Shown here: piece after piece, positions 1 to 64,000 of the stretch | Layout of the letters: each line of letters begins with the position of its first letter | How positions within the stretch are numbered: the first letter of the stretch is position 1 | Assembly (NCBI GenBank): GCA_017626395.1 | Contig: JAGAIU010000069.1 | Span: 34,015 to 98,014, forward strand | Length of the DNA stretch: 64,000 nt | Reading direction: 5' to 3' | Source of the DNA: Clostridia bacterium | GTDB taxonomy: Bacteria > Bacillota > Clostridia > TANB77 > CAG-465 | The notes under the pieces: model-generated | Seen by the model: only the letters and a program-made list of their open reading frames with translations | The model's database searches: none | Told to the model about the DNA's origin: nothing | Made by a program: the position numbers and the translations under genes

Positions 1-150
1 AGAGAGTTTAATTTATTACCTTTAACAAAAGCAACAATTCAACTGTATAAGACTTATGGAAGACAAGTAACAACTGGGACAAAAGAAGAAAAAGAGGCGG
101 CAAGATTTGTAGCACAATTTATGGATATTTTTGAAAATAGTTTTAAATAA
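1..150 (+). CDS. 3' end of a gene entering from the left edge (product not identifiable from 49 codons)
   Basis: Frame 1 is open from base 1 to TAA 148-150 (...EEKEAARFVAQFMDIFENSFK*) and is followed by a hairpin terminator. Confidence 0.4.
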   Translation, partial: REFNLLPLTKATIQLYKTYGRQVTTGTKEEKEAARFVAQFMDIFENSFK

Positions 151-157
151 AAAATAG

Positions 158-186
158 AGAGTAAGATTTAATCTTACTCTTTTTTC
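158..186 (+). terminator. intrinsic terminator
   Basis: AGAGTAAGAT (158-167) pairs perfectly with ATCTTACTCT (171-180). Loop is TTA, followed by TTTTT. Confidence 0.7.
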
Positions 187-213
187 ACGTTATTTTAGCA
201 TTCTCATACACTA
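187..213 (+). promoter_or_regulatory. possible sigma-K-type sporulation promoter for dpaB
   Basis: AC (187-188), 16 nt, then CATACACTA (205-213) fits AC-N16/17-CATAnnnTA. It lies 17 nt upstream of the dpaB ATG. Match made by eye only. Confidence 0.3.
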
Positions 214-229
214 TATTAGGAGGTGTGAA

Positions 230-808
230 ATGCTAGATAACTTAAATGTGGGACTTGGTATAACAGGTTCTTTTTGTAATTTCCCGAGAATTAAATCTTT
301 AATTGATGCGTTAAAAAAAGAAAGAGTAGCTAAGATAATACCAATAGTATCTTTAGTTACTAATACATATGATACAAGATTTTTTGTAAAAGATAATTTT
401 TTAGAAATGCTAGAGAGAGAAACTGGAGAAAAAGTAATAGATAATATAGTGGCAGCAGAACCCTTAGGACCTAAAGATATGATGGATATTATGGTAATAG
501 TACCTTGTACTGGAAATAGTGTAGCTAAACTTGCAAATGGTATTACAGATACTGCTGTTCTAATGGCCACAAAAGGACATATAAGGAACAATAAACCAGT
601 TGTAATAGGAATATCTACTAATGATGGATTAGGAGCTAATTTTAAAAATATAGGGCTATTATATGATACAAAGAATTTCTATTTTGTACCATTTAAACAA
701 GATGATTATAAAAAGAAACCTAAATCATTAGTTCTAGATTATGATAAAGTAATGGACACTATAAAACTTGCTTTAAATGGTGAACAAATACAACCACTTC
801 TTGTTTGA
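230..808 (+). CDS. dpaB: dipicolinate synthase subunit B (flavoprotein-like, SpoVFB)
   Basis: 192 aa. N-terminal GITGSFCNF, then VPCTGNSVAKLANGITDT, typical of DpaB/flavoprotein family. RBS AGGAGGTG lies upstream. Confidence 0.8.
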   Translation: MLDNLNVGLGITGSFCNFPRIKSLIDALKKERVAKIIPIVSLVTNTYDTRFFVKDNFLEMLERETGEKVIDNIVAAEPLGPKDMMDIMVIVPCTGNSVAKLANGITDTAVLMATKGHIRNNKPVVIGISTNDGLGANFKNIGLLYDTKNFYFVPFKQDDYKKKPKSLVLDYDKVMDTIKLALNGEQIQPLLV

Positions 809-848
809 CAAATCTTAAAAACTCATATATACTTTTAGTGGTGAGATT

Positions 849-1454
849 ATGAGTAGAGAATTTTCAAATATAATCATTTTTAACAATAATACAATAGATT
901 TCATAGCCGAGAAATTAGAGAAAATGATTATAGATTTAGAATATACAAAATGTGAAAAAGATGAAGCGAAAATTAAAATAGATATAATACAAGATGATCA
1001 AAACAACATATGTCTTGTATCATCTGAATATTTTGCTTTTAGTGACTTGGCGACAAATAAAAGTTTAATTAGAAAAATAGCTAAAAGAGTAGCACAAGAT
1101 ACTTTTATGGTATCATCTAAAGAAGATGTTGCAGTTGTAGAAAAATATAGTTTTAATAAAAGAATATATGATTACATAGCGCTAGGAGATGAATCTAAAT
1201 TAGATGAACTAGGATATAACGAGTCATATGCAATGTATATGGAACCAATAGTATGGTCTAATCATTTTGTAGGTAGAAATACACTTGCAGATTTAAATAA
1301 GATACTAGAACAAAGAAAAACATATTTTGAAAATTATGAAGTTTTAGTAGATATGTTAAAATTATATGGAATAAAATTTGAACTTGTAACATATAACTAT
1401 AATGTAAATAGTGAAGTCAATGGTACAGTTAAAAGAGAACTGTTTTTTAAATAA
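849..1454 (+). CDS. hypothetical protein
   Basis: 201-aa ORF with RBS GGTGAG upstream and a terminator downstream. No recognisable motif. Confidence 0.55.
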   Translation: MSREFSNIIIFNNNTIDFIAEKLEKMIIDLEYTKCEKDEAKIKIDIIQDDQNNICLVSSEYFAFSDLATNKSLIRKIAKRVAQDTFMVSSKEDVAVVEKYSFNKRIYDYIALGDESKLDELGYNESYAMYMEPIVWSNHFVGRNTLADLNKILEQRKTYFENYEVLVDMLKLYGIKFELVTYNYNVNSEVNGTVKRELFFK

Positions 1455-1464
1455 TATAAACATA

Positions 1465-1495
1465 AAAAATCCTTGATATTATTCAAGGATTTTTA
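1465..1495. terminator. bidirectional hairpin terminator
   Basis: ATCCTTGA / TCAAGGAT stem flanked by an A-run and a T-run, between convergent ORFs. Confidence 0.65.
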
Positions 1496-1500
1496 TTTGA

Positions 1501-1819
1501 CTAATATATTAACATATTATTAAATAGATTTACTAACATGAAATCATTTAATGAATGTGTGTTAAATATCTTATTGTGTGAAATTATAGTTTTTAACTTA
1601 GCAAAGAATATTTGCATAAAGTTATATTTTTTTACATTACATTTATTTTTTTCTGTTATACAGAATAGTTTTCCAAAAACGTAATGATAATTTAGCTCGT
1701 AAGCTATTTCTTTGTTGTTATATTGTATTATAACTCCGATCACAATTTTCCTGTAAAACAGGCTCCATGTCATTGCTTAAAAAAAGTTTTTTAACTCTTA
1801 AATTTTGGTTCATAATCAT
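1501..1819 (-). pseudogene. possible frameshifted small hypothetical gene
   Basis: Strong RBS GAGGAGGG plus ATG at 1819 opens a 33-codon frame (MIMNQNLRVKKLFLSNDMEPVLQENCDRSYNTI*). The 90-aa ORF 1501-1773 continues in another frame without its own RBS. Confidence 0.25.
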
Positions 1820-1972
1820 AACCCTCCTCAATTTTTAAACTATACTTATATTCTACCACACTTAACATAATATGTAAAGTGTAATTAATATATAAAAAAG
1901 CAAAATATACCTTTATTTTATGTTAAATTTATGGTATAATACCATGTGTATTAAACAAGGAGGACTCTTAAT

Positions 1973-3307
1973 ATGAATATAGGACTTGTTACTCTAGGAT
2001 GTACTAAAAACCAAGTAGATAGTGAAATGATACTTGGCGTATTTAAATCTCAAGGATTTAATATAGTAAATCAAGTAGAAGAAGCAGATATTATAGTAGT
2101 AAATACATGTGGTTTTATTGAATCTGCAAAACAAGAAGCTATCGATACAATATTTGAGATGGCAGAATATAAAGAATATGGAATATGTAGAGCATTAATA
2201 GTTACAGGATGCTTAGCTAAAAGATATAAAGCAGATATACTTAGACTTATGCCTGAAGTAGATTTGTGTATAGGAGTAGATGAATACGATAGATTACCAG
2301 AAATTTTATCAGAATTTTTTAGTCAAAATAAATTACTAGATCAATGTAAATTTTCTCATAAATTAGATTTTAATAACAGAGTTATTTCTTCAAATTATCC
2401 ACTAGCATATATAAGAATATCAGATGGTTGTGATAATAGATGTAGTTATTGTGCAATACCAATGATTAGAGGTGCTTTCAAAAGCAGAAAAATGGAAGAT
2501 ATTTTACAAGAAGTAGAAGGATTAGCTCAAAAAGGTATTAAAGAATTTTGTATTATATCTCAAGACACATCTAAATATGGTTTGGATATTTATGGAGAAT
2601 TAAAGCTTGCAGAATTATTAGAGAAAATGGCTAAAATTGAAGGAGTAAAATGGATTAGAATACTATATATGTATCTATTTGAAACTACTGATGAATTAAT
2701 TGAGGAAATGGGTAAAAATAAAAAAGTTTGTAGTTATTTCGATATTCCAATTCAACATTTAAATGACGAAATGTTAAGAAGTATGAATAGACATGATAAC
2801 AAGAAACTAATATATGATAGAATTGCTAAAATAAGAGAAATTGTTCCAGATGCTATACTTAGAACAACATGTATAGTAGGTTTCCCTGGTGAGACAGAAG
2901 AACAATATAACGAACTATTAGAAGGCATAAAAGAACTACAATTTGATAGACTTGGTGCATTTAGCTATTCAAGAGAAGATGATACAGAAAGTTATGATTT
3001 TGATGGTCAGTTAGAAGATGATGTTAAAGAGGCAAGACTTGAGAAATTATTTGAAACACAAAGACCTATATCTTTAGCTAAAAATAAAGAAAGAATCGGG
3101 AAAGAATATGAAGTTATAGTTGAAGATGTTTCAGAAGATGATGAGTATTTTTCTTGTAGATCAATGCTTGAAGCACCAGATGTTGATGGTAGAATATATA
3201 TTAAAATAGATAAAGAATCAGCAGCTAAAGTAATAATTGGTGAATATATAAATGTAAAAATTATAGATTGTAATGATTATGATTTATTTGCAGAAATAAT
3301 AGATTAG
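1973..3307 (+). CDS. rimO: ribosomal protein S12 methylthiotransferase RimO (radical SAM, TRAM domain)
   Basis: 444 aa. LGCTKNQVDSE N-terminus, CDNRCSYCAIP radical-SAM cluster motif, C-terminal TRAM-like region. Confidence 0.85.
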   Translation: MNIGLVTLGCTKNQVDSEMILGVFKSQGFNIVNQVEEADIIVVNTCGFIESAKQEAIDTIFEMAEYKEYGICRALIVTGCLAKRYKADILRLMPEVDLCIGVDEYDRLPEILSEFFSQNKLLDQCKFSHKLDFNNRVISSNYPLAYIRISDGCDNRCSYCAIPMIRGAFKSRKMEDILQEVEGLAQKGIKEFCIISQDTSKYGLDIYGELKLAELLEKMAKIEGVKWIRILYMYLFETTDELIEEMGKNKKVCSYFDIPIQHLNDEMLRSMNRHDNKKLIYDRIAKIREIVPDAILRTTCIVGFPGETEEQYNELLEGIKELQFDRLGAFSYSREDDTESYDFDGQLEDDVKEARLEKLFETQRPISLAKNKERIGKEYEVIVEDVSEDDEYFSCRSMLEAPDVDGRIYIKIDKESAAKVIIGEYINVKIIDCNDYDLFAEIID

Positions 3308-3316
3308 GAGGTATGT

Positions 3317-4624
3317 ATGTACAATAAAGAGACATTAAAAAAATCTACATTATCTGAACTTAGACAGATAGCAGAAAATTTAAAACTAGATGGTTATGAA
3401 AGACTAAAGAAAGAATATTTAGTTGAAGAAATAATTAAAAATCTAGAAGATAATAATGAAATTGAAGATAAAGTAGATGTGCAAATAGAAAATCCAGAAA
3501 CAGATTATATTACAGAAGGAATACTTGAAGTAATGCCTGATGGATATGGTTTTTTACGTAGTGATAACTATCTTCCTGGAAATAAAGATGTATACGTATC
3601 TCAAGTTCAAATTAGAAGATTTAAACTTGCAACTGGAGATAAATTAAAAGGTATTGCAAGATTTACAACAGACCCACAAAATAAATTCCCATCATTAATT
3701 TATGTTGATGCAATAAATGATGATAGAGTGGATATTGCTTTAAAAAGAAGATCTTTTGAAACTTTAATACCTATTTATCCAAATGAGAGATTAAGACTTG
3801 AAACTGATACTAAAGAGTACTCTACAAGAGTTATAGATTTACTTGCTCCAATAGGTAAAGGTCAACGTGGACTTATCGTTGCACAACCTAAAGCAGGTAA
3901 AACTACATTACTTAAACAAATAGCTAACGGAATATTAAAAAATAATCCAGAAGTAAAACTTATGGTATTGTTAATAGACGAAAGACCAGAAGAAGTAACA
4001 GATATTGAACGTTCAATTGATGCTGAAGTAATTCATTCAACTTTTGATGAATCACCAGAACATCATATTAAAGTATCTAAAATGGCTCTAGAAAGGGCTA
4101 AAAGACTAGTTGAACATAATAAAGATGTTGTAATACTTCTAGATAGTTTAACAAGGCTTACAAGAGCTAGTAACTTAGAAGTAGAACCTAGTGGTAAAAC
4201 ATTATCTGGTGGTCTAGATCCTGCATCATTACATTTTCCTAAAAAGTTCTTTGGTGCTGCAAGAAATATAGAAAATGGTGGAAGTTTAACTATTCTTGCT
4301 ACAACACTAGTAGAAACTGGAAGTAGAATGGATGATATGATTTTTGAAGAATTTAAAGGTACAGGAAATATGGAAGTATTTTTAGATAGAAAATTATCTG
4401 AAAGAAGAATATTCCCAGCAATAGATATTCACAAATCTAGTACAAGAAGAGAAGATTTATTATTTGAAGGTAAAGAACAAGAATGTTCAACATATATAAG
4501 AAGATTACTATCACAATCTAATTCAAATGTTGATATGGTAGAAAAAATAATGAATATTTTAGTAAAAACTAAAAATAATGCGGAATTTATTAAAGTTTTT
4601 CTAGAAAATATTAAAAAGAAATAG
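3317..4624 (+). CDS. rho: transcription termination factor Rho
   Basis: 435 aa. Rho_N-like SELRQIAENLKL, RNA-binding GILEVMPDGYGFLR, Walker A AQPKAGKTTLL. Confidence 0.95.
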   Translation: MYNKETLKKSTLSELRQIAENLKLDGYERLKKEYLVEEIIKNLEDNNEIEDKVDVQIENPETDYITEGILEVMPDGYGFLRSDNYLPGNKDVYVSQVQIRRFKLATGDKLKGIARFTTDPQNKFPSLIYVDAINDDRVDIALKRRSFETLIPIYPNERLRLETDTKEYSTRVIDLLAPIGKGQRGLIVAQPKAGKTTLLKQIANGILKNNPEVKLMVLLIDERPEEVTDIERSIDAEVIHSTFDESPEHHIKVSKMALERAKRLVEHNKDVVILLDSLTRLTRASNLEVEPSGKTLSGGLDPASLHFPKKFFGAARNIENGGSLTILATTLVETGSRMDDMIFEEFKGTGNMEVFLDRKLSERRIFPAIDIHKSSTRREDLLFEGKEQECSTYIRRLLSQSNSNVDMVEKIMNILVKTKNNAEFIKVFLENIKKK

Positions 4625-4679
4625 ACTTTTTTAAAGATTAATAATACAATTATAGTATGGAATAGAGAGGTTGATTAAT

Positions 4680-6323
4680 ATGACAGACAAAATTATAGTA
4701 GACTTTGAGGATGGCAGAAAAATTAGCGTGCCATATGGAACAACTGCAATTGATGCTGTAAAAATGGTAGAAGATAACGTAGAAGATATACTAGCATTAA
4801 CAGTTAATAATGAAGTAAAATTTCAAAAATATGAATTAATAAAGGATTCAACAATAGGATTTGTAAAAATAGATACTGAAGATGGATATAGAGTATATTC
4901 TAAAAGTTTAAAAATGGTATTATATATGGCTATTACTCAGTTATTTGGTAATCAAATAGTAGATTTCCAATCAACTATTAATAGAAATCAATATTTTATA
5001 ATGCCTGAATTTGATTTAACTAATGAAAAGATAGCTCAAATCAAAGAAAGAATGCAAGAGATTATAGATAAAAATTTGACTATAGAAAAAAGAGCTATGA
5101 GTGTAGATGAAGCAACTATGTATTACCAAAAATCTGGTGACGTAGATAAACTTCAAAATATGGCTAATAGAATTAAATCTTATACAAACGTATATTTTTG
5201 TGATGGATTATATAATAACTTCTATGGAGTTCTTGTTCCATCAACAGGATATTTAAAAACTTTTGATTTAAGACCTTTTAGAGATGGAGCTTTACTTGTA
5301 ACTGCAGATAGAGATGGTAACATTAGTTCGATTAGAGACTCTAAACTAATAGATGCAGTAGAAGAATTCTATAAATTTAAAAGAATACTTGGTATTCCTA
5401 ACATTGGAGCTTTAAATGATAAAATATTAAAGAATAATATGTTAGATACAATTCAAGTTGCAGAAGCAATACATCAAAGAAAAATTGTTGAAATAGTACA
5501 AGATATAGAAAAGAAAAAAGAAATTAAACTTATTCTTATTGCAGGCCCATCATCATCTGGTAAAACAACATTTGCTCAAAAATTAGGTGTACAATTAAGA
5601 CTTACAGGATATAATCCAATTACAATTTCAATGGATAACTACTTTAAAGAAAGAGCAGATACACCAAAAGGACCAGATGGTAAATATGATTTTGAAACAG
5701 TTGATGCATTAGATATTGAATTATTTAATAATCAAATGAATTCATTAATAAATGGTGAGACTGTAGAATTACCAGAATTTGATTTCTTAACAGGAACTAA
5801 AAAATATAATGGTAAGTTCTTAACATTAAAACAAAAAGACGTTTTAGTTGTAGAAGGTATACATGCATTAAATCCTATACTTACTAAATTTACACCTGCT
5901 AAGAATAAATATAAAATATATATTGCACCAATTACAACATTAAACTTAGATAGTTATACAAAAGTATCATCTTCAGATACAAGATTCTTAAGACGTATGG
6001 TAAGAGATTTTGCAACTCGTGGTCATAGCGTTGAAAGAACATTTGAACTATGGGGAAATGTTAAAAAAGGTGAAGAAAAATATATATTCCCTTATGTAGA
6101 AGATGTAGATGTAATATTTAATTCAAGTATAATATATGAGCCAGCAGTTATTAAAACATTTGCTCAACCATTATTATTACAATTAGATAAATCAAGTAAA
6201 TATTATGCAGAAGCAAGAAGATTATATGAATATTTAAATAACTTTTTACCTATGGAAACATCAAATATTCCAATTGACTCGTTATTAAGAGAGTTTATAG
6301 GTAATGGTTGCTTTAGTAGATAG
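4680..6323 (+). CDS. uridine kinase-family nucleoside kinase with N-terminal TGS-like extension
   Basis: P-loop IAGPSSSGKTTF and VVEGIHALNP in the C-terminal half. ATG 4680 has RBS AGAGAGG. The ORF track's upstream TTG 4671 is an alternative start. Confidence 0.7.
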   Translation: MTDKIIVDFEDGRKISVPYGTTAIDAVKMVEDNVEDILALTVNNEVKFQKYELIKDSTIGFVKIDTEDGYRVYSKSLKMVLYMAITQLFGNQIVDFQSTINRNQYFIMPEFDLTNEKIAQIKERMQEIIDKNLTIEKRAMSVDEATMYYQKSGDVDKLQNMANRIKSYTNVYFCDGLYNNFYGVLVPSTGYLKTFDLRPFRDGALLVTADRDGNISSIRDSKLIDAVEEFYKFKRILGIPNIGALNDKILKNNMLDTIQVAEAIHQRKIVEIVQDIEKKKEIKLILIAGPSSSGKTTFAQKLGVQLRLTGYNPITISMDNYFKERADTPKGPDGKYDFETVDALDIELFNNQMNSLINGETVELPEFDFLTGTKKYNGKFLTLKQKDVLVVEGIHALNPILTKFTPAKNKYKIYIAPITTLNLDSYTKVSSSDTRFLRRMVRDFATRGHSVERTFELWGNVKKGEEKYIFPYVEDVDVIFNSSIIYEPAVIKTFAQPLLLQLDKSSKYYAEARRLYEYLNNFLPMETSNIPIDSLLREFIGNGCFSR

Positions 6324-6332
6324 ACAATTAAG

Positions 6333-6364
6333 AGAGTGTATAATATCCATTATATGCTCTTTTA
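6333..6364 (+). terminator. intrinsic terminator
   Basis: AGAGTGTATAAT / ATTATATGCTCT stem (two G-U pairs), loop ATCC, T-run. Confidence 0.55.
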
Positions 6365-6416
6365 ATTACAGAATAAAATAAAAATAATGTCATAAATTTA
6401 AAGAGGAGGTAGAATT

Positions 6417-7106
6417 ATGTTAGAGGTATTACAGAATATAATAAGTACAAGTGAATTTCAATTATTCTTTAAATTAATACTCGTATCAGCTCTATCTGGA
6501 TTAATTGGATTTGAAAGAGAACACTCTAGTAAACCAGCTGGATTTAGAACTCACGTGCTTGTGGGTATAAGTGCTGTTTTAGTAATGACATGTGGAGTAG
6601 AGCTTGCAACTAAGTATGGAAATAACGATCCATCTAGAATGCCAGCACAACTTTTATCTGGTATAGGTTTTATAGGTGCAGGAACTATACTAAGTAACGG
6701 ATTTAAAGTAAAAGGGTTAACTACTGCATCAGGACTTTTAGCGGTAACTTGTATTGGTATGTGTGTAGGTGCAGGACTATATTGGTATGCAATAATTGCT
6801 ACATTAATAGTATTTGTTATCTTAAAATACTCATATTTAATAAATGCTCAACTTGAACACAGTATGGAATTTAAGTTTAAAGTTTCTACTAATTTTCCAA
6901 AAGAAGTATTAGATAAAGTAAATGAACTTTTAGAAAAATATGAAGTTGAAATAAAAAAAGTAAGACTTATGGAACCAACAGAGGATGAACTAAGAGAAGA
7001 AGGATATATTCTTTATGCTTGTCGTGCAAATAGTGGTTTCAATAAAAATAAATTTTTAACAGAAATGATGGAAATCGAAAGAGTTAAGCAAGTTAACGAG
7101 TTCTAA
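6417..7106 (+). CDS. MgtC/SapB family membrane protein
   Basis: 229 aa. GLIGFEREHSSKPAGFRTHVLV signature, four to five TM segments, soluble C-terminal domain. Confidence 0.85.
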   Translation: MLEVLQNIISTSEFQLFFKLILVSALSGLIGFEREHSSKPAGFRTHVLVGISAVLVMTCGVELATKYGNNDPSRMPAQLLSGIGFIGAGTILSNGFKVKGLTTASGLLAVTCIGMCVGAGLYWYAIIATLIVFVILKYSYLINAQLEHSMEFKFKVSTNFPKEVLDKVNELLEKYEVEIKKVRLMEPTEDELREEGYILYACRANSGFNKNKFLTEMMEIERVKQVNEF

Positions 7107-7169
7107 AAACTATTCTTAACATAACAAAAAACAACCATAAAAAAGTTATAAAAAAATTAAAATAAATGC

Positions 7170-7198
7170 TTGCAAAAAGTATCTGTTTATAGTATATT
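7170..7198 (+). promoter_or_regulatory. sigma-A type promoter of the permease-UPRT leader
   Basis: TTGCAA (7170-7175), 17 nt, TATATT (7193-7198). Confidence 0.5.
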
Positions 7199-7218
7199 AT
7201 CTTTCAAGGGTGAGAAAA

Positions 7219-7356
7219 ATGAGAAGAGAAAATTATGCATTACAAACAAATACTTCATTTAAAAGTAAAGCAAATTTACTTTCTATTTTTGCCCCATTAA
7301 TATCAGCAGATAATAATTCATTAACATATAATTTAATTTTCGTAAAGAACACTTAA
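7219..7356 (+). CDS. 45-codon leader ORF (possible leader peptide)
   Basis: ATG 7219 preceded by AAGGGTGAG. Translation MRRENYALQTNTSFKSKANLLSIFAPLISADNNSLTYNLIFVKNT*. The stop TAA 7354-7356 lies inside the 5' arm of the terminator. Confidence 0.3.
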   Translation: MRRENYALQTNTSFKSKANLLSIFAPLISADNNSLTYNLIFVKNT

Positions 7357-7383
7357 TATTTTATATATTAAGTGTTTTTTTAT
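7348..7383 (+). terminator. intrinsic terminator / candidate attenuator immediately upstream of the permease-UPRT gene
   Basis: AACACTTAATAT / ATATTAAGTGTT 12-bp stem followed by TTTTTTT, ending 28 nt before ATG 7411. Confidence 0.7.
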
Positions 7384-7410
7384 ATACATTTTTAAAGGAG
7401 GAATTTTTTT

Positions 7411-9474
7411 ATGAAGGAGGCAAAATTAACATTAGATATTAATGAAAAGCCACCAGTGCTAAAATGGATAATCTTAGCACTACAACACGTTTTTGCAATG
7501 TTTGGAGCAACTATATTAGTTCCAATACTTGTAAATGCAGCAGCAGGTACTACAGTTCTTACAATACCAGTTGCACTTGTAACATCAGGAATAGGTACAT
7601 TACTTTATATTTTATGTACTAAAGGAAAATCACCAGTATATTTAGGAAGTTCATTTGCATTTATTACACCACTTGCAGTTGGGGCAGTAAAAGCAGGCGT
7701 AGGTGGAGCAATGACTGGTATGATGCTTGTTGGTATAATCTACATGATTGTAGCAGCAATAATTGCTATATGCGGAAAAGATTGGATTCACAAATTATTA
7801 CCACCTATAGTAATAGGTCCAATGATTATGATCATAGGATTATCTTTAGCATCAAGTGCGGTATCACAAATAGGAATCAGTGCTGGTACTGAAGTTATAG
7901 ATTATAAAGGTGTAATAGTAGCGTTATTTACATTCTTAGTAACAGCAGTAACTATGTTAAAAGCAAAAGGATTTTTAAAAATAATACCATTCTTAGTTGG
8001 TATGGCATCTGGATATGTATTATCTGTAATACTTGGACTAGTAGATTTTACACCAGTACTAGAGGCTGCTTTCTTTAGTATCCCAGATTTTGTACTACCA
8101 TTTATATCATATACACCAACACTTGGTGCAGCATTAACAATAGCACCAATAGCTATTGTAACAATAGCTGAACATATAGGAGATCATTCAGCTTTAAGTA
8201 CAATAATAGGAAAAGACTTAATTAAAGAACCAGGTCTTAATAGAACATTACTTGGAGATGGTCTTGCAACATTTGTAGCTGGTCTTTTAGGTGGACCTGC
8301 TAATACAACTTATGGTGAAAATACAGCAGTTGTAGGTATGACTAAAATAGCATCAGTTTGGGTTATAGGACTTGCAGCAATATTTGCAATATTACTTGGA
8401 TTTTTAGGTAAATTTACAGCACTTGTATCAACAATACCAAATGCTGTACTTGGAGGAGTATCATTACTACTATATGGATTTATAGCAGTAAATGGACTTA
8501 AAGTTTTAATAGAAAATAGAGTAGATTTTGGAAAATCAAGAAACGTAATTATAGCATCTAGTATGCTTGTATTAGGACTTGGTGGAGCTGCTATAGGTAT
8601 AGGAACAGTAACTGTATCTGGAATGAGCTTAGCAGCAGTTATAGGTGTAATTCTAAACTTATTATTACCAAAAGATGATGAAGAAGTAACAGAAGAAAAA
8701 GTAGAAAATAAAAAAGAAGAAAAAGAAGAAGCTAAAGCTGAAGTAGTTGTTGAAAATAACAAAAAAGGTAAAAACAAAAATAAAACTAAAAATGCTAAAA
8801 ACAATACAGAAGTAGTAAGAGTTGAAAAAGTAGAAGAAAAACCAAATGATAACTTAGTTGTACTAAATCATCCATTAGTAGAACATAAATTATCTATATT
8901 AAGAGATAAGAAAACAGGAACAAAAGAGTTTAGAGAATTAGTTGGAGAAATAGGAATGTTCTTATGCTATGAAGCAATGAACGATGCAGAACTTGAAGAA
9001 GTAGAAATAGAAACTCCAATACAAAAAATAGATGCTAAAAGATTAAACGAAGATAAATATGCATTCTTACCAATATTAAGAGCTGGTACAGGAATGCTAG
9101 ATGGATTAATTAAAGTAATTCCAAATGCTAAAATAGGGCATATAGGAATGTATAGAAATGAAGAAACATTACAACCAGTTAGATATTTCTTCAAAGTACC
9201 AAATGGTATAGAAAATAGAGAAGTTCTAGTTCTAGATCCAATGCTTGCAACAGGTGGCTCTGGATGTGATGCAATAGCTCAACTTAAAGAAGAAGGTGTA
9301 ACAAACATCAAATTCTTATGCTTAATTGCAGCACCAGAAGGTGTAGAAAAAATGCAAAAAGAACATCCAGATGTTAAAATATACTGTGCAGCTTTAGATG
9401 AAAAATTAAACGAAAAAGGCTACATTGTTCCAGGACTTGGAGATGCAGGAGATAGAATATTTGGAACAAAATAA
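7411..9474 (+). CDS. upp: fusion protein: NCS2 uracil permease (UraA/PyrP-like), Lys/Glu/Asn-rich linker, uracil phosphoribosyltransferase (Upp)
   Basis: Single 687-aa ORF. About 420 aa are a multi-TM permease ([17 protein letters not shown]). Next is the linker [23 protein letters not shown]...[16 protein letters not shown]. Then a complete UPRT ([37 protein letters not shown]). Confidence 0.85.
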
Positions 9475-9517
9475 GTTATATATGAAATAAGAAAAAGAAG
9501 TATACTCATTGTTTATA

Positions 9518-9546
9518 TTGAAATATAAACAAAAAAGTGATATAAT
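9518..9546 (+). promoter_or_regulatory. extended -10 promoter (copy 1 of a twin pair)
   Basis: TTGAAA (9518-9523), 17 nt, TGATATAAT (9538-9546). Confidence 0.55.
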
Positions 9547-9552
9547 ATAGGT

Positions 9553-9626
9553 GTATATAAGGTTTACAAACACCTTATATACTTAAAAATATTATTTTAA
9601 GGGGTAGAGAAATCTACTCCTTTTTA
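9553..9626 (+). ncRNA. candidate small RNA (about 75 nt)
   Basis: Sits between promoter copy 1 and a terminator. 5' hairpin is GTATATAAGG / CCTTATATAC (9553-9582). An AU-rich spacer follows, then hairpin GGGGTAGA / TCTACTCC (9601-9620) plus TTTTT. No ORF. Confidence 0.3.
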
Positions 9627-9628
9627 TG

Positions 9629-9657
9629 TTGAAATCTTAGTATAAAAGTGATATAAT
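9629..9657 (+). promoter_or_regulatory. extended -10 promoter (copy 2 of the twin pair)
   Basis: TTGAAA (9629-9634), 17 nt, TGATATAAT (9649-9657). Shares the string AAAAGTGATATAATAT with copy 1. Confidence 0.55.
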
Positions 9658-9800
9658 ATTCACATAATTCTGTATATTATATATACAGCTTATCCATAAT
9701 TAGATTTTACCAATTAAGTAAAATTAGTTAAATTATGTTGAATTATACAGCATATATTAGAACCATTAGCTAACAAACTCTCAAAAAGGAGTGTTTTATT

Positions 9801-10097
9801 ATGAAAAATAATATTTTTAAAAAAATAGCTAATGGAGAAACTTCTATTAGCGCTAAAGTTTGTAATTTTAATTTAAGAGTTGAGGAATTAGAAGATCTAA
9901 AAGTAAAACTTGAAGTATCTAGTGGAGATAAAGAATTAGATAAGAAATATCAGAGAATATATTTTTCTAAACTTTATGAACTTCAAATGTTGTTTTCTGA
10001 AATAGAGGAAGATAATATAGTATACTTTAGAGGAACTTTAAGACTTATCGTATCTAATTTAAAACATAAATTAGATTTAGTTAATATTAGAAAATAA
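9801..10097 (+). CDS. hypothetical protein
   Basis: 98-aa ORF, RBS AAAGGAG upstream, no motif recognised. Confidence 0.5.
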   Translation: MKNNIFKKIANGETSISAKVCNFNLRVEELEDLKVKLEVSSGDKELDKKYQRIYFSKLYELQMLFSEIEEDNIVYFRGTLRLIVSNLKHKLDLVNIRK

Positions 10098-10184
10098 TAT
10101 TAGTATTCTAAATTCTTAATATGAAATTATTAAAAAGGAACAAAGATACGAGCTGTATATTGAGTTCTGGTGCTAATGGATTGA

Positions 10185-10211
10185 AAGCAAGGATTTAATC
10201 CTTGCTTTTTA
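10185..10211 (+). terminator. intrinsic terminator
   Basis: AAGCAAGGAT / ATCCTTGCTT stem plus TTTT. Confidence 0.7.
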
Positions 10212-10287
10212 TTATATACAACAATATAAATTGTTGATTATATTTTTTCACTATGATAAAATCTTCATATAATCAAAGGAGAGATAT

Positions 10288-11649
10288 ATGTTAGAGAAAA
10301 TATTTAAATTAAAAGAAAATAAGACAACAGTTTTAACAGAATTTATTGCAGGACTAACAACTTTTATGGCAATGGCATATGTTATTTTTATTAATCCAGC
10401 AATACTTTCTAATACAGGTATGGATTATAATGCAGTATATGTTGCAACAATAATAGCTTCAATGATAGGAACAATATTTTTAGGTGTTGTAGCGAATGTA
10501 CCATATGTACAAAGTGCTGGTCTTGGACTTAATGCATTATTTACATATACAATATGTGGTACTATGGGATTTACTTGGCAACAAGCATTAGCAATGGTAT
10601 TTATTTGTGGTGTTATTAATGTATTAATTACAGTTACAAGTATAAGAAAGCGAATAATTAAAGCTATACCAGAATTTATGCAAGAAGCAATAACAGTTGG
10701 TATAGGACTATTTATTGCATATATTGGAATAAAAAGTGCAGGTTTAATAGAGTTTTCTGTATCAGCAGTAAATAATGGAATAGCACTTGCGGGAGATACT
10801 GTACCACAACTTGCATTATTTAATAACAAAGAAGTAATACTTGCACTTATTGGAATAGTATTAACAGGAATTTTAGTATCTAAAAAGGTTAAAAATTCAT
10901 ATTTAATATCAATTATAGCAACAACAATAATAGGTATATTTATGGGGGTTACAACTTTACCAGATTTTTCAAATTATAGTGCTATTCCATCTTTAGAACC
11001 TACATTTTTAAAACTAGATTTTAAAGGGCTATTTACTGCAGAAGCAGGAATAGTAGTTGTTATTATGACAATATTTGCATTAGTAATATCAGATCTTTTT
11101 GATACTATAGGTACTTTTATAGGCACAGGAAAGAAATCTGGAATATTTAAATTAGATGAAAATGGTAATATGCCTAAAAATTTAGAAAAAGCATTAGCTT
11201 GTGATTCTTCAACAACAATATTAGGTGCATTACTTGGCACAAGTAATGTTACAACATATGTAGAAAGTAGTGTTGGAATAGAAGCTGGTGGAAGAACAGG
11301 ACTAACTGCTGTGTTTGCTGCTTTATGCTTTGGATTATCTTTATTCTTAAGTCCAATAGTAGCTTGTGTTCCAATGGCAGCTATAGCACCTATATTAATA
11401 TTTGTAGGTCTATCTATGCTTGAAAATATAGTAAAGATAAATTGGAAAGATATTATAATCGCTATACCAGCATTCTTTATTATAATTATGATGCCATTAT
11501 CATATTCAATAACTACAGGAATACAATTTGGCTTTATAATGTATGCAATAGTAAGTTTAGTAAATAAAAAAGGAAAAGAAGTTTCTCCTATAATTTATAT
11601 ACTTTCATTACTATTTATATTTAGTTTTATATATAATGCAATAAGTTAA
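10288..11649 (+). CDS. NCS2-family purine permease (AzgA/PbuG-type adenine/guanine/hypoxanthine permease)
   Basis: 453 aa. N-terminus FKLKENKTTVLTEFIAGLTTFMAMAYVIFINP is typical of this family. Multi-TM throughout. Confidence 0.8.
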   Translation: MLEKIFKLKENKTTVLTEFIAGLTTFMAMAYVIFINPAILSNTGMDYNAVYVATIIASMIGTIFLGVVANVPYVQSAGLGLNALFTYTICGTMGFTWQQALAMVFICGVINVLITVTSIRKRIIKAIPEFMQEAITVGIGLFIAYIGIKSAGLIEFSVSAVNNGIALAGDTVPQLALFNNKEVILALIGIVLTGILVSKKVKNSYLISIIATTIIGIFMGVTTLPDFSNYSAIPSLEPTFLKLDFKGLFTAEAGIVVVIMTIFALVISDLFDTIGTFIGTGKKSGIFKLDENGNMPKNLEKALACDSSTTILGALLGTSNVTTYVESSVGIEAGGRTGLTAVFAALCFGLSLFLSPIVACVPMAAIAPILIFVGLSMLENIVKINWKDIIIAIPAFFIIIMMPLSYSITTGIQFGFIMYAIVSLVNKKGKEVSPIIYILSLLFIFSFIYNAIS

Positions 11650-11665
11650 TATAAGGAGATAATTA

Positions 11666-12193
11666 ATGTATAAAGATAAAAAAATAATATATATTTATGG
11701 TGCAAGTGGTGCTGGCTCTACAACACTTGGAAGTAAATTAGTAGAAAAATATAATGGTGCATTAATAGATACAGATGAGTATTTTTGGAGTAACGATACA
11801 CCAGAAAAAAGATACAAAAGTATGTTAAAAGATGTTAAAGAGGCTAATACAAGTTTAGTAGTAATTACAGGAAGTTTTTGGAACTGGGATTACGACTATT
11901 CAGAATTAATAACCTATATAGATAAATTTGTGCGAGTAATGTTAGATAAAAATATTCGTCTTGAAAGATTACAAAAACGAGAAGAAGCAAGATATGGAGA
12001 TAGAATAAAAGAAGGTGGAAATTTATATAATAAACACACAGAATTTATTAAATGGGCTTCTTTTTACGATGATGGAGATTTATCTACAAGAAGTTTAGCA
12101 TCACATAAATATTTTGAAGATAAATACAATGTAACACCAATTATTATAGATTCAAAAAATGATATTGAATATAATTTGAGTTGTATTTTATAG
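11666..12193 (+). CDS. P-loop NTPase/kinase-like protein
   Basis: 175 aa with Walker A YGASGAGSTTLG near the N-terminus. Confidence 0.5.
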   Translation: MYKDKKIIYIYGASGAGSTTLGSKLVEKYNGALIDTDEYFWSNDTPEKRYKSMLKDVKEANTSLVVITGSFWNWDYDYSELITYIDKFVRVMLDKNIRLERLQKREEARYGDRIKEGGNLYNKHTEFIKWASFYDDGDLSTRSLASHKYFEDKYNVTPIIIDSKNDIEYNLSCIL

Positions 12194-12203
12194 GAGAAAA
12201 AAT

Positions 12204-12755
12204 ATGATTATAGAAAGTAATAGATTAATTTTAAGAAATTGGAAAGATGAAGATATTAATGATTTAGTAGAAGGCTTAAATAATATAAACGTTTCTAAAT
12301 GGATGGCTGGAGTTCCGTTTCCATATACAGAAAATGATGCTAAAAATTTTATTGAATATACTAAAACTTTAGATTCTAAATCTAAAATATCATTAGCTAT
12401 AGTTTTAAAGGAAAATAATAAGGTTATAGGTGGTACTGAGATAACTAATATTAATACAAAAGACGGAACTGCTGGTGGCGGAATATGGCTTAATGAAGAG
12501 TATCAAAAAAACGGGTATGGGACTGAAGCTTTTAGTATGAAAATAAAATATGCTTTTGATGTATTAGGTTTAAGAAGGATGGAAAATGGATATTTTCCAG
12601 GAAATGATAAATCTGAGAGAATGCAGTTAAAACTAGGATTTAAAAATGAAGGCATAAGAAGAAAGAAATTTTTATGCTTAGCTACTAACGAATATGTAGA
12701 TGAATGTATTACTGGATTATTAAAAGAAGAATTTGTTGAGTTTAATGTAAAATAG
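12204..12755 (+). CDS. GNAT family N-acetyltransferase (RimJ/RimL-like)
   Basis: 183 aa. N-terminal ESNRLILRNWKDEDI, then QKNGYGTEA and LGLRRM motifs typical of GNAT. Confidence 0.7.
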   Translation: MIIESNRLILRNWKDEDINDLVEGLNNINVSKWMAGVPFPYTENDAKNFIEYTKTLDSKSKISLAIVLKENNKVIGGTEITNINTKDGTAGGGIWLNEEYQKNGYGTEAFSMKIKYAFDVLGLRRMENGYFPGNDKSERMQLKLGFKNEGIRRKKFLCLATNEYVDECITGLLKEEFVEFNVK

Positions 12756-12797
12756 CGCAATATTAGATAAATAGTAAGATGTAGGGGAGTAATTTAA

Positions 12798-12984
12798 ATG
12801 TTTCAAAGAAATAAAAACAGTTATAAAATTGTTGCAGTATGCACAAATGGAGATAAAAAAAGGTAGATATACTTTTATAGAGGACTATGATGAAAATTGG
12901 GATACAATAGCAGAGAGAATGTTCTATAATGAATTTGGAGTTAATCCTACAGAAATGAAAATCGAATCAAGAGAAAGAATATAA
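12798..12984 (+). pseudogene. small ORF split by an A7 tract
   Basis: RBS GGGGAG plus ATG 12798 opens a 22-codon frame ending at TAG 12864-12866 just after AAAAAAA (12855-12861). The +1 frame continues open to TAA 12982-12984. Six A residues would give one roughly 61-aa ORF. Confidence 0.25.
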
Positions 12985-13027
12985 GAGCAAATTATAATTT
13001 AGCAATCTTATGTATGAATTATAAAGA

Positions 13028-13065
13028 AAAATACCAAGCAAATTAAAAAGCTTGGTATTTTTTAT
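13028..13065 (+). terminator. intrinsic terminator
   Basis: AAATACCAAGC / GCTTGGTATTT stem plus T-run. Confidence 0.7.
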
Positions 13066-13132
13066 TTATATTACATAAAACCTTGAAAAATCAATACTTT
13101 TGTAGTAAAATATTAATCATTAAGGTGAAAAT

Positions 13133-13450
13133 ATGTTTGTAAAAAATGATAATGAGTTTATTTGTGTAAACTGTAATAAAAAAGTAGAAAAATTAAAATA
13201 TACATCAAGAGATCACTGCAATCATTGCCTTCATTCAATACATATAGATATAACACCAGGAGATAGGGCAAATGATTGTTTAGGGCTACTTGTACCAATT
13301 AATGTTATAGATACTGCTAAAAAAGGTAAAGTAATTATCTATAGATGTAAAAAATGCGGTCAAGAATTAAGAAATATAGTAGCTAGTGATGATAGTCAAG
13401 ATGAAATATATAAAGTTGTAGAAAACTATGCAAAAGGAGTTGTAAGATAA
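13133..13450 (+). CDS. RNHCP-domain zinc-ribbon protein
   Basis: 105 aa. CVNC...RDHCNHCLHSIH...CKKC pattern matches the RNHCP domain arrangement. Confidence 0.6.
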   Translation: MFVKNDNEFICVNCNKKVEKLKYTSRDHCNHCLHSIHIDITPGDRANDCLGLLVPINVIDTAKKGKVIIYRCKKCGQELRNIVASDDSQDEIYKVVENYAKGVVR

Positions 13451-13570
13451 TGGAATATAATAAGTTATTATATAGATATGTGGTAAGGAGACGTAGATGG
13501 GAGTAATCCCGAGCATACTAAAGAAACTAATAAAAATATCATATATATAATAATGGAAGGAAAGAAGAAA

Positions 13571-15292
13571 ATGGAAGAAAAGAAAAAGATAATTGCAAGC
13601 ATGATATATAATGCTTTGCAAAATTCAGATATAACAATAGAAGAAATTGAGTCAAAAATAGAGACTCCAAAAGATAAGAAAAATGGAGATTTTGCATATC
13701 CATGTTTCAATTTAGCTAAAGTTTTAAGAAATTCACCAATAAACATAGCTAATCAAATAAAAGAAAATATTGAAGAAAATGAAAATATATCTAAAGTAGA
13801 AGTAGTAAATGGTTTTTTAAACTTCTATTTAAATAGTGAAAATATAGTAAATGATGTATTAAAAGGAATAGTAGAAAAAGGTACAGAATATGGAAAATCT
13901 ACTGAAGGAAATGGTATAAACATTATAGTTGAATATTCTTCACCAAATATTGCTAAACCATTCCACTTAGGACATTTTAGAAATACAGTACTAGGTAATG
14001 CATTATATTCTTTATATAAAGAACTTGGATATAATGTAACAGGTATAAACCACTTAGGAGACTGGGGAAGACAATTTGGTATCTTAATTGAAGGATATAG
14101 AAGATTTAAAGATGAATATGATTTAGAAAATAATCCTTTAGAAGCTTTATCTGATATTTATGTAAGAATAAATAAAATAGCTAAAGAAGATGAAGAAGTT
14201 ATGAACATAGCTCGTGAAAACTTCAAAAAATTAGAAGAAGGCGATGAAGAATTAACTAAATTATGGGCATACTTTAGAGAAGTATCTTTAAAAGAATATA
14301 ACAGAATATATAAAATTTTAGGAAGTCAATTTGATTCATATAATGGAGAAGCTTTCTATAATGATAAAATGCAAGAAGTAGTAGATATACTAGATAAAAA
14401 TGGTGCTCTTATTGATAGTCAAGGAGCAAAAGTTGTAAATGTTGGCGATGATATGCCACCATGTATTGTACTTAAATCTAATGGCTCAACTATATATGCA
14501 ACTCGTGATTTAGCTGCTATATTATATAGAACAAGAACTTATGATTTTACTAAATGTATATACATTACTGCAACAGAACAAATACTACACTTTAAACAAG
14601 TATTTGAAGCTGCAAAACATTTAATAGATGCTGAACATCAAAAAGGTTTAGTACACGTATCTTATGGTATGATAAGACTTAAAACTGGTAAAATGTCTAC
14701 TCGTGAAGGTAATGTAATCTATGTTACAGAACTTTTAGACGAAGCAGTAAAAAAAGCTAAAGATATAATAGTAAATAAAAATCCAAACTTAGAAAATGCA
14801 GATACAGTTGCAAATCAAGTAGGTGTAGGTGCATTAATATTTAACTATCTAAAGAGTGGTAAAAACAAAGACATTATATTTGATTTAGATGATACATTAA
14901 GATTTGATGGAGAAACAGGACCATATGTACAATATACATATGTAAGAACAAAATCTATACTTGAAAAAGTGGGATTTAATGCAGAAAATATAGATATAAA
15001 TTCTATAGATTTTAACGCATTAAAAGAAAAACAAGAAGTAGAATTAATTAAAGAATTAGAAAAATTTGAAAGTATAATTAGAAAAGCTGCAAATGACTAT
15101 GAGCCATCTGTACTTGCAAGATACTTAATAGATGTAGCAACTGCATTTTCAAGATTCTATAATGAATGTAGCGTAGCAAATCTAGAAGATGAAAATCTAA
15201 AAGCTGCAAGATGTGTTCTAGTATATGCAACATCTATAGTAATTAAAAAAGGTTTATCGCTTCTTGGAATTGATTGTCCAGAAAAAATGTAA
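13571..15292 (+). CDS. argS: arginine--tRNA ligase
   Basis: Class I HIGH-type motif PFHLGHFRN, full-length ArgRS-like architecture. ATG 13571 has RBS GGAAGG. ATG 13553 from the ORF track lacks one. Confidence 0.9.
   Translation: MEEKKKIIASMIYNALQNSDITIEEIESKIETPKDKKNGDFAYPCFNLAKVLRNSPINIANQIKENIEENENISKVEVVNGFLNFYLNSENIVNDVLKGIVEKGTEYGKSTEGNGINIIVEYSSPNIAKPFHLGHFRNTVLGNALYSLYKELGYNVTGINHLGDWGRQFGILIEGYRRFKDEYDLENNPLEALSDIYVRINKIAKEDEEVMNIARENFKKLEEGDEELTKLWAYFREVSLKEYNRIYKILGSQFDSYNGEAFYNDKMQEVVDILDKNGALIDSQGAKVVNVGDDMPPCIVLKSNGSTIYATRDLAAILYRTRTYDFTKCIYITATEQILHFKQVFEAAKHLIDAEHQKGLVHVSYGMIRLKTGKMSTREGNVIYVTELLDEAVKKAKDIIVNKNPNLENADTVANQVGVGALIFNYLKSGKNKDIIFDLDDTLRFDGETGPYVQYTYVRTKSILEKVGFNAENIDINSIDFNALKEKQEVELIKELEKFESIIRKAANDYEPSVLARYLIDVATAFSRFYNECSVANLEDENLKAARCVLVYATSIVIKKGLSLLGIDCPEKM
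15208..15292 (+). repeat. direct repeat copy 1 (functional 3' end of argS)
   Basis: 85 nt recur at 20972-21056 with four substitutions. Confidence 0.85.
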
Positions 15293-15304
15293 GTAATTTT
15301 AATA

Positions 15305-15333
15305 AAAGTGCCTAAAAAATTAGGCACTTTTTA
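15305..15333 (+). terminator. intrinsic terminator after argS
   Basis: AAGTGCCTA / TAGGCACTT stem plus TTTT. Confidence 0.75.
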
Positions 15334-15364
15334 CTATTTTTAGAAAAAAATAAAGAAATTTTTA

Positions 15365-15405
15365 AAAATATGCAACCTTTTTATATAAAAAAGCGGTCTT
15401 AATAG
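15365..15405 (+). promoter_or_regulatory. ECF-sigma-type promoter, copy 1
   Basis: AAAAATATGCAACCTTTTTA...GTCTTAATA. TGCAAC at 15371-15376 and GTC at 15396-15398. Both blocks are identical to the copy upstream of the ECF sigma gene. Confidence 0.5.
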
Positions 15406-15733
15406 AGTAAGGATAAAATTGGATGTGCACTCAGTTTTAAAATATATTAATACAATAAAATTTTTAGGTATAGGTAAAAATAGTTTTCTAATTTACTGAT
15501 TAGTGAAAGAAACAAAATTGTGCTAATATATATTACTTGCAATAAAAAGTTTTTTAATCTATATACGAAAAAATTGGCATTATAGTTACCAAATTATAAA
15601 TATTAACTATACTTTTTGATTAATAAAAATACTTACAGTGCTTATACTAATTATCCTTTCTATAGAATCCTTTAATTTTATATGATAAAATGTAATTAGT
15701 AGAATAAAAGTAATAAGTTAGGAGGAGAAAATT

Positions 15734-16039
15734 ATGGAAAATTTATGGGTTATATACTGGTTATTTTTAGCATTTGCTTTAGTTTTTGGAGTGATACACA
15801 CTATTAAAATAAAAAAGTGTACAGGAATAATGCAAATAGTTTTATCAATTATTTTACCAATATGGGCATTGGTTTTTAGTTTAAAAAGAAATTGGATAGA
15901 TGGAAACGAAAGTGAAATAGAATTTTTATTATCAAAAATAATAGAGGGCTCTATTGAAGCTATAATTATAGTTATACTATTTATAGTATTATTTGGAGTA
16001 ACCATATATAATTTATTAAATTATATAAGAAATAAATAG
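15734..16039 (+). CDS. small integral membrane protein
   Basis: 101 aa, three hydrophobic segments, RBS AGGAGGAG. Confidence 0.55.
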   Translation: MENLWVIYWLFLAFALVFGVIHTIKIKKCTGIMQIVLSIILPIWALVFSLKRNWIDGNESEIEFLLSKIIEGSIEAIIIVILFIVLFGVTIYNLLNYIRNK

Positions 16040-16140
16040 TATGAAATTTATTTTTTAAAATTATAGCTTAATTATTTTAAGACATCTTTTTAATAATAAT
16101 GTAAGAAGTGTGCAGATGTAAAAGAAAGGAAGGAAAATTT

Positions 16141-16869
16141 ATGAGAAAAAGTTTTATTTTAATTTTATTTGTGATTACTTTGTTATTACCTTTTTCACAG
16201 GTATATGCTACAGAGGATACTTCTATATCTCAAGAAATGATTAATAATAAAGAAATATTAATTCAAAACAAAATTAATGAATTTATAGATTCAAAAGGAA
16301 AAAGTGATATCAATTACTTATCTGTAGAGGAAGAAATAGAATTAGTAAAAATAATAGAAGAATATAAATATACCATAAATAATAATGAATATTCAATTAA
16401 TGGAGTAATTGAATCTGGAATATATGCTTCAACTGCTGATATAGGTGGATATATATTTTCATCTTTAGATTCAAGAACATCTGGTTGGAATCATGGACAT
16501 GCAGGAATTGGTTATTCTTCAGGAGGAAATGTAATAGAGGCTAATCCTAATGTTGGGGTAAAATTATACTCAAACCGTGTTGAAGAGTATTGGGGAAATT
16601 GTCAAACAGGTGGCATATATTGGGTTAATGGAGCTTCTTCTTCGCAATATACAATTGCCAAGAATTATGCATATAGTAAACTTGGGTGTGACTATAACTT
16701 TAATGCTTTGGATACTAATAGTTTTTATTGCAGTGAGTTAGTTTATTATGCATGGGATGCAGCTGGATATAATATAGCTTCTTCTAGAGTATGGGGAACA
16801 CTTATATTACCATCTCAAATTATGAATGATGGTGATACAGTATTAGGAGTAACATTCCCTCTTAGCTAA
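16141..16869 (+). CDS. secreted permuted-papain (YiiX/C92, NlpC/P60-like) cysteine amidase
   Basis: Signal peptide MRKSFILILFVITLLLPFSQVYA. His before Cys order (WNHGHAGIGY ... SFYCSELVYYAWD) typical of the permuted C92 family. Confidence 0.55.
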   Translation: MRKSFILILFVITLLLPFSQVYATEDTSISQEMINNKEILIQNKINEFIDSKGKSDINYLSVEEEIELVKIIEEYKYTINNNEYSINGVIESGIYASTADIGGYIFSSLDSRTSGWNHGHAGIGYSSGGNVIEANPNVGVKLYSNRVEEYWGNCQTGGIYWVNGASSSQYTIAKNYAYSKLGCDYNFNALDTNSFYCSELVYYAWDAAGYNIASSRVWGTLILPSQIMNDGDTVLGVTFPLS

Positions 16870-16880
16870 AGTAAAGATAA

Positions 16881-17858
16881 ATGAAAATAAAAAAAATATA
16901 TAAATTTCTAATTATTTTATTAATAATTATTATAGTTCTCCTAATTAAGTCAAAAAGCATATATGTATTCGAAACTGAAAATAAACAAATATACCTTATT
17001 CAAATTTCTAGTATAAATTCGGGTAATGTTGTAAATAAATTTCAATATTATAATGAAAACGGAAAAATAATTAAAGAAGAAAAGTTTGAAGACAGTGGGG
17101 ACGTTAGCTATAGTTGTACAAATATGAATTATATTTATTCGTTTGGACCTGGTGGATTGTATAAAACAGATTCGATAAATATGGAAACAATAAAATTATC
17201 TGATGAAGATATAAATATTGTGAAATTTTATAACAATAAAATGTATTATTTTGTTAATAATGGTTTTAAGTCTAATGGATATGAAAGTAAAATTTGCACA
17301 GAAAATGAGTGTATAAAGGTAGATTTTTTTATATTAGATTTTGCAATTTATAATAATAAATATTATATTTTAGGAATGGACTCACTATATGTATATAATG
17401 TAAGCAATGATTTGATAAAAAAAATAGATTTATCAGATTTTGGAGCATACCAAAAAATTTTAGAAATACAAAATAAAATATTTATTGTAAACGAGTCAAG
17501 TTTTTATGAAATAAAAGAGGAAAAAATTGAATTTTTTTCAGATAATAATATAATAAAAGATCTAAATTTTAAAAGTTACAAAAATTCAAAAGGTGAACAA
17601 TATATTATTGATAATGATATGAAAAAAATTCTTAAAATAGAATTATTAGATAATTCTATGAACATAAAAGAAGAAAAAGATATTAGTTCACAATTTAAAA
17701 TATCATATGCATTTAACCTTAATGAAAGAATAGGCTACAGAATTGATTATGAAAAGAAAGAAATAATAATTAGTGAATTAAATAACAATATTTTAGCAAA
17801 ATTCAATATTAATATACATAGGAATGAGGCTATATTTAAAATATATAAACTAAAGTAA
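16881..17858 (+). CDS. membrane-anchored hypothetical protein
   Basis: 325 aa, N-terminal TM FLIILLIIIIVLLI, Asn/Tyr/Lys-rich extracytoplasmic part. Confidence 0.55.
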   Translation: MKIKKIYKFLIILLIIIIVLLIKSKSIYVFETENKQIYLIQISSINSGNVVNKFQYYNENGKIIKEEKFEDSGDVSYSCTNMNYIYSFGPGGLYKTDSINMETIKLSDEDINIVKFYNNKMYYFVNNGFKSNGYESKICTENECIKVDFFILDFAIYNNKYYILGMDSLYVYNVSNDLIKKIDLSDFGAYQKILEIQNKIFIVNESSFYEIKEEKIEFFSDNNIIKDLNFKSYKNSKGEQYIIDNDMKKILKIELLDNSMNIKEEKDISSQFKISYAFNLNERIGYRIDYEKKEIIISELNNNILAKFNINIHRNEAIFKIYKLK

Positions 17859-17921
17859 AGAAATGCAAAAAATAATATGAGTATATTAATAGAAGTGAAA
17901 GATATATACAATTAGAAGAAA

Positions 17922-17957
17922 AAAGTGCTTGAAAAAATATTTTCCAGGCACTTTTAA
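17922..17957 (+). terminator. intrinsic terminator
   Basis: AAAGTGCTTGAAA / TTTCCAGGCACTTT imperfect stem plus T-run. Confidence 0.5.
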
Positions 17958-17972
17958 TTTAAAAAAAAAATA

Positions 17973-18012
17973 AAAATATGCAACCTTTTTACTAAAAAAT
18001 ACTGTCTTAATA
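17973..18012 (+). promoter_or_regulatory. ECF-sigma-type promoter, copy 2 (likely autoregulatory)
   Basis: TGCAAC at 17979-17984 and GTC at 18004-18006, same spacing as copy 1. About 95 nt upstream of the sigma factor gene. Confidence 0.55.
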
Positions 18013-18105
18013 ATAGGGGGATATTAAGTATATAAGTCTTTTATTATACTTCCCATCTGTGATATAATGTATAAAACTTTTGTTTTTGAAAGGAAATAAA
18101 AAATT

Positions 18106-18633
18106 ATGGAAGAACTTTTAAAAAAAATAAAATTTGGAGATGAGCAAGCTTTCGAAACCATAGTTAAAACTTACGAAAAACAACTATTAGTCATTGCAGA
18201 ACTAAGAATTGGAGATGCATACTTAGCTAAAGACGCTGTTCAAGAAACTTTTCTGAGTTTATATTTAAACTCTTGGAAAATAAAAAATTCATCAAAGTTA
18301 AAATCTTGGCTTGCAATAGTTCTAGTTAGTAAATGTAATAATATACTAGAAAATAATAAATTTGCACAAATATCTTTAGAAGCTAATGAATTAGAGAATT
18401 TTATATATTCCGAAGACGAGTTTGAAAATGTAGTAGAAAATCTCGATTTTAAAAAATATATAAGCTGCTTAGATATCGATGAAAGAACAATTATAGCAAT
18501 GTATTATGATGATAATTATACTACCAAAGAAATATCTAATATTTTACATATCAGTCAAGGTACAATAAAAAGTAAAATTTCTAGAGCTAAAATTAAGTTG
18601 AAAAATAGGACAAGGGGTGAAATAAGTGAATAA
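18106..18633 (+). CDS. ECF-type (sigma-70 family) RNA polymerase sigma factor
   Basis: 175 aa. Region 2 is AKDAVQETFLSLY. Region 4 HTH is YTTKEISNILHISQGTIKSKISRAK. Confidence 0.85.
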   Translation: MEELLKKIKFGDEQAFETIVKTYEKQLLVIAELRIGDAYLAKDAVQETFLSLYLNSWKIKNSSKLKSWLAIVLVSKCNNILENNKFAQISLEANELENFIYSEDEFENVVENLDFKKYISCLDIDERTIIAMYYDDNYTTKEISNILHISQGTIKSKISRAKIKLKNRTRGEISE

Positions 18634-19426
18634 TTATAAAGATGATATAGATAGGATATTGTATGAACAAATTAAAAGTATGAAAGTACAAAAATTTAAT
18701 AAAGATGAAATTAAACATATTATTCAAAAAGCTAAAACTATTAAAAGAAATAGGATAATATCTAAAGTAGCTATATTAACAATGATAATTTTGATGACAG
18801 GGATTTTTTTGTATAGTAATAATATGCTGAATATTAAAGGAAAACTAGATAAGATTAATTTGGAATTTAACAGAGGTAATGAAATTGCTAAAGCGGAATT
18901 ATATAATGAGAGAAAGGTACAAGCTGAACAAGAATATGTACCAAATACCATAATATATAAAGAAACAGTTAAAAATGAAAAATATGTAAATGAAGTTGAA
19001 ATTTCCCAAATCTATATTGTAAAAATAAATAAAATTCAAGAATCTTATGTTATATCTCAGACACCATTTACTAAATTAAATGTAAATATATTAAAATGTA
19101 TAAAAGGTAAAGATACAGAAAATATAAATATTATTTTGAATGAGGGAAAAATATCTATTTTTGATTTAGAGAAAACTGATTTAAATAAATTTATTGATGA
19201 TAGATACAAAAATTTATCTGAAGAATATAAGAAGAATACTTTTGTAAGAGTAATATCGGAAAATAATTTTAAAAAGATAGCTGAACCAGTAGAAGGAAAA
19301 GTATACATAGTTTCTCTAAATAGCAATAATGAAGTTATTAGTAATTGTAATTATCCTTTTTTAAGATTTGATTTAAATAAAAATTTATATGAAAAAGAGA
19401 ATATTTGGTATGAATTAGATTTGTAA
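18626..19426 (+). CDS. putative anti-sigma factor (single-pass membrane protein)
   Basis: GTG start overlaps the sigma gene stop by 8 nt. 266 aa with one TM (VAILTMIILMTGIFLY) after a short cytoplasmic N-terminus. Confidence 0.55.
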   Translation: MNNYKDDIDRILYEQIKSMKVQKFNKDEIKHIIQKAKTIKRNRIISKVAILTMIILMTGIFLYSNNMLNIKGKLDKINLEFNRGNEIAKAELYNERKVQAEQEYVPNTIIYKETVKNEKYVNEVEISQIYIVKINKIQESYVISQTPFTKLNVNILKCIKGKDTENINIILNEGKISIFDLEKTDLNKFIDDRYKNLSEEYKKNTFVRVISENNFKKIAEPVEGKVYIVSLNSNNEVISNCNYPFLRFDLNKNLYEKENIWYELDL

Positions 19427-19522
19427 TTTGTGTAATAATGAGCTTTATCTAGAAAGCGAGGTGTGATTTTAAATTAGATAAAAGTTTTTCATATATAAGT
19501 ATAAAAAGGAGTGAATATATTT

Positions 19523-20116
19523 ATGAACAATTTAGTAAAAAAAATTACAATGTCAATAAGCGCAGTTATATTTGGAATATTTACAACATCTAGTATTTTT
19601 GCAATGTCGCCAACATATCCCAATGATGCAAAATTTAGTAGAGGTGTGAGTAATGCCTATTATTATGTGGATTCATCTGCTAGTAGTTATACTTCTAAAA
19701 TAAATGAAGCGGTAAACAATTGGGTAGATACTGGATATGGTTGGAATCCTATATATTTATATCCAGTTTCTTCAAACTATGCTACACATATAGATTATTA
19801 TGTTATTGACTACAGAAATGATGCAGTATTATCTAATATTAATAATAATGCATATACTACATTTTGGGATATTAATGAGTTGGAATTAGCTTATAATGTA
19901 TCAGGAGAGCCGACCAGCGATTATTACTATACCGAAGTAAAAATTACCGATTATCGAGAAATAGATACTAGTACAATTATACACGAAATGGGACATTGCT
20001 TCGGATTGAAACATTCTTCAAATCTTTATAGTATAATGTATCCTACTAGTTCTTTAAGAATGGTTAATAGAGTGGCAAAAGATGATCATGATACAATTAA
20101 TTATTTGTATAACTAA
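19523..20116 (+). CDS. small secreted matrixin-like (metzincin) zinc metalloprotease
   Basis: Signal peptide, HEMGHCFGLKH (HExxHxxGxxH) and Met-turn SIMYP. Confidence 0.75.
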   Translation: MNNLVKKITMSISAVIFGIFTTSSIFAMSPTYPNDAKFSRGVSNAYYYVDSSASSYTSKINEAVNNWVDTGYGWNPIYLYPVSSNYATHIDYYVIDYRNDAVLSNINNNAYTTFWDINELELAYNVSGEPTSDYYYTEVKITDYREIDTSTIIHEMGHCFGLKHSSNLYSIMYPTSSLRMVNRVAKDDHDTINYLYN

Positions 20117-20128
20117 GGAGGAATAGTT

Positions 20129-20902
20129 ATGAAAAAATATATTTTAGGCATAGGAATTGTTATTATTATTATTATTATATTTGCATTAATTATATCAATA
20201 AATAGAGAAAAATTTAATACTAATTCAGATAAAGTAGAAGTTATGTCCCAGACGAAGAATAAGGTATATTATATATATACATATATTGATGAAGAAATAA
20301 AAAATAATAGTAGTATACAAATGATAAGCACAGAATTAGAAAATGAATATACACCAAAATTTATGTTGAACAATGCAGAAGCTATTGCTTTGGTAACAAT
20401 CATTGACTTAGATGGTGCGAGTATGGAATATGGTCCTTTTGGAATGACTTATGGAAAAGCGTTAGTAAATAATGTTATAAAAGGAAATATTAATTCAGGA
20501 GATGTAATAGAATATATAAAACCAGGTGGAACTATTTCGGTTTCACAATATGACAAATATGATGCTCCTGCTTCAGTTCAAAAAAGAGACTATCTAGCTA
20601 AAAAGGCCGGAATTGTAATCGATAAAGAGCATACTTATATAAATTTTAAATTTGAAAATGATATTGAGCTTGAGGCTGGAAAAACTTATTTAGTGTATTT
20701 GAATTATGTTAGAAATTATGATAAATATGAGATTATTGGATTAGGCAATGGAATAAGAGAAATAAATGTACCTAGAGCAACTAAAACGGTTACAACAACT
20801 AGTTTTAATATAGATGAATTACAAGTGAAAAATAACAAAACTGGAGAATGGGAATCATTAAATACATATGTTCAAAAAAATATTACAAAGTTAGATGAAT
20901 GA
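20129..20902 (+). CDS. membrane-anchored hypothetical protein
   Basis: 257 aa, N-terminal TM GIGIVIIIIIIFALIISI, RBS AGGAGG. Confidence 0.55.
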   Translation: MKKYILGIGIVIIIIIIFALIISINREKFNTNSDKVEVMSQTKNKVYYIYTYIDEEIKNNSSIQMISTELENEYTPKFMLNNAEAIALVTIIDLDGASMEYGPFGMTYGKALVNNVIKGNINSGDVIEYIKPGGTISVSQYDKYDAPASVQKRDYLAKKAGIVIDKEHTYINFKFENDIELEAGKTYLVYLNYVRNYDKYEIIGLGNGIREINVPRATKTVTTTSFNIDELQVKNNKTGEWESLNTYVQKNITKLDE

Positions 20903-20971
20903 CTGTAGAGAAAGATAAATTAAAATTATTTAATGGAATATTTGGATTAAAAAAATATGTTTTAAAATTAT

Positions 20972-21056
20972 AAGATGTATTCTAGTATATGCAACATCTA
21001 TAGTTATTAAAAAAGGTTTATCAATTCTTGGAATTGATTGTCCAGAAAAAATGTAA
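20972..21056 (+). pseudogene. orphan 3' fragment of argS (direct repeat copy 2)
   Basis: Encodes RCILVYATSIVIKKGLSILGIDCPEKM*, against RCVLVYATSIVIKKGLSLLGIDCPEKM* at the real argS end. Two synonymous and two conservative changes. Confidence 0.8.
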
Positions 21057-21064
21057 TTAATTGT

Positions 21065-21105
21065 ATAGCACTAAATGTTGATATTTTTTCAATATTTGGT
21101 GCTAT
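21065..21105 (+). terminator. hairpin after the orphan argS end
   Basis: 17-bp stem ATAGCACTAAATGTTGA / TCAATATTTGGTGCTAT with two G-U pairs. Confidence 0.5.
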
Positions 21106-21119
21106 TTATATTTTATATT

Positions 21120-21157
21120 AGAAGAAATAAAGTATTCGACTTTATTTCTTCTTTTTT
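21120..21157 (+). terminator. intrinsic terminator
   Basis: AGAAGAAATAAAG / CTTTATTTCTTCT stem plus TTTTT. Confidence 0.7.
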
Positions 21158-21332
21158 GACACGTTTTAGACCCTATTTTTATTTTGGATATAAACAAACG
21201 TTTGTTATAATATACATCGTAAAAGAAAGGAGGCAAAAACAAAATGGGATAGCAAATAAGAAGATGTTACATGTAGTAACAAATAAAATCAAAGTAAAAA
21301 ATGTTAAATGAAAGGGAGGAAACGAATGAAGT

Positions 21333-22462
21333 TAGAAGAGTACAAATCAGGCAAAGCTATAAAGATGAATGATTATAAAGCATTTATACCAAGCAAAATA
21401 AATTATAATTGGGGCTGGGATGATACTAAACTAGATAAGTTGTTATCAGAAGCTAATAGACAAATTGGTGAATTAAATGCTTATTCATTATTAATACCAA
21501 ATGTAGATTTATACATTAAAATGCACGTAAAAATTGAAGCTAATAAATCTAGTAAAATTGAAGGAACAAAAACAACAATAGAAGAAGATTTATTAGATGT
21601 AGAAGATATTGCTCCAGAAAAGAAAGATGATTGGGAAGAAGTACAAAATTATGTGAAAGCAACAAATTATGGAATAGAAAGAATAAAAGAAGGCTTTCCA
21701 GTATGCACAAGATTAATTAGAGAAATTCATGGAGTATTAATGAATGGAGTTAGAGGAGAACATAAAACTCCTGGAGAGTTTAGAACGTCACAAAATTGGA
21801 TTGGTGGCAGTATGCCAAGTACAGCTGTGTATGTCCCACCACCACATACTGAAATAGCGGAATGCTTATCTGATTTTGAGAAGTTTATGAATAATGAGGA
21901 GATAGATACTCCAGATTTAATTAAAATTGCAATTTTACATTATCAATTTGAATCTGTACATCCTTTTTTAGATGGAAATGGTAGAATAGGAAGACTATTA
22001 ATACCATTGTATATACAAAGTAAAGGTATGCTTGAAAAACCTTGTCTATATATTTCAGATTATATTGAAAGAAATAAAGAAGTATATTACGATAAACTTA
22101 CGAAAGTAAGAACTCATAATGATCTTATTGGCTGGATTAAATTTTTCTTGGAAGTAATAATTGAAACATCAAAAGCTGCAAAGGAAAAATTTAGAAGAGT
22201 TGTTGAACTAACTATAGAAATGGATAAGATTATAATGGATTTACCTGTAAAACCAGAAAATGCAAAGAAAGTAATAGATTTACTATATAATGAACCGATT
22301 GTATCAAGAAAGAAAATAATTGAAAACACAGGAATAAAGTTTACAACTTTAGTAGGAGTAATAAGAGCTTTTCAAGAAAAGGGAATTTTGATAGAAACAA
22401 CAGGATATAGTAGGAACCAAGTTTTTTCATTTCAAATATATATAGATTTATTTTTAAAATAG
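21333..22462 (+). CDS. Fic family protein (AMPylase-type) with N-terminal inhibitory motif and C-terminal wHTH-like region
   Basis: Active-site HPFLDGNGRIGR. Upstream SSKIEG fits (S/T)xxxE(G/N). ATG 21333 has RBS AGGGAGGA. Confidence 0.85.
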
Positions 22463-22466
22463 AGTT

Positions 22467-22855
22467 TATATTACGAAAAAATCCAAAAATTCGTAATATA
22501 AAAATCCATATTACGAAAAAAGCCGAAAATTCGTAATATAAAAATTTATATTACGAAAAAAGCCGAAAATTCGTGATATAAAAATCTATATCACGAAAAA
22601 AGCCGAAAATTCGTGATATAAAAATCTATATCACGAAAAATCAAGAAAATCTGTGATATAAAAAATTATATCACGAAAAAAGTGATATAAAAAAATATAA
22701 GGCGAAAAATACTAAAATTTCGTCCTACAGAAAAGTATAGGCCGAAAAATATTAAAAATCCGTCCTACAGAAAAGTATAGGTCAAAAAAAGTTAAAAATT
22801 TGCCCTATAAAAAATTATCGGTCAAAAAAGAGCAAAATTTTAACTTATAAAACTA
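22467..22855. repeat. tandem array of ten dyad-symmetric units (nine of 40 bp, one of 29 bp)
   Basis: Units start at 22467, 22507, 22547, 22587, 22627, 22667, 22696, 22736, 22776 and 22816. The prototype is TATATTACGAA-aaaagccgaaaa-TTCGTAATATA-aaaat. Units degenerate progressively rightwards. Confidence 0.9.
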
Positions 22856-22872
22856 TATATTATAATAACCGC

Positions 22873-22907
22873 AAAAAAGAAGGAATTTATTTTCCTTCTT
22901 TTTTTAT
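22873..22907. terminator. bidirectional terminator between the repeat array and the TetR gene
   Basis: AAAGAAGGAA / TTCCTTCTTT stem flanked by an A-run and a T-run. Confidence 0.75.
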
Positions 22908-22910
22908 TTG

Positions 22911-23444
22911 TTAATAATCTTTTCCTTTATATTCCATATCTAAGATTTCTACCATTTCTTCTGGGCTTTCTTTACAATCATTACTTAACCATTTCTTTAT
23001 TATAGCATTAAGACCAGCTTTAAAAAATTCTATATGATAATCTATATGTTTGTTGTTATAATATTTTTCTGCTAGTTCTGTGTGAAATTGATTAGTAGGT
23101 GGATTAGCATCAAATTTTAATTTAAAATATGTTCTATAAAATATTTGATTTTCTTTTATATGTTTAAACATTTTTAAATAGCTAGTTGGATTTTGTCCAG
23201 CTTCTGCATCATTTATATACATATCTGCAAATTCTTTTTGCATTCTAAGATTTACTTTATCTACTAAATCATATATATCTATATAGTTAGCATAGAAAGT
23301 AGAACGGTTTAAATTAGTACGTTTACAGATGTCTGAAACAGTTATTTGTTCGACTTCTTTAGTTTGTATAAGTTGTATAAATGCTTTTTCTATTTTCTCT
23401 TGTGATTCTCTTTTTCTTTTATTATTTGGTGTATTCATAAACAT
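22911..23444 (-). CDS. TetR/AcrR family transcriptional regulator
   Basis: 177 aa. N-terminal HTH is ITVSDICKRTNLNRSTFYANY. Confidence 0.85.
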   Translation of the reverse strand: MFMNTPNNKRKRESQEKIEKAFIQLIQTKEVEQITVSDICKRTNLNRSTFYANYIDIYDLVDKVNLRMQKEFADMYINDAEAGQNPTSYLKMFKHIKENQIFYRTYFKLKFDANPPTNQFHTELAEKYYNNKHIDYHIEFFKAGLNAIIKKWLSNDCKESPEEMVEILDMEYKGKDY

Positions 23445-23485
23445 TCTCCTTTAATCCAACAAAAGTCATAAAATTGATGATTGTT

Positions 23486-23514
23486 TTCAAATTCTAAATA
23501 CATTATACTATAAT
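23486..23514 (+). promoter_or_regulatory. promoter of the 23560-26424 operon
   Basis: TTCAAA (23486-23491), 17 nt, TATAAT (23509-23514). Confidence 0.5.
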
Positions 23515-23530
23515 TAGATAAAAACAACAA
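23502..23530 (-). promoter_or_regulatory. divergent promoter of the TetR gene
   Basis: On the minus strand: TTGTTG (23525-23530), 17 nt, TATAAT (23502-23507). The -35 lies inside the palindromic operator. Confidence 0.45.
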
Positions 23531-23540
23531 GTGTTGTTTT
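23521..23540. promoter_or_regulatory. perfect 20-bp palindrome, candidate TetR operator
   Basis: AAAACAACA-AG-TGTTGTTTT, located just downstream of the operon -10 and over the tetR -35. Confidence 0.6.
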
Positions 23541-23559
23541 AATGAAAGGAGTGAATTAT

Positions 23560-23778
23560 ATGGGAAAATTAAAAGATGTAAACAAAAAAATCGAAGAGAC
23601 AGTAGTAGGTGGATACAAAAAGATTGAAGAAACAGTTGTAGATGGATATAAAAAAGTTGAAGATACTGTAGTTTCAGGATACAAAAAGGTAGAAGATAAA
23701 TTTGTTGACAAATTCTTAAAAAAAGATGGCGAAACTGTAGAAGAAGCTAAAGAAAGAATTAAAAAAGAACAAGAATAA
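23560..23778 (+). CDS. miniprotein with tandem 11-residue repeats
   Basis: 72 aa: KKIEETVVGGY / KKIEETVVDGY / KKVEDTVVSGY / KKVEDKFVDKF, then ...ETVEEAKERIKKEQE. RBS AAAGGAG. Paralog at 25778-26017. Confidence 0.65.
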   Translation: MGKLKDVNKKIEETVVGGYKKIEETVVDGYKKVEDTVVSGYKKVEDKFVDKFLKKDGETVEEAKERIKKEQE

Positions 23779-24431
23779 TGAAAAATATAGTTAAAGAGTT
23801 TATAAATTTAGAAAAAAGAGACAAAGTTGTATTTTTTCTAATCTGTTCAACAATAGGTAATTTTTTCATTGCAATAATAAAATTCTTAATATCATTTACA
23901 TTGCCTTCATTGTGGTTCTTTGTAAACGCTGGATTTAGTTTAAGTTTAGCAATATGTAGATATTTAACAATAAAGAGATATAGGATAATTAAAAAGCTTA
24001 AGAATAAAGAGTTAGTTATGAAGCATGAGGTAAAGAATTACTTACAAAATGGAGTTATGCTAATATTTGTAGGGATAATGTATTTCTTTGTGAGTTCATA
24101 TATGTATTATAAAGGAACTAATACTAATATGCATGAGTTTATTACATATTTAGTTGCACTTATGGCTTTTTCTTCAATAGGGAATGCTATATATGGAATG
24201 ATAAAGTATAAAAGAAACGAAGAACCTATTATTAAAGGGATAAAAGTAACTAACTTTGCTAGTGCATTAACTTCAATAGTATTAACACAGGTAGTATTGC
24301 TAGATACTTTTCATACTGGATATGATTCAACAATAAATGGTTATACTGGAATGGGTGCTAGTATAATAATTATAATTTTAGGTCTTTATATGATTATTAG
24401 TGCTAAAAAAGATGAGGAAATTAAGTCATAA
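23778..24431 (+). CDS. integral membrane protein, unknown function
   Basis: 217 aa, five to six TM segments. Start overlaps the upstream stop (TAATG). Confidence 0.6.
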   Translation: MKNIVKEFINLEKRDKVVFFLICSTIGNFFIAIIKFLISFTLPSLWFFVNAGFSLSLAICRYLTIKRYRIIKKLKNKELVMKHEVKNYLQNGVMLIFVGIMYFFVSSYMYYKGTNTNMHEFITYLVALMAFSSIGNAIYGMIKYKRNEEPIIKGIKVTNFASALTSIVLTQVVLLDTFHTGYDSTINGYTGMGASIIIIILGLYMIISAKKDEEIKS

Positions 24432-24491
24432 AATTTTGCGTTTATGTTATTATGATGTTATAATATAACCGATTAATAAAAGTGAGGTAAT

Positions 24492-25763
24492 ATGGCAAAG
24501 AATAAATTTTATTGGAGAAAGTTAGATGATCAAGCTAAAGTATTTGCACTTGCAAGTAGTGAACATTATAGCTCTATTTTTAGATTATCTGTTATATTAA
24601 AAGAAAAAATAGATGAAGAGATATTACAAAAAGCGTTAAATTTAGTATTGGATAAATACAAAGTATTTAAAGTTAAAATGAAAAAAGGGCTTTTTTGGTA
24701 TTATTTAGAAGCAAATACAGATCAGGCTATTGTAACTATTGAAAATGAGTATCCTTTTAATAGGGTTAATACAAAAAAGAATAACAACTATCTATTTAAA
24801 GTTACATACTTTGAAAATAAAATAAATATAGATTTCTTTCATGTGTTAACTGATGCAAATAATGGTGAAGAATTTTTTAAAGATTTAATATATGTGTACC
24901 TAGATTTAAAATATAAAGGGGAAACTAATGTTGAATTGTTAAATGAAATTGTACAAGAAAGCGAAAATGCTTACAGGAAAAATTATAAAAAGCACATGAA
25001 AAAAAGTGATGTGCCCAAAAAAGCATATCAGTTAAAAGGTAAATCTTTATCAGAAGGTGTTATTGGAATAAATCATTTTTATATAAATCTTGAAGAACTA
25101 AAAAGGCATAGTAAAGCTAAAGATAGTACAATATCTATGTATTTAATAGCTATGATAGTTTATTCAATTTACGAAGAAAATTATAAAATAAATAAAGGAA
25201 AGAAACCAATCAATATATGTGTACCTATAAACTTAAAAAAATATTTTGAAACAGATACAAAATCTAATTTCTTTTCATATATGATGGTAAGTTTAGAACT
25301 AAAAGATAACAAAAAGTACACATTTAATATAATATTAGAAATGGTAAAAAAAGAGTTTCAAAAGAAATTAAAACTAAAAAAGATGGTTGAAACTATATCG
25401 GTAGATGCTGGAAAAACAAGTAATCCTTTTATACGAATTGTACCTTTATTTATTAAAAAGTTTGCTGTAAGATTAGGTTCTTTAGATGTAAAGAAAAACT
25501 TTACTATGACTTTCTCAAACATAGGAAGATTTGATATAAAAGAAGAATATAAAAATTATATTGAAGATTTTATGGTAGTGCTTGGTCCAGACTGGGCAGA
25601 AAAAATAAAATGTGGTGTATGTTCTTATGGAAATAATTTAGTAGTTACATTTAGTTCTAAATTAGGTGATACTAAAATAGAAAGTAAATTCAAAAAAGCC
25701 TTAGAAGAAAATAATATAAATTACCAAATAAAAGGGAATGGAGTAAATGTTATTCCTGATTAA
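24492..25763 (+). CDS. HxxxD acyltransferase-like protein (alcohol acetyltransferase / condensation-domain superfamily)
   Basis: 423 aa. N-terminal WRKLDDQAKVF...IFRLSV...GLFWYYLE and catalytic-type FFHVLTDANNG resemble the clostridial AATase-like family. Assignment is from memory of the motifs. Confidence 0.55.
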   Translation: MAKNKFYWRKLDDQAKVFALASSEHYSSIFRLSVILKEKIDEEILQKALNLVLDKYKVFKVKMKKGLFWYYLEANTDQAIVTIENEYPFNRVNTKKNNNYLFKVTYFENKINIDFFHVLTDANNGEEFFKDLIYVYLDLKYKGETNVELLNEIVQESENAYRKNYKKHMKKSDVPKKAYQLKGKSLSEGVIGINHFYINLEELKRHSKAKDSTISMYLIAMIVYSIYEENYKINKGKKPINICVPINLKKYFETDTKSNFFSYMMVSLELKDNKKYTFNIILEMVKKEFQKKLKLKKMVETISVDAGKTSNPFIRIVPLFIKKFAVRLGSLDVKKNFTMTFSNIGRFDIKEEYKNYIEDFMVVLGPDWAEKIKCGVCSYGNNLVVTFSSKLGDTKIESKFKKALEENNINYQIKGNGVNVIPD

Positions 25764-25777
25764 AGGAGATTAATTAG

Positions 25778-26017
25778 ATGAGTAAAATAAGAAATGCAAA
25801 TAAAAAGATAGAAGAAAAAGTTGTTGGCGGATATAAAAAAGTAGAAAATACAGTTGTTTCTAGTTACAAAAAAATTGAAGATGAATTTGTAGATATGTTT
25901 TTAAGAAATGATAATGAAACTATAGAAGAGGCTAAAGAAAGAATAAAAAAAGAACAAGAAGAATTAAAAAAGAAAAATGAAGAACTTGTTAGAAAAAGCC
26001 AAGAAAGATATAAATAG
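25778..26017 (+). CDS. miniprotein with 11-residue repeats (paralog of 23560-23778)
   Basis: 79 aa: KKIEEKVVGGY / KKVENTVVSSY / KKIEDEFVDMF, then the identical EEAKERIKKEQE block. RBS AAAGGAG. Confidence 0.65.
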   Translation: MSKIRNANKKIEEKVVGGYKKVENTVVSSYKKIEDEFVDMFLRNDNETIEEAKERIKKEQEELKKKNEELVRKSQERYK

Positions 26018-26031
26018 TGGAGGATATTTAA

Positions 26032-26424
26032 ATGAAAAAAGAAACATTATTAGAAATAATATTAGGAACAGTTGGCGGACTTATATTCGCAATTGGAATG
26101 TGTATGTGGTTAATTCCAGAATGGAATATGTTTGTACCTGGTGTGATAGTTAGTGCAGTAGGATTTTTGGTGTTACTAGCTATAATACCAATTTATAGAA
26201 GTACACATCCTAAAAAAACAAGCAAACCTATTGATACTGGATTACTTGCAACTTGGATTATTGGAGTTGTAGGTTCTTTAATAATGGGATTTGGAATGAG
26301 TAGAATAATGGTAGGAGAAGCTAGTACAGCAGATATGATAGTAGGCCTTATAACAGGAGTTGTAGGTTTAATTATATGTGTATTAAATTATCCTATATAT
26401 GCTTATTTAAAAGGAAATAAATAG
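26032..26424 (+). CDS. small integral membrane protein
   Basis: 130 aa, four TM segments, RBS GGAGGA. Confidence 0.6.
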   Translation: MKKETLLEIILGTVGGLIFAIGMCMWLIPEWNMFVPGVIVSAVGFLVLLAIIPIYRSTHPKKTSKPIDTGLLATWIIGVVGSLIMGFGMSRIMVGEASTADMIVGLITGVVGLIICVLNYPIYAYLKGNK

Positions 26425-26440
26425 AACAAAAGAGTAAATA

Positions 26441-26480
26441 AAAAATCTTGAAAGAAAATTACACTTTCAAGATTTTTTTG
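26441..26480. terminator. bidirectional terminator
   Basis: AAAAATCTTGAAAG / CTTTCAAGATTTTT stem. Confidence 0.75.
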
Positions 26481-26482
26481 CT

Positions 26483-26776
26483 TTAGTTTAATACTATAAA
26501 TTTAGTAACGATAAAATAGATACAAATAACATTGATAACGAAGAGTACAGGAATACCATATTTAAACTGTGGATGTAAAGTTTTGTGTCTAAATATACGC
26601 ATCCCTAAATATGAACCAACACTTCCACCAAGTAGTGGTATTAGAAGTAATGTGTTTTCTGGGGTTCTCCACATATTATGCTTAGCTTTAAACTTATCAA
26701 ATCCCATAGATAAAAATCCGATTATATTTACTACTAAAAGATATAATAATAAATATTTTAAATATTCAATATTCAT
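26483..26776 (-). CDS. DUF1294-family small membrane protein
   Basis: 97 aa. GFDKFKAKHNMWRTPENTLL...GGSVGSYLGMRIFRHKT matches the DUF1294 signature. Confidence 0.7.
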   Translation of the reverse strand: MNIEYLKYLLLYLLVVNIIGFLSMGFDKFKAKHNMWRTPENTLLLIPLLGGSVGSYLGMRIFRHKTLHPQFKYGIPVLFVINVICIYFIVTKFIVLN

Positions 26777-26825
26777 AATAACACCTCATAAAATTATTAT
26801 ACATAATAGATAAGAAATAATCAAA

Positions 26826-27521
26826 TTATTGTAATTTTAATACTTTATCTTTTCTATTATGCTTGTAATGCCTGACATCAAACATTATAAGGTAAGCTGG
26901 TAAATCTTCTTCAGAAATATTATATTCACGAATTCTATCAACGTGTTCTGCTAAGAAATCAACGTGAGAAGAAAATTCAGTTTTTAATATATCAAGAGTC
27001 ATTCTGTTTTCTCGATAATTTCTTACCTGGTCTTTTATATTTAAAAGTCTTGCAAGTAACTTTGATCTATACACATCTTCATTTATATCAATGATTCCAC
27101 ATAGTTGAAGAACTGCAATATAGTTTGGAAATCTGAAAGTAGATATTTGGTAAAGTTCATTAAAAGTGTAATCATCTTTCTCATATACATCATTTATTAA
27201 ATGATATAAATCGAATAATTCTTTTAAAGCATTGGTAAGTAGGGATCTACTAAGTTCAACCGCACATGATTTAAAATTAATTTTAACATCTTCACCATTT
27301 AAATATGAATGTATATCAGATATAAATTTGAAGATACATAGAACAATTTGCTCATCAAAACCTTTGGGATTTTCATTAAATTCATCTTTTATTTTTGGTA
27401 AATGATAAATATAAAGTTCCTTTATTGGGTTATCACATGACATGATTCTAAGATATCTGCTATCTTTTTTATTATTAGTATTAATTTCTAGTAATGCTTC
27501 AATTTTATCTCTTGTAAGCAT
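26826..27521 (-). CDS. hypothetical protein
   Basis: 231-aa ORF with RBS AGGAGG. No recognisable motif. Confidence 0.55.
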   Translation of the reverse strand: MLTRDKIEALLEINTNNKKDSRYLRIMSCDNPIKELYIYHLPKIKDEFNENPKGFDEQIVLCIFKFISDIHSYLNGEDVKINFKSCAVELSRSLLTNALKELFDLYHLINDVYEKDDYTFNELYQISTFRFPNYIAVLQLCGIIDINEDVYRSKLLARLLNIKDQVRNYRENRMTLDILKTEFSSHVDFLAEHVDRIREYNISEEDLPAYLIMFDVRHYKHNRKDKVLKLQ

Positions 27522-27684
27522 AAAACTACCTCCTTTATTAAAATAGATATATAATATAAAAAACCGGATAGTATTATACTACAGTTTTTACTAAAAATAA
27601 AGCTTTTTACATAAATTTACATAAAAAATGATAAAAAGACATTGTTAGATAAGTTAAATTTGTCATTATTTTTCAAAGTATAAC

Positions 27685-27713
27685 TTGACTTTTTATACCA
27701 ACTATTATATAAT
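27685..27713 (+). promoter_or_regulatory. sigma-A promoter of rpmF
   Basis: TTGACT (27685-27690), 17 nt, TATAAT (27708-27713). Confidence 0.55.
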
Positions 27714-27793
27714 ATACGAGTAACAAATTAAATTCAAAGAGAATACCTATGTGTAAGCATAGTCGTATATGGCTTTTAAGGAGGGAATATAAA

Positions 27794-27988
27794 ATGGCAC
27801 AACCAAAAAGAAGATGGTCAAAACAAAGAACACATACTAAACGTGCAACTTGGAAATTAGAAGAAACAAATTTATCTACTTGCGCAAACTGTGGAGAAGC
27901 AGTTCTTTCACACAAAGCATGTCCTTCTTGTGGATATTACAATAAAAAACAAGTAGTTGAAATTAAAGAACAAAAAGAAAACGCTTAA
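27794..27988 (+). CDS. rpmF: 50S ribosomal protein L32
   Basis: 64 aa MAQPKRRWSKQRTHTKRATWKL with CxxC...CxxC zinc ribbon. RBS AAGGAGGG. The longer track ORF start 27749 lacks an RBS. Confidence 0.9.
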   Translation: MAQPKRRWSKQRTHTKRATWKLEETNLSTCANCGEAVLSHKACPSCGYYNKKQVVEIKEQKENA

Positions 27989-27996
27989 TTAAAAAG

Positions 27997-28021
27997 TAAC
28001 TCCACATCTGTGGAGTTTTTT
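27997..28021 (+). terminator. intrinsic terminator
   Basis: AACTCCACA / TGTGGAGTT stem plus TTTTT. Confidence 0.75.
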
Positions 28022-28045
28022 CGCGTTTTTAGGGGAGAATAAAGT

Positions 28046-28747
28046 ATGGAAGATTTAAAAATACTATATGAAGATAATCATATAATTGTAGTAATAAAAG
28101 AACCTGGAATTCCTGTACAAGAAGATAAAACAGGGGATTTAGATATGCTTACAATTATAAAACAATATATAAAAGAAAAATATAACAAACCTGGAAATGT
28201 ATATCTAGGATTAGTACATAGATTAGATAGAATGGTAGGCGGAGTAATGGTGTTTGCAAAAACATCAAAAGCTGCTTCTAGAATATCTGAGTATATTAGA
28301 CAAAAGAATGTAAAAAAAAGATACTTAGCTGTTGTAAATGGTAAGATGAAAGTATCAGATGAAAAAATAGAACTTAGAAACTATTTAGTTAAAAACGAAA
28401 GACTAAATATGTCTAGAGTTGTAGATAAATCTGTAAAAGGTGCTAAAGAAAGTATACTTGAATATAAAGTATTAAAAAACTTTGAATATAAAGGTAAAGA
28501 ATACTCTTTAGTAGATATAGATTTACATACAGGAAGACATCATCAAATAAGAGTACAATTTGCAAATATTGCTCATCCTTTATACGGAGATGTTAAATAT
28601 GGTCAAAAGATAAATAAAGTAGGACAAAATTTAGCGTTATTTTCATATTATTTATCTTTCTTTCATCCAACTAAAGATGAGTATTTAGAATTTAAATTTT
28701 TACCAAATGAACTAGATAAAAAAGATGGAATATGGGATGTGATATAA
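28046..28747 (+). CDS. RluA-family pseudouridine synthase (no S4 domain)
   Basis: 233 aa. Catalytic [16 protein letters not shown] and [11 protein letters not shown] motifs. Confidence 0.85.
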
Positions 28748-29862
28748 TGGATTTTGATAGCATTAGACTATCTCTAGAGGAACTTAAGATAAAACTTGAT
28801 ACCTTAAAAGATGCAATAAGAGTAGAAGAGAAAAGAGAACAACTAAAAGAACTAGAAAAAGAAACATTAAAAGAAGGTTTTTGGAATGATAACGAAGCTT
28901 CTTCTAAAATACTAACAGAAATGAAAAACTTAAAGTCGGATATAACTAAATATGAAAATGTAGCAAAAGAATATGAAGATGCAGTTACATATTTAGAACT
29001 TGCTCAAGAGGAAAATGACAGTGAGTCATTTAAAGAGGCAAGAAATTTAACAACAAGTTTAAGTAGCAATTTAGAAAAACTAGAAGTTAGTACATTACTT
29101 TCAGATGAATATGATAGAAGTAATTCAATTGTAACTATTCATCCTGGAGCTGGTGGAACAGAATCTCAAGACTGGGCTTTAATGTTATATAGAATGTATA
29201 CTAGATGGGCACAACGTATGGACTTTACTATTGAAGTATTAGACTATCAAGATGGTGAAGAAGCAGGTGTGAAATCTGTATCTTTCTTAATTAAAGGCGA
29301 AAACGCTTATGGTTATACAAAAGGAGAAGCTGGAGTTCATAGACTTGTTAGAATTTCACCTTTTGATGCTAATAGTAGACGTCATACATCATTTGCTGCT
29401 CTTGAAGTATTACCAGAAATATCAGATGAAATAGTAGTAGATATTAAACTAGAAGATATTGAAATGGATGTTTTTAGAGCAAGTGGTGCAGGTGGACAAC
29501 ACGTAAATAAAACATCATCTGCAGTAAGACTTAGACATATTCCAACAGGAATAGTAGTGTCTTGTCAAACAGAACGTTCTCAAATGCAAAATAGAGAATA
29601 TGCAATGAAGATGTTAAAAGCTAAAATATATAAATTAGAAAAAGAAAATCATGAAAAGAAAATGAGTAACATTAAAGGCGAGACAACAGATAATGCTTGG
29701 GGAAACCAAATTCGTTCATATGTATTCTGTCCATATACTTTGGTAAAAGATCATAGAACAGGATATGAAACAGGAAATGTTCAAGCTGTAATGGACGGTA
29801 AGATAGATGATTTCATATATGAATACTTGAAAAGTTATGTAAAAGATGGTATAATGAAATAG
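28747..29862 (+). CDS. prfB: peptide chain release factor 2
   Basis: SPF tripeptide (RISPFDA) and GGQ ([12 protein letters not shown]). ATG overlaps the upstream TAA (TAATG). The reading frame is uninterrupted. Confidence 0.9.
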
Positions 29863-29893
29863 TATTTTTATATGGAAAGAGGTGGTCTGTATT

Positions 29894-30643
29894 ATGGACT
29901 CTAAAAATTTATCTGAATATGATAAAGACTTTATGAAAATGCTACAGGAATCAAAATTATTAATCGTAGATCTTGATGGTACATTAATAGATTTTGAAAA
30001 AATTGACAATATAATTATTAAACAACTATTCCCAGATAGTAGAATAATCGATACAATCGATAACATATTGTGGAAAGTAAATAGATTAGATGTGTTGGGG
30101 AATGGATATGCTGGATTAAAGATAAGACTTGCAGTATATTCGCTGTTTAGTAAGTACACTTTAAAGGAGTGTAAAAAAATGTATGGAGCAATGTATGAAG
30201 AACTTGCTAGAGTAGAGCTTGCAAGTGTATATGCTTCAACCCTTAGCAAAATTATTGCAAATGGATATAAAGTTGCAATAGTAACAAAAAATGTTTATGC
30301 AAAAAACTTGTTAGAGAAATCTTTCTTTAAAACTAATAAAGAAATTAGTGATAATTTAAGTTTAGTAATTTTAAGAAAAGATAAAAAGAAAAAGTTCAAA
30401 GATATGATTAAACAATATGAAGGAAAAGTCTGCGTTATTGGAAATAACTTAAGTGACGATATAATGAATTCATATAAAATTGGATCACCTTTTATTTATA
30501 TAGGGAAAAGTAAAGCTATAAACTTTATTTTAAGTCTTGTAAATAAAATAGCATACAAGATAGGTATAAAATCTATATATAACAGAGGAATTCAATTTAG
30601 AACTTTTAAACAAGTTGGAACAGTATTTGAAAAAAAGAAGTAG
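29894..30643 (+). CDS. HAD-superfamily hydrolase
   Basis: Motif I LIVDLDGTLIDF. ATG 29894 follows RBS GAAAGAGGTGG. Confidence 0.65.
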   Translation: MDSKNLSEYDKDFMKMLQESKLLIVDLDGTLIDFEKIDNIIIKQLFPDSRIIDTIDNILWKVNRLDVLGNGYAGLKIRLAVYSLFSKYTLKECKKMYGAMYEELARVELASVYASTLSKIIANGYKVAIVTKNVYAKNLLEKSFFKTNKEISDNLSLVILRKDKKKKFKDMIKQYEGKVCVIGNNLSDDIMNSYKIGSPFIYIGKSKAINFILSLVNKIAYKIGIKSIYNRGIQFRTFKQVGTVFEKKK

Positions 30644-30670
30644 GAAATTATATTTTTCCTACTTTTTCTT
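30638..30670. terminator. bidirectional terminator
   Basis: AAGTAGGAAA / TTTCCTACTT stem between convergent genes. Confidence 0.7.
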
Positions 30671-30672
30671 TT

Positions 30673-31596
30673 TTATATAAGATTTTTCATATCATTTGGT
30701 ATATCTGCTTGTATTTGTATAAATTCATCTGTTATTGGATGATTAAACGAGATAGAATGAGCGTGTAAAGCTTGTCTTGAAATTAATTTATCTATATCTC
30801 GAATACCATAATGTTCCGCATAAAGAGTATCTCCAAGTAATATATGTCCTAAATCTATCATATGTACTCTAATTTGATGAGTTCTGCCTGTATGTAGTAG
30901 AACATTTACTACTGTATAATTTTTTTCTTCATTTCTCGCTAGAACGTTATATTCAGTTTTAGCATAGTCTCCAGTATTGTCATTAACTGTATGCCTTAAA
31001 ATAATAGTATTATCTATTCTAGCTATATTTTTCTCAATTATTCCATGATTTTCTTTAACAATACCATTAACTATGGCAATATATTCTTTTTTTAAATTAA
31101 GTTTTTCTTTTCTACGTACAAATAGTTCTTGTATATATTCATTTTTAGCAAATATACAGATGCCAGTTGTATTTTTATCCAACCTTGTTACTATGTGTAT
31201 GTTATTTATTCCTTGTTTCTTTAGATATGCAGCAACTATATTAGATAGAGTGTTATCATAATTATCTGTACTAGGATGAGATGGCATATTTTCAGGTTTA
31301 TTAACTATAAGCAGATATTCGTCTTCATAAAGTATATCTAAAGGTGCATCTTTTAGAATAAACTTATCTTCAAATTTTGGTGTATCTTTAATATTTAAAT
31401 ATTTTTCTAAATCTACAGTAACTGTGTCATTTTCTTTAACTAAATAATTTACGAATTCTTCTTTGTTATTTACAAAAATACAATTAGAATATTTAAGCTT
31501 TTTTAATAGTTCTGTAGATATATATAATCTTTTCTTTAAGATATCTTTTAACTTTTTATCTTGGTCATAACTTTTAGCTATATAGTTTAATTTCAT
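30673..31596 (-). CDS. RluD/RluA-family 23S rRNA pseudouridine synthase with N-terminal S4-like domain
   Basis: 307 aa. TRLDKNTTGICIFAKN and HTGRTHQIRVH motifs. Confidence 0.85.
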   Translation of the reverse strand: MKLNYIAKSYDQDKKLKDILKKRLYISTELLKKLKYSNCIFVNNKEEFVNYLVKENDTVTVDLEKYLNIKDTPKFEDKFILKDAPLDILYEDEYLLIVNKPENMPSHPSTDNYDNTLSNIVAAYLKKQGINNIHIVTRLDKNTTGICIFAKNEYIQELFVRRKEKLNLKKEYIAIVNGIVKENHGIIEKNIARIDNTIILRHTVNDNTGDYAKTEYNVLARNEEKNYTVVNVLLHTGRTHQIRVHMIDLGHILLGDTLYAEHYGIRDIDKLISRQALHAHSISFNHPITDEFIQIQADIPNDMKNLI

Positions 31597-31741
31597 AATA
31601 TTTTTTCTCCTGATAAGTATTATACTATAGTTTTAAAGAAAAATAAAGGAAAAGAAAAATATAACTTTACATAGAATAACTAAAATTATTGAAAAAATGT
31701 GTATGTTATTGTATAATATTAACGTTGGAAAGTGAGAGAAA

Positions 31742-32470
31742 ATGGATAAAGAAAGAATAGATGATTTAGGTATTAATGGTAAAAAAATAATACAAAATAC
31801 AGATTATTTCTGCTTTGGAATAGATAGTGTTTTACTTGCAAACTTTGTAGAATCAAATAGCAGTAAAAATAACATAGTGGATTTATGTTCTGGAAGTGGA
31901 GTTATATCTGTAATTGTATCTCAAAAGAAAAAATGTAATAAAATATATGCTGTAGAGCTTCAAAATGAAATGTATGACCTTTTAGATAGAAATGTTAAGA
32001 TAAATTCACTTGAAGAAAAAATAATTCCTTTAAAAGGCGATGTTAAAAGTTTCTCTATGAATGAGAAAGTAGATATAGTTGTTTCAAATCCTCCATATAA
32101 AGAAGTTGGAACAGGAGTAGAAAACACTAATTCTGTTAAATATATCGCAAGACACGAAAAAGAATGTACATTAGAAGATATATTTAAATGTAGTAGTAAA
32201 TTACTTAAACAAAAAGGAAAACTATATTTAGTACATAAACCACAAAGAATACCAGATTTAATATCTGAAGCTCGAAAATATAAATTAGAACCTAAAAAGA
32301 TGAGACTTGTTTATCCTACAATAAATAGCAAACCAAGTATAGTACTTATGGAGTATGTATATTTTGGTGGTAATGAACTTGAGGTACTTTCTCCACTTAT
32401 TGAGTATAACGAAAATGGAGAATATACAAAAGAAATATTTGAAATATATGGTATGGGAGAGAATAAATAA
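31742..32470 (+). CDS. tRNA (adenine-N6)-methyltransferase (TrmN6/YfiC/YabB-like)
   Basis: SAM-binding DLCSGSGVI and NPPY motif (VVSNPPYKE). Lies directly upstream of rsmI, as yabB does in Bacillus. Confidence 0.75.
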   Translation: MDKERIDDLGINGKKIIQNTDYFCFGIDSVLLANFVESNSSKNNIVDLCSGSGVISVIVSQKKKCNKIYAVELQNEMYDLLDRNVKINSLEEKIIPLKGDVKSFSMNEKVDIVVSNPPYKEVGTGVENTNSVKYIARHEKECTLEDIFKCSSKLLKQKGKLYLVHKPQRIPDLISEARKYKLEPKKMRLVYPTINSKPSIVLMEYVYFGGNELEVLSPLIEYNENGEYTKEIFEIYGMGENK

Positions 32471-33324
32471 TGGAAAAAAATAATAGAGGTGTATTATATG
32501 TAGTAGGTACACCTATTGGAAATTTAAAAGATATAACATTACGTGCAATTGAAACGTTAGAAATGGTAGATATAATACTTGCAGAAGATACAAGACAAAC
32601 ACTAAAATTATTAAACCATTTAAATATTTCAAAGCAAATGATAAGCTATCATAGACATAATGAAGATGCTAAAGTAAATATGGTAGTATCACTTCTTGAT
32701 GAGGGGAAAAATATAGCTTTAGTATCAGATGCAGGTATGCCAATTATATCTGATCCTGGACAAGGTCTTGTTAAATATCTAGTAGAAAATGAATATAAAA
32801 TAGAAGTAATACCTGGTGTTACTGCTTTAATTACAGCTATTGTTCGTTCAGGTATGGATTCTACAAGATTTACATTTGAAGGCTTTTTATCTGTAAGTAA
32901 AAAACAAAGAATTAAAAGACTTGCAGAACTTAAAGATGAAATTAGAACAATGGTATTTTACGAAGCACCACATAAAATACTTTATACTTTAAAAGATATG
33001 TATGAAGTATTAGGTGAAAGAAATATTTGTATCTGTCGTGAACTTACAAAGCTTCATGAAGAATACTTAAATACTACATTTACTGAAGCTATAGCTAGAA
33101 TTGAAGAAAATGGTATTAAAGGTGAAATTGTTTTAATAGTTGAAGGGAAATCTGAATTAGAACTTGAAGAAAAAAGAAAAGAAGAACTAGAAAAAATAGG
33201 GCCAGCAGATTTAGTAAAACAATATATGGCTGAAGGAATAGATAAAAAAGATGCTATTAAAAAAGCAGCTAAAGAACTTGGTGTAAATAAAAACGAAGTG
33301 TATAAAGAATGTTTAGATATATAA
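32470..33324 (+). CDS. rsmI: 16S rRNA (cytidine1402-2'-O)-methyltransferase
   Basis: 284 aa. LYVVGTPIGNLKDITLRAIETL...ILAEDTR is the typical RsmI N-terminus. Confidence 0.9.
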   Translation: MEKNNRGVLYVVGTPIGNLKDITLRAIETLEMVDIILAEDTRQTLKLLNHLNISKQMISYHRHNEDAKVNMVVSLLDEGKNIALVSDAGMPIISDPGQGLVKYLVENEYKIEVIPGVTALITAIVRSGMDSTRFTFEGFLSVSKKQRIKRLAELKDEIRTMVFYEAPHKILYTLKDMYEVLGERNICICRELTKLHEEYLNTTFTEAIARIEENGIKGEIVLIVEGKSELELEEKRKEELEKIGPADLVKQYMAEGIDKKDAIKKAAKELGVNKNEVYKECLDI

Positions 33325-33333
33325 TTAAAGATG

Positions 33334-33366
33334 AAGAGTGGTAGAAATACCACTCTTTACTTTTTA
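33334..33366 (+). terminator. intrinsic terminator
   Basis: AAGAGTGGTA / TACCACTCTT stem, GAAA loop. Confidence 0.7.
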
Positions 33367-33456
33367 TATAAAAATAACAATTAAAAATAATTTTAAAAAA
33401 CAACTATACTTTTTAAATTTCTTGTTATATAATAACCAAAGACAGTGAGGTATATT

Positions 33457-34089
33457 ATGAAAGAAAATGAACAAGAAAGATTAAAGCATATGCTTGAAAT
33501 AGAAGAAAGTTTATATGAAAAAGGATATAAACTAGTATGCGGTGTAGATGAAGCAGGACGTGGCCCTTTATGTGGTCCTGTAGTTGCAGCAGCAGTTATA
33601 CTTAAACCAGGACAAATGATAGATGGAGTAAATGACTCTAAAAAAATATCTGAGAAAAAAAGAGAGAAACTATATGAAGATATTATGGCTAATGCTTTGG
33701 CAGTTGGTGTTGGTATGAGTGATGTAGATGTAATAGAAGATGTTAATATTCTAAATGCAACTAAACTTGCTATGAAACAAGCTATTAACAATTTAAAAGT
33801 TCAACCTGAATATGTCTTAATTGATGGTAATCAAATGATAGATATAACTATAGATGCTGAAACTGTAGTATCAGGAGATGCTAAATCTGAATCAATTGCA
33901 GCAGCATCAATTATAGCTAAAGTAACAAGGGATAGAATGCTACTTGAATGGGATAAAGAATATCCAGAATATGGCTTTGCTAAACATAAAGGATATGGTA
34001 CAAAAGCACATATTGAAGCAATAGGTAAATATGGACTTACACCTCTTCATAGAAAGAGTTTCTGTACAAAATTTGTTAAGGGGGAATAA
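33457..34089 (+). CDS. rnhB: ribonuclease HII
   Basis: CGVDEAGRGPLCGPVVAAAV active-site motif. ATG 33457 follows RBS GTGAGG. Confidence 0.9.
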   Translation: MKENEQERLKHMLEIEESLYEKGYKLVCGVDEAGRGPLCGPVVAAAVILKPGQMIDGVNDSKKISEKKREKLYEDIMANALAVGVGMSDVDVIEDVNILNATKLAMKQAINNLKVQPEYVLIDGNQMIDITIDAETVVSGDAKSESIAAASIIAKVTRDRMLLEWDKEYPEYGFAKHKGYGTKAHIEAIGKYGLTPLHRKSFCTKFVKGE

Positions 34090-34091
34090 TA

Positions 34092-34847
34092 ATGAAACTA
34101 GTATCATGGAATGTAAATGGACTTAGAGCATGTATAACAAAAGGATTTAATGAGTTCTTTAAAGATATAGATGCAGATATGTTCTGTATTCAAGAAACAA
34201 AATTACAAGATGAGCAAGCTGAAGGAATTGAATTTGATGGATATTATAGATATATGAATAGTGCACAGAAAAAAGGTTATTCTGGTACTATGATATTTAC
34301 TAAACATAAACCTTTAAATGTTACATATGGACTTGGTATAGAAGAACATGATAATGAAGGTAGAATAATAACTTTAGAATATGACAACTTCTATCTAGTA
34401 AATTGCTATACTCCGAATTCAAAAAGAGAACTTGAAAGATTAGATTATAGAATGGTTTGGGAAGATGAAATGTTAAAATATTTCAAAAAATTAGAAGAAA
34501 CTAAACCAGTTGTATATTGTGGAGATTTAAATGTTGCACACGAAGAAATAGATATTAAAAATCCTAAAACTAATCATTTTAGTGCTGGATTTACAGATCA
34601 AGAAAGAGAAAAAATGACAAGGTTATTATCTAATGGTTTTATAGATACATTTAGATATAAATATCCAGATAAAGTATTATATTCTTGGTGGTCATATATG
34701 AGACAAGCAAGAGAAAAAAACGTAGGCTGGAGAATAGATTATTTTATAGTGTCTGATGCTTTAAAAGATAAAGTTAAAGAGGCAGATATACATACACAAA
34801 TACTTGGTAGTGACCATTGCCCAGTAAGTCTAGAAATAGAGTTTTAA
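34092..34847 (+). CDS. xth: exodeoxyribonuclease III
   Basis: 251 aa. SWNVNGLRA, CIQETK and GSDHCPV motifs. Confidence 0.9.
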   Translation: MKLVSWNVNGLRACITKGFNEFFKDIDADMFCIQETKLQDEQAEGIEFDGYYRYMNSAQKKGYSGTMIFTKHKPLNVTYGLGIEEHDNEGRIITLEYDNFYLVNCYTPNSKRELERLDYRMVWEDEMLKYFKKLEETKPVVYCGDLNVAHEEIDIKNPKTNHFSAGFTDQEREKMTRLLSNGFIDTFRYKYPDKVLYSWWSYMRQAREKNVGWRIDYFIVSDALKDKVKEADIHTQILGSDHCPVSLEIEF

Positions 34848-34907
34848 ATTTATCCTTGAAAAATAAAAAAATATATAGTAGAATAGTTTATGAAAAGAGG
34901 GGATATT

Positions 34908-36347
34908 ATGGGTATTTTTGACAAGGTTATATCAAATATAAGTGGTAGAGATTATAATGTTAACGACCAATTAGCAACGTCTTATGGTCCAAAGCAAGTA
35001 ACTGAAACTTACAAAGAAGTTTCAAAAACTTTAAGAAAAAAGACTAAAGAATCAGTTACATTAAATGATCAAATACTAGAAAAATATAATAAAAAAAATA
35101 AAGAAGATGTTCAAAATAATTTAATGAAAAAATACTTAAAACTATCTCGAGATGATTTAAATCAACAAGAAATAGCTAAAAAAGAGTTAGAAAAACATCA
35201 GATAGAAGATGAAGTAGATAAAACTCTAGAAGGAACAGATAAAGTAACTAGAGAACAAGTGAAAAAAGATTTACTAGAAGACGAACAAATTGATACTGGA
35301 AAAAAAGACAAAAAACAAGAATTACAAGCTAGAATATATAAAGCTACATACACTAGAATGTATAATGACTATACAAACTCTGTTTTAAAAATTAAGGATT
35401 CTCAATTTGATAAAATGGAGATAGCTATAAGTGAAGCTCAAGCTATTGAAATGATTGCAATGGAAAAGAATCTTGAAAATATAGAACTAAAGTATAATAA
35501 AGCAACGGGAAAAGATTTTTCTAAAGATAAAAATATAAGAGAAAAACGAGAAGAATTCAAGCAGAAATTTGAATATAATCAAAGAGGTATAAATAGTATT
35601 ACCGAAAATATAGGAGACAAAATTAATAGATTATATGCAATAAGAGAAGAAAAACATAGACAGTATATGAAAGCTCTAATGGATAAAAATATATCTTCTC
35701 AAGAAATTGCATATTATAAAAGAGAATATCAAGAAGCTAATTTAGAGTTAATGCAAAAAGTACCTTCTTTACAAGAGTATACGAAAGATTTAGAAGTGCA
35801 AGAAAAAAACGAGCAAATGGCTAAAGAAGCTAAAGTGGAAAATAAATCTGCTGTAAATAATAAAATAGATAATAGACATTTTGACGATACAAAAAATGTA
35901 AGTGAAAAAGTTACTGATTCTAAAATGGTAGAGCATTTAGATAAAGTACAAGAAAAAGAAGAAAAAAGAGATGAAAGAAACTTTGAAACAATAAGTAAGA
36001 TTCAAAAAGATGAATTAGAAAAAGGTAATCTTGATGTAGCAAAAGAAATTGGAGATTTACAATCTACTAAAAGAATATATGACGAAAATATAGAGAAAAC
36101 TCCTAATCAACCTACACCATCTCAAGCACAAAAAGAGGTGGAAAGAAACCAAGAAATAAGCGATGACTCTTTCTTTAGTACTTTAAGATCTGGAGTAAAT
36201 GACATGAATGATATAAAACAGGAAGATATAGAAAGAGTCGAAAAGATTGCTAAAGAAGAAATTGGCAAAAAAGCTTATAATGAACAAAAACAACAATTGA
36301 ATGAACAATATCAAAGAGAAAGAAGAAAAAAGACAAGTAATAATTAA
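34908..36347 (+). CDS. Lys/Glu-rich coiled-coil hypothetical protein
   Basis: About 480 aa, highly charged low-complexity sequence. ATG 34908 follows RBS AGAGGGG. Confidence 0.55.
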   Translation: MGIFDKVISNISGRDYNVNDQLATSYGPKQVTETYKEVSKTLRKKTKESVTLNDQILEKYNKKNKEDVQNNLMKKYLKLSRDDLNQQEIAKKELEKHQIEDEVDKTLEGTDKVTREQVKKDLLEDEQIDTGKKDKKQELQARIYKATYTRMYNDYTNSVLKIKDSQFDKMEIAISEAQAIEMIAMEKNLENIELKYNKATGKDFSKDKNIREKREEFKQKFEYNQRGINSITENIGDKINRLYAIREEKHRQYMKALMDKNISSQEIAYYKREYQEANLELMQKVPSLQEYTKDLEVQEKNEQMAKEAKVENKSAVNNKIDNRHFDDTKNVSEKVTDSKMVEHLDKVQEKEEKRDERNFETISKIQKDELEKGNLDVAKEIGDLQSTKRIYDENIEKTPNQPTPSQAQKEVERNQEISDDSFFSTLRSGVNDMNDIKQEDIERVEKIAKEEIGKKAYNEQKQQLNEQYQRERRKKTSNN

Positions 36348-36364
36348 TTTAAGGAGGTATTTTT

Positions 36365-37309
36365 ATGGGACTTGTAACAACAGAAGAAATGTTTAAAAAA
36401 GCTTATGAAGGAGGATATGCAATTGGTGCTTTCAATGTTAACAACATGGAAATTATTCAAGGTATAATGGAAGCTGCAAATGAAACTAATTCACCAGTTA
36501 TACTTCAAGTATCAGCTGGAGCTAGAAAATATGCTAATCCAATATATTTAAAAAAATTAGTTGAAGCTGCAATTGAATGTAACAAACAAGCTGGAAAAGA
36601 TATACCAGTAGTTTTACACTTAGACCATGGTGCAGATTTTGAAACTTGTAAAGATTGTATAGATAGTGGATTTACATCAGTTATGATTGATGGATCTAAA
36701 CATTCATTTGAAGAAAATGTGGAACTAACTAAAAAAGTAGTTGAATATGCACATGCAAGAGGAGTTGTAGTTGAAGCTGAACTTGGAAAACTTGCAGGTG
36801 TTGAAGATGATGTTAATGTATCAGCTGATGATGCAATGTATACAAATCCAGATGAAGCAGTTGAATTTGTACAAAGAACAGGATGTGATTCTTTAGCTAT
36901 AGCTATAGGAACAAGTCATGGAGCATATAAATTCAAAGGTGAAGCAAAATTAAGATATGATATATTAGAAGAAATTGGTAGAAGATTACCAGGATTCCCA
37001 ATCGTATTACATGGAGCTTCTTCAGTACCACAAAAATTTGTTGAAATGTGTAATGAATATGGTGGAAATATCCCAGGAGCAAAAGGTGTTCCAGAAGATA
37101 TGTTAAGAAAAGCTGCTACAATGGCTGTTTGTAAAATAAATATAGATAGTGATATTCGTTTAGCTATGACAGCTAATATTAGAGAATGCTTTACAAATAA
37201 ACCAGAAGTATTTGATCCAAGAACATATTTAGGTCAAGCAAGAACAGCTGTTAAAGACATGGTAAAACATAAAATTGAAGATGTTTTAGGATGTGCTGGA
37301 AAAGCATAG
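36365..37309 (+). CDS. fba: class II fructose-1,6-bisphosphate aldolase
   Basis: 314 aa. YAIGAFNVNNME, HLDHG and GTSHGAYKF motifs. Confidence 0.95.
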   Translation: MGLVTTEEMFKKAYEGGYAIGAFNVNNMEIIQGIMEAANETNSPVILQVSAGARKYANPIYLKKLVEAAIECNKQAGKDIPVVLHLDHGADFETCKDCIDSGFTSVMIDGSKHSFEENVELTKKVVEYAHARGVVVEAELGKLAGVEDDVNVSADDAMYTNPDEAVEFVQRTGCDSLAIAIGTSHGAYKFKGEAKLRYDILEEIGRRLPGFPIVLHGASSVPQKFVEMCNEYGGNIPGAKGVPEDMLRKAATMAVCKINIDSDIRLAMTANIRECFTNKPEVFDPRTYLGQARTAVKDMVKHKIEDVLGCAGKA

Positions 37310-37319
37310 GAGGTATATT

Positions 37320-37577
37320 ATGCAATATACTTATACACCTAAAGGCGTTTGTTCAAAGCAAATGATTATAGATATAGATGATGCTACTGATACAGTTAAG
37401 TTTGTAAAAATAGTAGGTGGTTGTCCAGGAAATACAATTGGAGTATCTAAACTTGTTGAAGGTAAAAAGCTAGATGAAGTTATAGAATTACTAAAGGGTA
37501 TTCCATGTGGATATAGAGGCACTTCTTGTCCAGATCAATTAGCAATAGCATTAGAAGAAATAAAAAATGCAAGATAA
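37320..37577 (+). CDS. TSCPD-domain small Cys-rich protein
   Basis: 85 aa MQYTYTPKGVCS...GGCPGN...TSCPDQLA. RBS AGGAGG. Confidence 0.7.
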   Translation: MQYTYTPKGVCSKQMIIDIDDATDTVKFVKIVGGCPGNTIGVSKLVEGKKLDEVIELLKGIPCGYRGTSCPDQLAIALEEIKNAR

Positions 37578-37580
37578 ATT

Positions 37581-37609
37581 AAAGATTGGCTTTAGGCCAA
37601 TCTTTTTTT
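37581..37609 (+). terminator. intrinsic terminator
   Basis: AAAGATTGGC / GCCAATCTTT stem plus T-run. Confidence 0.75.
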
Positions 37610-37766
37610 GCTTAAAATTATAGAAGAATTTCAACAATAAAATAAAAAATATTCATAAAAACTTGCGACCGAAAAAGTGTGCGGAAGTATTGAAATTACT
37701 AAGATATATCAATATAATTAATTCATGATTTGAACTGGTTTAAATGTTGCTTGAAAGGAGAAAAAT

Positions 37767-38687
37767 ATGAATAATAAATTATTGTTATTACCAACTAATG
37801 ATTATGTCTTTAAAAGAATATTTGGTAAAAAAGGAAACGAAGATATAACAAGAAATTTTATAGAAAATGTAACAGGAGTAAGATATGAAGATATAAATTT
37901 AGAAGATACTCCAATTTTAGAAAGAGACCTATTAGAAAAGAAAATGGGAGCTTTAGATGTTAAAGTTGTTGCAAATAAATATAGCAATATAGATATTGAA
38001 ATGCAGATAGTAAAAAGTGAATATATAGCAGACAGAATTCTTTGGTATTGGTCAAAAATGTATGCAGGCTCTTTAAATAAAGGGGAAGGATATGATAGTA
38101 CAAAAAGGGCTATTTGTATATTACTAGCAGATTTTAATTTAGAAAATTTAAAAGACGTTTCAAAATTCCATACTGTATGGAATATAAGAGAAGAAAAATA
38201 TCGTAACATGATATTGACAGATAAACTAGAAATCCATATAATAGAATTAGAAAAACTGGAGAATAATATCAAAACAGAAGACTATAAAAATCTTTTAGAA
38301 TGGTGTGAATTTATTAAAAATCCAGGGAAAGTAGGTAATTCTATTATGGGAGAAAATGAATACATAAAAAGAGCCAAAGAAGAATTAGAAAAAATAAGTC
38401 AAGATGAAAGAGAAAGAAGACTAGCAGAACTAAGAGATAAAGCAATAATGGATGAAATTGCTATTCGTGATAGTGGTTTTAAAGAAGGCTATGAAGAAGG
38501 AAAAGCATCTGGTGTAAAAGCAGGAATTGAAGCTGGATTACAAGAAGGTATGAAACAAGGTTTACAAGAAGGAAAAAAAGAAAAGCAAATAGAAATAGCT
38601 AAAAAAATGATAAAAGAAGGAATGAATATTGAAACTATTTCTAAATTAACAGAACTTTCTGAATCTGAAATAAAAGAATTATATTAA
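37767..38687 (+). CDS. Rpn-family recombination-promoting nuclease / putative transposase (PD-(D/E)XK, YhgA-like)
   Basis: 306 aa. N-terminal LLPTNDYVFKRIFG, nuclease core LDVKV...IDIEMQ, Gly/Glu/Lys repeat tail. Confidence 0.8.
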   Translation: MNNKLLLLPTNDYVFKRIFGKKGNEDITRNFIENVTGVRYEDINLEDTPILERDLLEKKMGALDVKVVANKYSNIDIEMQIVKSEYIADRILWYWSKMYAGSLNKGEGYDSTKRAICILLADFNLENLKDVSKFHTVWNIREEKYRNMILTDKLEIHIIELEKLENNIKTEDYKNLLEWCEFIKNPGKVGNSIMGENEYIKRAKEELEKISQDERERRLAELRDKAIMDEIAIRDSGFKEGYEEGKASGVKAGIEAGLQEGMKQGLQEGKKEKQIEIAKKMIKEGMNIETISKLTELSESEIKELY

Positions 38688-38697
38688 TTAAATTATA

Positions 38698-38736
38698 AAT
38701 ACTGGTAATAGTAATATTATCAGTATTTTTTCTTTT
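38698..38736 (+). terminator. intrinsic terminator
   Basis: AATACTGGTAAT / ATTATCAGTATT stem plus T-run. Confidence 0.65.
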
Positions 38737-38770
38737 TTGATAGAAAAATGCTTGTCTTTGTTTTTAGACA

Positions 38771-38799
38771 CTTGAAGAATAATATTATTTATAGTATAA
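38771..38799 (+). promoter_or_regulatory. sigma-A promoter of pnp
   Basis: TTGAAG (38771-38776), 17 nt, TATAAT (38794-38799). Confidence 0.55.
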
Positions 38800-38805
38800 T
38801 TATAT

Positions 38806-38890
38806 ACTAGTAATGATAGGAGTAATTGTAGTAATAATTTGTGAGTATATAAAAGTGCTTAGAAATTATTATTACAACCTGTTATTACTA
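38806..38890 (+). promoter_or_regulatory. long imperfect stem-loop in the pnp 5' leader
   Basis: CTAGTAAT...TTGTAGTAATAATTT (38806-38839) pairs with AAATTATTATTACAA...ATTACTAG (38862-38890). About 29 bp with one bulge and G-U pairs. Confidence 0.5.
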
Positions 38891-38919
38891 GAAATTTAGT
38901 GTTTAGGGAGGAATAAAAA

Positions 38920-41028
38920 ATGTTTAAAAAATTTGAAACTACATTTGCAGGCAAAAAGCTTGTAGTAGAAGTAGGAAAAATGGCTGCTCTTTCAAATGGT
39001 TCATGTCTAGTTAGATATGGAGAGACAGCTGTACTTGTTAATGTTAACATGTCAAAAGAACCAAAAGAAGGCATAGATTTTCTACCTTTATCTGTAGATT
39101 ATGAAGAAAGATTATATGCAGTAGGAAAAATACCTGGTGGGTACATTAAAAGAGAAGGAAAACCTTCTACAAAAGCAGTACTTGTATCACGTGTAATAGA
39201 TAGACCTTTACGTCCACTATTCCCAAAAGATTATAGAAATGATACAGCAATTAATGCATTAGTACTTGCAGTTGATCCGGATATATTACCAGAAATTCCA
39301 GCATCAGTTGGTGCTTCAATTGCTCTTAATATATCAGATATACCTTTTGATACTTTAGTAGGTACAGTAAAAGTTGGATTAGTAGATGGAGAAATCGTTC
39401 TAAATCCAAACTTAGAACAAAGAGAAAAATCTACATTAGATTTAACAGTATCTGCAACACCAACAAAAATTTGTATGATTGAAGCTGGAGCAAAAGAAGT
39501 TCCAGACGATAAAATGCTTGAAGCTATAAAAGTAGCACATCAAGAAATTAAAAATCTTTGTGAATTTATATACAATGTTAAAGCTGAAGTTGGTAAGAAA
39601 AAAGTTGAATATAAATCTTTTGCTATACCACAAGACTTAGCTGACTTTATCAAAGATATAGCTTATGACAAAATGAAAAAAGCTGTACAAACAACAGATA
39701 AAGAACAAAGAGATGAAAATGTAGAAGAAGTAAATAACTTCGTTATTGAAGAATATAAAAAACAATACGGTGAAGATGTTTATGAAGCGAATAAATCAAT
39801 GGTAGCTGAAGCATTATATAAAGCTGAGAAAAAAGCTGTTAGAGATTTAGTTATTCTTGAAAACAAACGTGTTGATGGAAGAGGAAATGATGAAATAAGA
39901 CCACTAAGTGCAGAAGTTGGATTATTTGAAAGAGTTCATGGAAGTGCACTATTCTCTAGAGGCCTTACACAAGTATTATCTATGGTAACACTTGGAAGTG
40001 CATCAGACGTACAAGAACTAGATGGATTAGATGAAGAAGAACAAAAAAGATATATGCATCATTACAACATGCCACCATATAGCGTTGGTGAAGCAAGAGC
40101 ATCACGTGGCCCAGGAAGAAGAGAAATAGGACATGGAGCTTTAGCAGAAAGAGCTTTAGAACCAGTTATACCTTCTCAAGAAGAATTCCCATATACAATT
40201 AGAGTTGTATCAGAAGTATTAAGTTCTAACGGTTCAACTTCACAAGGAAGTGTATGTGGTTCAACACTTGCTCTTATGGATGCTGGTGTTCCAATTAAAG
40301 CACCTGTTGCTGGTATTTCAACTGGATTATTCACAAAAAATGGAAGCACAGATGATTATATAATGGTAACAGATATTCAAGGAATTGAAGATTTCTTTGG
40401 AGATATGGACTTTAAAGTAGCAGGAACAAAAAACGGTATAACTGCTATTCAAGTAGATATAAAAATTGATGGATTATCATATGAAATAATAGAAGAAGCT
40501 TTTGCTAGAACAAATAAAGCAAGACATTATATCTTAGATGAAGTAATGTTAAAAGCTATAGATAAACCACGTCCAAACGTATCAAAATATGCTCCAAAAA
40601 TCGAAGTTATTAAAATTAACCCAGATAGAATAAGAGACGTTATTGGTTCAGGTGGAAAAACAATAAACAAAATTATAGATGAAACACACGTTAAAATAGA
40701 CATAGAAGATGATGGAACAGTATATGTAGCTGGTGTAGATCAAGAAATGCTAGATAAAGCTATAAGCATTATTGAATCACTAACTAAAGACGTAGAACTA
40801 AATGAAGTATATATGGGAAAAGTAACTAAATTATTACAATTTGGTGCTTTAGTAGAAATATTACCAGGAAAAGAAGGATTATTACATATTTCTAAAATTT
40901 CTAAAGAAAGAGTAAATAAAGTTGAAGATGTACTAGCTGTAGGAGATGAAATTTTAGTTAAAGTTGTAGAAATTAATAAAGAAGAAGGTAAATTTAGTCT
41001 TTCTGCAAAAGACGCTATGAAAGTTTAG
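38920..41028 (+). CDS. pnp: polyribonucleotide nucleotidyltransferase (PNPase)
   Basis: 702 aa. Two RNase PH domains, KH (IGSGGKTINKI) and S1 (GKVTKLLQFGALVEI). Confidence 0.95.
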   Translation: MFKKFETTFAGKKLVVEVGKMAALSNGSCLVRYGETAVLVNVNMSKEPKEGIDFLPLSVDYEERLYAVGKIPGGYIKREGKPSTKAVLVSRVIDRPLRPLFPKDYRNDTAINALVLAVDPDILPEIPASVGASIALNISDIPFDTLVGTVKVGLVDGEIVLNPNLEQREKSTLDLTVSATPTKICMIEAGAKEVPDDKMLEAIKVAHQEIKNLCEFIYNVKAEVGKKKVEYKSFAIPQDLADFIKDIAYDKMKKAVQTTDKEQRDENVEEVNNFVIEEYKKQYGEDVYEANKSMVAEALYKAEKKAVRDLVILENKRVDGRGNDEIRPLSAEVGLFERVHGSALFSRGLTQVLSMVTLGSASDVQELDGLDEEEQKRYMHHYNMPPYSVGEARASRGPGRREIGHGALAERALEPVIPSQEEFPYTIRVVSEVLSSNGSTSQGSVCGSTLALMDAGVPIKAPVAGISTGLFTKNGSTDDYIMVTDIQGIEDFFGDMDFKVAGTKNGITAIQVDIKIDGLSYEIIEEAFARTNKARHYILDEVMLKAIDKPRPNVSKYAPKIEVIKINPDRIRDVIGSGGKTINKIIDETHVKIDIEDDGTVYVAGVDQEMLDKAISIIESLTKDVELNEVYMGKVTKLLQFGALVEILPGKEGLLHISKISKERVNKVEDVLAVGDEILVKVVEINKEEGKFSLSAKDAMKV

Positions 41029-41038
41029 GGGTGTTTAG

Positions 41039-41869
41039 ATGCAAGTATATGCATTTGTTGGTAAAACAGGAACTGGAAAAAGCTATAATGCATTAAAAGT
41101 TGCAAAGTCTTATGATATTAAATATATAATAGATGATGCAATATTAATTAAGGAAACGAAGGTTATAGCTGGAAAATCTGCCAAAACTGAAGCGAGTAAA
41201 ATCGCTTCAGTTAAAGCAGCTATTTTCTTTTATGAAGATAGAAAAAAAGAAATGATGGATGCAATCAAGAAAGAAAAAATTGAAAAAATTTTAATTCTTG
41301 GTACATCTGATGAAATGGTACAAAAAATAGCTGGAAATTTAGAATTAGGACCAATATTTAAAACAATTTATATAGAAGATGTTGCAACACCTGAAAAAAT
41401 CGAAGAAGCAAGAAAATCTAGATTTGAAGAAGGAAAACATGTTGTACCTGTTCCCACATTTGAAATTAAGAAACAATTTTCTGGTTATTTTATAGACCCA
41501 CTTCGTATGTTTGATATTTTCAGAAGAGAAAGTAGCAATCTTTATGAAGCAGAATCATCTGAAAAAACAATTATAAGACCAACATATAGTTATATAGGTA
41601 AGTTTAGAATATCAGATAATGTAATGAGAGATTTGGTCACTTATACTGTTGAGCAGATCAGAGGAATTGGTAAAGTTCAGAAAGTTTTTACAGAAAAATA
41701 TATTGACGGAATGAAAATTGAAGTAGATATTCAAGTAATATTTGGGTACAATATACCAAATATTAGTAAAGAAGTAAAAGAAGCTATAATACGTTCAATA
41801 GATACTATGACAGGTATAAATTTATTTGGCATAGATATTAATGTTACGTCAATTATAAAGATAAAATAA
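41039..41869 (+). CDS. P-loop NTPase domain fused to Asp23/Gls24-like domain
   Basis: 276 aa. Walker A GKTGTGKS at the N-terminus. The C-terminal ~110 aa (ISDNVMRDLVTYTV...VKEAIIRSIDTMTGI) resemble the alkaline-shock Asp23 family. Confidence 0.5.
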   Translation: MQVYAFVGKTGTGKSYNALKVAKSYDIKYIIDDAILIKETKVIAGKSAKTEASKIASVKAAIFFYEDRKKEMMDAIKKEKIEKILILGTSDEMVQKIAGNLELGPIFKTIYIEDVATPEKIEEARKSRFEEGKHVVPVPTFEIKKQFSGYFIDPLRMFDIFRRESSNLYEAESSEKTIIRPTYSYIGKFRISDNVMRDLVTYTVEQIRGIGKVQKVFTEKYIDGMKIEVDIQVIFGYNIPNISKEVKEAIIRSIDTMTGINLFGIDINVTSIIKIK

Positions 41870-41932
41870 AATACTAAAATTTGTTGAAATACAACGGATT
41901 TTGTAGTAAAATGTACGCGAGGGTGATAATTA

Positions 41933-42742
41933 ATGGAAACAATTAGATATACAGAGAGAAGAAGAACAACAAAATGGCCTGCAATAATAGTAATGCTATT
42001 TTTAATTGTTGGAGGATGTTTTGTTGCTTATGCTATAAAATTTGAGGACAACCCTAAAATGCTAGGTTTGTCTAATGAAGCAACTACAACAACTACTGAT
42101 GGCCTTGAAAATGTTGAGATGACAGATGCTGAAAAATTAGAACAAGCAATGAATCTTAACTATGAAATTAAAGAAATTAGTTCTAAAGACCAAAGTAGAA
42201 AAAGTTATATAAGTGATATTCATTTACCAGCCATATATGTCGATGGTAAAGAAATAGCGGAATTAAATGCTAAAATCCAAAGTGAATATACAACTAGATT
42301 TGAAACTTTAAAAGAACAAATGGTAGATGCTGATAGTAATTACTCTTTCAATGTAACATATACATATTATGATAACATTGTTGGAATAAAAAAAGTGGTT
42401 TCTCTTGTAGTAAAACAACAAATTGTAGATGAAGATTCACAAAAAGTGACTTCAGAGAAAGTAACTACATATAATGTAGATTTATCTTCTAAGAAAACCT
42501 TAGCGCAAAGTGATGTATTATTTGATACACTTGGTAAAGACTATAAAGAAGTATTAAAAACAGCTGTTAAAGAGTATATTGTAGATAATAAATATACAAC
42601 AGAAGATAAATATAATTATGAAATAACAGGTCTTGAAAATTTCTATATAAAAGATTCTAAATTTCATATAGTATTTAATACTCAAACAGACAATATAATA
42701 CCAAAAGATAGTGGAATAATAGATATTGAAGTTGAAATTTAA
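41933..42742 (+). CDS. membrane-anchored hypothetical protein
   Basis: 269 aa, one N-terminal TM (AIIVMLFLIVGGCFVAYAI). Confidence 0.55.
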   Translation: METIRYTERRRTTKWPAIIVMLFLIVGGCFVAYAIKFEDNPKMLGLSNEATTTTTDGLENVEMTDAEKLEQAMNLNYEIKEISSKDQSRKSYISDIHLPAIYVDGKEIAELNAKIQSEYTTRFETLKEQMVDADSNYSFNVTYTYYDNIVGIKKVVSLVVKQQIVDEDSQKVTSEKVTTYNVDLSSKKTLAQSDVLFDTLGKDYKEVLKTAVKEYIVDNKYTTEDKYNYEITGLENFYIKDSKFHIVFNTQTDNIIPKDSGIIDIEVEI

Positions 42743-42760
42743 CGAGGAGGCAAGAATAGT

Positions 42761-44143
42761 ATGGTAGATTCAATGGAAAAAATAGTTAATTTATGTAAAA
42801 ATAGAGGGTATATATATGCAGGGTCAGAAATCTATGGAGGTCTTGCAAATACTTGGGATTATGGTCCTTTAGGGTCAGAATTAAAAAACAACATAAAAGC
42901 TGCTTGGAGAAAAAAATTCATTCAAGAAAGTAAATATAATGTTGGTCTAGATGCAGCAATTCTTATGAACCCACAAACTTGGGTTGCATCAGGACACGTT
43001 GGCGGATTCTCAGATCCATTAATTGACTGTAAAGATTGTAAAACAAGACATAGAGCAGACAAAATGATAGAAGAATGGGCTCATGATCAAGGAAAAGATA
43101 TGATAGCTGATGGTATGACAGATCAAGCTTTAGTAGATTTTATTAACGAAAATAAAATCCCTTGTCCAAAATGTGGTAAAAATAATTTTACAGATATAAG
43201 AAAATTCAATCTTATGTTTAAAACATTCCAAGGTGTAACTGAAGATAATACTACAACAATTTATTTAAGACCTGAAACAGCACAAGGTATCTTTGTTAAC
43301 TATAAAAATGTTATGAGAACAACAAGAAGAAAAATACCTATGGGTATTGCTCAAATTGGTAAAGCATTTAGAAATGAAATAACACCTGGTAACTTTGTAT
43401 TTAGAATGAGAGAATTCGAACAAATGGAACTTGAATTCTTCTGCAAACCAGGAACAGATTTAGAGTGGCATGAATATTGGAAAACATTCTGTAAAAATTG
43501 GTTATTAAATCTTGGTGTAAAAGAAGAAAATATGAGATTACGTGACCATTCTAAAGAAGAACTTTCTCACTATAGTAATGCAACAACAGATATTGAATTT
43601 TTATTCCCATTTGGTTGGGGAGAACTTTGGGGTATAGCTGATAGAACAGATTTCGACTTATCTCAACATATGAAATTCTCTGGTGAAGATATGACTTATA
43701 CAGAACCAGATACAAATGAAAAATATGTACCTTATTGTATCGAACCATCTTTAGGATGTGATAGAGTAGCTTTAGCTTTCTTATGTAATGCATATGATGA
43801 AGAAAAAATATCTGAAGATGATACAAGAGTAGTATTACATTTACATCCATTCTTAGCTCCAATTAAAATTGCAGTTTTACCTTTATCTAAAAAACTAGCA
43901 GATGGTGCAAAAGAAGTTCAAGAAATGTTAGCTAAAAAATACAATGTAGATTATGATGAATCACAAAGTATTGGTAAAAGATATAGAAGACAAGATGAAA
44001 TTGGTACTCCATATTGTATAACATATGATTTCGAATCAGAAACAGATAAATCTGTTACAATCAGAGACAGAGATACTATGGAACAAGTAAGAGTAAAGAT
44101 TGAAGATTTAGATGCATGGTTTGCAAATAAATTTGATATATAA
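42761..44143 (+). CDS. glyQS: glycine--tRNA ligase (alpha2 GlyQS type)
   Basis: 460 aa. [18 protein letters not shown], class II motifs FRNEITPG and LRPETAQG. Confidence 0.95.
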
Positions 44144-44168
44144 TTGTTGTATTGAGGGGGAAAAGAGT

Positions 44169-44291
44169 ATGAAAAATAAGAACAAACAAGCTAGTGTAAA
44201 AACAAAAGTAGCAACATATGTAGTAATTGGTATTTTAACTTTTACTATGGTTTTCTCAGTATTTGCTGGTTTAGTAGCAGCAATTCAATAG
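44169..44291 (+). CDS. 40-aa single-TM miniprotein
   Basis: RBS GAGGGGGA, ATG 44169. MKNKNKQASVKTKVATYVVIGILTFTMVFSVFAGLVAAIQ*. Not in the supplied track because it is too short. Confidence 0.45.
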   Translation: MKNKNKQASVKTKVATYVVIGILTFTMVFSVFAGLVAAIQ

Positions 44292-44318
44292 TAGCGAAGA
44301 TAACTGGAGGAATATGTT

Positions 44319-45170
44319 ATGCAAAATATTATTAAATCCTTAAGCGGGATGTTATCTGTTATTGTTGATGTATTGGATTTAACAAGTCCAATTAGATATG
44401 CAATTACTGCAATAGATATTATACTAGTAATAACAATTTTTATATACATAGCTAAGTTTATTAAAAAGACAAGAGCTGGTCAAATAGTAAAAGGAATTAT
44501 AGTATTAGCTTTTATTTATATAGCAGCTAAATTATCTAATATGGTAATACTTACTTTCTTGTTAGATAACTTCATGTCATATGGTATCATACTATTACTT
44601 ATAGTATTTCAACCTGAACTTAGAAGTGTATTTGAAAAATTAGGTAGAAGCAAAATTGTAGATGTTTTTGATATGGACGATAATATACTTGTTAAACATG
44701 CAATATCTGAAGTAACAAAAGCTACAGAAATAATGTCTATGAAACAAATTGGTGCTCTTATAGTATTTGAAAGAAATACTAAAGTATCAGAAGTGTTAAG
44801 AGAAGGTGTACCTTTAAATGCTAAAGTTACATCTGAACTTATACAAAACATCTTTATGCCAAGAACACCACTTCATGATGGTGCAATCGTAATTTCTGGT
44901 TCAGAAATTCTTGCCGCTAAATGTATTTTACCGCTTGCATCAGAAGTATCAGTTCCTAGAAATCTTGGAACAAGACATAGAGCTGCAGTTGGTATAACAG
45001 AAATATCTGATGCATTAGTTGTAGTTGTATCAGAAGAAACAGGTACAATCTCACTTGCTGAAGGTGGAAAACTTACAAGAGATCTTACAGCAGACAAATT
45101 AAGAGAATTACTAGATAAAAAATTAGATAGAACAAAAACTAATGTTATTAGAAACATAGTTAAAAAGTAA
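44319..45170 (+). CDS. cdaA: diadenylate cyclase CdaA (c-di-AMP synthase)
   Basis: Three N-terminal TMs plus DAC domain (TPLHDGAIVISG, GTRHRAA). Confidence 0.9.
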   Translation: MQNIIKSLSGMLSVIVDVLDLTSPIRYAITAIDIILVITIFIYIAKFIKKTRAGQIVKGIIVLAFIYIAAKLSNMVILTFLLDNFMSYGIILLLIVFQPELRSVFEKLGRSKIVDVFDMDDNILVKHAISEVTKATEIMSMKQIGALIVFERNTKVSEVLREGVPLNAKVTSELIQNIFMPRTPLHDGAIVISGSEILAAKCILPLASEVSVPRNLGTRHRAAVGITEISDALVVVVSEETGTISLAEGGKLTRDLTADKLRELLDKKLDRTKTNVIRNIVKK

Positions 45171-45219
45171 TATATATTAAGATATATTCATATATAACAA
45201 ATTGAAAGAGAGGTTATAT

Positions 45220-46020
45220 ATGAATATTCTTTTTATAGATACCTATTACCAAAAGGAAGGTAATAAGGTAAAAAATTATATATATAATAAATTAGGTTTT
45301 TATATTGATATATTTAGTAAAGAAAAGATTAAATATTTAACTTATAATGAAGAAAAAATAAATAAAAAAATATTAGCTTATTTATTAAAAAAGATGTATA
45401 AAAATCAAAAAGTTTATGTTACTTTTAGTAGGCAGGCAGAAAAAAACAAAAATATAACAGAAATAATAAATAATAACATATTAAACAAAACAATAGTTAC
45501 GGAGCAAAACAATTTATATGAAAATGATAAAAAATATATAGATAAATACATAGAAGAAAAGAAATTAAATAAAAAAGCCCTAAAAGTGTTATTTGTTATA
45601 GATAATATAAAAGATAAAAGAACAAAAGATAAAATTGAGCAATTTTTAAAAGAATATAAAATTGTAGATATCTTCCTTACAAATCTAGAAAATTATTCTT
45701 CTTTAAAAGAATATGTGGAAAATCTAAATAAAGAAGAAGGAACAACAATAGAAGTTCTTGACAAAATGCCAAAAACGAATTATAATATTCTCCTTGTGTT
45801 TTCAAGTATGCACAAGGAATATTACAATAACAGCTCATTTATCTTAGACTATAACAATAGTGATCTAGATATAGAGTCTAACACATATTTAATATATAAA
45901 AAGAATGAAAAGTATTTTAAAAATATATTTTCTAAATTAAATATGGAGATATCTAGATATGAAAAAACAAAATTAGGTAAACTATATATACATGCAAGTA
46001 GATTAATACTTGACAAATAG
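45220..46020 (+). CDS. hypothetical Lys/Asn-rich protein
   Basis: 266 aa, RBS AGAGAGG. No YbbR-type repeats recognised. Confidence 0.5.
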   Translation: MNILFIDTYYQKEGNKVKNYIYNKLGFYIDIFSKEKIKYLTYNEEKINKKILAYLLKKMYKNQKVYVTFSRQAEKNKNITEIINNNILNKTIVTEQNNLYENDKKYIDKYIEEKKLNKKALKVLFVIDNIKDKRTKDKIEQFLKEYKIVDIFLTNLENYSSLKEYVENLNKEEGTTIEVLDKMPKTNYNILLVFSSMHKEYYNNSSFILDYNNSDLDIESNTYLIYKKNEKYFKNIFSKLNMEISRYEKTKLGKLYIHASRLILDK

Positions 46021-46057
46021 TGTATAATATTAGTGTTAAATTTTAGGAGGGATATTT

Positions 46058-46537
46058 ATGGAAGAAAGAGATATAATGTTGACAGAAGACGGATATAAAA
46101 AACTTGTTGAAGAGTTACAATATTTAAAAGGACCTAGAAAAATGGAGGTTGCAGAAAGAATAAAAGTAGCTAGAGAATTCGGAGATTTATCTGAAAACTC
46201 TGAATATGAAGAAGCTAAAAATGAACAAGCTTTACTTGAAGCTAAAATTGCAGATATGGAAGCAACTATAAGAAATGCTAAAGTAGTAGCTGATCATGAA
46301 ATTTCAACAAGAAAAGCTGGAGTAGGAACACAAGTTACTGTATTTGACTATGAATTCGAAGAAGAAGTTACATATAGTATCGTTGGTGCTACTGAAGTTA
46401 ATATTGCTGAAAACAAAATATCTAATGAATCACCAGTTGGAAAAGCTTTAATGGGCAAGAAAAAAGGTGAAGACTTTGAAGTTGAAACACCAGCTGGAAT
46501 TGCTAAATACAAAGTATTAGATATTAAAAGAATATAA
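46058..46537 (+). CDS. greA: transcription elongation factor GreA
   Basis: 159 aa. LTEDGYKKL...ARE(F)GDLSENSEYEEAK signature. Confidence 0.95.
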   Translation: MEERDIMLTEDGYKKLVEELQYLKGPRKMEVAERIKVAREFGDLSENSEYEEAKNEQALLEAKIADMEATIRNAKVVADHEISTRKAGVGTQVTVFDYEFEEEVTYSIVGATEVNIAENKISNESPVGKALMGKKKGEDFEVETPAGIAKYKVLDIKRI

Positions 46538-46563
46538 ATTAATTAAAGTTTAGGAGTGAGCAT

Positions 46564-48078
46564 ATGGGAGATATTAGTGAATTAAAAAGAGTACGTCTTG
46601 AAAAAGAACAAAAATTAAAAGATTTAGGTATTAGTGTACACCCAGAAAGATATGAAGTAACACATTCATTAAAAGACGTAAGAGAACTTGGAGAAGGTGT
46701 AGAAAACGTTAGAGTAGCAGGACGTGTTATGTCTAAAAGAAAAATGGGTAAAATAAGCTTCATGGATTTAAGAGACATTGAAGGAAAAATACAATTAGTA
46801 TTTAAAAGAGATGATCTTGGTGAAGAAAATTATAAATTATTACATTCAACTGTAGATATAGGTGACTTCATTGGTGTTGAAGGTGATACATTTGTAACAC
46901 AAGCTGGTGAAAAATCTATTCAAGTTAAAAGCTATGAATTTTTAGGAAAAGCTTTAAGACCATTACCAGAAAAATTCCATGGTATATCTAATCAAGAATT
47001 ACTATACAGAGAAAGACACCTTGATTTAATAATGAATGAAGAGACTAAGAAAAGATTCTTACTTAGATCAGATTTCATAAAATTAATGAGAGAATTCTTA
47101 TGGTCAAAAGGATTTATTGAAGTTGATACTCCTGTATTACAAAATACAGCATCAGGTGCAACTGCAAGACCATTCATAACTCATCATAATACATATGATG
47201 CAGATGTATATTTAAGAATATCTCCAGAATTAACACTTAAAAAATTAGTTGTTGGAGGATTTACAAATGTATTTGAAATAGCTAGAGACTTCAGAAATGA
47301 AGGTATAAGTGTAAACCATTTACAAGATTTTACTATGATTGAAGGATATAGTGCATATTATAACTATAAAGATAATATGAAATTAATGAGAGAAATGATT
47401 ACTTTCATTCTAGGAAAATTATTCGATGGTAACTTAATTATAAATATTAGTGGAAAAGATATCGATTTTGGTGCTGAATGGGATGAAGTTTCATTTAGAG
47501 AGCTATTAATAAAAGATTGTGGAATTGATATAGATGAATTCCCAACAGCTGAAAGTTTACTTGCTGAAATAAGAAATAGAAATATTCAACTTGACGTTGA
47601 AAACATTGAAAGTCTTGGAAGAGGAAACTTAATAGACCAATTATACAAAAAAGTAAGTAGACCATATATAATTAAGCCAACATTTTTAACTGGACATCCT
47701 ATAGATTTATCTCCTCTTGCTAGAAGCAATGATGAAAATCCATCTATAACAGATAGATTCCAACTTATAGTAAATGGACAAGAAATCATTAACGGATATT
47801 CTGAGTTAGTTGATTCTCAAGAACAAGAAAGAAGACTAATCGAACAAAATAAATTAAAAGACAATGGTGATGAAGAAGCCATGAGTATAGATCATGAATA
47901 TATTAAAGCTATGGAATATGGTATGCCACCAATTTCTGGTTGGGGACTAGGAATCGATAGATTCTTACAATTCTTAACAAGTAGCTATAATATTAGAGAC
48001 GTTGTATTATACCCATTATTAAAAAGAAGAGATAATGTAGAAGACGACGATGATTTAGATGAGGAAGATGAAGAGTAA
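46564..48078 (+). CDS. lysS: lysine--tRNA ligase (class II) with acidic C-terminal tail
   Basis: 504 aa. OB anticodon-binding domain, class II core (FRNEGIS, GWGLGIDR), tail DNVEDDDDLDEEDEE. Confidence 0.95.
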   Translation: MGDISELKRVRLEKEQKLKDLGISVHPERYEVTHSLKDVRELGEGVENVRVAGRVMSKRKMGKISFMDLRDIEGKIQLVFKRDDLGEENYKLLHSTVDIGDFIGVEGDTFVTQAGEKSIQVKSYEFLGKALRPLPEKFHGISNQELLYRERHLDLIMNEETKKRFLLRSDFIKLMREFLWSKGFIEVDTPVLQNTASGATARPFITHHNTYDADVYLRISPELTLKKLVVGGFTNVFEIARDFRNEGISVNHLQDFTMIEGYSAYYNYKDNMKLMREMITFILGKLFDGNLIINISGKDIDFGAEWDEVSFRELLIKDCGIDIDEFPTAESLLAEIRNRNIQLDVENIESLGRGNLIDQLYKKVSRPYIIKPTFLTGHPIDLSPLARSNDENPSITDRFQLIVNGQEIINGYSELVDSQEQERRLIEQNKLKDNGDEEAMSIDHEYIKAMEYGMPPISGWGLGIDRFLQFLTSSYNIRDVVLYPLLKRRDNVEDDDDLDEEDEE

Positions 48079-48082
48079 TACT

Positions 48083-48119
48083 AAGAAGACTTGCATTTTG
48101 CAAGTCTTCTTTCTTTTTT
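48083..48119 (+). terminator. intrinsic terminator
   Basis: AAGAAGACTTGC / GCAAGTCTTCTT stem plus T-run. Confidence 0.8.
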
Positions 48120-48196
48120 AGACATCTTTTCAAAATTGACTTTAAAACATCTTTATGATATTATAATATAGTAATTATAAAAAGGAGTTTAACTAT

Positions 48197-48931
48197 ATGT
48201 ATAAGAGAAATGATAGAGAATTAGTAGATATTGGAATAAAAAATATAAATGAAGATTTTACACAAGAAATAAAAGATAGAATGAAAATAATTATATTAGT
48301 AGAACACTCAAAAAGTTCTGCTAAACCATATACATTTTTAAAATATGCTAATAAAAAATTTGAAAAAAGAGGAGATAAATATATTGTGGCACTTGCACAA
48401 GAAGAATTTATTGATGTAGTGAATACAAGCCCTAAAGATGTAATCGATATATTAAGAAGGGATATGGAAAAACATTATAAAGCTTTTAAAGAAAAATATC
48501 CTGATGCTATAATGGAGAAAGCATATACTTTTAATTATGCATTAGATTATAGTGAAAAAAGCAAAAAAGCAGAACTTTTCTCGGTTGCACTAGTACGTAT
48601 TTCTAATACTTTTGTAAAATCTCAGATTTCACCAATTGTACCATTAACAGAAGATCAGTATTTAAAAATTATTGGTAAGAAAAACGACGAGGAAGAAGGA
48701 AAACTTCTTAATGATATAATTAATGAAAGAGTAATGGGAATAGAACTATTTGGAATAGTTGGATATTTAACAAATGGAAAAATAAAAACTGGAAATTTAT
48801 ATATGGAAAATTTATTAGATATTTTTCCAGAATATGAAAATGTGATAGGTACAAGAGGAAAACTTTTGAAATATCCAAAATTTAGATCTAGATTAAAGGA
48901 TTATTTAAAATCTTTAAAACCAGTTGGATAA
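48197..48931 (+). CDS. hypothetical protein
   Basis: 244-aa ORF, RBS AAAGGAG. No motif recognised. Confidence 0.55.
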   Translation: MYKRNDRELVDIGIKNINEDFTQEIKDRMKIIILVEHSKSSAKPYTFLKYANKKFEKRGDKYIVALAQEEFIDVVNTSPKDVIDILRRDMEKHYKAFKEKYPDAIMEKAYTFNYALDYSEKSKKAELFSVALVRISNTFVKSQISPIVPLTEDQYLKIIGKKNDEEEGKLLNDIINERVMGIELFGIVGYLTNGKIKTGNLYMENLLDIFPEYENVIGTRGKLLKYPKFRSRLKDYLKSLKPVG

Positions 48932-49126
48932 AAAAATATTATATTTCTATTTAAGGACAAAATAAAAGAGTGAACAATTAAGTTTGTTCACTCTTTTATT
49001 GTAGAATTTATTACATATACATAAGAATACTCATTATAAATACAGCAACACTAAAAAGTAATGATATTGAAAATGCAACAATTGCAGTAATTCCACACGC
49101 TTTAGCTTTTCTAGGTGTTTCTTTAG

Positions 49127-49267
49127 ATTTTATTCGCCATATTGTATGGTAAAAGTCAAAATCCTGGCATTGTTACTTTGAAAATGCTTTGTGATGGATT
49201 GAATATATCATTACTGGACTTTTTTAATACAGATGAGTTTAAAAAACTTGAACAAGAAATAAAATAG
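49127..49267 (+). pseudogene. C-terminal remnant of an XRE-family HTH gene
   Basis: Open frame ...YGKSQNPGIVTLKMLCDGLNISLLDFFNTDEFKKLEQEIK* matches the second half of an XRE HTH. It has no start codon and no N-terminal helices. Confidence 0.45.
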
Positions 49268-49351
49268 GAAAAATTGTATTCTTATAAATAAAAAGCAATA
49301 TATTATTATAATGAAATCCACGGTAATTTACCGTGGATTTTAAGATATGAT

Positions 49352-50245
49352 TTATTTTTTATCTATTTTAACTATATTTACTGCACCTGGTAAAACTTCA
49401 CCTCTAACACGAGTAGTAAATATTACTTCACCATCTATACTAAGAGGAAATAGTTTATTTGATACTATAGAAATAGTTTGTATGTCATTGTTTATATATG
49501 CAGGTTTTAAATCTAAATGCTCACAGTTCTTATATTTAGGTAATAGTATTAATTTAGTAATAAGATTTGTTGCTGTAACTTTGCAAATGCTAAGCTTTCC
49601 ATCATCTGCACGAGCTTCAGGAGAAGGTACAACACCTCCACCATAATATTTACCATTAGAAACTGCAACTAATGTATATTTAGATTTTTCTTCGAATTCA
49701 TTTGTTTTTATTTTTAAATGATAATTTCTATTTGTAAATAGTGTATATACAATAGATAAGTTATATTTTGCAGTACCAGATATGAAAGGAATCCATCTAA
49801 AATGTTTTAAATTATATGCGACTAAAGCATCAAATCCGGCATTTAAAACGTTAATAGAATATCTATTGTTATTTAATTTAATAATGTCAAATTTAGAGCT
49901 TTCTGATTTTATAGAAGTTAGTACTATTTTTCTTAAAGAACGATAATGATTTATGTGTCTAGAAAAATCATTTCCTGTTCCACAAGGAAGAACAACAACT
50001 TCTGAACTAGTATTTACGATACCAGATACAATTTCATTTAAAGTACCATCTCCGCCGATGCAATAAAATCTAGTTTTAGCTCTTTTAGCTTTTTTACGAG
50101 ATATTTCTGTAAGTTCACCTGCATATTTAGAACAGAAAATCTCAGATTCGATACCATTTTTCTTTAATAGCTTTTGAACAATTACAGCATTTTGATATCC
50201 TTTTTTTCTACCAGATACTGGGTTTGCCATTATAATATGTTTCAT
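49352..50245 (-). CDS. diacylglycerol/lipid kinase (DagK/YegS family)
   Basis: 297 aa. CIGGDGTLNEIVSG and PCGTGNDF motifs. Confidence 0.85.
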   Translation of the reverse strand: MKHIIMANPVSGRKKGYQNAVIVQKLLKKNGIESEIFCSKYAGELTEISRKKAKRAKTRFYCIGGDGTLNEIVSGIVNTSSEVVVLPCGTGNDFSRHINHYRSLRKIVLTSIKSESSKFDIIKLNNNRYSINVLNAGFDALVAYNLKHFRWIPFISGTAKYNLSIVYTLFTNRNYHLKIKTNEFEEKSKYTLVAVSNGKYYGGGVVPSPEARADDGKLSICKVTATNLITKLILLPKYKNCEHLDLKPAYINNDIQTISIVSNKLFPLSIDGEVIFTTRVRGEVLPGAVNIVKIDKK

Positions 50246-50357
50246 AACATCACATCCACTTAAATTATACCATTTTTATGTAGAATTAACAAGTATAACA
50301 AATTGACTTTAGATATAGCAAATGATATAATCTTTTAAGTAAAGGAGAGAGTAATAT

Positions 50358-50870
50358 ATGTCATATGATAGAATAGATAAAATAAATTATTATTTAGAAA
50401 TAGCAGATACAGTTCTAAAAAGAGGAACTTGTATTAGAAGAAATTACGGGGCAGTAATAGTTAAAAATGATGAAATAATTTCAACAGGATATACAGGAGC
50501 ACCAAGAGGTAGAACAAATTGTATTAATCTTGGATATTGTGCTCGTCAAAAACTTAATATAAAAAGTGGAGAAAAATATGAGCTTTGTAGATCTGTTCAT
50601 GCAGAACAAAATGCAATAATCTCTGCTGCAAGAAAAGATACAATAGGTGCAACTATGTATATGGTTGGAAGAGATGCACAAACAAAAGAACTTGTAGATT
50701 ACATAGATTCTTGTAGTATGTGTAAAAGAGTAGTTATTAATGCAGGAATTGAAAAAGTTATAGTTAAAGATAAAAATGCAGAATGTGGTTACAGAATTAT
50801 GAACGTTCAAGATTGGATAGACTATGACGAAGTTCTAGAAGAAAAAGTAAAAAGAATAGTGGAGGAATAA
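50358..50870 (+). CDS. dCMP deaminase (ComEB-like cytidine/deoxycytidylate deaminase)
   Basis: HAEQNAI and CSMCKRVV zinc-binding motifs. Confidence 0.85.
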   Translation: MSYDRIDKINYYLEIADTVLKRGTCIRRNYGAVIVKNDEIISTGYTGAPRGRTNCINLGYCARQKLNIKSGEKYELCRSVHAEQNAIISAARKDTIGATMYMVGRDAQTKELVDYIDSCSMCKRVVINAGIEKVIVKDKNAECGYRIMNVQDWIDYDEVLEEKVKRIVEE

Positions 50871-50871
50871 A

Positions 50872-51378
50872 ATGGCTTTAAATATAGTATTAGTAGAACC
50901 AGAAATAGCAGTAAATGCAGGAAATATAGCAAGAACATGTGCAGCAATAGGTGCAACACTTCATATGGTAAAACCATTTGGATTTGATACATCAGATGCT
51001 GCTGTAAAGAAAAACATGAAAAGAGCAGGACTGGATTATTGGGATAAAGTGACAATAATAGAATATGAAAATTTAGAAGAGTTTAAAGAAAAAACAAAAG
51101 GTAAAAAGATATATCTTTTATCTACTAAATCTAAAAAATGTTATACAGATGTTAAATATGAAGATGATGCATATTTAGTATTTGGTCCTGAGACAAGAGG
51201 ATTACCAGAAGATTATATACTAGAAAATTTTGAAAATGCTGCAAGAATACCGATGAGAGATATAATTCGTTCTTTAAATCTATCTAATGCAGTAGCAATT
51301 GTAGCATATGAAGCAGAAAGACAACTACACTATAAAAACTTGTTAGAAGAGAGTCCATATTTTGATGAAAAAATATAA
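50872..51378 (+). CDS. trmL: tRNA (cytidine/uridine-2'-O)-methyltransferase TrmL (SpoU family)
   Basis: 168 aa. LVEPEIAVNAGNIARTCAA, and LNLSNAVAIVAYE trefoil-knot C-terminus. Confidence 0.85.
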   Translation: MALNIVLVEPEIAVNAGNIARTCAAIGATLHMVKPFGFDTSDAAVKKNMKRAGLDYWDKVTIIEYENLEEFKEKTKGKKIYLLSTKSKKCYTDVKYEDDAYLVFGPETRGLPEDYILENFENAARIPMRDIIRSLNLSNAVAIVAYEAERQLHYKNLLEESPYFDEKI

Positions 51379-51386
51379 AATAAATG

Positions 51387-51415
51387 TTGACAAGTAAAAA
51401 TTAATAGTGTATAAT
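51387..51415 (+). promoter_or_regulatory. sigma-A promoter of tRNA-Met
   Basis: TTGACA (51387-51392), 17 nt, TATAAT (51410-51415). Confidence 0.65.
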
Positions 51416-51460
51416 AATACACGTAGCTTGAAGCTAAATAATGGCTTCTAAGTTACAAAT

Positions 51461-51537
51461 GGCGGCATAGCTTAGTTGGCTAGAGCGTTCGGTTCATACC
51501 CGAAAGGTCATAGGTTCGACTCCTATTGCCGCTACCA
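51461..51537 (+). tRNA. tRNA-Met (elongator, anticodon CAT)
   Basis: GGCGGCATAGCTTAGTTGGCTAGAGCGTTCGGTTCATACCCGAAAGGTCATAGGTTCGACTCCTATTGCCGCTACCA. Cloverleaf fold, closely resembles Bacillus elongator tRNA-Met. CCA is encoded. Confidence 0.85.
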
Positions 51538-51543
51538 TAAATT

Positions 51544-51577
51544 AAAAGACTGGAAGAAAATTCCAGTCTTTTTTTAT
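51544..51577. terminator. bidirectional terminator
   Basis: AAAGACTGGAA / TTCCAGTCTTT stem plus T-run. Confidence 0.8.
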
Positions 51578-51580
51578 TTA

Positions 51581-52324
51581 TTATATATCTATAAAACCTG
51601 AACGACTCCATAACCAAAGTGGAGTATGAATATCTATTGGTGAAAATTTAGTTCCTTTTAAAAGTTTATTCCAATTTTCTATACATATAAGTTGAGCATT
51701 AGAACTTTCGTATTCAGATTCAGTTATAATATCAAGTTTTACACTAGACTTTAAAACATGTGTATCTGGTGCAATAGTTAAATCTTGTTTATTTAGATAG
51801 TCCATATCTGTATATTGATATATAACATACATCCAGTAGTTACATAGTTTGTTACCAGAAAGATATGGAAATTCTTTTTTATGTTCAATTTGAATAAAGT
51901 TTCGTATTTTATTTACATCGTTATCACAAATTTTAAATATATTTCTAATATCTCCAGAAAGTAGATTTTCAATAGTATTACATAGAGTTATCCATATTTG
52001 TGTTTGTTTATCTTTTTGTAAAGCTACCCTATATTTAACAAGAGCTTTTTGTACATCCTCAAAAGAAGATGAAAGAACTTTTTTAGTATCAAAAACAAAT
52101 CTTGTCTCTGGATCATTATATGTTAAATTGGCACTTTCCCATAGTTTATATGAATTTCTTTGATAGTTTAAAGCCATTGGTAAAGTGAAGTAGGTATAGT
52201 TTTCAAGTGAATCTTTAGAAAAGCCTGGATTTTCGTCTTCTGGCATAATTTCGCCACCAAGTTTTCCATTTATATATGCATTATATAATTTTTCTATCAT
52301 TATTAATCTATCTCGTTTAGTCAT
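51581..52324 (-). CDS. hypothetical protein
   Basis: 247-aa ORF with RBS AAGGAG. No motif confidently recognised. Confidence 0.55.
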   Translation of the reverse strand: MTKRDRLIMIEKLYNAYINGKLGGEIMPEDENPGFSKDSLENYTYFTLPMALNYQRNSYKLWESANLTYNDPETRFVFDTKKVLSSSFEDVQKALVKYRVALQKDKQTQIWITLCNTIENLLSGDIRNIFKICDNDVNKIRNFIQIEHKKEFPYLSGNKLCNYWMYVIYQYTDMDYLNKQDLTIAPDTHVLKSSVKLDIITESEYESSNAQLICIENWNKLLKGTKFSPIDIHTPLWLWSRSGFIDI

Positions 52325-52382
52325 AATTAACTCCTTTTTTCGAGATTATATCATAAAAAGAGAATAAAAAAAAGAATGCATG

Positions 52383-52757
52383 TTATTTTGCATTCTTTAT
52401 ACATTCAGGGCATATGCCATGAAACTCTAATGTATGACTTGTAATATTAAATCCTGTTTCTCTTTTAATCTTTCTTGCAATTTTATCTAAATTACACATT
52501 TCAGTAGAGAAGGCACCGCTACATTTATCACAAATAAGATAATGTTTAGGATTTTCTTCATTTGCGAGTTCATAATATGCGATTTTATCTTGACGAACAA
52601 CTTTTGTAACTAAGTTTTTATCTACTAAGTTATTTAGTGTTCTATATACTGTTGAAAGATTAACATCAATATTTTGTGAAACATCATTATAGATTTCCTC
52701 GGCAGTTAATGAATTTGGCGAATTTTTTATTACATCAAATATAAAGTCTTTTTTCAA
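52383..52757 (-). CDS. Fur-family metalloregulator (Zur/PerR-like)
   Basis: 124 aa. wHTH (LSTVYRTLNNL), CDKC ... CPEC zinc site. Confidence 0.8.
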   Translation of the reverse strand: MKKDFIFDVIKNSPNSLTAEEIYNDVSQNIDVNLSTVYRTLNNLVDKNLVTKVVRQDKIAYYELANEENPKHYLICDKCSGAFSTEMCNLDKIARKIKRETGFNITSHTLEFHGICPECIKNAK

Positions 52758-52759
52758 GG

Positions 52760-53644
52760 TTATATTAACCTCATAACTAAATCTATTAATATTCCACAGA
52801 ATACTCCAATAATATATACAAGTCCTAATATTGTCATATTTTCTTTTAAATTTTTATTTGTTTTTAATAGTATTATACTTCCGACACCAGCACCAGTAGA
52901 TAATCCAGAGATTATAGCTCCTAAGCTAATTGATCCTTCTACATATAGTCTAGATAGTAGAACAGAAGAGAAGCAGTTAGGAATTAATCCGATTATACTA
53001 GTAACAAATGGTTGAAGAATTGAGCCAGAAAGAATAAATCTTTCAAATGTTTCTTCACCAATTATCTCAATAAGTAGAGTAAGTGCAAAAGAAATTACTA
53101 GTAGAAACATAAAAGTACTTAATGTATGACGTAGGCTAGATTTAACTATACCGTGTTCACAATCACAATCTTTGCATGTTTCATCGATATGTTTGTGCAT
53201 ATCTTCAGTTTTTTCTTTATCTGAAGCTTTTTTGCTAAATATCATATCTATAATAGTACCAAATACAACAGCTATTATAAATTTAGCAATTAATATAAAT
53301 ATTAAATCCTTAGATTTTTCTGGGTGAGCAAGTAACATAGGAATTGCTTCATCAGATGTAGCTAAAAATACAGCTACAAGTGTTCCTATAGTAATAACCC
53401 TATTAGAAAATAGAGTTGCTGCAATAGCAGAAAAACCACATTGTGGTATTATTCCAAGGATTGCTCCAGCTACTTTACTATATTTACCGGAAGTAGATAA
53501 TGCTTTTTCTAATTTTTGAGAAGCTTTATGCTCTATATACTCTATCAATAGATAAGATAGAAATAATAAAGGTAGAACCTTTAGAGCATCTACAAATGCA
53601 TGCGAAAAAGCATGTACAAGCAGCTCAGCAATTTTCTCTAACAT
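52760..53644 (-). CDS. putative metal-ion transporter (ArsP_2/DUF2899-like permease)
   Basis: 294 aa, multi-TM with a His/Cys-rich loop MHKHIDETCKDCDCEHG. Cotranscribed with the Fur-family gene across a 2-nt gap. Confidence 0.55.
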   Translation of the reverse strand: MLEKIAELLVHAFSHAFVDALKVLPLLFLSYLLIEYIEHKASQKLEKALSTSGKYSKVAGAILGIIPQCGFSAIAATLFSNRVITIGTLVAVFLATSDEAIPMLLAHPEKSKDLIFILIAKFIIAVVFGTIIDMIFSKKASDKEKTEDMHKHIDETCKDCDCEHGIVKSSLRHTLSTFMFLLVISFALTLLIEIIGEETFERFILSGSILQPFVTSIIGLIPNCFSSVLLSRLYVEGSISLGAIISGLSTGAGVGSIILLKTNKNLKENMTILGLVYIIGVFCGILIDLVMRLI

Positions 53645-53664
53645 TTCATCCTCCTAAAAAAATA

Positions 53665-53679
53665 CGCAAATCATTTGCG
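53665..53679. promoter_or_regulatory. 7-1-7 palindrome, candidate Fur-family (Zur-like) box
   Basis: CGCAAAT-C-ATTTGCG lies between the minus-strand -10 and the transporter RBS. Confidence 0.5.
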
Positions 53680-53687
53680 AGTACACT

Positions 53688-53716
53688 ATTATATAATTTG
53701 TAGAGCGATTTGTCAA
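53688..53716 (-). promoter_or_regulatory. sigma-A promoter of the transporter/Fur operon
   Basis: On the minus strand: TTGACA (53711-53716), 17 nt, TATAAT (53688-53693). Confidence 0.55.
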
Positions 53717-53822
53717 TATATATACGTAAAATAATTGAAAGTTTACAAAAAAATATTAAAAAAAGATATGAAATTAGGATTAAAAGTGAAAATAATAAAA
53801 CAAAAACTAATAATTTAGTCAA

Positions 53823-53852
53823 TTGACAAAATATAATACTAAATAGTATAAT
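53823..53852 (+). promoter_or_regulatory. sigma-A promoter of the acyl-CoA ligase gene
   Basis: TTGACA (53823-53828), 18 nt, TATAAT (53847-53852). The palindrome GTCAATTGAC (53819-53828) overlaps the -35. Confidence 0.5.
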
Positions 53853-53880
53853 ATACACGATAAAAGAGAGGGGAATATTT

Positions 53881-55764
53881 ATGAGAAGTTTAAGAGATTT
53901 TAAAGTGCCAGACTTTAAATTTCCAAAATTTAAATTACTTAATTTCGAAAAAATTGAAGACTTCATAGATGAAGTTAAAAAGAAAGGAAAAACAAAAGAA
54001 TACAAACAAGGTGATCCTATACCAGAGCCACTAAGATATAATACAATGCAAGAAGTATTTAATGTAGTTACAGAAAAATACAAAGACAATGTATTAGTTA
54101 CAGAAAAATTTAATCATAAAGGACAATATGAAGAAATTACATATGGACAATTTAGGGAAGATGTAATTGGCCTTGGAACAGGTCTTATTGAATATTTAGG
54201 ATTAAAAGATAAAAGAGTAGTTATTATTAGTGAAACTACATATAACTGGTATGTATCATACATGGCAATGTTATGTGGTGTTGGTATTGCTGTACCAATG
54301 GATAAAGAATTACCTGCAAACGAACTTGAAAATTTAGTTAAAAGATCTAAAGCTTCAGCTATTATTTTCTCATCAAGAAAAAAAGAGCTAGTTGAAAAAG
54401 TTAGACCTAATTTACCAGATGTTGAATACTTTATTGAAATGTATTCAGATGCAGATTTAAATGGTAAAGATGTAGGGTTCAATACAGTTAAAAATATAGG
54501 TAAAAAATTACATGAGAATGGAAATAATTCATTACTTGATACTAAAATAGATAAAGAAGAGTTTAAAGTATTAATATTTACATCTGGAACAACATCTGCA
54601 TCTAAAGGTGTTATGCTATGTAATAGAAACTTAACTGAAAATTTATATGCAGTAGGATGCTATGTTAATATTTCTGAAAAGGATAGATTATTCTCAGTAT
54701 TACCATTACATCATACATATGAATCAACAATAGGCTTTTTATATCCATTTTCAATTGGTGCATCTGTTGCTGTATGTGAAGGATTAAAATATATAGTTCC
54801 AAACTTAAAAGAAACTAAGCCTACAGCATTACTTGCAGTACCACTACTTGTTGAAAGTTTATACAAAAAGATAAACTTAAATATTAAAAAATCTGGTAAA
54901 GAACCATTAGTAAATACAATGATACATGTTACTAATGCATTAAAAATGGTTGGCATAGATGTAAAAAGAAAAGTATTTGCTGAGATATTAGAAAATTTAG
55001 GTGGAAACTTAAAATATGTTGTATCTGCTGCTGCTCCTATTGACGGAAAAGTTGGTAAATGGGTTGAAGATATAGGTATGGAATTCTATCAAGGATATGG
55101 ACTTACTGAAACTGCACCAATTGCAGCTCTTACTCCACAATCAGATAGAAGAGTAGGCTCTGTTGGTAAAGCTGTAGCTTGTGGTGAAATAAAAATAGAT
55201 ACTCCAAATGAAGATGGTGAAGGTGAAATATTAATTAAGAGTACAACTTTAATGCTTGGATACTATGAAAATGAAGAAGCAACAAATGAAGTTATTAAAG
55301 ATGGTTGGTTCCATAGTGGAGATATAGGATATATGGATAAAGATGGATTCTTATACATTACAGGTAGAAGTAAAAACGTTATAGTAACTGCTAACGGTAA
55401 AAATATATATCCAGAAGAAATAGAATTATTACTAAGTAAAGTTCCACTAATTTCTGAATGCATGGTATATGGTAAAGGTGAAAATGAAGACTTAACAATT
55501 GCTGTTAAAGTTATACCAAATTATGAATATATTAAAGAAAATGTAAAAGCTGATGCTACAGAAGAAGATATATACAATATGATTTGGGATGAAATAAAAA
55601 CAATAAATCATTCTTTAACTTCATATAAAGCAATTAAATTACTTGAAATTAAAAAAGATGAATTTGAAAAAACTACAACAATGAAAATTAAAAGATTTGC
55701 TGAATTAAAGAAGGATAAAGAAAAAGAAGAAGCTGAAAAAGCTAAAAAAGAAGAGAAGAAATAA
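53881..55764 (+). CDS. long-chain-fatty-acid--CoA ligase (AMP-binding enzyme family)
   Basis: 627 aa. AMP-binding motifs FTSGTTSASKGV, YGLTET, GWFHSGDIG. Lys/Glu-rich tail. Confidence 0.85.
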   Translation: MRSLRDFKVPDFKFPKFKLLNFEKIEDFIDEVKKKGKTKEYKQGDPIPEPLRYNTMQEVFNVVTEKYKDNVLVTEKFNHKGQYEEITYGQFREDVIGLGTGLIEYLGLKDKRVVIISETTYNWYVSYMAMLCGVGIAVPMDKELPANELENLVKRSKASAIIFSSRKKELVEKVRPNLPDVEYFIEMYSDADLNGKDVGFNTVKNIGKKLHENGNNSLLDTKIDKEEFKVLIFTSGTTSASKGVMLCNRNLTENLYAVGCYVNISEKDRLFSVLPLHHTYESTIGFLYPFSIGASVAVCEGLKYIVPNLKETKPTALLAVPLLVESLYKKINLNIKKSGKEPLVNTMIHVTNALKMVGIDVKRKVFAEILENLGGNLKYVVSAAAPIDGKVGKWVEDIGMEFYQGYGLTETAPIAALTPQSDRRVGSVGKAVACGEIKIDTPNEDGEGEILIKSTTLMLGYYENEEATNEVIKDGWFHSGDIGYMDKDGFLYITGRSKNVIVTANGKNIYPEEIELLLSKVPLISECMVYGKGENEDLTIAVKVIPNYEYIKENVKADATEEDIYNMIWDEIKTINHSLTSYKAIKLLEIKKDEFEKTTTMKIKRFAELKKDKEKEEAEKAKKEEKK

Positions 55765-55787
55765 TATATGAAATTAAGGTGAATTAA

Positions 55788-56240
55788 ATGAAAAAAATAT
55801 ATATAATTTTCTTTATTATATTTAGTATGTGTTTAATATCATTTATTTTTATCAATAAAAACATAAAAATAAAAAAAGAAGAACTGCTTAAAAGCGAGAC
55901 AGAACAATTTGAAGTTATAAAAAAAATAATAAGTGATAGATTTAAAAATTTTAATGAGTATAATATTATATTAGATAAATCTATGTATTATAATTTTGTA
56001 ACAGGTATTGAATATTCAAATGTCATAAAAGAAAAACTTGATAATTTGGAAAAAAAATATGTAGGAAGTCACTTAACATATATTATATCTATAAAATATA
56101 ATAATTTAAATAATTGTTTAACTATCACAAACGAAATAAAAGAATTAAATGAAAAACATGTACAAAAATATTATTTAAATGTTGAAAATGATATTATAAA
56201 ATATACTAAAAATAATTTTTCATATAGTGAATACACTTAG
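55788..56240 (+). CDS. membrane-anchored hypothetical protein
   Basis: 150 aa, N-terminal TM, RBS AAGGTG. Starts 23 nt after the ligase stop. Confidence 0.5.
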   Translation: MKKIYIIFFIIFSMCLISFIFINKNIKIKKEELLKSETEQFEVIKKIISDRFKNFNEYNIILDKSMYYNFVTGIEYSNVIKEKLDNLEKKYVGSHLTYIISIKYNNLNNCLTITNEIKELNEKHVQKYYLNVENDIIKYTKNNFSYSEYT

Positions 56241-56295
56241 AAAAGAACGTAAATTTAAAAGCAAACTGGTCAATAAAAAGTAGACATTTTTTAAT

Positions 56296-56340
56296 AAAGT
56301 CCCTACTTGAGTATAAAACTCAATTTGGGACTTTATATTT
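56296..56340. terminator. compound hairpin terminator
   Basis: AAAGTCCC-tac-TTGAGT-ataaa-ACTCAA-ttt-GGGACTTT. Confidence 0.6.
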
Positions 56341-56588
56341 TAAAGCATAACTTAGTCTATATTCATTATTATCTTTTACGATATTTTTTTATAAATTTTT
56401 CAACTGTGTTATAATTACTTATATTAAAATTAATATACATTTCCTTCTTAAGCCATCCATTTTTAGACTCTTTTACTGGATTTTCTGTTGGTGCTCCAAC
56501 TATGGACATAAATCTTATTATATATGATATATACCCATAGATTAATGACAATATCAACAAATTTATTCAACTCATGTCGATAAAAGAA

Positions 56589-56619
56589 GAAAAGTGTACT
56601 AAATGTACACTTTTCTTTA
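56589..56619. terminator. hairpin, member of a family of three related terminators
   Basis: GAAAAGTGTAC / GTACACTTTTC. Related hairpins are at 58328-58356 and 60086-60116. Confidence 0.6.
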
Positions 56620-56707
56620 TTGTTACATTATAACATATAATATACGTTTGTCAATAATCTAAAAGTGTCGAATTTTATTATAAAATACAACACTTTTAGA
56701 TAGATAT

Positions 56708-57280
56708 TTAATATAATTCTTGTAGCGTATTTAAATCTGTATAATGAATTGCTGTAGCACCAGTGTAATATCTAAACATAACAGAAGTTCTATATGCAGA
56801 GTCTCTTAATCCTAAAACATGACCTAATTCGTGCATAAGAACAGATTTTAGATAATAGGTTCCTGATGTTGTAGAACCATTATTATATGTGTAATTTGAG
56901 TTAATATATACTTTCGCATCTATTGCCACCTTGTTTCCTTCTTCATCTACATTAGCAACTCTAATTGTCTTACCAACGGTATCGATAGAAGATTTTGAAA
57001 CACTCACCACTCCCACTGGTTTGAATTCTGCATCATATACGGTTCCTTTATATACAAATAATGTACCAAGTCCTACTGAATTCCATTCATTAATAGCTTC
57101 TTGTAATTGTGAAATTTCCCAACTTGAAAATTTAGAAGAAACAACGATACTAATTGGAATACTGTAATATCCATATGGGTCTTCATCTTCTATACTAGTA
57201 GCATTAACGTTTGTTGCAAAAATAAAACTAAATAAGATTATTATAATTAAAAATAATGATATTTTTGTCTTCATAGACAT
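56708..57280 (-). CDS. small secreted metzincin-like zinc metalloprotease (HExxHxxGxxD variant)
   Basis: Signal peptide MSMKTKISLFLIIIILFSFIFATNVNA. HELGHVLGLRD with Asp in place of the third His. Met-turn-like SVMF. Confidence 0.7.
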   Translation of the reverse strand: MSMKTKISLFLIIIILFSFIFATNVNATSIEDEDPYGYYSIPISIVVSSKFSSWEISQLQEAINEWNSVGLGTLFVYKGTVYDAEFKPVGVVSVSKSSIDTVGKTIRVANVDEEGNKVAIDAKVYINSNYTYNNGSTTSGTYYLKSVLMHELGHVLGLRDSAYRTSVMFRYYTGATAIHYTDLNTLQELY

Positions 57281-57410
57281 TTCCTCCTTTAAATTATTAA
57301 ATTTGTAAAATATCCAAAGTGCTTTTTTAAAATTGCTTTAGATGTAAAAAATATTCACTCCTTTCTAAATATTATTAAATATTTATTTGAAAAAACTTTG
57401 ATGTGGAAAA

Positions 57411-57440
57411 ATTATAACATAATCCTATAAAAAATGTCAA
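57411..57440 (-). promoter_or_regulatory. sigma-A promoter of the metzincin gene
   Basis: On the minus strand: TTGACA (57435-57440), 18 nt, TATAAT (57411-57416), preceded by TG. Confidence 0.55.
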
Positions 57441-57611
57441 CTTTTTACGTTGAAAACGCTGCAATTTCAATGTTTTTTTGAAATAATCTCAATATATTAA
57501 TAAATATACAGGATGAGAAATTTACGTATATTTTAAAATAGAAATAATTAGAAATTTTTTTAGATTAAATTTTAAATACTTTAATAAATAAAGTTAATTA
57601 TTAAAAAATGA

Positions 57612-58314
57612 CAAGGATATGTACTTACTGAAACTGCACCAATTGCAGCTTTAACTCCAGAAGCAGATAGAAGAGTAGGTTCTGTTGGTAAAGCGGTATC
57701 TTGTGCTGAAATTAAGATAGATAATCCAAATGAAGATGGTGAAGGCGAAATATTAATTAAGAGTACAACTTTAATGCTTGGATACTATGAAAATGAAGAA
57801 GCAACAAATGATGTTATTAAAGATGGCTGGTTCCATAGTGGAGATATAGGATATATGGATAAAGATGGATTCATATATATTACAGGTATAAGCAAAAACG
57901 TAATAGTTACAGCTAATGGTAAAAATATATATCCAGAAGAAATAGAATTATTACTAAGTAAAGTTCCACTAATATCTGAATGTATGGTATATGGTAAAGG
58001 TGAAAATGAAGATTTAACAATTGCTGTTAAAGTTATACCAAACTATGAATATATTAAAGAAAATGTTAAAGCTGATGCTACAGAAGAAGATATATATAAT
58101 ATGATTTGGGAAGAAATAAAAACTATAAATCATTCTTTAACTTCATACAAAGCAATCAAATTACTAGAAATTAAAAAAGATGAATTTGAAAAAAACTACA
58201 ACAATGAAAATAAAAAGATTTGCTGAATTAAAGAAGGATAAAGAAAAAGAAGAAGCTGAGAAAGCTAAAAAAGAAGAGAAAAAAGAAAAAGTTAAAAAAG
58301 AAGATAAGAAATAA
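57612..58314 (+). pseudogene. truncated, frameshifted copy of the 3' third of the acyl-CoA ligase gene
   Basis: Collinear with 55090-55764 with scattered substitutions. It has no 5' part. One extra A in the run 58189-58195 (7 A against 6 A at 55667-55672) breaks the frame. Confidence 0.85.
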
Positions 58315-58327
58315 GATTAACAAATAA

Positions 58328-58356
58328 AAAAAAGTGTACATAAAGTACACTTTTTG
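58328..58356. terminator. hairpin terminator (family member)
   Basis: AAAAGTGTAC / GTACACTTTT plus T-run. Confidence 0.65.
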
Positions 58357-58443
58357 TCGTTTAAAGTAGTTTAAAATATATAAATTTATTGATAATACTA
58401 TCAAATTGTGATAATATAGGACTCATATAAAAGGAGAATAATT

Positions 58444-59292
58444 ATGGATAGTGTAATTAATAAAAAGAATATTATTGCAACTGTTGTACTTCTTATAGTA
58501 GCTTTAGTTTCAATATTTGGAATATCAAAAATAGCAAGTTCAGTAGAATTTCATAAAAAAACAATAAAAAGTTTAGATGATAAAAAAATAATTGTTATGG
58601 AATTAACAGCGGCGACTGTAGGATCAGCTACTGCTATTGCAGCAATACCTGGAGATGCAACATTGCCATTGGCAAATCAAATAATGGATTTAAGTGGATA
58701 CTTAATTATTGTAATAGGTGTTATTTTCTTTGAAAAGATATTGTTGACACTTACAGGATATATAACTTTTACTTTTTTAATACCAATTGCATGTCTATTG
58801 TATGGTATATATATTTATGTACGTAAAGATTCTTTAAGAAATTTATCGTTGAAATTAGCGATGTTTGGAATAATTATATTTATGATTGTTCCTATTAGTG
58901 TAAAAATAAGTAATTTAATTGAAGAATCATATAAAGCAACAATAAATCAAACTATTGAAGAAGCAAATGAATTACAAAATGATGTAGAAGACCAAGAAGC
59001 AACGAGTGAAGAAGAAAATGGACTATGGAATAAAATTACATCTGCTGTGTCGAATGTGGTTTCATCAATTGGAAACGCGTTTTCTGAATTAATTGAAAAG
59101 GGAAAACAATTATTAAGTAATTTTATTGATGCGATTGCAGTATTGTTAATAACAACTTGTGTTATACCTATAGCAGTATTGTTTTTTATTGTTTGGATTG
59201 TAAAAATTATATTTGATATTACAATACCAGTAAAAAAAGTTAAATTAAATATGCCTAAATTTTTAAATAAAGCTAAAGATGTTGAAGAATAG
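58444..59292 (+). CDS. integral membrane protein, unknown function
   Basis: 282 aa, about six TM segments, acidic loop, RBS AAGGAG. Confidence 0.55.
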   Translation: MDSVINKKNIIATVVLLIVALVSIFGISKIASSVEFHKKTIKSLDDKKIIVMELTAATVGSATAIAAIPGDATLPLANQIMDLSGYLIIVIGVIFFEKILLTLTGYITFTFLIPIACLLYGIYIYVRKDSLRNLSLKLAMFGIIIFMIVPISVKISNLIEESYKATINQTIEEANELQNDVEDQEATSEEENGLWNKITSAVSNVVSSIGNAFSELIEKGKQLLSNFIDAIAVLLITTCVIPIAVLFFIVWIVKIIFDITIPVKKVKLNMPKFLNKAKDVEE

Positions 59293-59364
59293 AAAAAATA
59301 AATAATTGGTTGTTTGTGAAAAAATATGACCATTATATAAGATTTTTAGAAAGAAGGAAAGAAA

Positions 59365-59982
59365 ATGAAAGTCAAAGTAACGATGGATTTATCTACAAAA
59401 GTTGCAAAAGATTGGTTGGCCGGAAAGGTAGACATTTCTAATGCTGTTGTTAGAAGTAGGGATACTGGTAAGATTCTTAAATATGTAAAATTAGGAACAG
59501 AAAATACAATTGATAATGCAAAAAAAGTAGCAAGTAAAGTTACTGGAAAAAATTTGGTAATTGGATTAGGAGTTACTGCTGCTGTTGTGACTATTGGCGG
59601 AATTATTAATTTAGTAATAAATAAAAAAAATGACAAAGAAAGTGTAGGAATACCAAAATGCATAAATGATTTTCAAAAATATTTTCACAAATATTTAAAA
59701 GAGACTCAAAAAGGTGTTATTAATATCAAATCTATTGATTCTTTAATGTCATCATTAGATAAAGTAGAAGAAGTGAAGAGGGAAGAAATTGGAATTGATT
59801 TTTCGACAGATGAAATAAGAAACATATTGGAAAGGATATATGATTTTACTATTAAGATTAATGAAGAATATAGTGGTGAAAAAATAAAAATGAAATTACC
59901 ATCTAAAAATAGTTCAAAAAATATTATATGTTTAAAAGATTATTTAGAAAATCAAAAACAAGTTATAGAAAAAATATCATAA
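59365..59982 (+). CDS. hypothetical protein with one central TM segment
   Basis: 205 aa, RBS GAAGGAAAG, TM LVIGLGVTAAVVTIGGIINLVI. Confidence 0.5.
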   Translation: MKVKVTMDLSTKVAKDWLAGKVDISNAVVRSRDTGKILKYVKLGTENTIDNAKKVASKVTGKNLVIGLGVTAAVVTIGGIINLVINKKNDKESVGIPKCINDFQKYFHKYLKETQKGVINIKSIDSLMSSLDKVEEVKREEIGIDFSTDEIRNILERIYDFTIKINEEYSGEKIKMKLPSKNSSKNIICLKDYLENQKQVIEKIS

Positions 59983-60085
59983 CATTAAAATAATGGATGC
60001 TAACTCGATAGTTAAGGTATAAGTTCTAAAAATGTTTAGAATAAGTAAAGAAGATAAGAAGAAGGATAAGAAATAATGTAAAATA

Positions 60086-60116
60086 AAAGTGCACTTTATA
60101 GTGCACTTTCTTTTTT
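60086..60116. terminator. hairpin terminator (family member)
   Basis: AAAGTGCAC / GTGCACTTT plus T-run. Confidence 0.65.
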
Positions 60117-60123
60117 ATCTAAC

Positions 60124-60152
60124 ATAAAAAAGAACTAGTTTAAACTAGTTCT
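60124..60152 (-). terminator. terminator of tRNA-fMet
   Basis: AGAACTAGTT / AACTAGTTCT stem, followed by a T-run on the minus strand. Confidence 0.65.
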
Positions 60153-60157
60153 ATAGA

Positions 60158-60233
60158 TGGTTGCGGGAGCAAGACTCGAACTTGCGACCTTCGGGTTATG
60201 AGCCCAACGAGCTGCCAACTGCTCCATCCCGCG
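60158..60233 (-). tRNA. initiator tRNA-fMet (anticodon CAT)
   Basis: Reverse complement is CGCGGGATGGAGCAGTTGGCAGCTCGTTGGGCTCATAACCCGAAGGTCGCAAGTTCGAGTCTTGCTCCCGCAACCA. It has a C1-A72 mismatch and three G-C pairs closing the anticodon stem. CCA is encoded. Confidence 0.9.
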
Positions 60234-60386
60234 ATGCTTATTGTTCTTTTATTATAATACAAGAAATTACAAAAGTCAACCCTTTTTAGAAATATTTTAT
60301 GCAAATCATTTGAAAAATATTCTTGAAATATTGAAATTATTGACTTTTTTCATTATCTTGATATAATTAAGGTGGGAGGAATGAAG

Positions 60387-60971
60387 ATGAGATTAGTACT
60401 TGCCTCAAAGTCCATTACAAGAAGAAGTATAATGGATAGTTTGAAGATAAAATATGATGTTGTAACAAGCGATGCAGAAGAAAATTATAAAAGTGAAGAT
60501 CCAAGAAAATATGTTGAAGAATTATCTTTAATTAAAGCAAAAGCTGTTGCAGAAAAAATAGATAGAGAAGATGTAGTAATAATAGCTGCTGATTCTATTA
60601 TATATAAAGATGGTAAAAAATATGAAAAGCCACATAGTATAGAGGAAGTTATTGCTAATTTAAAAGAATTAAGTAATTCTGTAAATCAAGGGATTACAGG
60701 AGTAACAATAGTAGATAAACTTGGCGGAAAAACTTTAACTTTTTCTTGTATTACAGATGTTAAATTTAAAGTTATTGATGAGGAAGATATAAAATGGTAT
60801 ATAGAACATGAAGATCATTTACTAGATAAAGCTGGATATTCTTTAGAGGGAACTATGTCGTTATTTGTGGATAAAATAGATGGAGATTATTACAATGTTT
60901 TAGGATTACCACTTGGTAAAATATATACAAGTATAAAAGAGTTAGGATATGAACTTAAAGATTTTAATTAA
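60387..60971 (+). CDS. maf: Maf-like nucleoside triphosphate pyrophosphatase
   Basis: LVLASKSITRR N-terminus, AADSII and YNVLGLP motifs. ATG 60387 is best spaced from RBS GGTGGGAGG. Confidence 0.8.
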   Translation: MRLVLASKSITRRSIMDSLKIKYDVVTSDAEENYKSEDPRKYVEELSLIKAKAVAEKIDREDVVIIAADSIIYKDGKKYEKPHSIEEVIANLKELSNSVNQGITGVTIVDKLGGKTLTFSCITDVKFKVIDEEDIKWYIEHEDHLLDKAGYSLEGTMSLFVDKIDGDYYNVLGLPLGKIYTSIKELGYELKDFN

Positions 60972-60987
60972 AAAGGAGGAATAGAAT

Positions 60988-61932
60988 ATGTCTATGACTG
61001 TAAAGTCTAAAAACAAATATTTATGCGAAGATAAAAATAAACTAAAAGAGCTTATGAAAGAAGAAGGGTTCATCTTTAAAAATAGTGCTTTAAAAAGAGA
61101 TGAATATTTTGTAGATACAAATAAAAAACTTATATCAAAAGATGCTTGCATAAGAGTAAGGTGTGAAAATGATAAGAAAATAGTATTATCTTTTAACGGA
61201 GATACTGAAAATATAAGTGCACTTAATATAAAATCTCAAGACAAAGTATTTCTAGATATAGCTGAATATGGTAATATTGTATCATTTTTAGCGGATTTAG
61301 GATATTATAAATATGTTAGTATAAATGTTTTAAAAGAGACATATGTGAAAAAAGAAAAAGAATATTACTATAGTATTAATATAGATACAATAGAAAACAT
61401 TGGTGAGTTTATAGATTATGATATTTATACCGAAGAAGATAATGAAGAAAAGACAAATGAAGTCTTTAAGAAATTCGAAGAAACTATGAGTTCATGTTTA
61501 GGAGAGAAGATAGAAGAAAAATATAGAGACTATTCTTCAAGAATAACTTTTGAAACAAAATTAAAAGGTAACTATGTTAAAAAGATATTAGTTGAACTAG
61601 AAAAAATATTTGTAAATTTTAAACAAGATGATGTAGAGAAGTCTATAAAAAATAAATATACAATTTTAAATTTAGAACTTATAGAAAAACTTGAGCAATT
61701 AGGAATAGAAGTAAGCATTGTATATTCTAATCCCAATAGCGAGCTTGTAGAAAATATAAAACTAGCTTTATCTAAAATTGGTTATGGTCCTAAATTTATG
61801 AATATAAAAGAAATAAAAGAAATTGCAGTAAGAGAAACTTTGATTATCGAAAATCAAAAGAAAATAGATTTTAGTGAAGTTGGACTGATAATTTCAAATT
61901 ATTATAAAGTAGAATCGCCTAATAATAAATAA
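60988..61932 (+). CDS. CYTH-domain (CyaB/class IV adenylyl cyclase-like triphosphate tunnel) protein with an extra C-terminal domain
   Basis: 314 aa. The N-terminal ~170 aa (DEYF...CIRVR...GEFIDYDIY) are CYTH-like. The C-terminal ~140 aa are unassigned. Confidence 0.5.
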   Translation: MSMTVKSKNKYLCEDKNKLKELMKEEGFIFKNSALKRDEYFVDTNKKLISKDACIRVRCENDKKIVLSFNGDTENISALNIKSQDKVFLDIAEYGNIVSFLADLGYYKYVSINVLKETYVKKEKEYYYSINIDTIENIGEFIDYDIYTEEDNEEKTNEVFKKFEETMSSCLGEKIEEKYRDYSSRITFETKLKGNYVKKILVELEKIFVNFKQDDVEKSIKNKYTILNLELIEKLEQLGIEVSIVYSNPNSELVENIKLALSKIGYGPKFMNIKEIKEIAVRETLIIENQKKIDFSEVGLIISNYYKVESPNNK

Positions 61933-61954
61933 AAATAAACAGAAATGTAACATA

Positions 61955-61989
61955 AAAGTAACACAAAAACTTATTTGTGTTACTTTTTT
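61955..61989 (+). terminator. intrinsic terminator
   Basis: AAAGTAACACAAA / TTTGTGTTACTTT stem plus T-run. Confidence 0.75.
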
Positions 61990-62168
61990 ATGTTTAGCAA
62001 AAAAGATAGAAAACCACTAATAAAAAGAAAGTTTAAAATCAATGAAAAAAAAGACAAAAAATATTAAAAAAAACGGATATAATTGCTTCAAAAATGCTTG
62101 AATTAAGATTTTTATTATGCTATTATATAAGAGTAAACAATGTGTTTATAAGGGGGGAATTTTAAATT

Positions 62169-64000
62169 ATGAAAAAAACTTTCAGAATAAAAACTTTGGT
62201 ACTTTGTATGTTAGCTATGATGGTTCTAACATTTGTACCAAACGTGCAAGCCGCTGGATATGTTAACACTGTTGAAGATGAAAACGATGCAGCGATTGTA
62301 TGTAGCATGATGGCAGATAAAACTGATGTTAAACCAGGAGATGTTATAACAGTAACATTAACATTAGATAAAGTACCAGCTAGTGGTCTTTCTGCTATAG
62401 ATGCTAGAATAATATTCGATTCTTCAAAAGTTAAATTACAAACTTATGAAGATGAGTATGGCGATGAATATCTTTCTGTTATACCAGAAGGTGTTTTTGC
62501 TAATACAAAAAGATGGACTCACGATTTAGGAACAGTAGCAGATGATGAAATTGCTAACGGTGTAAGTGTTCCATCTGCATTAGTTGCAAAAGATATTGAA
62601 TATGCAACTAGCCAAACAGGAACTGTTTGCACATATAAATTTGAAGTATTAAACACTGCAGAAGGCGGACCAATAACAATGTATGTTAAATCTGCAGAAG
62701 ATAATGGTTTCTATGTAACAGGTGTTAAAGAAGTTGGTGGAGTATTAGATACTGACGATACAGTAACACGTTACTTAAAAACAAACTTAACAGATATAAA
62801 AATATCTGTACCTGCTACAGGAGTAAAATTCGATGGAATAACAGGAGCTACTCTTGATACAGCAGAAAACAAAAAAATGAGTGTTGCTAAATATGTTGTT
62901 ATAGATCCAACAAATACAACTGATACAATGTCTTGGAGTTCAGAAAACGAAAATGTTGCAACAGTTGATAGCAATGGGGTAATAACAGCAGTTGGAAAAG
63001 GAACAACTAACGTTGTTGTTAAAGTTGGAAATTATACAGCTAAATTACCTGTAACTGTAACAATTCCACTAGAAGGTGTTGAATTCAAAAACTTAGATAA
63101 AGTAGAACTAGATGTTACTACTAATAAAGTAATAGACATTTCTGGTAATGTTAACTTATTACCAGCTGGAGCAGAAGCTGCAGGATATGAATGGTCTTCA
63201 AGTGATGAAACAGTTGTTACCGTAAAAGATGGTTTAGTAACAGCAGTTGGAAAAGGAACAGCTGAAATAACTGTTAAAGTTGGAAAATTTGAAGCTACAG
63301 TTCCTGTAACAGTAACAGCTTCAGTAGGAAGTGTAAGTTTTGATCTTCCAAAATTAGTTTTAGATACTGAAACTAAAACAGAAGCTAACTTAAAAGATTC
63401 AATAGTTACAGACCCAGTAAATGCAGATGTTAAATCTATAACTTGGGAATCTTCAGATGAAGATGTTGTAACAGTAGATGCTGAAGGTAAAGTAAAAGTT
63501 GTTGGAAAAGGAACAGCTGAAATTACAGTAACAGTAGATGGAAAAACAGCTACTATACCAGTTAGTGTAACAGTTCCAATCAAAGGAATAACTGTTGATG
63601 TAGAAACTGTTGAAGTATTTAAAGGAGATGTTGCTAAAGTAGTTGTAACTGCTACTCCAGAAGGTGCAGAATGGACAACTTTAGATGCATCATTTAGATC
63701 AGGAAGCGAATATGCAACAGCTAAATCTGTAGAAGATGGTGTAGAAATTGAAGGTCTTGCTGAAGGTGAAGCTCTAGTTGTTATCGCAGCAGACAAAGCT
63801 ACAACAGGTGAACTTGTAAAACTTGTAAAAGTAGTAGTTAAAGAAAACAAAGTTACTGATTTCCAAATTGATGGAAATGACGAAGCAATTCTAAGAGGAG
63901 AAGTTAAAGAATTAGGTGTTGTATATGGAACTGAAATACCAGAAACAGAACATGAAACAACTGATGATACAACAGTAACTTGGGAATCTTTAAATGAAGA
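62169..64000 (+). CDS. secreted surface protein: cohesin-like N-terminal domain plus tandem Big_2 (bacterial Ig-like) domains. Partial, runs off the right edge.
   Basis: RBS AAGGGGGG, signal peptide ...TFVPNVQA/AG. GDVITVTLTLDKVP...IDARIIFDSSKV is cohesin-like. There are at least five repeats with the VTAVGKGTAEITV hallmark. I saw no stop before base 64000. Absent from the track because the ORF is unterminated. Confidence 0.75.
   Translation, partial: MKKTFRIKTLVLCMLAMMVLTFVPNVQAAGYVNTVEDENDAAIVCSMMADKTDVKPGDVITVTLTLDKVPASGLSAIDARIIFDSSKVKLQTYEDEYGDEYLSVIPEGVFANTKRWTHDLGTVADDEIANGVSVPSALVAKDIEYATSQTGTVCTYKFEVLNTAEGGPITMYVKSAEDNGFYVTGVKEVGGVLDTDDTVTRYLKTNLTDIKISVPATGVKFDGITGATLDTAENKKMSVAKYVVIDPTNTTDTMSWSSENENVATVDSNGVITAVGKGTTNVVVKVGNYTAKLPVTVTIPLEGVEFKNLDKVELDVTTNKVIDISGNVNLLPAGAEAAGYEWSSSDETVVTVKDGLVTAVGKGTAEITVKVGKFEATVPVTVTASVGSVSFDLPKLVLDTETKTEANLKDSIVTDPVNADVKSITWESSDEDVVTVDAEGKVKVVGKGTAEITVTVDGKTATIPVSVTVPIKGITVDVETVEVFKGDVAKVVVTATPEGAEWTTLDASFRSGSEYATAKSVEDGVEIEGLAEGEALVVIAADKATTGELVKLVKVVVKENKVTDFQIDGNDEAILRGEVKELGVVYGTEIPETEHETTDDTTVTWESLNE

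Follow-up and report, generated by a model that had tools for sequence, protein, structure and literature searches.

CIMEs and decayed ICE/IME remnants, for instance the ones that occupy the fda 3' end in Streptococcus thermophilus, consist of integrase-less cargo between direct repeats of the 3' end of a housekeeping gene that is itself intact, and their cargo is related to intact conjugative elements. The fda att sites are shorter than the repeat of 85-94 nt described below. In E. coli, prophage e14 and phage 21 sit at the icd 3' end; the incoming DNA brings slightly different last tens of codons and leaves the original tail orphaned at the far end. In Firmicutes, autoregulated ECF sigma/anti-sigma operons are known, for example those of SigV, SigM and SigW in B. 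subtilis, in which the sigma gene overlaps that of a single-pass membrane partner and an AAC...GTC-type promoter lies before the operon itself and before genes for envelope enzymes. Displacement of C-termini or 3' ends at Rhs and T6SS effector-immunity loci, for which homology-facilitated illegitimate recombination has been proposed (PMC5361080), provides a further precedent, in that a non-homologous segment joined to an upstream homologous anchor shifts the old 3' end downstream, with arrays forming between conserved flanks. The locus analysed here, an islet behind argS in a 64 kb window (the whole stretch of DNA studied), shares features with each of these. It differs from CIMEs in having no intact partner at the argS tail, no backbone debris and a sister lineage without the right repeat, and from e14 and phage 21, which keep their integrase and phage genes, in being cargo only. 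The Rhs and T6SS loci displace varied toxin/immunity tips, whereas here one near-identical, functionless end of a housekeeping gene is left behind. The islet is most likely a fresh case of a known scar, the immobile leftover of a mobile element that targets gene ends.

Direct reading and repeat search agree that the 3' 85 nt of argS have a second copy 5,764 nt downstream. It differs by four substitutions, the ones that the first-pass annotation had read: two synonymous (GTA/GTT, TCG/TCA) and two conservative (GTT/ATT, V/I; CTT/ATT, L/I). The similarity continues for 9 nt past the stop codon, to give a direct repeat of 94 nt in which 88 positions are identical (Table 1), and a 25-nt core of it occurs exactly twice in the window where shuffled sequence predicts 0.00 occurrences. 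The earlier proposal that DNA had entered the 3' end of argS and restored its reading frame is borne out by a full-length argS, with its frame rebuilt at the left copy, followed by a duplicated tail. Gene callers start argS at the ATG at 13571, a further ATG lying upstream at 13553, and the 573-aa product has exact matches on 8 contigs. As the repeat is the exact argS tail through the stop and the gene has been rebuilt, the arrangement bears the hallmark of gene-end-targeting integration. As a candidate for microhomology at the right joint, only a patchy TTAAAA-N4-AAGATGT similarity is seen upstream of the repeat. The downstream copy had been taken to be decaying, a description that does not fit: rep2 has no indel and no stop, is invariant across all islet-bearing strains, and departs from live argS only where live argS alleles themselves vary. 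In the same strains rep1 is polymorphic: 5 sites of the 85 nt segregate, and pi is 3.3%. The two copies have separate termination signals, also as first suggested. T1 is present in the sister lineage L086, where its stem carries a compensatory G-C to A-T change, and h1, which is unrelated to T1, is missing from haplotypes of types B and C. In islet-free type C contigs the argS stop is followed by 12 nt and then T2. rep2 is followed by h1 and then by T2, which is directly 3' of argS in type C, as expected of a displaced tail that keeps its former downstream context. An empty site had been expected to run from argS into both downstream terminators (21057-21160); type C does so for T2, but not for the h1 hairpin.

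Table 1. Features of the argS islet and its borders, in window coordinates.
Feature	Position	Strand	Basis
argS (arginyl-tRNA synthetase), intact	13571..15292	+	Pfam Arg_tRNA_synt_N, tRNA-synt_1d, DALR_1
rep1, live argS tail (85 nt incl. stop) + 9 nt; left repeat copy	15208..15301	+	repeat search
T1, terminator hairpin now serving argS	15304..15331	+	terminator scan
P1, ECF-type promoter motif TGCAAC-N19-GTCTTAATA, upstream of i1-C92-i3	15371..15404	+	motif scan
i1, 101-aa small multi-pass membrane protein	15734..16039	+	ORF; no significant family
Peptidase_C92, secreted (YaeF/YiiX permuted papain-like amidase)	16141..16869	+	Pfam 2e-11
i3, 325-aa N-terminally anchored protein	16881..17858	+	ORF; always paired with C92
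T1', imperfect hairpin resembling T1	17924..17956	+	sequence and alignment; missed by strict terminator scan
P2, second ECF-type promoter motif, upstream of sigma gene (candidate autoregulatory promoter)	17979..18012	+	repeat and motif scan
ECF sigma factor, 175 aa	18106..18633	+	TIGR02937 sigma70-ECF 75.7 bits (cutoff 42.9)
Putative single-pass anti-sigma factor, 266 aa	18626..19426	+	position and hydrophobic segment VAILTMIILMTGIFLY
M10/metzincin-like Zn protease, secreted (HEMGHCFGLKH)	19523..20116	+	Pfam Peptidase_M10 6.9e-10
i7, 257-aa N-terminally anchored protein	20129..20902	+	ORF; constant partner of M10 gene
69-nt spacer ending at novel joint (TTTTAAAATTAT|AAGATGT)	20903..20971	+	sequence comparison
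rep2, orphan argS tail (85 nt incl. stop + 9 nt)	20972..21065	+	repeat search
h1, terminator hairpin travelling with rep2	21065..21105	+	terminator scan
T2, terminator common to all haplotypes	21120..21152	+	terminator scan

Conspecific metagenomic contigs come in two forms, with the islet and without it. The islet-free form, type C, has flanks 98-98.7% identical to those of the window and neither islet nor rep2; the islet is also absent from about 25 related species. Universal presence in the lineage, which had been named beforehand as one way for the insertion reading to fail, thus does not apply, and the DNA between the repeats is accessory. The variable unit is larger than first drawn, however, since the whole 11.2 kb from argS to DUF1294 is a multi-haplotype region, in which conserved flanks enclose at least three haplotypes, and the islet within it is composite: T1' and P2 repeat the terminator-promoter unit T1-P1, and i1-C92-i3 is a nested cassette between the two. 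TnpB/IS605-type genes occur elsewhere in this variable region in some strains. Type C is not the exact pre-insertion site, with a precise attB, because h1, Fic and TetR-217aa are missing from it too; its 422-aa gene shows only 81.5% identity. argS itself is a mosaic of recombined alleles in which SNP blocks reach the stop codon. Among five strains of the islet-bearing type A, diversity is 0.127% in the islet versus 1.48% in argS and 0.4-0.7% on the right side (Fisher 2e-19 and 4e-11), indicating that the islet haplotype now present arose once, and recently.

The same cargo genes are found in other Clostridia on conjugative elements with integrases. In L105, a FemAB-sigma-anti-sigma-M10-252aa cassette has sortase/pilin genes on one side and Tn916-like regulators with two large serine recombinases on the other. 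In L114, homologs of M10 and i7 (51% and 46%) and of C92 and i3 (69% and 62% amino-acid identity) are cargo, flanked on one side by a TrbL/PrgI/VirB4-like/sortase/CHAP conjugation module and on the other by two tyrosine integrases immediately next to uvrB. Because these elements carry homologs of the cassette, the cargo belongs to a mobile pool. A homologous cassette in the MAG LOHA17_bin.027 (L102) stands in a 6.3 kb islet without an integrase, at the uvrB site where L114, another species, holds its full element, and this uvrB islet is the exact parallel to the argS islet. Both have homologous sigma/anti-sigma/M10 cassettes (with a 252-aa protein in the uvrB islet and i7 in the argS islet), the same promoter motif, no integrase, and a duplicated end of an essential gene on both sides. 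The uvrB islet differs in that its target is the 5' end of the gene, its repeat, 47 nt long and without a mismatch, duplicates the first 15 codons, a CHAP-gene remnant is kept, and FemAB replaces i1-C92-i3. The argS of the same MAG has a single tail and no islet.

Our preferred but tentative reading, which we would place a little short of an even chance, is that the islet is the relic of a site-specific integration into the argS tail. A non-autonomous islet (15293-20971) would have entered within the last 85 nt of argS, bringing its own argS tail and terminator (the rep1 side and T1), and the resident tail, with h1 and T2, would have been pushed 5.7 kb downstream as rep2. The most likely agent is the site-specific integrase of an integrative (conjugative) element whose recombination and transfer genes have since been lost, in which case rep1 and rep2 would be relics of attL and attR, as in a remnant of cis-mobilizable-element type, and an excised form would be expected to carry the circular junction …TTTTAAAATTAT-AAGATGT…TAA-GTAATTTTAATAAAAGTGCC. 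Today the islet would be immobile; a single haplotype class of the species would inherit it and exchange it by homologous recombination. The sister lineage L086 has a diverged four-gene ECF core at the same site behind argS, without a second argS copy. Its cassette differs from that of the window by 22-30% at the nucleotide level, and adjacent argS by 15.4% at 4-fold sites; as the cassettes have diverged more than argS has at these sites, they are two old versions at the same site, as expected of a reused att site.

Several observations stand against an integrase relic. The first-pass annotation had reported no integrase, transposase or tRNA target, and our scans are equally clean: Pfam and NCBIfam profiles found no tyrosine, serine or DDE recombinase between the repeats in any of the seven ORFs (intergenic gaps are at most 442 nt), no excisionase, relaxase or backbone fragment was found there, and in the whole window tRNAs occur only at 51461 and 60161. 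In blastn comparisons of 15200-21330 with the ICE-like L114, L105 and L102 loci, matches were confined to cargo genes and the promoter leader, with no transfer or backbone fragments. The islet has very clean margins, with 70 nt at its left end and 69 nt at its right, whereas about 1.8 kb of debris persists in L102. In about 25 related species, no second argS tail lies within 10 kb of argS and no other element was found at or near the gene, and exact-pattern searches of GTDB representatives, JGI metagenome contigs and IMG/VR returned no orphan argS tail and no other element at the argS tail. The question had been raised whether the islet moves as a unit and whether any versions keep a recombinase; the islet was never seen at any site other than argS, and no version with a recombinase was found at the argS tail. 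The missing right repeat in L086 and the lack of a precise attB in type C weigh in the same direction.

The main alternative, which we consider somewhat unlikely but substantial, is homology-facilitated illegitimate recombination, or 3'-end displacement, with no recombinase ever involved. A linear argS-T1-P-cassette fragment, of the kind seen in L086, would have entered an argS-h1-T2-Fic strain by a homologous left crossover in or upstream of argS, its right end being joined illegitimately 85 nt before the recipient stop; the complete tail of the donor would then finish argS, and the tail and terminators of the recipient would be left orphaned. In agreement with this, the left junction is not novel. 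In L086, argS-T1-P is contiguous and orthologous (83-94% identity with the window; 83% for the left junction) with the compensatory change in T1, and the left junction is older than the right because L086 has its ECF core there without the second argS copy. Only the joint of the 69 nt with rep2 is unique to type A, and neither L086 nor type C has a homolog of the 69-nt spacer. A cassette at this position without the repeat, as in L086, is the expectation for ordinary two-sided homologous replacement, and the argS mosaic with at least three argS-DUF1294 haplotypes resembles replacement islands driven by homologous recombination. No recombinase or backbone debris is present, and nothing else was found to use the argS tail as an att site. 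Orphaned 3' ends of such origin have been proposed for Rhs and T6SS effector loci, but such events are described there as rare (PMC5361080). No contig with argS-h1-T2-Fic, the recipient haplotype here and the product of precise deletion on the integrase reading, turned up among about 20 contexts, and the uvrB-bracketed cassette in L102, at the site of an integrase-bearing element in L114, would have to be a coincidence.

A purely local rearrangement is improbable. The argS tail and islet would have been duplicated in tandem and the second islet copy deleted or, alternatively, the argS tail and terminator copied to an ectopic position in the spacer that follows i7, the two copies then staying alike through gene conversion. 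Exchange between copies is suggested by L083/L071, in which rep1 equals rep2 at all 85 positions, and by L091, its sister haplotype, which differs from it only at 15241, 15260 and 15271, all within the repeat; such SNP-level patterns in the 85-nt repeat could reflect strain mixing, because all strain data are metagenome assemblies. Short duplicated units (T1-P1 and T1'-P2) also occur inside the islet. However, rep2 is followed by h1 rather than by a relative of T1, and so was not copied from the present argS end; no other live allele, whether of type A, B or C, has its 15260A (Ile); and more steps are needed than for integration or displacement. Insertion of a transposon, IS element or prophage with target-site duplication could be suggested by the direct repeats at both ends and the TnpB/IS605-type genes elsewhere in the variable region, but the gene content and the length of the repeat effectively refute it, there being no terminal inverted repeats, transposase or phage genes at the islet, no phage contig with an argS tail in IMG/VR, and an imperfect duplication of 85-94 nt that far exceeds those made by transposases.

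The cargo is, judged from its sequence, a self-contained regulatory unit of an ECF sigma factor and a putative anti-sigma factor, with two copies of a conserved ECF-type promoter. Besides its TIGR02937 match, the sigma factor scores 43.9 bits for Sigma70_r4_2 (Pfam cutoff 25.7) and 23.9 bits for Sigma70_r2, just below the cutoff of 24. The putative anti-sigma gene begins 8 nt before the end of the sigma gene, a position conserved in all cassettes; its product matches no family or anti-sigma domain in Pfam or NCBIfam and has only 3 database relatives, that of L086 being 39% identical. The same holds for i1, i3 and i7, so that four of the seven islet ORFs have no family in these databases. The promoter motif TGCAAC-N19-GTCTTAATA has only two matches in the 64 kb, against 0.01 expected, and is kept upstream of homologous cassettes in four lineages (L086, L102, L105 and L108); its spacer is about 1-2 nt longer than usual ECF spacing. 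The sigma factor and its membrane partner would drive P2, before their own operon, and P1, before i1-C92-i3, and would switch on secreted or membrane-anchored hydrolases (the C92 amidase and M10 metzincin) with their anchored partners, which probably act on the cell envelope. This arrangement recalls the SigV, SigM and SigW operons, but differs in having no recognised anti-sigma domain and in a regulon (C92, M10 and anchored proteins) that is not a characterised one. The M10 gene is kept in every cassette. The C92 gene is intact in the window and carries a TGG to TAG nonsense change at 16487 in several strains, and the length of a poly-Ile tract in i7 varies among strains.

The block behind argS (the islet, 15293-20971) is bracketed by a direct repeat of 94 nt (88/94 identical), whose first 85 nt are the final 27 codons and stop codon of argS. 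The window holds exactly two copies of a 25-nt core of the repeat, where 0.00 would be expected. The coding differences between the live tail (rep1) and the orphan tail (rep2), read directly in both copies, are the four listed in the first-pass annotation (V/I, L/I and two synonymous changes), which also correctly gave each tail a terminator of its own, T1 behind the live gene and h1 with T2 behind the orphan. The argS-specific sequence just before the live tail is …AAAGCTGC; the tail ends in ATGTAA, after which the islet starts with GTAATTTTAATAAAAGTGCC. The islet closes on its right with …GTTTTAAAATTAT, rep2 opens with AAGATGT, and the h1-side sequence just after the rep2 tail is TTAATTGTATAGCAC. 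In most strains sharing the window's arrangement (type A), a 52-aa open reading frame (window 20899-21056), whose start overlaps the i7 stop in an ATGA, continues in phase into the orphan tail of ArgS, its product being MTVEKDKLKLFNGIFGLKKICFKII followed by RCILVY...EKM, 24 residues fused to the ArgS tail. Expression of rep2 through this fusion was set aside, as the frame is probably fortuitous and, in the window, a 1-nt change disrupts it (a 7-A instead of an 8-A run at 20949).

Features of the argS islet and its boundaries, in window coordinates
Feature	Position	Strand	Description
rep1	15208-15301		live argS tail copy of the direct repeat
T1	15304-15331		terminator-like hairpin behind live argS (terminator scan)
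P1	15371-15404		promoter motif copy upstream of i1
i1		+	101-aa membrane protein
C92		+	secreted Peptidase_C92 amidase
i3		+	325-aa anchored protein
P2	17979-18012		promoter motif copy upstream of the sigma gene
sigma		+	ECF sigma factor (TIGR02937, score over cutoff)
anti-sigma		+	presumed; single-pass, no family, overlaps the sigma gene
M10		+	secreted M10-like metzincin
i7		+	257-aa anchored protein
rep2	20972-21065		orphan argS tail copy of the direct repeat
h1	21065-21105		terminator-like hairpin behind the orphan tail (terminator scan)
T2	21120-21152		terminator-like hairpin, likewise behind the orphan tail (terminator scan)

All seven islet open reading frames lie on the same strand. 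Profile searches of these frames revealed no recombinase, transposase or phage gene and a tRNA scan of the islet revealed no tRNA, in agreement with the earlier statement that no integrase, transposase or tRNA target is present; both tRNAs of the window are more than 30 kb away, and an Rfam scan found no RNA family in the islet region. The ECF-type promoter motif TGCAAC-N19-GTCTTAATA has just two matches in the 64 kb, P1 and P2, against 0.01 expected. A similar hairpin precedes each of them, and as such a terminator-promoter unit of ~100 nt is duplicated around i1-C92-i3. The window and two loci away from argS (L102 and L105) share a conserved TGTGATATAAT a little upstream of the start of the sigma gene, resembling an extended -10 that would give basal expression. 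The anti-sigma would keep the ECF sigma at the membrane, and on a signal the freed sigma would switch on P2, driving its own operon including M10 and i7, and P1, driving i1, C92 and i3. FemAB occupies the first slot in other versions of the cassette and, taken with the secreted and anchored hydrolases, points to a predicted role in cell-wall remodelling or as a lytic-enzyme/immunity system. C92 carries a nonsense mutation that splits the gene (TGG to TAG at 16486-16488) in L071-L074, L076 and L078, and is unbroken in the window, L075, L077 and L079; the presence of this mutation in many strains indicates that C92 is dispensable. The poly-Ile stretch of the i7 membrane anchor (window 20160 region, codons 11-17) is 5 to 13 Ile long depending on the strain, through slippage of a 3-nt repeat. 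The comparison of base composition suggested in the first-pass annotation gave a mild difference (GC 23.7% in the islet vs 27.1% in the window; GC3 0.13-0.19 vs 0.08-0.14 in core genes), which is not diagnostic.

The host, an uncultured Clostridia bacterium of low GC content, comes from metagenomes of the ruminant gut; source metagenomes include SAMN15830106, SAMN15829984 and SAMN06685576. Its ArgS has relatives of at most 84% identity among GTDB representatives. GTDB relatives keep the RNHCP-argS pair and lack window 15293 to ~26480, with synteny returning at the DUF1294 gene, and a second argS tail within 10 kb is absent from all of them. Conspecific contigs, like all comparative sequences metagenome assemblies, were found through exact-protein look-ups, which sample part of the diversity (ArgS matched in its 573-aa form; the 579-aa form, from an upstream ATG, has no record), and show three arrangements. 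Type A, to which the window and about two thirds of contexts belong, NCBI MAG GCA_017451785.1 among them, has the order argS-T1-P1-i1-C92-i3-P2-sigma-anti-M10-i7-69 nt-rep2-h1-T2-Fic-40-nt repeats-TetR-...-DUF1294. Type B is a single contig from a sister lineage (L086; flanks 89-94% identical), in which argS is followed by T1, one promoter, a sigma'-anti'-M10'-254aa' cassette, 26 nt and T2-Fic, without i1-C92-i3, rep2 or h1. Type C, found on at least six contigs with flanks 98-98.7% identical, has after the argS stop 12 nt, T2, 40-nt repeats, an allele of the 423-aa window gene (81.5% identical), and DUF1294, and lacks the islet, rep2, h1, Fic and TetR. The 422-aa protein encoded by this allele was considered as a TnpB, which its identity with the window gene excludes. 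An empty site with argS running directly into the terminators at 21057-21160 had been predicted, which holds in part: islet-free conspecifics of type C do exist, with argS running into T2, but they are not the exact pre-insertion site. Nor is type C a deletion product of rep1 x rep2 recombination, since what follows its argS stop, TATTAAAAATTT and after it T2, is unlike the sequence behind rep2, and Fic is missing too. The rep2/h1 junction had no exact match in JGI metagenome contigs or GTDB representatives, collections that do not contain the species itself. The argS tail, put forward earlier as a probe for mobile versions of the islet, led to no other element or orphan tail: in exact-pattern scans it had no match in IMG/VR, and its nine GTDB and three JGI matches all lie inside full-length or contig-truncated argS. 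A homolog search with the anti-sigma returned three conspecific fragments and nothing else. We note that L015 (CALXBV010000058.1, from a related MAG) breaks off within argS ~70 nt before the stop, near the equivalent of the repeat start; strain variation, or a repeat at the corresponding position of that genome, could be the cause.

Although the downstream copy had been described as decaying, rep2 is identical in all type A strains compared, and rep1 is polymorphic at exactly the sites that distinguish the two copies in the window. Apart from rep1 of L071/L083, 15260A (Ile) is restricted to rep2, and it agrees with the consensus of other genera. The downstream copy is thus an intact, frozen allele that differs from most live ones by 3-4 substitutions. 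Across its whole length argS is a patchwork of recombined allele blocks. Its 3' half (window 14400-15292) contains deeply diverged blocks in mosaic combinations within the species (96.4% identity between the window and L072/L073/L075), and divergence at argS 4-fold sites within the species is 7-8%. In L071/L083 rep1 equals rep2 over all 85 nt, and the sister haplotype L074/L091 departs from it at 15241, 15260 and 15271 alone, a pattern that points to conversion of rep1 from rep2 in L071/L083, though it may be an assembly artefact. Nucleotide diversity among five type A strains is 1.48% in argS, 3.3% in rep1, 0.127% in the islet, zero in rep2 plus h1, 0.42% in Fic and 0.66% in the rest of the right-hand region (Fisher tests for the islet, 2e-19 vs the left flank and 4e-11 vs the right). 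SNPs are dense to ~15271 and again only from ~21586-21841, and together with the low diversity this gap argues for a recent single origin of the present islet haplotype. The right edge of the low-diversity tract is not at rep2, but extends ~780 nt beyond it into Fic, and low diversity was therefore rejected as a sign of the islet moving between strains as a unit; that idea is also weakened because recombination with islet-free strains must likewise stop at the argS stop codon.

Protein identity between the window and L086 is 96% for ArgS and 94% for Fic, and 74% for sigma, 64% for M10, 56% for i7 and 39% for the anti-sigma; nucleotide divergence is 22-30% in the cassette vs 15.4% at argS 4-fold sites, so that two anciently diverged versions occupy one position behind argS. 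The T1-P segments are 83% identical, with a compensatory stem change. The single promoter unit of L086 is P1-like on its left and P2-like on its right, which identifies i1-C92-i3 as a nested indel.

Sigma homologs of 50-64% identity occur in other Clostridia, and the four-gene core with the same promoter motif ahead lies away from argS at three loci: at L105 behind FemAB, beside Tn916-like regulators and two large serine recombinases; at L108 in a further, different context; and at L102 behind FemAB, directly upstream of uvrB. At L102 (JBJEXW010000025.1, MAG LOHA17_bin.027) the first 15 codons of uvrB are perfectly duplicated (47 nt, 6869-6915 and 13176-13222), enclosing a 6.3 kb integrase-less islet with a CHAP-gene remnant, FemAB and the sigma/anti-sigma/M10/252-aa cassette; the argS of the same MAG (L009) has one tail. 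The same cassette has thus been stranded without a recombinase between duplicated essential-gene ends at least twice. In another species the uvrB site holds an intact, integrase-bearing element (L114), reached via i3 homologs and covered over 21 kb of ERZ14499352 NODE_135 on the uvrB side. It comprises a conjugative-element-like region (TrbL, PrgI, VirB4-like ATPase, sortase, CHAP), followed by M10 and i7-like genes, C92 and i3-like genes, further M10 genes, a regulator and two tyrosine integrases, and ends directly at uvrB.

We tentatively read the argS islet as the relic of an integrase-mediated element at the argS tail, a reading to which we give somewhat less than an even chance. An element with an argS tail and T1 at one end would recombine with the chromosomal tail, and deletion would later strip its transfer and recombination genes. 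The architecture, the mobile-element source of the cargo, the uvrB parallel and the two old cassette versions at one site all argue for such a relic; against it are the lack of a recombinase or debris in the islet and of any element or orphan tail at argS in the collections searched, the absence of rep2 from L086, and very clean islet boundaries. The left junction looks native, argS recombination is pervasive and the interval behind argS has several haplotypes, as would be expected had a donor argS-T1-P-...-i7-69 nt entered by homologous crossover in argS, with an illegitimate right joint made 85 nt before the recipient's stop and the old tail displaced. Such tail displacement by homology-facilitated illegitimate recombination has been proposed for Rhs and T6SS loci (PMC5361080), but these events are reported to be rare and the L102 case would have to be a coincidence, and we consider this origin rather unlikely. 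Local duplication or conversion fits poorly and is improbable, and transposition, which also fits poorly, is scarcely credible. The two leading models, an integrase and illegitimate recombination, yield an identical product, and the argS islet is a CIME-like or 3'-displacement scar, a kind already known. The observation behind the first-pass annotation is as such confirmed and its interpretation supported, with corrections.

It is conceivable, though we would not expect it, that the window islet and the uvrB islet of L102 are products of one recurrent process in low-GC gut Clostridia, in which conjugative elements with an ECF-sigma-controlled hydrolase cassette enter essential-gene ends (argS 3', uvrB 5'), rebuild them and shed all but the cassette, leaving a domesticated stress/cell-wall regulon spread by homologous recombination. 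If true, this would imply a still undiscovered integrase or element specific for the argS tail, and M10 and C92, joined by FemAB in some versions, might constitute a lytic-enzyme/immunity set. The locus leaves current concepts unchanged, and shows, with population data from uncultured ruminant-gut Clostridia, accessory regulons becoming fixed beside essential genes. A duplicated gene end shows where the DNA came in, conjugative elements are the pool that supplied the cargo, and once stranded the block is shuffled by homologous recombination only. The conserved promoter and four-gene core make up a small, previously unnamed ECF regulon. For annotation, an orphan gene tail with a terminator can flag an islet boundary without any recombinase, and a 'diverged' copy may be no more than one preserved allele of a gene that recombines heavily.

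Upstream of RNHCP-argS, window 9475-13070 is also strain-variable and absent from other species, its 175-aa and GNAT genes being swapped for other small open reading frames in several conspecific contigs. Some type A strains, though not the window, have a TnpB-like gene (OrfB_IS605 and Cas12f1-like_TNB) between the 130-aa gene and DUF1294, at L071 18640-19839, L074 13685-14953 and also in L093 and L097 (equivalent to window ~26430). A PD-(D/E)XK 'transposase' family protein (PF12784, of the Rpn/YhgA-like recombination-promoting nuclease type; E = 6.7e-43) is encoded at window 37767-38687, ~17 kb from the islet. The convergent Fic and TetR genes enclose an array of ~10 tandem 40-nt units at window 22427-22871, each with a 28-nt palindrome of the TTCGTGATATAAAAATCTATATCACGAA type; the array looks REP-like, other type A strains lack its unit 22624-22663, and a similar array lies directly behind T2 in type C. 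Three and a half tandem 33-nt (11-aa) repeats of the VVxGYKKxEET type occur at window 23574-23705 in a 78-aa open reading frame, which elsewhere is 52, 72 or 74 aa long, depending on the strain.

Follow-up and report, generated by a model that had tools for sequence, protein, structure and literature searches.

The 64-kb stretch of DNA that we analysed (hereafter, the window) carries, just downstream of a SoFic-type fic gene, ten tandem palindromic units that most likely represent an undescribed non-coding part of a Fic-type anti-phage defence gene. We lean towards the interpretation that the array is a series of tandem cognate dimer-binding sites for the neighbouring Fic protein. This interpretation is supported by the linkage of the array to the gene, the hypervariability of the recognition helix, the match between helix and site classes, the mosaicism of the loci, the symmetric mismatches, the rigid geometry, the precedent within the protein family and a single displaced unit in one relative (L057). 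Fic would then physically bind the array, and the bound form would be duplex DNA. Among the candidates listed in a first-pass annotation of the window, a protein-binding iteron is now the best supported.

The array comprises nine units of 40 bp and one of 29 bp at 22467-22855, in agreement with the first-pass annotation: u1 (22467-22506), u2 (22507-22546), u3 (22547-22586), u4 (22587-22626), u5 (22627-22666), u6 (22667-22695, 29 bp), u7 (22696-22735), u8 (22736-22775), u9 (22776-22815) and u10 (22816-22855). Each unit is built from an 11-bp inverted repeat flanking an A-rich 12-nt centre (34 bp), with a 6-nt A/T linker between units. Tandem Repeats Finder called the period of 40 twice, at 22467-22682 (5.4 copies, 89% match) and at 22691-22829 (3.5 copies, 82%). 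The 34-nt consensus, with up to 3 mismatches allowed, matched the window four times as against 0 in 100 shuffles, and a covariance model built from the units and searched against the whole 64 kb gave matches confined to 22461-22855. Since the arms alternate as A-12-A'-6-A-12-A', a second hairpin register is available, in which A'-6 nt-A gives 28-bp palindromes. The register with the 12-nt centre, which was the one originally described, is favoured because the right arm pairs better with the left arm of its own unit than with that of the next (61 vs 24 cases), and because the 12-nt-centre form is also found at loci with a single unit.

The arm sequences given in the first-pass annotation were reproduced: TTACG/CGTAA in u1-2, TTACG/CGTGA in u3, TCACG/CGTGA in u4-5 and the change to CA/TG in u9. 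Units 1-2 (22467-22546, unstranded) have symmetric half-sites TTACGA within the full arms TATATTACGAA / TTCGTAATATA; the outermost base of u2 is C, leaving one mismatch in its 11-bp arm. Unit 3 (22547-22586, unstranded), a hybrid, joins a T-type left arm to a C-type right arm, and its centre is identical to those of u2 and u4. It could equally be an intermediate produced by mutation or the junction of a crossover between T-type and C-type arrays. Units 4-6 (22587-22695, unstranded) carry the C-type half-site TCACGA, which is cognate to class L Fic proteins (the classes are described below); the first of them, u4, is perfect, there is one mismatch in u5 and an 11-bp internal deletion in u6. Units 7-10 (22696-22855, unstranded) are of decayed GG and GGT types. 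Their half-sites are AGGCGA/GGACGA in u7 and GGCCGA/GGACGG in u8, with 2-3 mismatches in each of these GG-type units, followed by GGTCAA/GGGCAA in u9 and GGTCAA/AGTTAA in u10. Sites cognate to classes PS and E are similar to them, as are the distal units of other arrays; the covariance model gives u10, which is badly decayed, 17.3 bits (E 0.82).

The gene upstream of the array is a SoFic-type class II Fic gene of 378 aa (21326-22462, plus strand), whose start at 21326 was chosen from homologs and from the ribosome-binding site AAGGGAGG. The array begins 5 nt past its stop codon (22460-22462) with no terminator in between, and it occupies the gap up to a bidirectional intrinsic terminator at 22873-22904 (unstranded; AAAAAAGAAGGAA-tttatt-TTCCTTCTTTTTT, a 13-pair stem and then a T-run). 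The fic unit and the convergent TetR gene both end at this terminator, which is the outer edge of the feature, outside the repeat, and is also found in the syntenic locus L004. The TetR protein, which had been proposed for binding assays with the array, can be set aside as a partner, as its gene lies beside the array in two loci only, the window and L004. On the other side of fic, two terminators at 21065-21152 lie ahead of a putative fic promoter (21156-21215, plus strand), with TTGACA at 21156, an extended -10 element TGTTATAAT at ~21203-21211 and the palindrome AACAAACGTTTGTT.

The Fic protein of the window contains the Pfam domains Fic_N and Fic, matches the SoFic model of PADLOC over its full length (E 1.4e-116) and aligns with SoFic in the PDB (9tcl/3eqx) over residues 35-368 (E 1e-35); against the NCBIfam model ProtAdlyltaseSoFic it scored 165 bits, under the cut-off of 550. 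The array's neighbour is a class II Fic protein that combines a dimerisation helix with a wHTH at its C-terminus. The segment 22316-22378 (plus strand; ~aa 331-351) encodes helix 2, the turn and the recognition helix of this wHTH; it is a hypervariable specificity segment in which the recognition helix KFTTLVGVIRAFQE occupies 22337-22378 (plus strand; aa 338-351) and belongs, in the window, to class F. HTH_24 was found in the C-termini of class L and class P proteins (29.4 and 26.6 bits, cut-off 21.9). It did not match the class F C-terminus of the window, where the helix was assigned by alignment with the class L and class P C-termini and with SoFic.

Linkage to the fic gene and variation in unit number, two properties that the first-pass annotation had suggested examining, were both established in relatives. 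Between 1 and 10 units, located 3-7 nt past the stop codon, were present in every Fic relative with downstream sequence (~105 loci, 53-100% identity). The linkage holds across at least six gene contexts, which include a sigma/peptidase...TetR locus; ASCH-DUF4238 upstream with ParB and a recombinase downstream; SMODS/AGS_C; YhcG and RhuM; radical SAM; enolase; and cysteine desulfurase. None of the ~60 distinct contexts lacks a unit, even where Fic identity falls to 53%, and the array is constant while the promoter context differs between loci. An Infernal search (E<=1e-5) of 300 kb of related loci placed 104 of 105 matches directly behind fic, and together with the confinement of the matches in the 64 kb this shows that the units are not dispersed, contrary to the earlier suggestion of a REP-like element; a dispersed repeat (REP/MITE) was thus ruled out by the pattern and covariance-model searches. 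The unit is exactly 40 nt long in 202 of 208 cases and the centre measures 12±1 nt, a geometry still seen at 53% Fic identity; the outer TATA flanks and the inner A-tract are kept across units. Copy number differs between near-identical loci (L036 vs L039; L005 vs L041; L048, L082 and L054; L090, L092 and L097). Distal units are decayed, units within one array are heterogeneous and many arrays have just one perfect unit.

Outside this group, SoFic homologs at ~40% identity lack the array, an observation that counts against the binding-site reading. The plasmid and phage collections yielded homologs at 31-42% identity only, and no array was found at the five plasmid loci inspected. No array accompanies the Fic-like gene of Fusobacterium vincentii, and neither units nor Fic relatives were found in viral contigs. 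A scan of a genome collection with a strict pattern of fixed centre length returned one MAG locus, consisting of a Fic 3' remnant and one unit. At L057, an operon that ends in a class P fic gene has a lone class P unit, its centre inverted, ~100 nt upstream of its promoter.

Comparison of the Fic proteins revealed where they vary. Column conservation among 37 proteins is 0.9-1.0 over aa 1-300, 0.62-0.63 over aa 331-350 and 0.9 over aa 361-378. Among 120 independent cluster representatives, entropy reaches 1.1-1.2 bits at the hypervariable segment vs 0.02-0.4 elsewhere, and these representatives fall into five discrete recognition-helix classes. The half-site, read from the perfectly symmetric units of each array, matches the recognition-helix class one-to-one: TTACGA for class F, TCACGA for L, GCACGG for P, GGACG(A/G) for PS, GGTCAA for E and GAACGA for S, with further half-site types in L109, L112 and L113. 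The half-site types are discrete, with conservation inside each class, and TTACGA is present in all class F loci (L004, L005, L035, L039, L041, L042 and L046). By this comparison, the TTACGA half-sites of u1 and u2 are of the type cognate to the class F recognition helix, the class of the window. Perfect units of a foreign class occur in the window (u4) and in L004 (u8), the arrays being chimeric in unit class; these units count against the binding-site reading.

When Fic proteins of different classes are paired, their identity is 98-99.7% over aa 1-300 and just 44-65% in the HTH. At the nucleotide level, the break between classes is sharp at about codon 331, and past codon 360 identity recovers to 85-93% only, compared with 98-100% in the N-terminal part. 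We had considered the helix and the array as separate conserved islands with homogenised DNA between them, and this was rejected, as the nucleotide data indicate one block with constrained codons between. The recognition helix shares a single divergent recombination block with the array and with the last 25 codons of the gene, and because of this shared block the perfect class match of helix and array could be plain physical linkage, which also weighs against the binding-site reading.

A distinctly unlikely explanation of this kind is a neutral palindromic satellite, in which an ancestral 3' hairpin was amplified by replication slippage, arm symmetry is kept by quasi-palindrome template switching and the match with the helix class reflects hitch-hiking within the recombination block. 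The shared divergent block, the symmetric mismatch spectrum, the copy-number differences between near-identical loci, the decay of distal units and the internal deletions (in u6 and also in L106) would all be expected of such a satellite. Against it, at least one unit is kept in each of the ~60 distinct contexts, the 40-nt period and the 12-nt centre are constant over the same depth, each class keeps its own discrete half-site type, and the A-tract and TATA flanks are conserved. It also leaves unexplained why only the recognition helix is hypervariable, and in discrete types.

If the units are instead binding sites, each 34-bp inverted repeat would present two identical half-sites, each with a variable core at arm positions 5-10, between the outer TATA and the inner A-tract. 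The core centres lie ~20 bp (~68 Å) apart, which would suit a Fic homodimer. A change in helix specificity would require both half-sites to switch together, and so would generate symmetric double changes that owe nothing to the maintenance of an RNA stem. The wHTH-coding segment and the array would then form a single, exchangeable cassette for specificity, placed at the 3' end of a gene that is conserved elsewhere.

Proteins of the same architecture offer a precedent. Dimers of CccR from Yersinia pseudotuberculosis recognise two 10-bp inverted repeats 26 bp apart, with DNA-binding helices separated by 70 Å (PMC9755527), and dimeric SoFic from Shewanella oneidensis binds DNA specifically (bioRxiv 10.64898/2026.07.09.737422). 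CccR and SoFic consist of Fic_N, Fic and a C-terminal wHTH, dimerise via an N-terminal helix, must be dimeric to bind and recognise an inverted-repeat target with a long centre; both are toxins with AMPylase activity. The ~68 Å between array cores, calculated for the predicted sites, is consistent with the 70 Å between CccR helices and thus with a dimer. In contrast to the single operator through which CccR and SoFic repress their own promoters, the array consists of 1-10 tandem copies with a 40-bp period 3' of the stop codon, and its sites and the recognition helix form at least six matched specificity classes. A position 3' of the ORF is unprecedented for this family, whose members CccR and SoFic bind their own promoters, and it speaks against the binding-site reading. 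The half-sites of the array were absent from the putative fic promoter region (21156-21215), and within 450 nt upstream of fic cognate half-sites did not exceed the level of non-cognate ones (0.16 vs 0.34 matches per locus), which likewise counts against that reading. A promoter operator for autorepression was ruled out by this lack of upstream cognate half-sites and by the location of the array 3' of the stop codon. Tandem sites beside the gene of their reader protein, with co-varying helix and site types (for the array, by sequence comparison), are also a feature of iterons and parS-type centromere arrays. Unlike these, the array has no evident replication or partition role, lies at a chromosomal locus and adjoins an enzyme toxin.

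The first-pass annotation had attributed the changes in the arms to selection on pairing or symmetry rather than on sequence. Arm symmetry is indeed kept in homologous arrays (92% paired vs 77% in shuffles), with double changes at 7 of the 11 pairs. The exclusion of sequence did not hold, as the half-site sequence is class-specific and tracks the recognition-helix class of Fic. The argument from u3, in which a U-G wobble would form only in the plus-strand RNA, was not borne out either: among 164 distinct units, G·T mismatches (85) were not commoner than A·C mismatches (102). Because the two are equally common overall, the "compensatory" arm changes are probably not RNA covariation. At core positions 3-9, G·T mismatches outnumber A·C by 61 to 38, mostly from one pair, and this core excess counts against the binding-site reading. 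G9·T26 is five times as common as A9·C26.

The array region folds far better than shuffled sequence, with z = -9.8 for the plus strand and z = -13.3 for the minus strand. In Rfam, neither the window searched at the gathering score nor 22300-23000 searched permissively nor seven related loci matched a family, and the sub-threshold matches were microRNA and CRISPR-DR55 noise. Together with the literature searched, this bears out the earlier statement that no element of such architecture has been described. The terminator scan found no terminator-like site inside the array of the window. A T-rich tail follows at least one unit in 40 of 67 arrays; the remaining 27, that of the window included, have no T-tail on the sense strand. 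In 45 of 60 arrays no other terminator lies within 200 nt. The orientation of the spacers follows no clear rule with respect to the direction of the next gene: A-rich spacers were found in all 7 loci where the downstream gene is convergent and the spacer bias clear, but also in 27 co-directional loci. Of 207 units, 189 have a centre whose A-rich strand is the sense strand, a strand bias that a symmetric dimer on duplex DNA would not obviously need and that therefore stands against the binding-site reading. Lone similar hairpins occur at the 3' ends of two other ORFs, that in L099 being followed by TATTTTTTT.

Several of these features would suit an RNA-level 3' element of the fic mRNA acting independently of the wHTH, with stem-loops serving as 3'-exonuclease barriers, processing signals or weak terminators in the manner of REP/BIME elements and with copy number drifting by slippage, although we consider this alternative unlikely. 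Lying 3-7 nt past the stop codon in every context, the array would be co-transcribed with fic, and in the window a canonical terminator follows it. The sense-strand A-rich loops, the T-rich tails, the frequent lack of another terminator nearby, the hairpins behind other ORFs, the G9·T26 excess and the folding energies point in the same direction. On the other hand, G·U is not in excess over A·C overall, 27 of 67 arrays have no sense T-tail, the array of the window contains no terminator, and AU-rich stems with 12-nt loops make poor terminators. The exclusive link to a single Fic clade, the class-specific stems that match a hypervariable helix and the rigid 6-nt spacing are left unexplained. 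The array resembles REP and BIME-2 elements of enterobacteria in its alternating inverted palindromic units with two kinds of short spacer, in its 3' or intercistronic position and in that both could stabilise the upstream mRNA. BIMEs differ in having hundreds of dispersed copies, a link to RAYT transposases and a GTAG motif, whereas the array is unique in 64 kb, tied to one gene family and endowed with class-specific cores. Three further structures were rejected: an intrinsic terminator, owing to the 12-nt loops, the absence of a scan match in the array of the window and the missing T-tail in 27 of 67 arrays; an H-type pseudoknot between the loop AAAATC and the spacer GATTTT, which would have no connecting loop (steric) and is missing in arrays with A-rich spacers such as that of the window; and a CRISPR array, as variable spacers are absent and the units abut via the 6-nt A/T linker.

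The repeats might also be transcribed as a Fic-binding RNA, a type III-like partner whose hairpins, bound by the wHTH, keep the toxin inactive until infection; we regard this as quite improbable. Antitoxin RNA repeats of type III toxin-antitoxin systems (ToxI, AntiQ, CptI) are 34-45 nt long and present in 2-5.5 copies, as compared with 40 nt and 1-10 copies in the array, and both form short tandem repeats beside a toxin or abortive-infection gene in defence islands. A class-specific stem and a class-specific helix would fit recognition of a hairpin duplex as well as that of two DNA half-sites, and the strand asymmetry of the loop suits an RNA role. The wHTH of CbFic2 resembles Z-DNA-binding (Z-alpha) domains and shifts DNA to an A-form-like CD spectrum (PMC10628234), and in E. 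coli the region just 3' of Sofic neutralises toxicity, while its supposed 47-aa product resisted purification (PMC12249575). However, the units described here are downstream of the toxin gene with no terminator between and heterogeneous, with decayed distal copies and often just one perfect unit, there is no overall wobble bias, and the toxin, a SoFic AMPylase that carries an internal inhibitory helix, is not an endoribonuclease able to process repeats. The repeats of type III systems precede the toxin gene, with a terminator in between; they hardly differ from one another, and a ToxN/AbiQ-type endoribonuclease processes them.

The synteny breaks found inside distal units (L015 vs L016) raise the question of a recombination site or cassette boundary, with recombinase-recognised hairpins (attC- or attB-like) or exchange hotspots for Fic cassettes and mobile elements. 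The Fic pseudogenes L106 and L108 have deletion end-points in the array, in many loci the array is abutted by a conserved element and then by ParB-like and serine-recombinase genes, unit class is chimeric within arrays and the alternative 11-6-11 register is available. Nevertheless, we judge this explanation extremely improbable: no recombinase is consistently linked, none lies near the array in the window, attC and dif sites have neither tandem multiplicity nor class-specific cores, and homology alone predicts breakpoints within repeats.

Returning to the array as a set of Fic-binding sites, its consequence may be titration, an activity switch or a roadblock. The array could capture newly made Fic dimers in cis, creating a threshold or an off state for an abortive-infection toxin; the predicted Fic-array complex may also form a protein roadblock at the end of the gene. 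In related proteins, DNA binding switches the activity of CbFic2 (PMC10628234), and the toxicity of EcSofic is controlled by its C-terminal domain and by dimerisation (PMC12249575). A more far-reaching proposal, which we hold to be doubtful, is that the array is a cis-encoded nucleic-acid antidote, as duplex sites or as hairpin RNA, that neutralises the SoFic abortive-infection toxin. Fic dimers would be captured via the hypervariable wHTH, the C-terminal domain would be kept in an inactive position and phage infection would free the dimers. A speculative analogy can be drawn with EcSofic and its neutraliser AS1 (PMC12249575), in which a SoFic defence gene has a functional tie to the region just 3' of it, as predicted for the array; AS1 of E. 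coli is described as a 47-aa protein that counteracts toxicity, in contrast to the array locus, where there are repeats only and no conserved small ORF. If the antidote proposal were true, the matched helix and site classes would be immunity-like specificity types, and the pair would be a toxin and an antidote in which the antidote is an array of binding sites and neither a protein nor a processed RNA.

SoFic is a widespread single-gene anti-phage defence; recent work on how its toxicity is restrained and then released points to dimerisation, the C-terminal wHTH, DNA binding and an ill-defined downstream neutraliser. The locus family described here offers a conserved non-coding partner of the gene, together with natural classes that pair one recognition helix with one half-site, and it makes class-specific binding a clear, testable prediction. 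It also carries a caution, since in tandem palindromes beside a dimeric DNA-binding protein symmetric double changes can mimic RNA covariation. If the predicted binding is true, the array would provide a handle on SoFic regulation and a natural case of co-diversifying protein-DNA recognition inside a defence gene.

The ten-unit array that the first-pass annotation described at 22467-22855, with 11-bp arms and an A-rich 12-nt centre, was present in the sequence as stated. Of its ten units, nine measure 40 bp and one (22667-22695) 29 bp. Each is built as an 11-bp inverted repeat (e.g. TATATTACGAA / TTCGTAATATA) enclosing the A-rich centre and closes with a 6-nt A/T linker. Tandem Repeats Finder returned a period of 40 in 22467-22682 (89% match) and in 22691-22829 (82%), the unit consensus had four matches in the window and none in shuffles, and a covariance model made from the array units (R1) matched only 22461-22855 within the whole 64 kb. 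No Rfam family was matched by the array. The first unit lies 5 nt 3' of the stop of fic (21326-22462), and the array ends 17 nt short of a bidirectional terminator (22873-22904) common to the convergent TetR gene. Because the arms alternate, the array can also be read in a second register of 28-bp palindromes (A'-6 nt-A); the right arm fits its own left arm better than that of the next unit (61 vs 24), and the 12-nt-centre form is also found in single-unit loci.

The 378-aa product of fic contains Fic_N and Fic domains, with SSKIEG as its inhibitory and HPFLDGNGRIGR as its catalytic motif. Its residues 35-368 align with SoFic structures (E 1e-35), and the PADLOC SoFic anti-phage defence model matches it over its full length (E 1.4e-116). 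The winged helix-turn-helix (wHTH) family scored above the Pfam cut-off on the C-termini of Fic proteins of two recognition-helix classes, L and P. The window (G+C about 27%) is chromosomal and carries the genes of PNPase, GlyRS, LysRS and ArgRS. A perfect palindrome at 21195-21208, AACAAACGTTTGTT, is part of a recurrent promoter/leader motif, an extended -10 followed by ACAAA(C/T)GTT(T/C)G, which stands 5' of fic or of island operons irrespective of wHTH class (in the window and in related loci L036, L057, L061, L063, L071, L076 and L099) and might serve another regulator as its operator or mark a conserved 5' end.

Close relatives of this Fic number in the thousands, all from human-gut metagenomes; about 110 loci were fetched by exact-protein look-up and by a metagenome scan with the Fic alignment. 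Linkage to Fic held throughout: in all loci whose sequence extends past fic, units lay directly behind the gene, 3-7 nt 3' of the stop, the gap reaching 75 nt where an insertion intervenes. The linkage spanned six or more unrelated gene contexts and persisted at protein identities as low as 53%, and 104 of 105 Infernal matches (E<=1e-5, 300 kb of related loci) were directly 3' of fic. The promoter context of fic was variable (its own promoter or various operons), whereas the 3' array was constant. When genome representatives were scanned with a strict pattern, one MAG contig (L001) was retrieved; ahead of its single unit are about 45 nt with homology to the 3' end of Fic. No array accompanied Fic homologs at 37-42% identity (Agrobacterium, Picosynechococcus, Microvirga, Citrobacter, Lachnospira eligens) or the Fic-like gene of F. 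vincentii. The 67 distinct arrays had 1-10 units each, that of the window being the longest; three units (28 arrays) and two (19) were commonest, and unit length was exactly 40 nt in 202/208. Unit number, which the annotation suggested comparing, did vary among near-identical loci, and the array interior was the end point of many short contigs.

Several loci showed further peculiarities. In L051 and L079 (identical here) and L099, a 70-nt insertion between the fic stop and the array carries, within the first 75 nt past the stop, its own G+C-rich hairpin (AACCTGACCCGAC...GTCGGGTT) and looks like a small inserted element. L106 (~3427) and L108 (~3438) hold Fic pseudogenes that break off at about aa 309-312, without the wHTH-coding segment, and run directly into array units; the L106 unit has a shortened centre resembling the 29-bp unit of the window. 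In many genomes (L012-L034 and L001) fic lies in a variable island 3' of a tRNA (uracil-5)-methyltransferase gene, with changing defence-type genes (SMODS/AGS_C, YhcG nuclease, RhuM, DUF4238, radical SAM, a second Fic-domain protein), and on some contigs about 7 kb separates two Fic paralogs (L048 with L110; L082 with L103). Just 3' of many arrays, though absent from the window, is a second conserved non-coding element (L005 4307-4375; L012 3812; L050 3812; L051 3493; L057 3811; L062 3831; L070 2334; L079 3943; L099 3798; L111 3702) with the layout ...AAAGGCAGGA(A/T)AG-hairpin-ACACATAGAA-hairpin... and compensatory changes in both hairpins (4/13 pairs; GAGATACA/TGTATCTC vs GTGATGCA/TGCATCAC). 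It matched no Rfam family, and in L005 genes of the ParB-like HTH and large serine recombinase types come next. The element could represent either a structured RNA or the terminus of a mobile element that inserts beside the array.

Alignment of Fic C-termini against the arms of their own arrays revealed a correspondence between protein and repeat. In a set of 37 proteins with 80% or more identity to the window Fic, column conservation was 0.9-1.0 over aa 1-300, 0.62-0.63 at aa 331-350 (helix 2, turn and recognition helix) and again 0.90-0.93 at aa 361-378; 120 independent cluster representatives gave a matching profile (entropy 1.1-1.2 bits vs 0.02-0.4), and in these the recognition helix formed five discrete classes. 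Scored in perfectly symmetric units, each helix class had one half-site core (arm positions 5-10): F, KFTTLVG with TTACGA; L, KLTTING with TCACGA; P, KPTTLNV with GCACGG; PS, PSTLKD with GGACG(A/G); E, KEGT(I/V)KN with GGTCAA; and S, STVNG with GAACGA. Further helix/half-site pairs were found in three deeper lineages (L109, L112, L113). The outer TATA and inner A-tract of the units and the wing of the protein were conserved across classes, and the N-terminal 300 residues had no class structure. Cross-class Fic pairs were 98-99.7% identical over these 300 residues and 44-65% in the HTH, with a sharp break in nucleotide-level identity at about codon 331. Since identity past codon 360 is only 85-93%, the helix, last codons and array make up one recombination block. 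Physical linkage alone could be the source of the helix/half-site match. A homodimer that reads two half-sites would impose symmetric double changes of the kind seen in the arms. That the array is a neutral satellite hitch-hiking with the recognition helix we consider unlikely. That the array serves as a recombination site seems very improbable.

In the window, the first two units are cognate class F sites, the third is a T/C hybrid with a centre identical to those of neighbouring units, the fourth and fifth are a perfect and a near-perfect class L site, the sixth has an internal deletion, and the last four are decayed GG-type and GGT-type units resembling distal units of other arrays. In arrays elsewhere, a lone perfect cognate unit typically has degenerate neighbours, a makeup that looks like turnover through duplication near the gene and recombination between Fic cassettes inside arrays.

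In 29 hand-picked units, 92% of cells paired, where shuffles gave 77% and slid partners 28-45%, and seven of the 11 arm pairs were doubly changed; arm complementarity is thus preserved in homologous arrays and the symmetry is maintained. The annotation had proposed selection on pairing or symmetry rather than on sequence; the symmetry was borne out, but the core sequence is class-specific too. In 189/207 units the A-richness of the centre falls on the sense strand, which favours a strand-specific role. Three observations speak against an RNA stem. Among 164 distinct units, G·T was not commoner than A·C (85 vs 102) and mismatch bias was confined to pair 9/26. A terminator scan of the window array detected no terminator-like site, a sense-strand T-rich tail was absent in 27/67 arrays, and spacer orientation showed no correspondence with the direction of the next gene. 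Centre (12 nt) and linker (6 nt) are both rigid, as would be uncommon among RNA hairpins that form independently. We regard a 3' RNA hairpin array that is independent of the wHTH as doubtful, and a repeat RNA bound by Fic as less probable still; protein recognition rather than RNA pairing is the favoured cause of the arm symmetry.

Away from the array, a 687-aa ORF at 7411-9474 appears to be a fusion of uracil permease (residues 6-439) with uracil phosphoribosyltransferase (residues 481-687). Divergent from the TetR gene are paralogous small ORFs of 78 and 79 aa (23542-23778, 25778-26017) with 11-residue tandem repeats (GYKK(I/V)E(E/D)TVV; a 33-nt DNA repeat at 23574-23687), flanking a cation-efflux-like membrane protein gene and a 423-aa ORF without a Pfam match, both likewise divergent.

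Comparison of helices with arms suggests, at somewhat better than even likelihood, that the Fic wHTH binds the units as its cognate sites, with a single dimer on each. The dimer would place one protomer on each half-site; the variable cores lie about 20 bp (~68 Å) apart on the same helix face. The Fic-wHTH toxin CccR is an autorepressor whose dimer acts on its own promoter at a pair of 10-bp inverted repeats spaced 26 bp apart; 70 Å separates the DNA-binding helices (PMC9755527). SoFic dimers bind specific DNA 5' of their own gene and AMPylate EF-Tu (bioRxiv 10.64898/2026.07.09.737422), and CbFic2 activity is switched upon DNA binding (PMC10628234). The window array would be a variant of the known Fic-wHTH operators. 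The 450 nt upstream of fic contain no cognate half-site, and the arrangement is therefore not classical promoter autorepression. Solitary units were seen about 100 nt 5' of the promoter of a four-gene operon ending in fic in two loci: L057 (725-764; directly after a GNAT-like ORF stop, class P arms perfect, centre inverted and T-rich, the fic being class P) and L099 (1522-1561; right after an HD-domain ORF stop, then TATTTTTTT).

No description of tandem sites 3' of fic was found in the literature searched, including the CccR, SoFic, CbFic2 and E. coli Sofic papers; the array is a real, gene-linked, conserved and undescribed feature. Binding might result in cis capture or titration of Fic dimers, an on/off switch via the C-terminal domain, or a protein roadblock. 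Toxicity of E. coli Sofic requires dimerisation and the C-terminal domain, and the toxin is neutralised by the region just downstream, whose proposed 47-aa product was not purifiable (PMC12249575). That the array is a nucleic-acid antidote of the Fic toxin is a tentative and rather unlikely reading; if it were one, it would be categorically new.

Follow-up and report, generated by a model that had tools for sequence, protein, structure and literature searches.

Loci of Rhs, CdiA and T6SS effectors are known to carry arrays in which gene 3' ends have been sequentially displaced ("C-terminal" displacement; Kirchberger 2017, PMC5361080, and Jackson 2009 as cited there). Foreign DNA can also be gained through homology-facilitated illegitimate recombination, as well as by insertion-duplication, in which DNA that has circularised after conjugation undergoes a single crossover (PMC3240628; de Vries & Wackernagel 2002 and Prudhomme et al. 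2002, as cited in PMC5361080). In addition, integrative mobilizable elements and cis-mobilizable elements (CIMEs), their decayed derivatives, accrete in tandem at the 3' ends of tRNA and protein genes (Guedon et al. 2017, PMC5704250). Here, we describe the interval from an acyl-CoA ligase gene to the initiator tRNA-fMet gene in an uncultured gut Clostridia bacterium (positions 55090-60233 in a 64-kb stretch of DNA; the whole stretch is hereafter called the window), which consists of stacked recombination scars at a hot spot for genomic islands and holds no working mobile element. DNA of related strains appears to have entered between ligase and tRNA on two or more occasions, always accompanied by its own copy of the ligase gene end; older ends and decayed pieces of mobile elements have thereby become stacked downstream. 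The scar is clear but fairly ordinary, the result of a kind of event already known, and its interest is modest.

The ligase gene (53881-55764, plus strand; 627 aa, AMP-binding plus AMP-binding_C_3) is intact; the nearest alleles share 95% identity with it, and most of them encode 640 aa. Its 3' third was described in an earlier note on this DNA as being repeated downstream with mostly third-position substitutions and a frame-breaking A, and alignment bears this out along with a further trace of the gene end discussed below. The final 675 nt of the gene (copy 1, 55090-55764, plus strand) and copy 2 (57612-58314, plus strand) are collinear direct repeats that differ by 38 substitutions over 675 nt (5.6%, about 94% identity), 28 of them at codon position 3. 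Copy 2 is a stranded ligase 3' end with a sharp left edge at 57612 and is now a pseudogene, frameshifted by one extra A in the run 58189-58195 and altered in conserved motifs (GYG to GYV, GRS to GIS). The 27-nt unit coding for the Lys/Glu tail is present twice in copy 2 and once in copy 1.

The earlier note had suggested placing the pseudogene copy among the ligase alleles of relatives. Relative to L164, we count 27 derived changes in copy 2 and about 9 in copy 1. Only 8 of the 27 fall at codon positions 1 or 2 (p = 9e-5 versus the neutral expectation), and 11, which are clustered, match the allele of L167. This third-position bias, together with the polymorphisms shared with L167, points to different alleles rather than to a local duplication that has drifted. 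Judged by their substitutions, copies 1 and 2 represent separate alleles whose divergence took place under purifying selection, and at least one gene end was thus acquired from another strain. Ligase nt 900-1209 resemble copy 1 in allele affinity, a weak signal (p = 0.03) with a gradient along the gene, which would fit a donor tract beginning upstream of the repeat.

A third trace, previously marked as tentative at about 60046-60076, is real. It comprises the final 30 nt of a ligase allele of the long-tail kind (copy 3, 60047-60076), and the alignment at 92-93% identity with empty-site relatives continues from the native gene end through terminator, spacer and tRNA 3' end (60047-60168). Copy 3, its terminator hairpin (60086-60109) and the spacer together occupy 60047-60157 (plus strand), with the tRNA's own terminator inside the spacer at 60131-60152; on the left, the non-homologous joint 60046/60047 is sharp. 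The gene immediately beyond islet B is, as claimed, that of the initiator tRNA: a tRNA-Met(CAT) at 60158-60233 (minus strand), in which a C1xA72 mismatch and a GGG/CCC anticodon stem can be read. Its 3' end (60157-60168, ATGGTTGCGGGA) is identical to the attachment core of an intact element in the relative L163/L194.

Related hairpins had been reported at three sites, and the motif AAGTG(Y)AC...GT(R)CACTT is indeed confined to these three in the 64 kb, with 0 expected by chance. All three fold stably (z-scores -4.3 to -5.6). The terminators of copies 1 and 2 are of the GTGTAC type and have about 35 nt of flank in common, and that of copy 3 is of the GTGCAC type, as in the empty-site clade. The copy 2 unit (T', 58318-58394, plus strand; hairpin 58328-58356) extends into the -35 box (TTGATA, 58389) of the B1 promoter. 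The unit T1 (56552-56631, minus strand) consists of a hairpin at 56587-56617 (-16.2 kcal/mol, z -5.6) and some 35 nt of flanking sequence. Reverse-complemented, the unit aligns collinearly with 58318-58394 (39/46 identical, then 14/15 further on), and its orientation is fixed because the flanks are asymmetric. The picture of three nested gene ends, each with its own terminator, therefore holds with one correction, namely that the hairpin at 56587-56617 belongs to copy 1. Most probably it is this copy's own post-stop terminator, flipped by an inversion of about 860 bp (55766-56627) between the short inverted repeats ATAAT (55761-55765) and ATTAT (56628-56632). Undoing the inversion would restore the gene end GAAATAATGTAAC...hairpin as in copies 2 and 3, extend the homology of copies 1 and 2 to about 80 nt beyond the stop codon, and place orfA1 downstream of the metzincin gene on the same strand, as in L163. 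That the intact ligase gene has no terminator, as the earlier note remarked, would then be a secondary effect of this inversion and not a property of the insertion.

In islet A, orfA1 (55788-56240, plus strand; 150 aa, N-terminal anchor) lies 23 nt behind the ligase stop codon. It finds no family match in profile searches and is 31-32% identical to a 153-aa ORF beside the metzincin gene of the L163 element (E 2e-15; E 3.5e-6). The "ORF remnant" of the earlier note (56369-56560, minus strand) is a remnant, to which we add a putative identity as the C-terminal end of an IS3-family transposase: its roughly 48 residues match NCBIfam transpos_IS3 (positions 301-348 of 369, E 5.9e-5), Pfam rve_3 (E 0.008) and a PHROG transposase (E 0.008), all three below curated cut-offs. 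A full IS3 copy is present in none of the fetched loci. The following gene (56708-57280, minus strand; 190 aa) encodes a predicted metzincin, a small secreted matrixin-like metalloprotease (Pfam Peptidase_M10, E 3e-11), to which its counterpart in the L163 element is 32.5% identical (E 7e-19). The promoter and leader of the gene, followed by 165 nt without a match, take up 57281-57611 (minus strand), with a predicted promoter TTGACA-18-TATAAT at 57440-57411; 57201-57446 shares 76-78% DNA identity with L163 14517-14772. The unmatched stretch ends at a sharp, illegitimate joint (57611/57612). OrfA1, the metzincin gene and its promoter match the L163 element in content and, once the inversion is undone, also in order and strand, and by this resemblance we recognize islet A as a fragment of the left end of a mobilizable tRNA-inserting element.

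Islet B contains two genes on the plus strand. B1 (58444-59292) encodes a predicted all-helical membrane protein of 282 aa, the structure model of which (pLDDT 69) has no match in the PDB. Among its 438 homologues, one is located inside an element with tyrosine integrase and Mob_Pre relaxase adjoining tRNA-Gly; by homology, B1 is assigned to a gene family that such integrase plus Mob_Pre elements also carry. B2 (59365-59982; 205 aa, hydrophobic segment mid-protein) has no family match in profile searches, and an identical protein occurs in a strain in which the divergence of Maf and CYTH grows with distance from the tRNA. Against L189, 59222-60240 shows 0/1019 differences, followed beyond the tRNA by 3 mismatches in 43 nt and then by 6-26% per 200 nt. 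In the strain that is 100% identical over islet B and the third trace, the neighbouring Maf/CYTH divergence is about 2% by the tRNA and 6-26% farther away.

Comparison of relatives reveals several states of the site. Empty sites (ligase, terminator, tRNA, Maf) are observed in L164, L165, L168 and L169, with 95% identical ligase genes. In the ancestral arrangement, the ligase gene is followed by its terminator, about 50 nt and tRNA-fMet. L163 plus L194 contain an intact mobilizable element of 10.3 kb with Mob_Pre relaxase and tyrosine integrase, which sits in the tRNA 3' end and is bounded by the 12-nt repeat ATGGTTGCGGGA of that end. In this species, the 3' end of the tRNA gene serves as insertion site for mobilizable integrative elements with tyrosine integrase and Mob_Pre relaxase. 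L166 carries 2.7 kb without an integrase between repeats of about 65 nt of spacer plus tRNA end, with an additional 320-nt insert beside it, and variable inserts at the tRNA are also seen in a species whose ligase is 75% identical. Of the states for which the earlier note had proposed to compare relatives, the empty one is found, and the only single-islet candidate is L188, a 3.9-kb scaffold with Ns that may be an assembly chimera, since its variants switch from copy 1 to copy 2 inside a 56-nt identical stretch.

We consider it fairly probable that the locus arose through imports anchored by homology in the ligase gene and joined illegitimately on the other side, followed by decay. The donors would be related strains already carrying such material beside their own ligase gene, with entry on at least two occasions. 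Incoming DNA would recombine homologously within the ligase gene, and its other side would join illegitimately, either inside the resident ligase gene or 30 nt before its end. This could occur by homology-facilitated illegitimate recombination, with a linear fragment recombining homologously on one side only, or, equally possibly, by a single crossover of a circularised fragment carrying a ligase 3' piece. By either route the gene would be completed by the incoming end with its terminator, which would leave the resident end stranded downstream instead of replacing it. Later, an IS3 element would have inserted and been cut short, a step that probably cost the element fragment its relaxase side, after which the inversion would have parted copy 1 from its terminator and brought orfA1 to its place right behind the ligase. 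Once complete, the composite could spread among strains by ordinary homologous recombination, with the ligase and tRNA genes as flanks. No genome was found that shows the arrangement predicted for a donor (copy-1 allele, T1, B1 promoter and so on). Of the previous proposal of two successive insertions, each with a replacement gene end, the nested ends are supported, as is the origin of the long copies from different alleles; nothing points to an element that targets the ligase 3' end.

Such an element would have inserted twice through an integrase specific for the ligase 3' end, bringing replacement ends within its attachment site, and would then have decayed, through loss of integrase and transfer genes, to CIMEs that retain just the attachment sites. 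Nested repeats of a target 3' end around recombinase-free islets are the described signature of tandem accretion (PMC5704250), the islet genes also occur on integrase plus Mob_Pre elements, and in L166 the tRNA site next to the ligase holds inserts of this kind, with repeated flanks and no recombinase. Site-specific accretion is nevertheless improbable here: the intact element at the locus uses the 12-nt core in the tRNA-fMet 3' end and not the ligase gene, none of the relatives examined has an element within the ligase 3' end, and the islet A repeat, at about 750 nt with an arbitrary start inside the gene, is far longer than the identity segments of attachment sites. Furthermore, the 64 kb contain neither a homologue of an integrase or relaxase nor a further copy of the tRNA core, and no recombinase is linked to the islets.

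A local tandem duplication, in which an illegitimate exchange between sister chromosomes duplicated everything from ligase nt 1210 into an element then located at the tRNA, would require just one novel joint (57611/57612) and would explain why the duplicated unit is alike in the two copies, down to some 80 nt past the stop codon. The distal element copy would subsequently have been excised, precisely at the tRNA, as is plausible given the intact L163/L194 element, and the duplicates would have diverged in place. The roughly threefold excess of derived changes in copy 2 suits this course. The third-position bias of copy 2 and its 11 L167-like changes are unexpected in a pseudogene drifting in place, and the 12-15% divergence at third positions and terminator would predict, for a neutral copy, approximately 30 changes at positions 1 and 2, whereas 8-10 are seen. 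To rescue the duplication, one copy would have to have been overwritten by another allele, an extra replacement, and we regard it as unlikely. An assembly artefact, with reads of co-existing strains mis-joined into nested copies, is very improbable, even though the window comes from metagenome assemblies, the short contigs L190, L191 and L193 break exactly at the repeats, and contig L188 is a hybrid of copies 1 and 2. The whole arrangement is recovered in the same order at 99.9% identity in independent metagenome assemblies (6 contigs of 30-238 kb, the 2 read here being from different samples), the copies differ by 5.6% and have unique flanks each, and the inactivating changes of copy 2 are those expected of a real stranded fragment. 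The earlier observation is thus real as regards copies, trace, hairpins and tRNA, and required correction in the ownership of one hairpin, the identity of the ORF remnant and the extent of the homology between the long copies.

The same signature had been claimed for argS, where we likewise find a 94-nt repeat at 94% identity around a 5.7-kb islet. The suggested recurrent acquisition mechanism draws on 2 loci among about 59 long ORFs scanned on both strands of the window, equivalent to fewer real genes.

With CIME accretion, the locus shares an island hot spot beside a tRNA gene, an intact element with tyrosine integrase and MobV-type relaxase at the same site in a relative, recombinase-free islets between repeated copies of a target sequence, and decay and rearrangement tied to an insertion sequence. 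Unlike in CIMEs, the bracketing repeats are ligase ends of 30 to about 750 nt and not the 12-nt tRNA core, of which there is no second copy, so the islets lack the attachment sites by which a CIME is defined. In prime-plasmid formation and specialised transduction, an aberrantly excised element captures flanking chromosomal DNA. Here, too, an element fragment beside the ligase is now joined to an internal point of the ligase gene, and aberrant excision taking the ligase 3' end would look alike; the capture step is conjectural, and in contrast to those systems neither a circular form nor a function for replication or packaging can be detected at the ligase locus. Homology-facilitated illegitimate recombination likewise leaves one junction in homology and the other as a sharp non-homologous joint, and gains foreign DNA without an element-encoded recombinase, and in insertion-duplication a single crossover of a circle bearing a gene fragment duplicates exactly that fragment. 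Whereas these are rare laboratory events in competent or conjugating model bacteria, the history of the ligase locus is read from its end product. Compared with Rhs, CdiA and T6SS effector arrays, the gene is a housekeeping acyl-CoA ligase, its displaced ends encode near-identical protein with neither a variable toxin domain nor an immunity gene, and the payload is unrelated cargo from mobilizable elements, so that selection cannot act on the gene end itself. As in those arrays, the incoming module would comprise a new gene 3' end plus downstream genes, recombination would proceed via the conserved upstream part, the old 3' end would be pushed downstream as an orphan, and repeated events would give nested arrays; for both, homology-facilitated illegitimate recombination is proposed, with finished arrays spreading by homologous recombination.

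The AMP-binding ligase gene (53881-55764, 627 aa) lies in a window with a G+C content of ~27%, and its last 675 nt (55090-55764, hereafter copy 1) recur downstream at 57612-58314 (copy 2). The two copies share ~94% DNA identity with few residue differences, 28 of the 38 substitutions between them falling at third codon positions. In copy 2 the frame is broken by an additional A at 58189-58195, and the tail has one 27-nt unit more than in copy 1. An earlier note, made from the sequence alone, had tentatively listed a third, very short trace of the gene end (copy 3; 60047-60076, with a hairpin at 60086-60109). This trace is a real gene end rather than a low-complexity coincidence: in close relatives, the native gene end together with its terminator, the spacer, and the 3' end of the tRNA can be aligned with window 60047-60168 at 92-93% identity. 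The hairpin motif AAGTG(Y)AC...GT(R)CACTT is found within the 64 kb only at 56592, 58332, and 60087, where chance would give none, and folding indicates that all three hairpins are stable. The gene ends are stacked, copies 2 and 3 lying downstream of the intact one: islet A comes after copy 1 and islet B after copy 2, and copy 3 has only a tRNA-fMet gene (60158-60233, minus strand) behind it. The sequence of this tRNA identifies it as an initiator, with a C1xA72 mismatch and a GGG/CCC anticodon stem. Rfam matches were restricted to two tRNAs. The complete arrangement is present at 99.9% identity in six contigs, and the two examined come from different samples.

Scanning species-level genome and metagenome contigs for the ligase returned relatives of only 60-69% identity, with no gene neighbourhood in common, and full paralogues only; partial ligase copies were absent from these scans. 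A search of a protein collection recovered ligase alleles at 95% identity, mostly of 640 aa, with five locus states on their contigs. The empty sites that the earlier note had proposed to look for are present in four contigs (L164, L165, L168, and L169), where the order is ligase, terminator, tRNA-fMet, Maf, and CYTH. On contig L163, homology to the window ends 11 nt inside the tRNA 3' end and gives way to a 10.3-kb element carrying a Mob_Pre relaxase, a 153-aa ORF, a metzincin, regulators, and a 406-aa tyrosine integrase; its far end, on contig L194, abuts an intact tRNA, and the sole direct repeat bounding the element is the 12-nt ATGGTTGCGGGA. A general model in which copy 3 is an element-borne arm beside the tRNA was dropped, as the intact element has just this 12-nt core and its own hairpin. 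Contig L166 (11959-15090) harbors two inserts, one of 320 nt following the ligase terminator and one of 2.7 kb with a single 718-aa ORF and no integrase. On either side of the larger insert lies a ~65-nt repeat that comprises the ligase-terminator arm, the spacer, and the 3' end of the tRNA, and the smaller is flanked by a short terminator-arm repeat (AAGTGCACTTT / AAGTGACTTTT), so that the repeats are nested; this locus is a second case of recombinase-free stacking. On contig L167, the ligase allele encodes 627 aa and has a terminator of its own, after which come one 201-aa ORF and then the tRNA. A species with a 75%-identical ligase has three additional genes after the ligase and variable inserts beside the tRNA. 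These five states mark the ligase-tRNA interval as a hot spot, in which the known integrase target is the tRNA and not the ligase gene.

Islet A shows similarity to the element of L163. Its first ORF, orfA1, is 31-32% identical to the 153-aa ORF, and its metzincin is 32.5% identical to that of the element, with 76-78% DNA identity across the metzincin promoter and leader (window 57201-57446, L163 14517-14772). The conserved region comprises the promoter, a 130-nt leader, and the signal-peptide coding sequence, the proteases themselves being only ~32% identical; an Rfam search of the leader gave no match. Comparison of the relatives' inserts with the window by tblastx otherwise produced AT-rich noise, and just the orfA1 and metzincin matches, confirmed by tblastn, were kept. 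The ORF at 56369-56560 matches the last ~48 residues of IS3-family transposases in three libraries, each time under the curated cut-off (in NCBIfam, E 5.9e-5 and 22.5 bits versus a cut-off of 160), and neither element ends nor a complete copy of this remnant was found in the fetched loci. The junction sequences 57447-57611 and 59983-60046 likewise have no relatives in these loci.

Islet B holds two genes, B1 and B2. Hundreds of B1 homologues exist, with 57-70% identity among those listed; one lies inside a tyrosine integrase and Mob_Pre element adjoining tRNA-Gly, and another sits among defence and accessory genes. The element at L170 1-8900 encodes a tyrosine integrase, a Mob_Pre relaxase, a B1 homologue, a Bsp6I-type restriction-modification pair, and an AAA_15/21 ATPase; it adjoins two tandem tRNA-Gly genes, and a third tRNA-Gly, just 67% identical, is located ~1.4 kb from the integrase. 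B1 itself gave a single weak plasmid match, its structure model had no match in the PDB with E < 0.04, and family libraries returned no match for B1, B2, or orfA1. No recombinase is linked to the islets: tblastn with the L163 and L170 integrases gave no match in the 64-kb window, Pfam searches of the islet ORFs gave no recombinase, and the window contains no Mob_Pre homologue. The tRNA core ATGGTTGCGGGA has a single occurrence in the window, the tRNA itself, and a tRNA attachment site bounding the islets is therefore ruled out.

The earlier description of the intact ligase gene as lacking a terminator is accurate for its present state, the cause of which is probably an inversion of copy 1's own terminator. 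The reverse complement of 56552-56631 is collinear with 58318-58394, the terminator unit 3' of the copy 2 stop codon. The match covers a first stretch, with 39 of 46 positions identical including the asymmetric flanks TAACAA(A)TAAA and CTTxTTTA, and a second, ATAAATTTrTTGATA, with 14 of 15 identical, whereas in the opposite orientation only the palindromic stem matches. Because the collinear reverse complement includes asymmetric flanks, we infer that the hairpin at 56587-56617 is copy 1's terminator in inverted orientation, and the segment 55766-56627 would have turned over between the flanking ATAAT and ATTAT. Turned back, this segment gives a gene end of the form GAAATAATGTAACAATAAAG-hairpin-CTTCTTTTATC, matching the native AAATAATGTAAAATAAAAG-hairpin-CTTTTTTATC of copy 3, and brings orfA1 into the L163 arrangement, downstream of the metzincin and with the same orientation. 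The restored order is ligase, copy 1 terminator, IS3 remnant, orfA1 (minus strand), metzincin (minus strand), promoter, and copy 2. Such an inversion would thus have left the intact ligase gene without a terminator and running into orfA1. With the inversion undone, the duplicated unit runs as far as the B1 promoter's -35 box, ~80 nt after the stop codon, which suggests that in both source lineages B1 already followed the ligase gene.

Relative to the empty-site clade, copy 2 carries ~27 derived changes and copy 1 ~9. Codon positions 1 or 2 account for 8 of the 27 changes in copy 2, whereas in a drifting pseudogene the expected share is two thirds (p = 9e-5), and 11 of the 27, in clusters, reproduce the L167 allele. 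Taken together, this codon-position bias and the matches to L167 argue that copy 2 diverged mainly inside the working gene of another genome; its frameshift and conserved-motif changes (GYG to GYV, GRS to GIS) are recent. The terminator types agree with the copies being different alleles, those of copies 1 and 2 being of the GTGTAC type and that of copy 3 of the GTGCAC type, accompanied by the long KEDKKKDKK tail of the empty-site clade. At sites separating the L164 and L167 alleles, matches (L164:L167) number 47:66 in the ligase 5' part, 21:28 in copy 2, and 31:20 in copy 1. Ligase nt 900-1200, with 15:9, are already like copy 1, and a possible switch in affinity upstream of nt 1210 is weak.

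Parts of the finished composite are also seen in other backgrounds. Over window 59222-60240, contig L189, from another sample, shows 0 differences in 1019 positions, a block spanning the end of B1, B2, copy 3, the terminator, the spacer, and the tRNA. Beyond it there are 3 mismatches in the next 43 nt and 1.7% divergence up to 60650, followed by 6%, 11.5%, 26%, and 10% per 200 nt through Maf and CYTH. An identical block amid diverged flanks points to recent exchange between diverged backgrounds, with an end point at or within the invariant tRNA gene; a homologous crossover in this 76-nt gene would fit, as would recombination at the tRNA core. All that can be read from the block is that the composite travels as a single unit. 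In a 3.9-kb scaffold from another sample (L188), window 54019-55395 is joined to 57918-60438 and islet A is absent, the ligase 5' sequence leading into a copy-1/copy-2 hybrid and then islet B, in which, of the sites that differ between the copies, the first 23 have the copy-1 state and all later ones the copy-2 state. This scaffold may represent a natural deletion of islet A by recombination between the ligase ends, or it may be an assembly chimera formed within a 56-nt identical stretch.

The N-terminal part of the CYTH gene (61051-61250) is hypervariable, the window being ~25% from both L164 and L189, which differ from each other by 10%. Downstream of Maf/CYTH, window 62100-64000 and L081 18289-21884 encode very large (794-aa and 1254-aa) surface proteins with Big_2 and Ig-like repeats, with weak matches to cohesin for the 794-aa protein and to dockerin for the 1254-aa protein; a 255-nt tandem period is found at 62974-63589.

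The best-supported account, which we hold with moderate confidence, is homology-anchored import followed by decay. Donors would be related strains with element-derived DNA beside their own ligase gene. Incoming DNA would recombine inside the ligase gene on one side and join illegitimately on the other, at resident gene nt 1210 in one event and 30 nt before the stop codon in the other, leaving the resident gene ends stranded downstream. The DNA could arrive as a linear fragment by one-sided recombination or as a circularised fragment carrying a ligase piece by a single crossover; both routes are experimentally documented (PMC3240628), and the linear one has been put forward to explain how displaced 3' ends come to be stacked in a similar way at T6SS and Rhs loci (PMC5361080). 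The imports would have been followed by insertion and truncation of the IS3 element and by the inversion. Elements that integrate site-specifically at the ligase gene and accrete there (PMC5704250) are a less likely explanation, given an intact local element whose target is the tRNA, a repeat of ~750 nt, and the lack of any duplicated attachment core. A simple local tandem duplication, against which the earlier note had weighed its reading of successive insertions into the ligase 3' end, is contradicted by the substitution pattern of the copies. The core of that reading holds, and the observation behind it is real.

The parallel previously drawn with argS, concerning two loci in all, is likewise correct. 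When the last 45 nt of all ORFs of at least 150 aa were used to seek copies within 12 kb downstream, argS (42/45) and the ligase gene (39/45) were the only outliers over a background of at most 33/45. At argS (region 13553-21065), a 94-nt repeat with 94% identity (15208-15301 and 20972-21065), including the last 85 coding nt and the stop codon, brackets a 5.7-kb islet encoding a Peptidase_C92 amidase, an ECF-type sigma factor, a second matrixin (Peptidase_M10, 19511-20116), and unknowns, with no recombinase among the islet genes. Each argS copy has a different terminator. It is conceivable, if rather improbable, that in this lineage of small-genome gut Clostridia fragments shed by tRNA-targeting mobilizable elements routinely capture the neighbouring host gene end as a homology arm, entering strains without a recombinase of their own. 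Were this true, such hitch-hiking of gene ends would be a recurrent RecA-dependent route explaining both the ligase and the argS scars, and small secreted metalloprotease cassettes would spread among strains.

Other repeats occur beyond the argS islet. Two adjoining arrays of 40-nt tandem units (22425-22852; ~5.4 and 3.5 copies, 80-89% identity), each unit with an inverted repeat (TATCACGAA...TTCGTGATA), have a Fic-domain gene (21308-22462) on one side and a minus-strand TetR-like gene (22911-23444) on the other. These arrays had no Rfam match and may be operator or iteron-like sites. Two paralogous ~70-aa genes at 23560-23780 and 25806-26000 (~80% DNA identity) have an internal 33-nt period encoding GGYKKIEETVV-type repeats, each just upstream of a membrane-protein gene; the repeat pair 23577-23785 / 25795-25970 was accordingly rejected as a gene-end scar.

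The region is a well-resolved natural example of accessory DNA accumulating at a hot spot without a resident recombinase. DNA arriving from other strains restores the adjacent housekeeping gene and leaves the former gene end stranded. Past events can be read from the resulting stack, which consists of three gene ends, an element fragment, an insertion-sequence remnant, and an inversion. Annotators should treat short ligase or argS "genes" that follow the real ones as scars. The region also supplies markers for strain-level exchange in this uncultured gut lineage, and the displacement signature of toxin loci is here seen at ordinary genes.

An integrative mobilizable element (IME) has its own integrase or recombinase, a relaxase and/or oriT, and direct repeats of an attachment core as bounds, whereas the islets lack a recombinase (tblastn of the window, Pfam of the islet ORFs), the window lacks a Mob_Pre homologue, and ATGGTTGCGGGA is present in it once. 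With cis-mobilizable, decayed integrative elements (CIMEs) the islets share the lack of a recombinase; a CIME keeps attL and attR usable by a related integrase, and the islets are flanked instead by ligase gene ends. An IS3-family insertion sequence consists of a DDE transposase and terminal inverted repeats, of which only the ~48 C-terminal residues were matched here and no ends were found. Stacked orphan 3' fragments with downstream genes are also the hallmark of C-terminal displacement arrays (Rhs, CdiA, T6SS effectors), but these have variable 3' toxin domains and immunity genes, whereas here the ends are ~94% identical, the gene is an AMP-binding ligase, and family library searches gave no toxin or immunity families at the locus. 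Homology-facilitated illegitimate recombination combines one homologous junction with one non-homologous joint; the joints at 57611/57612 and 60046/60047 are sharp, no left joint is detectable inside the ligase gene, and searches of genome contigs, metagenome contigs, and the protein collection found no donor genome. In Campbell-type insertion-duplication, the direct repeats are the homologous fragment carried by a circular molecule, and with the inversion undone the repeats have both limits in common (gene nt 1210 and ~80 nt past the stop codon), which is compatible with this route and not proof of it. No new machinery is involved: the locus is a scar left by recombination at an island hot spot, and other loci already provide examples of this kind.
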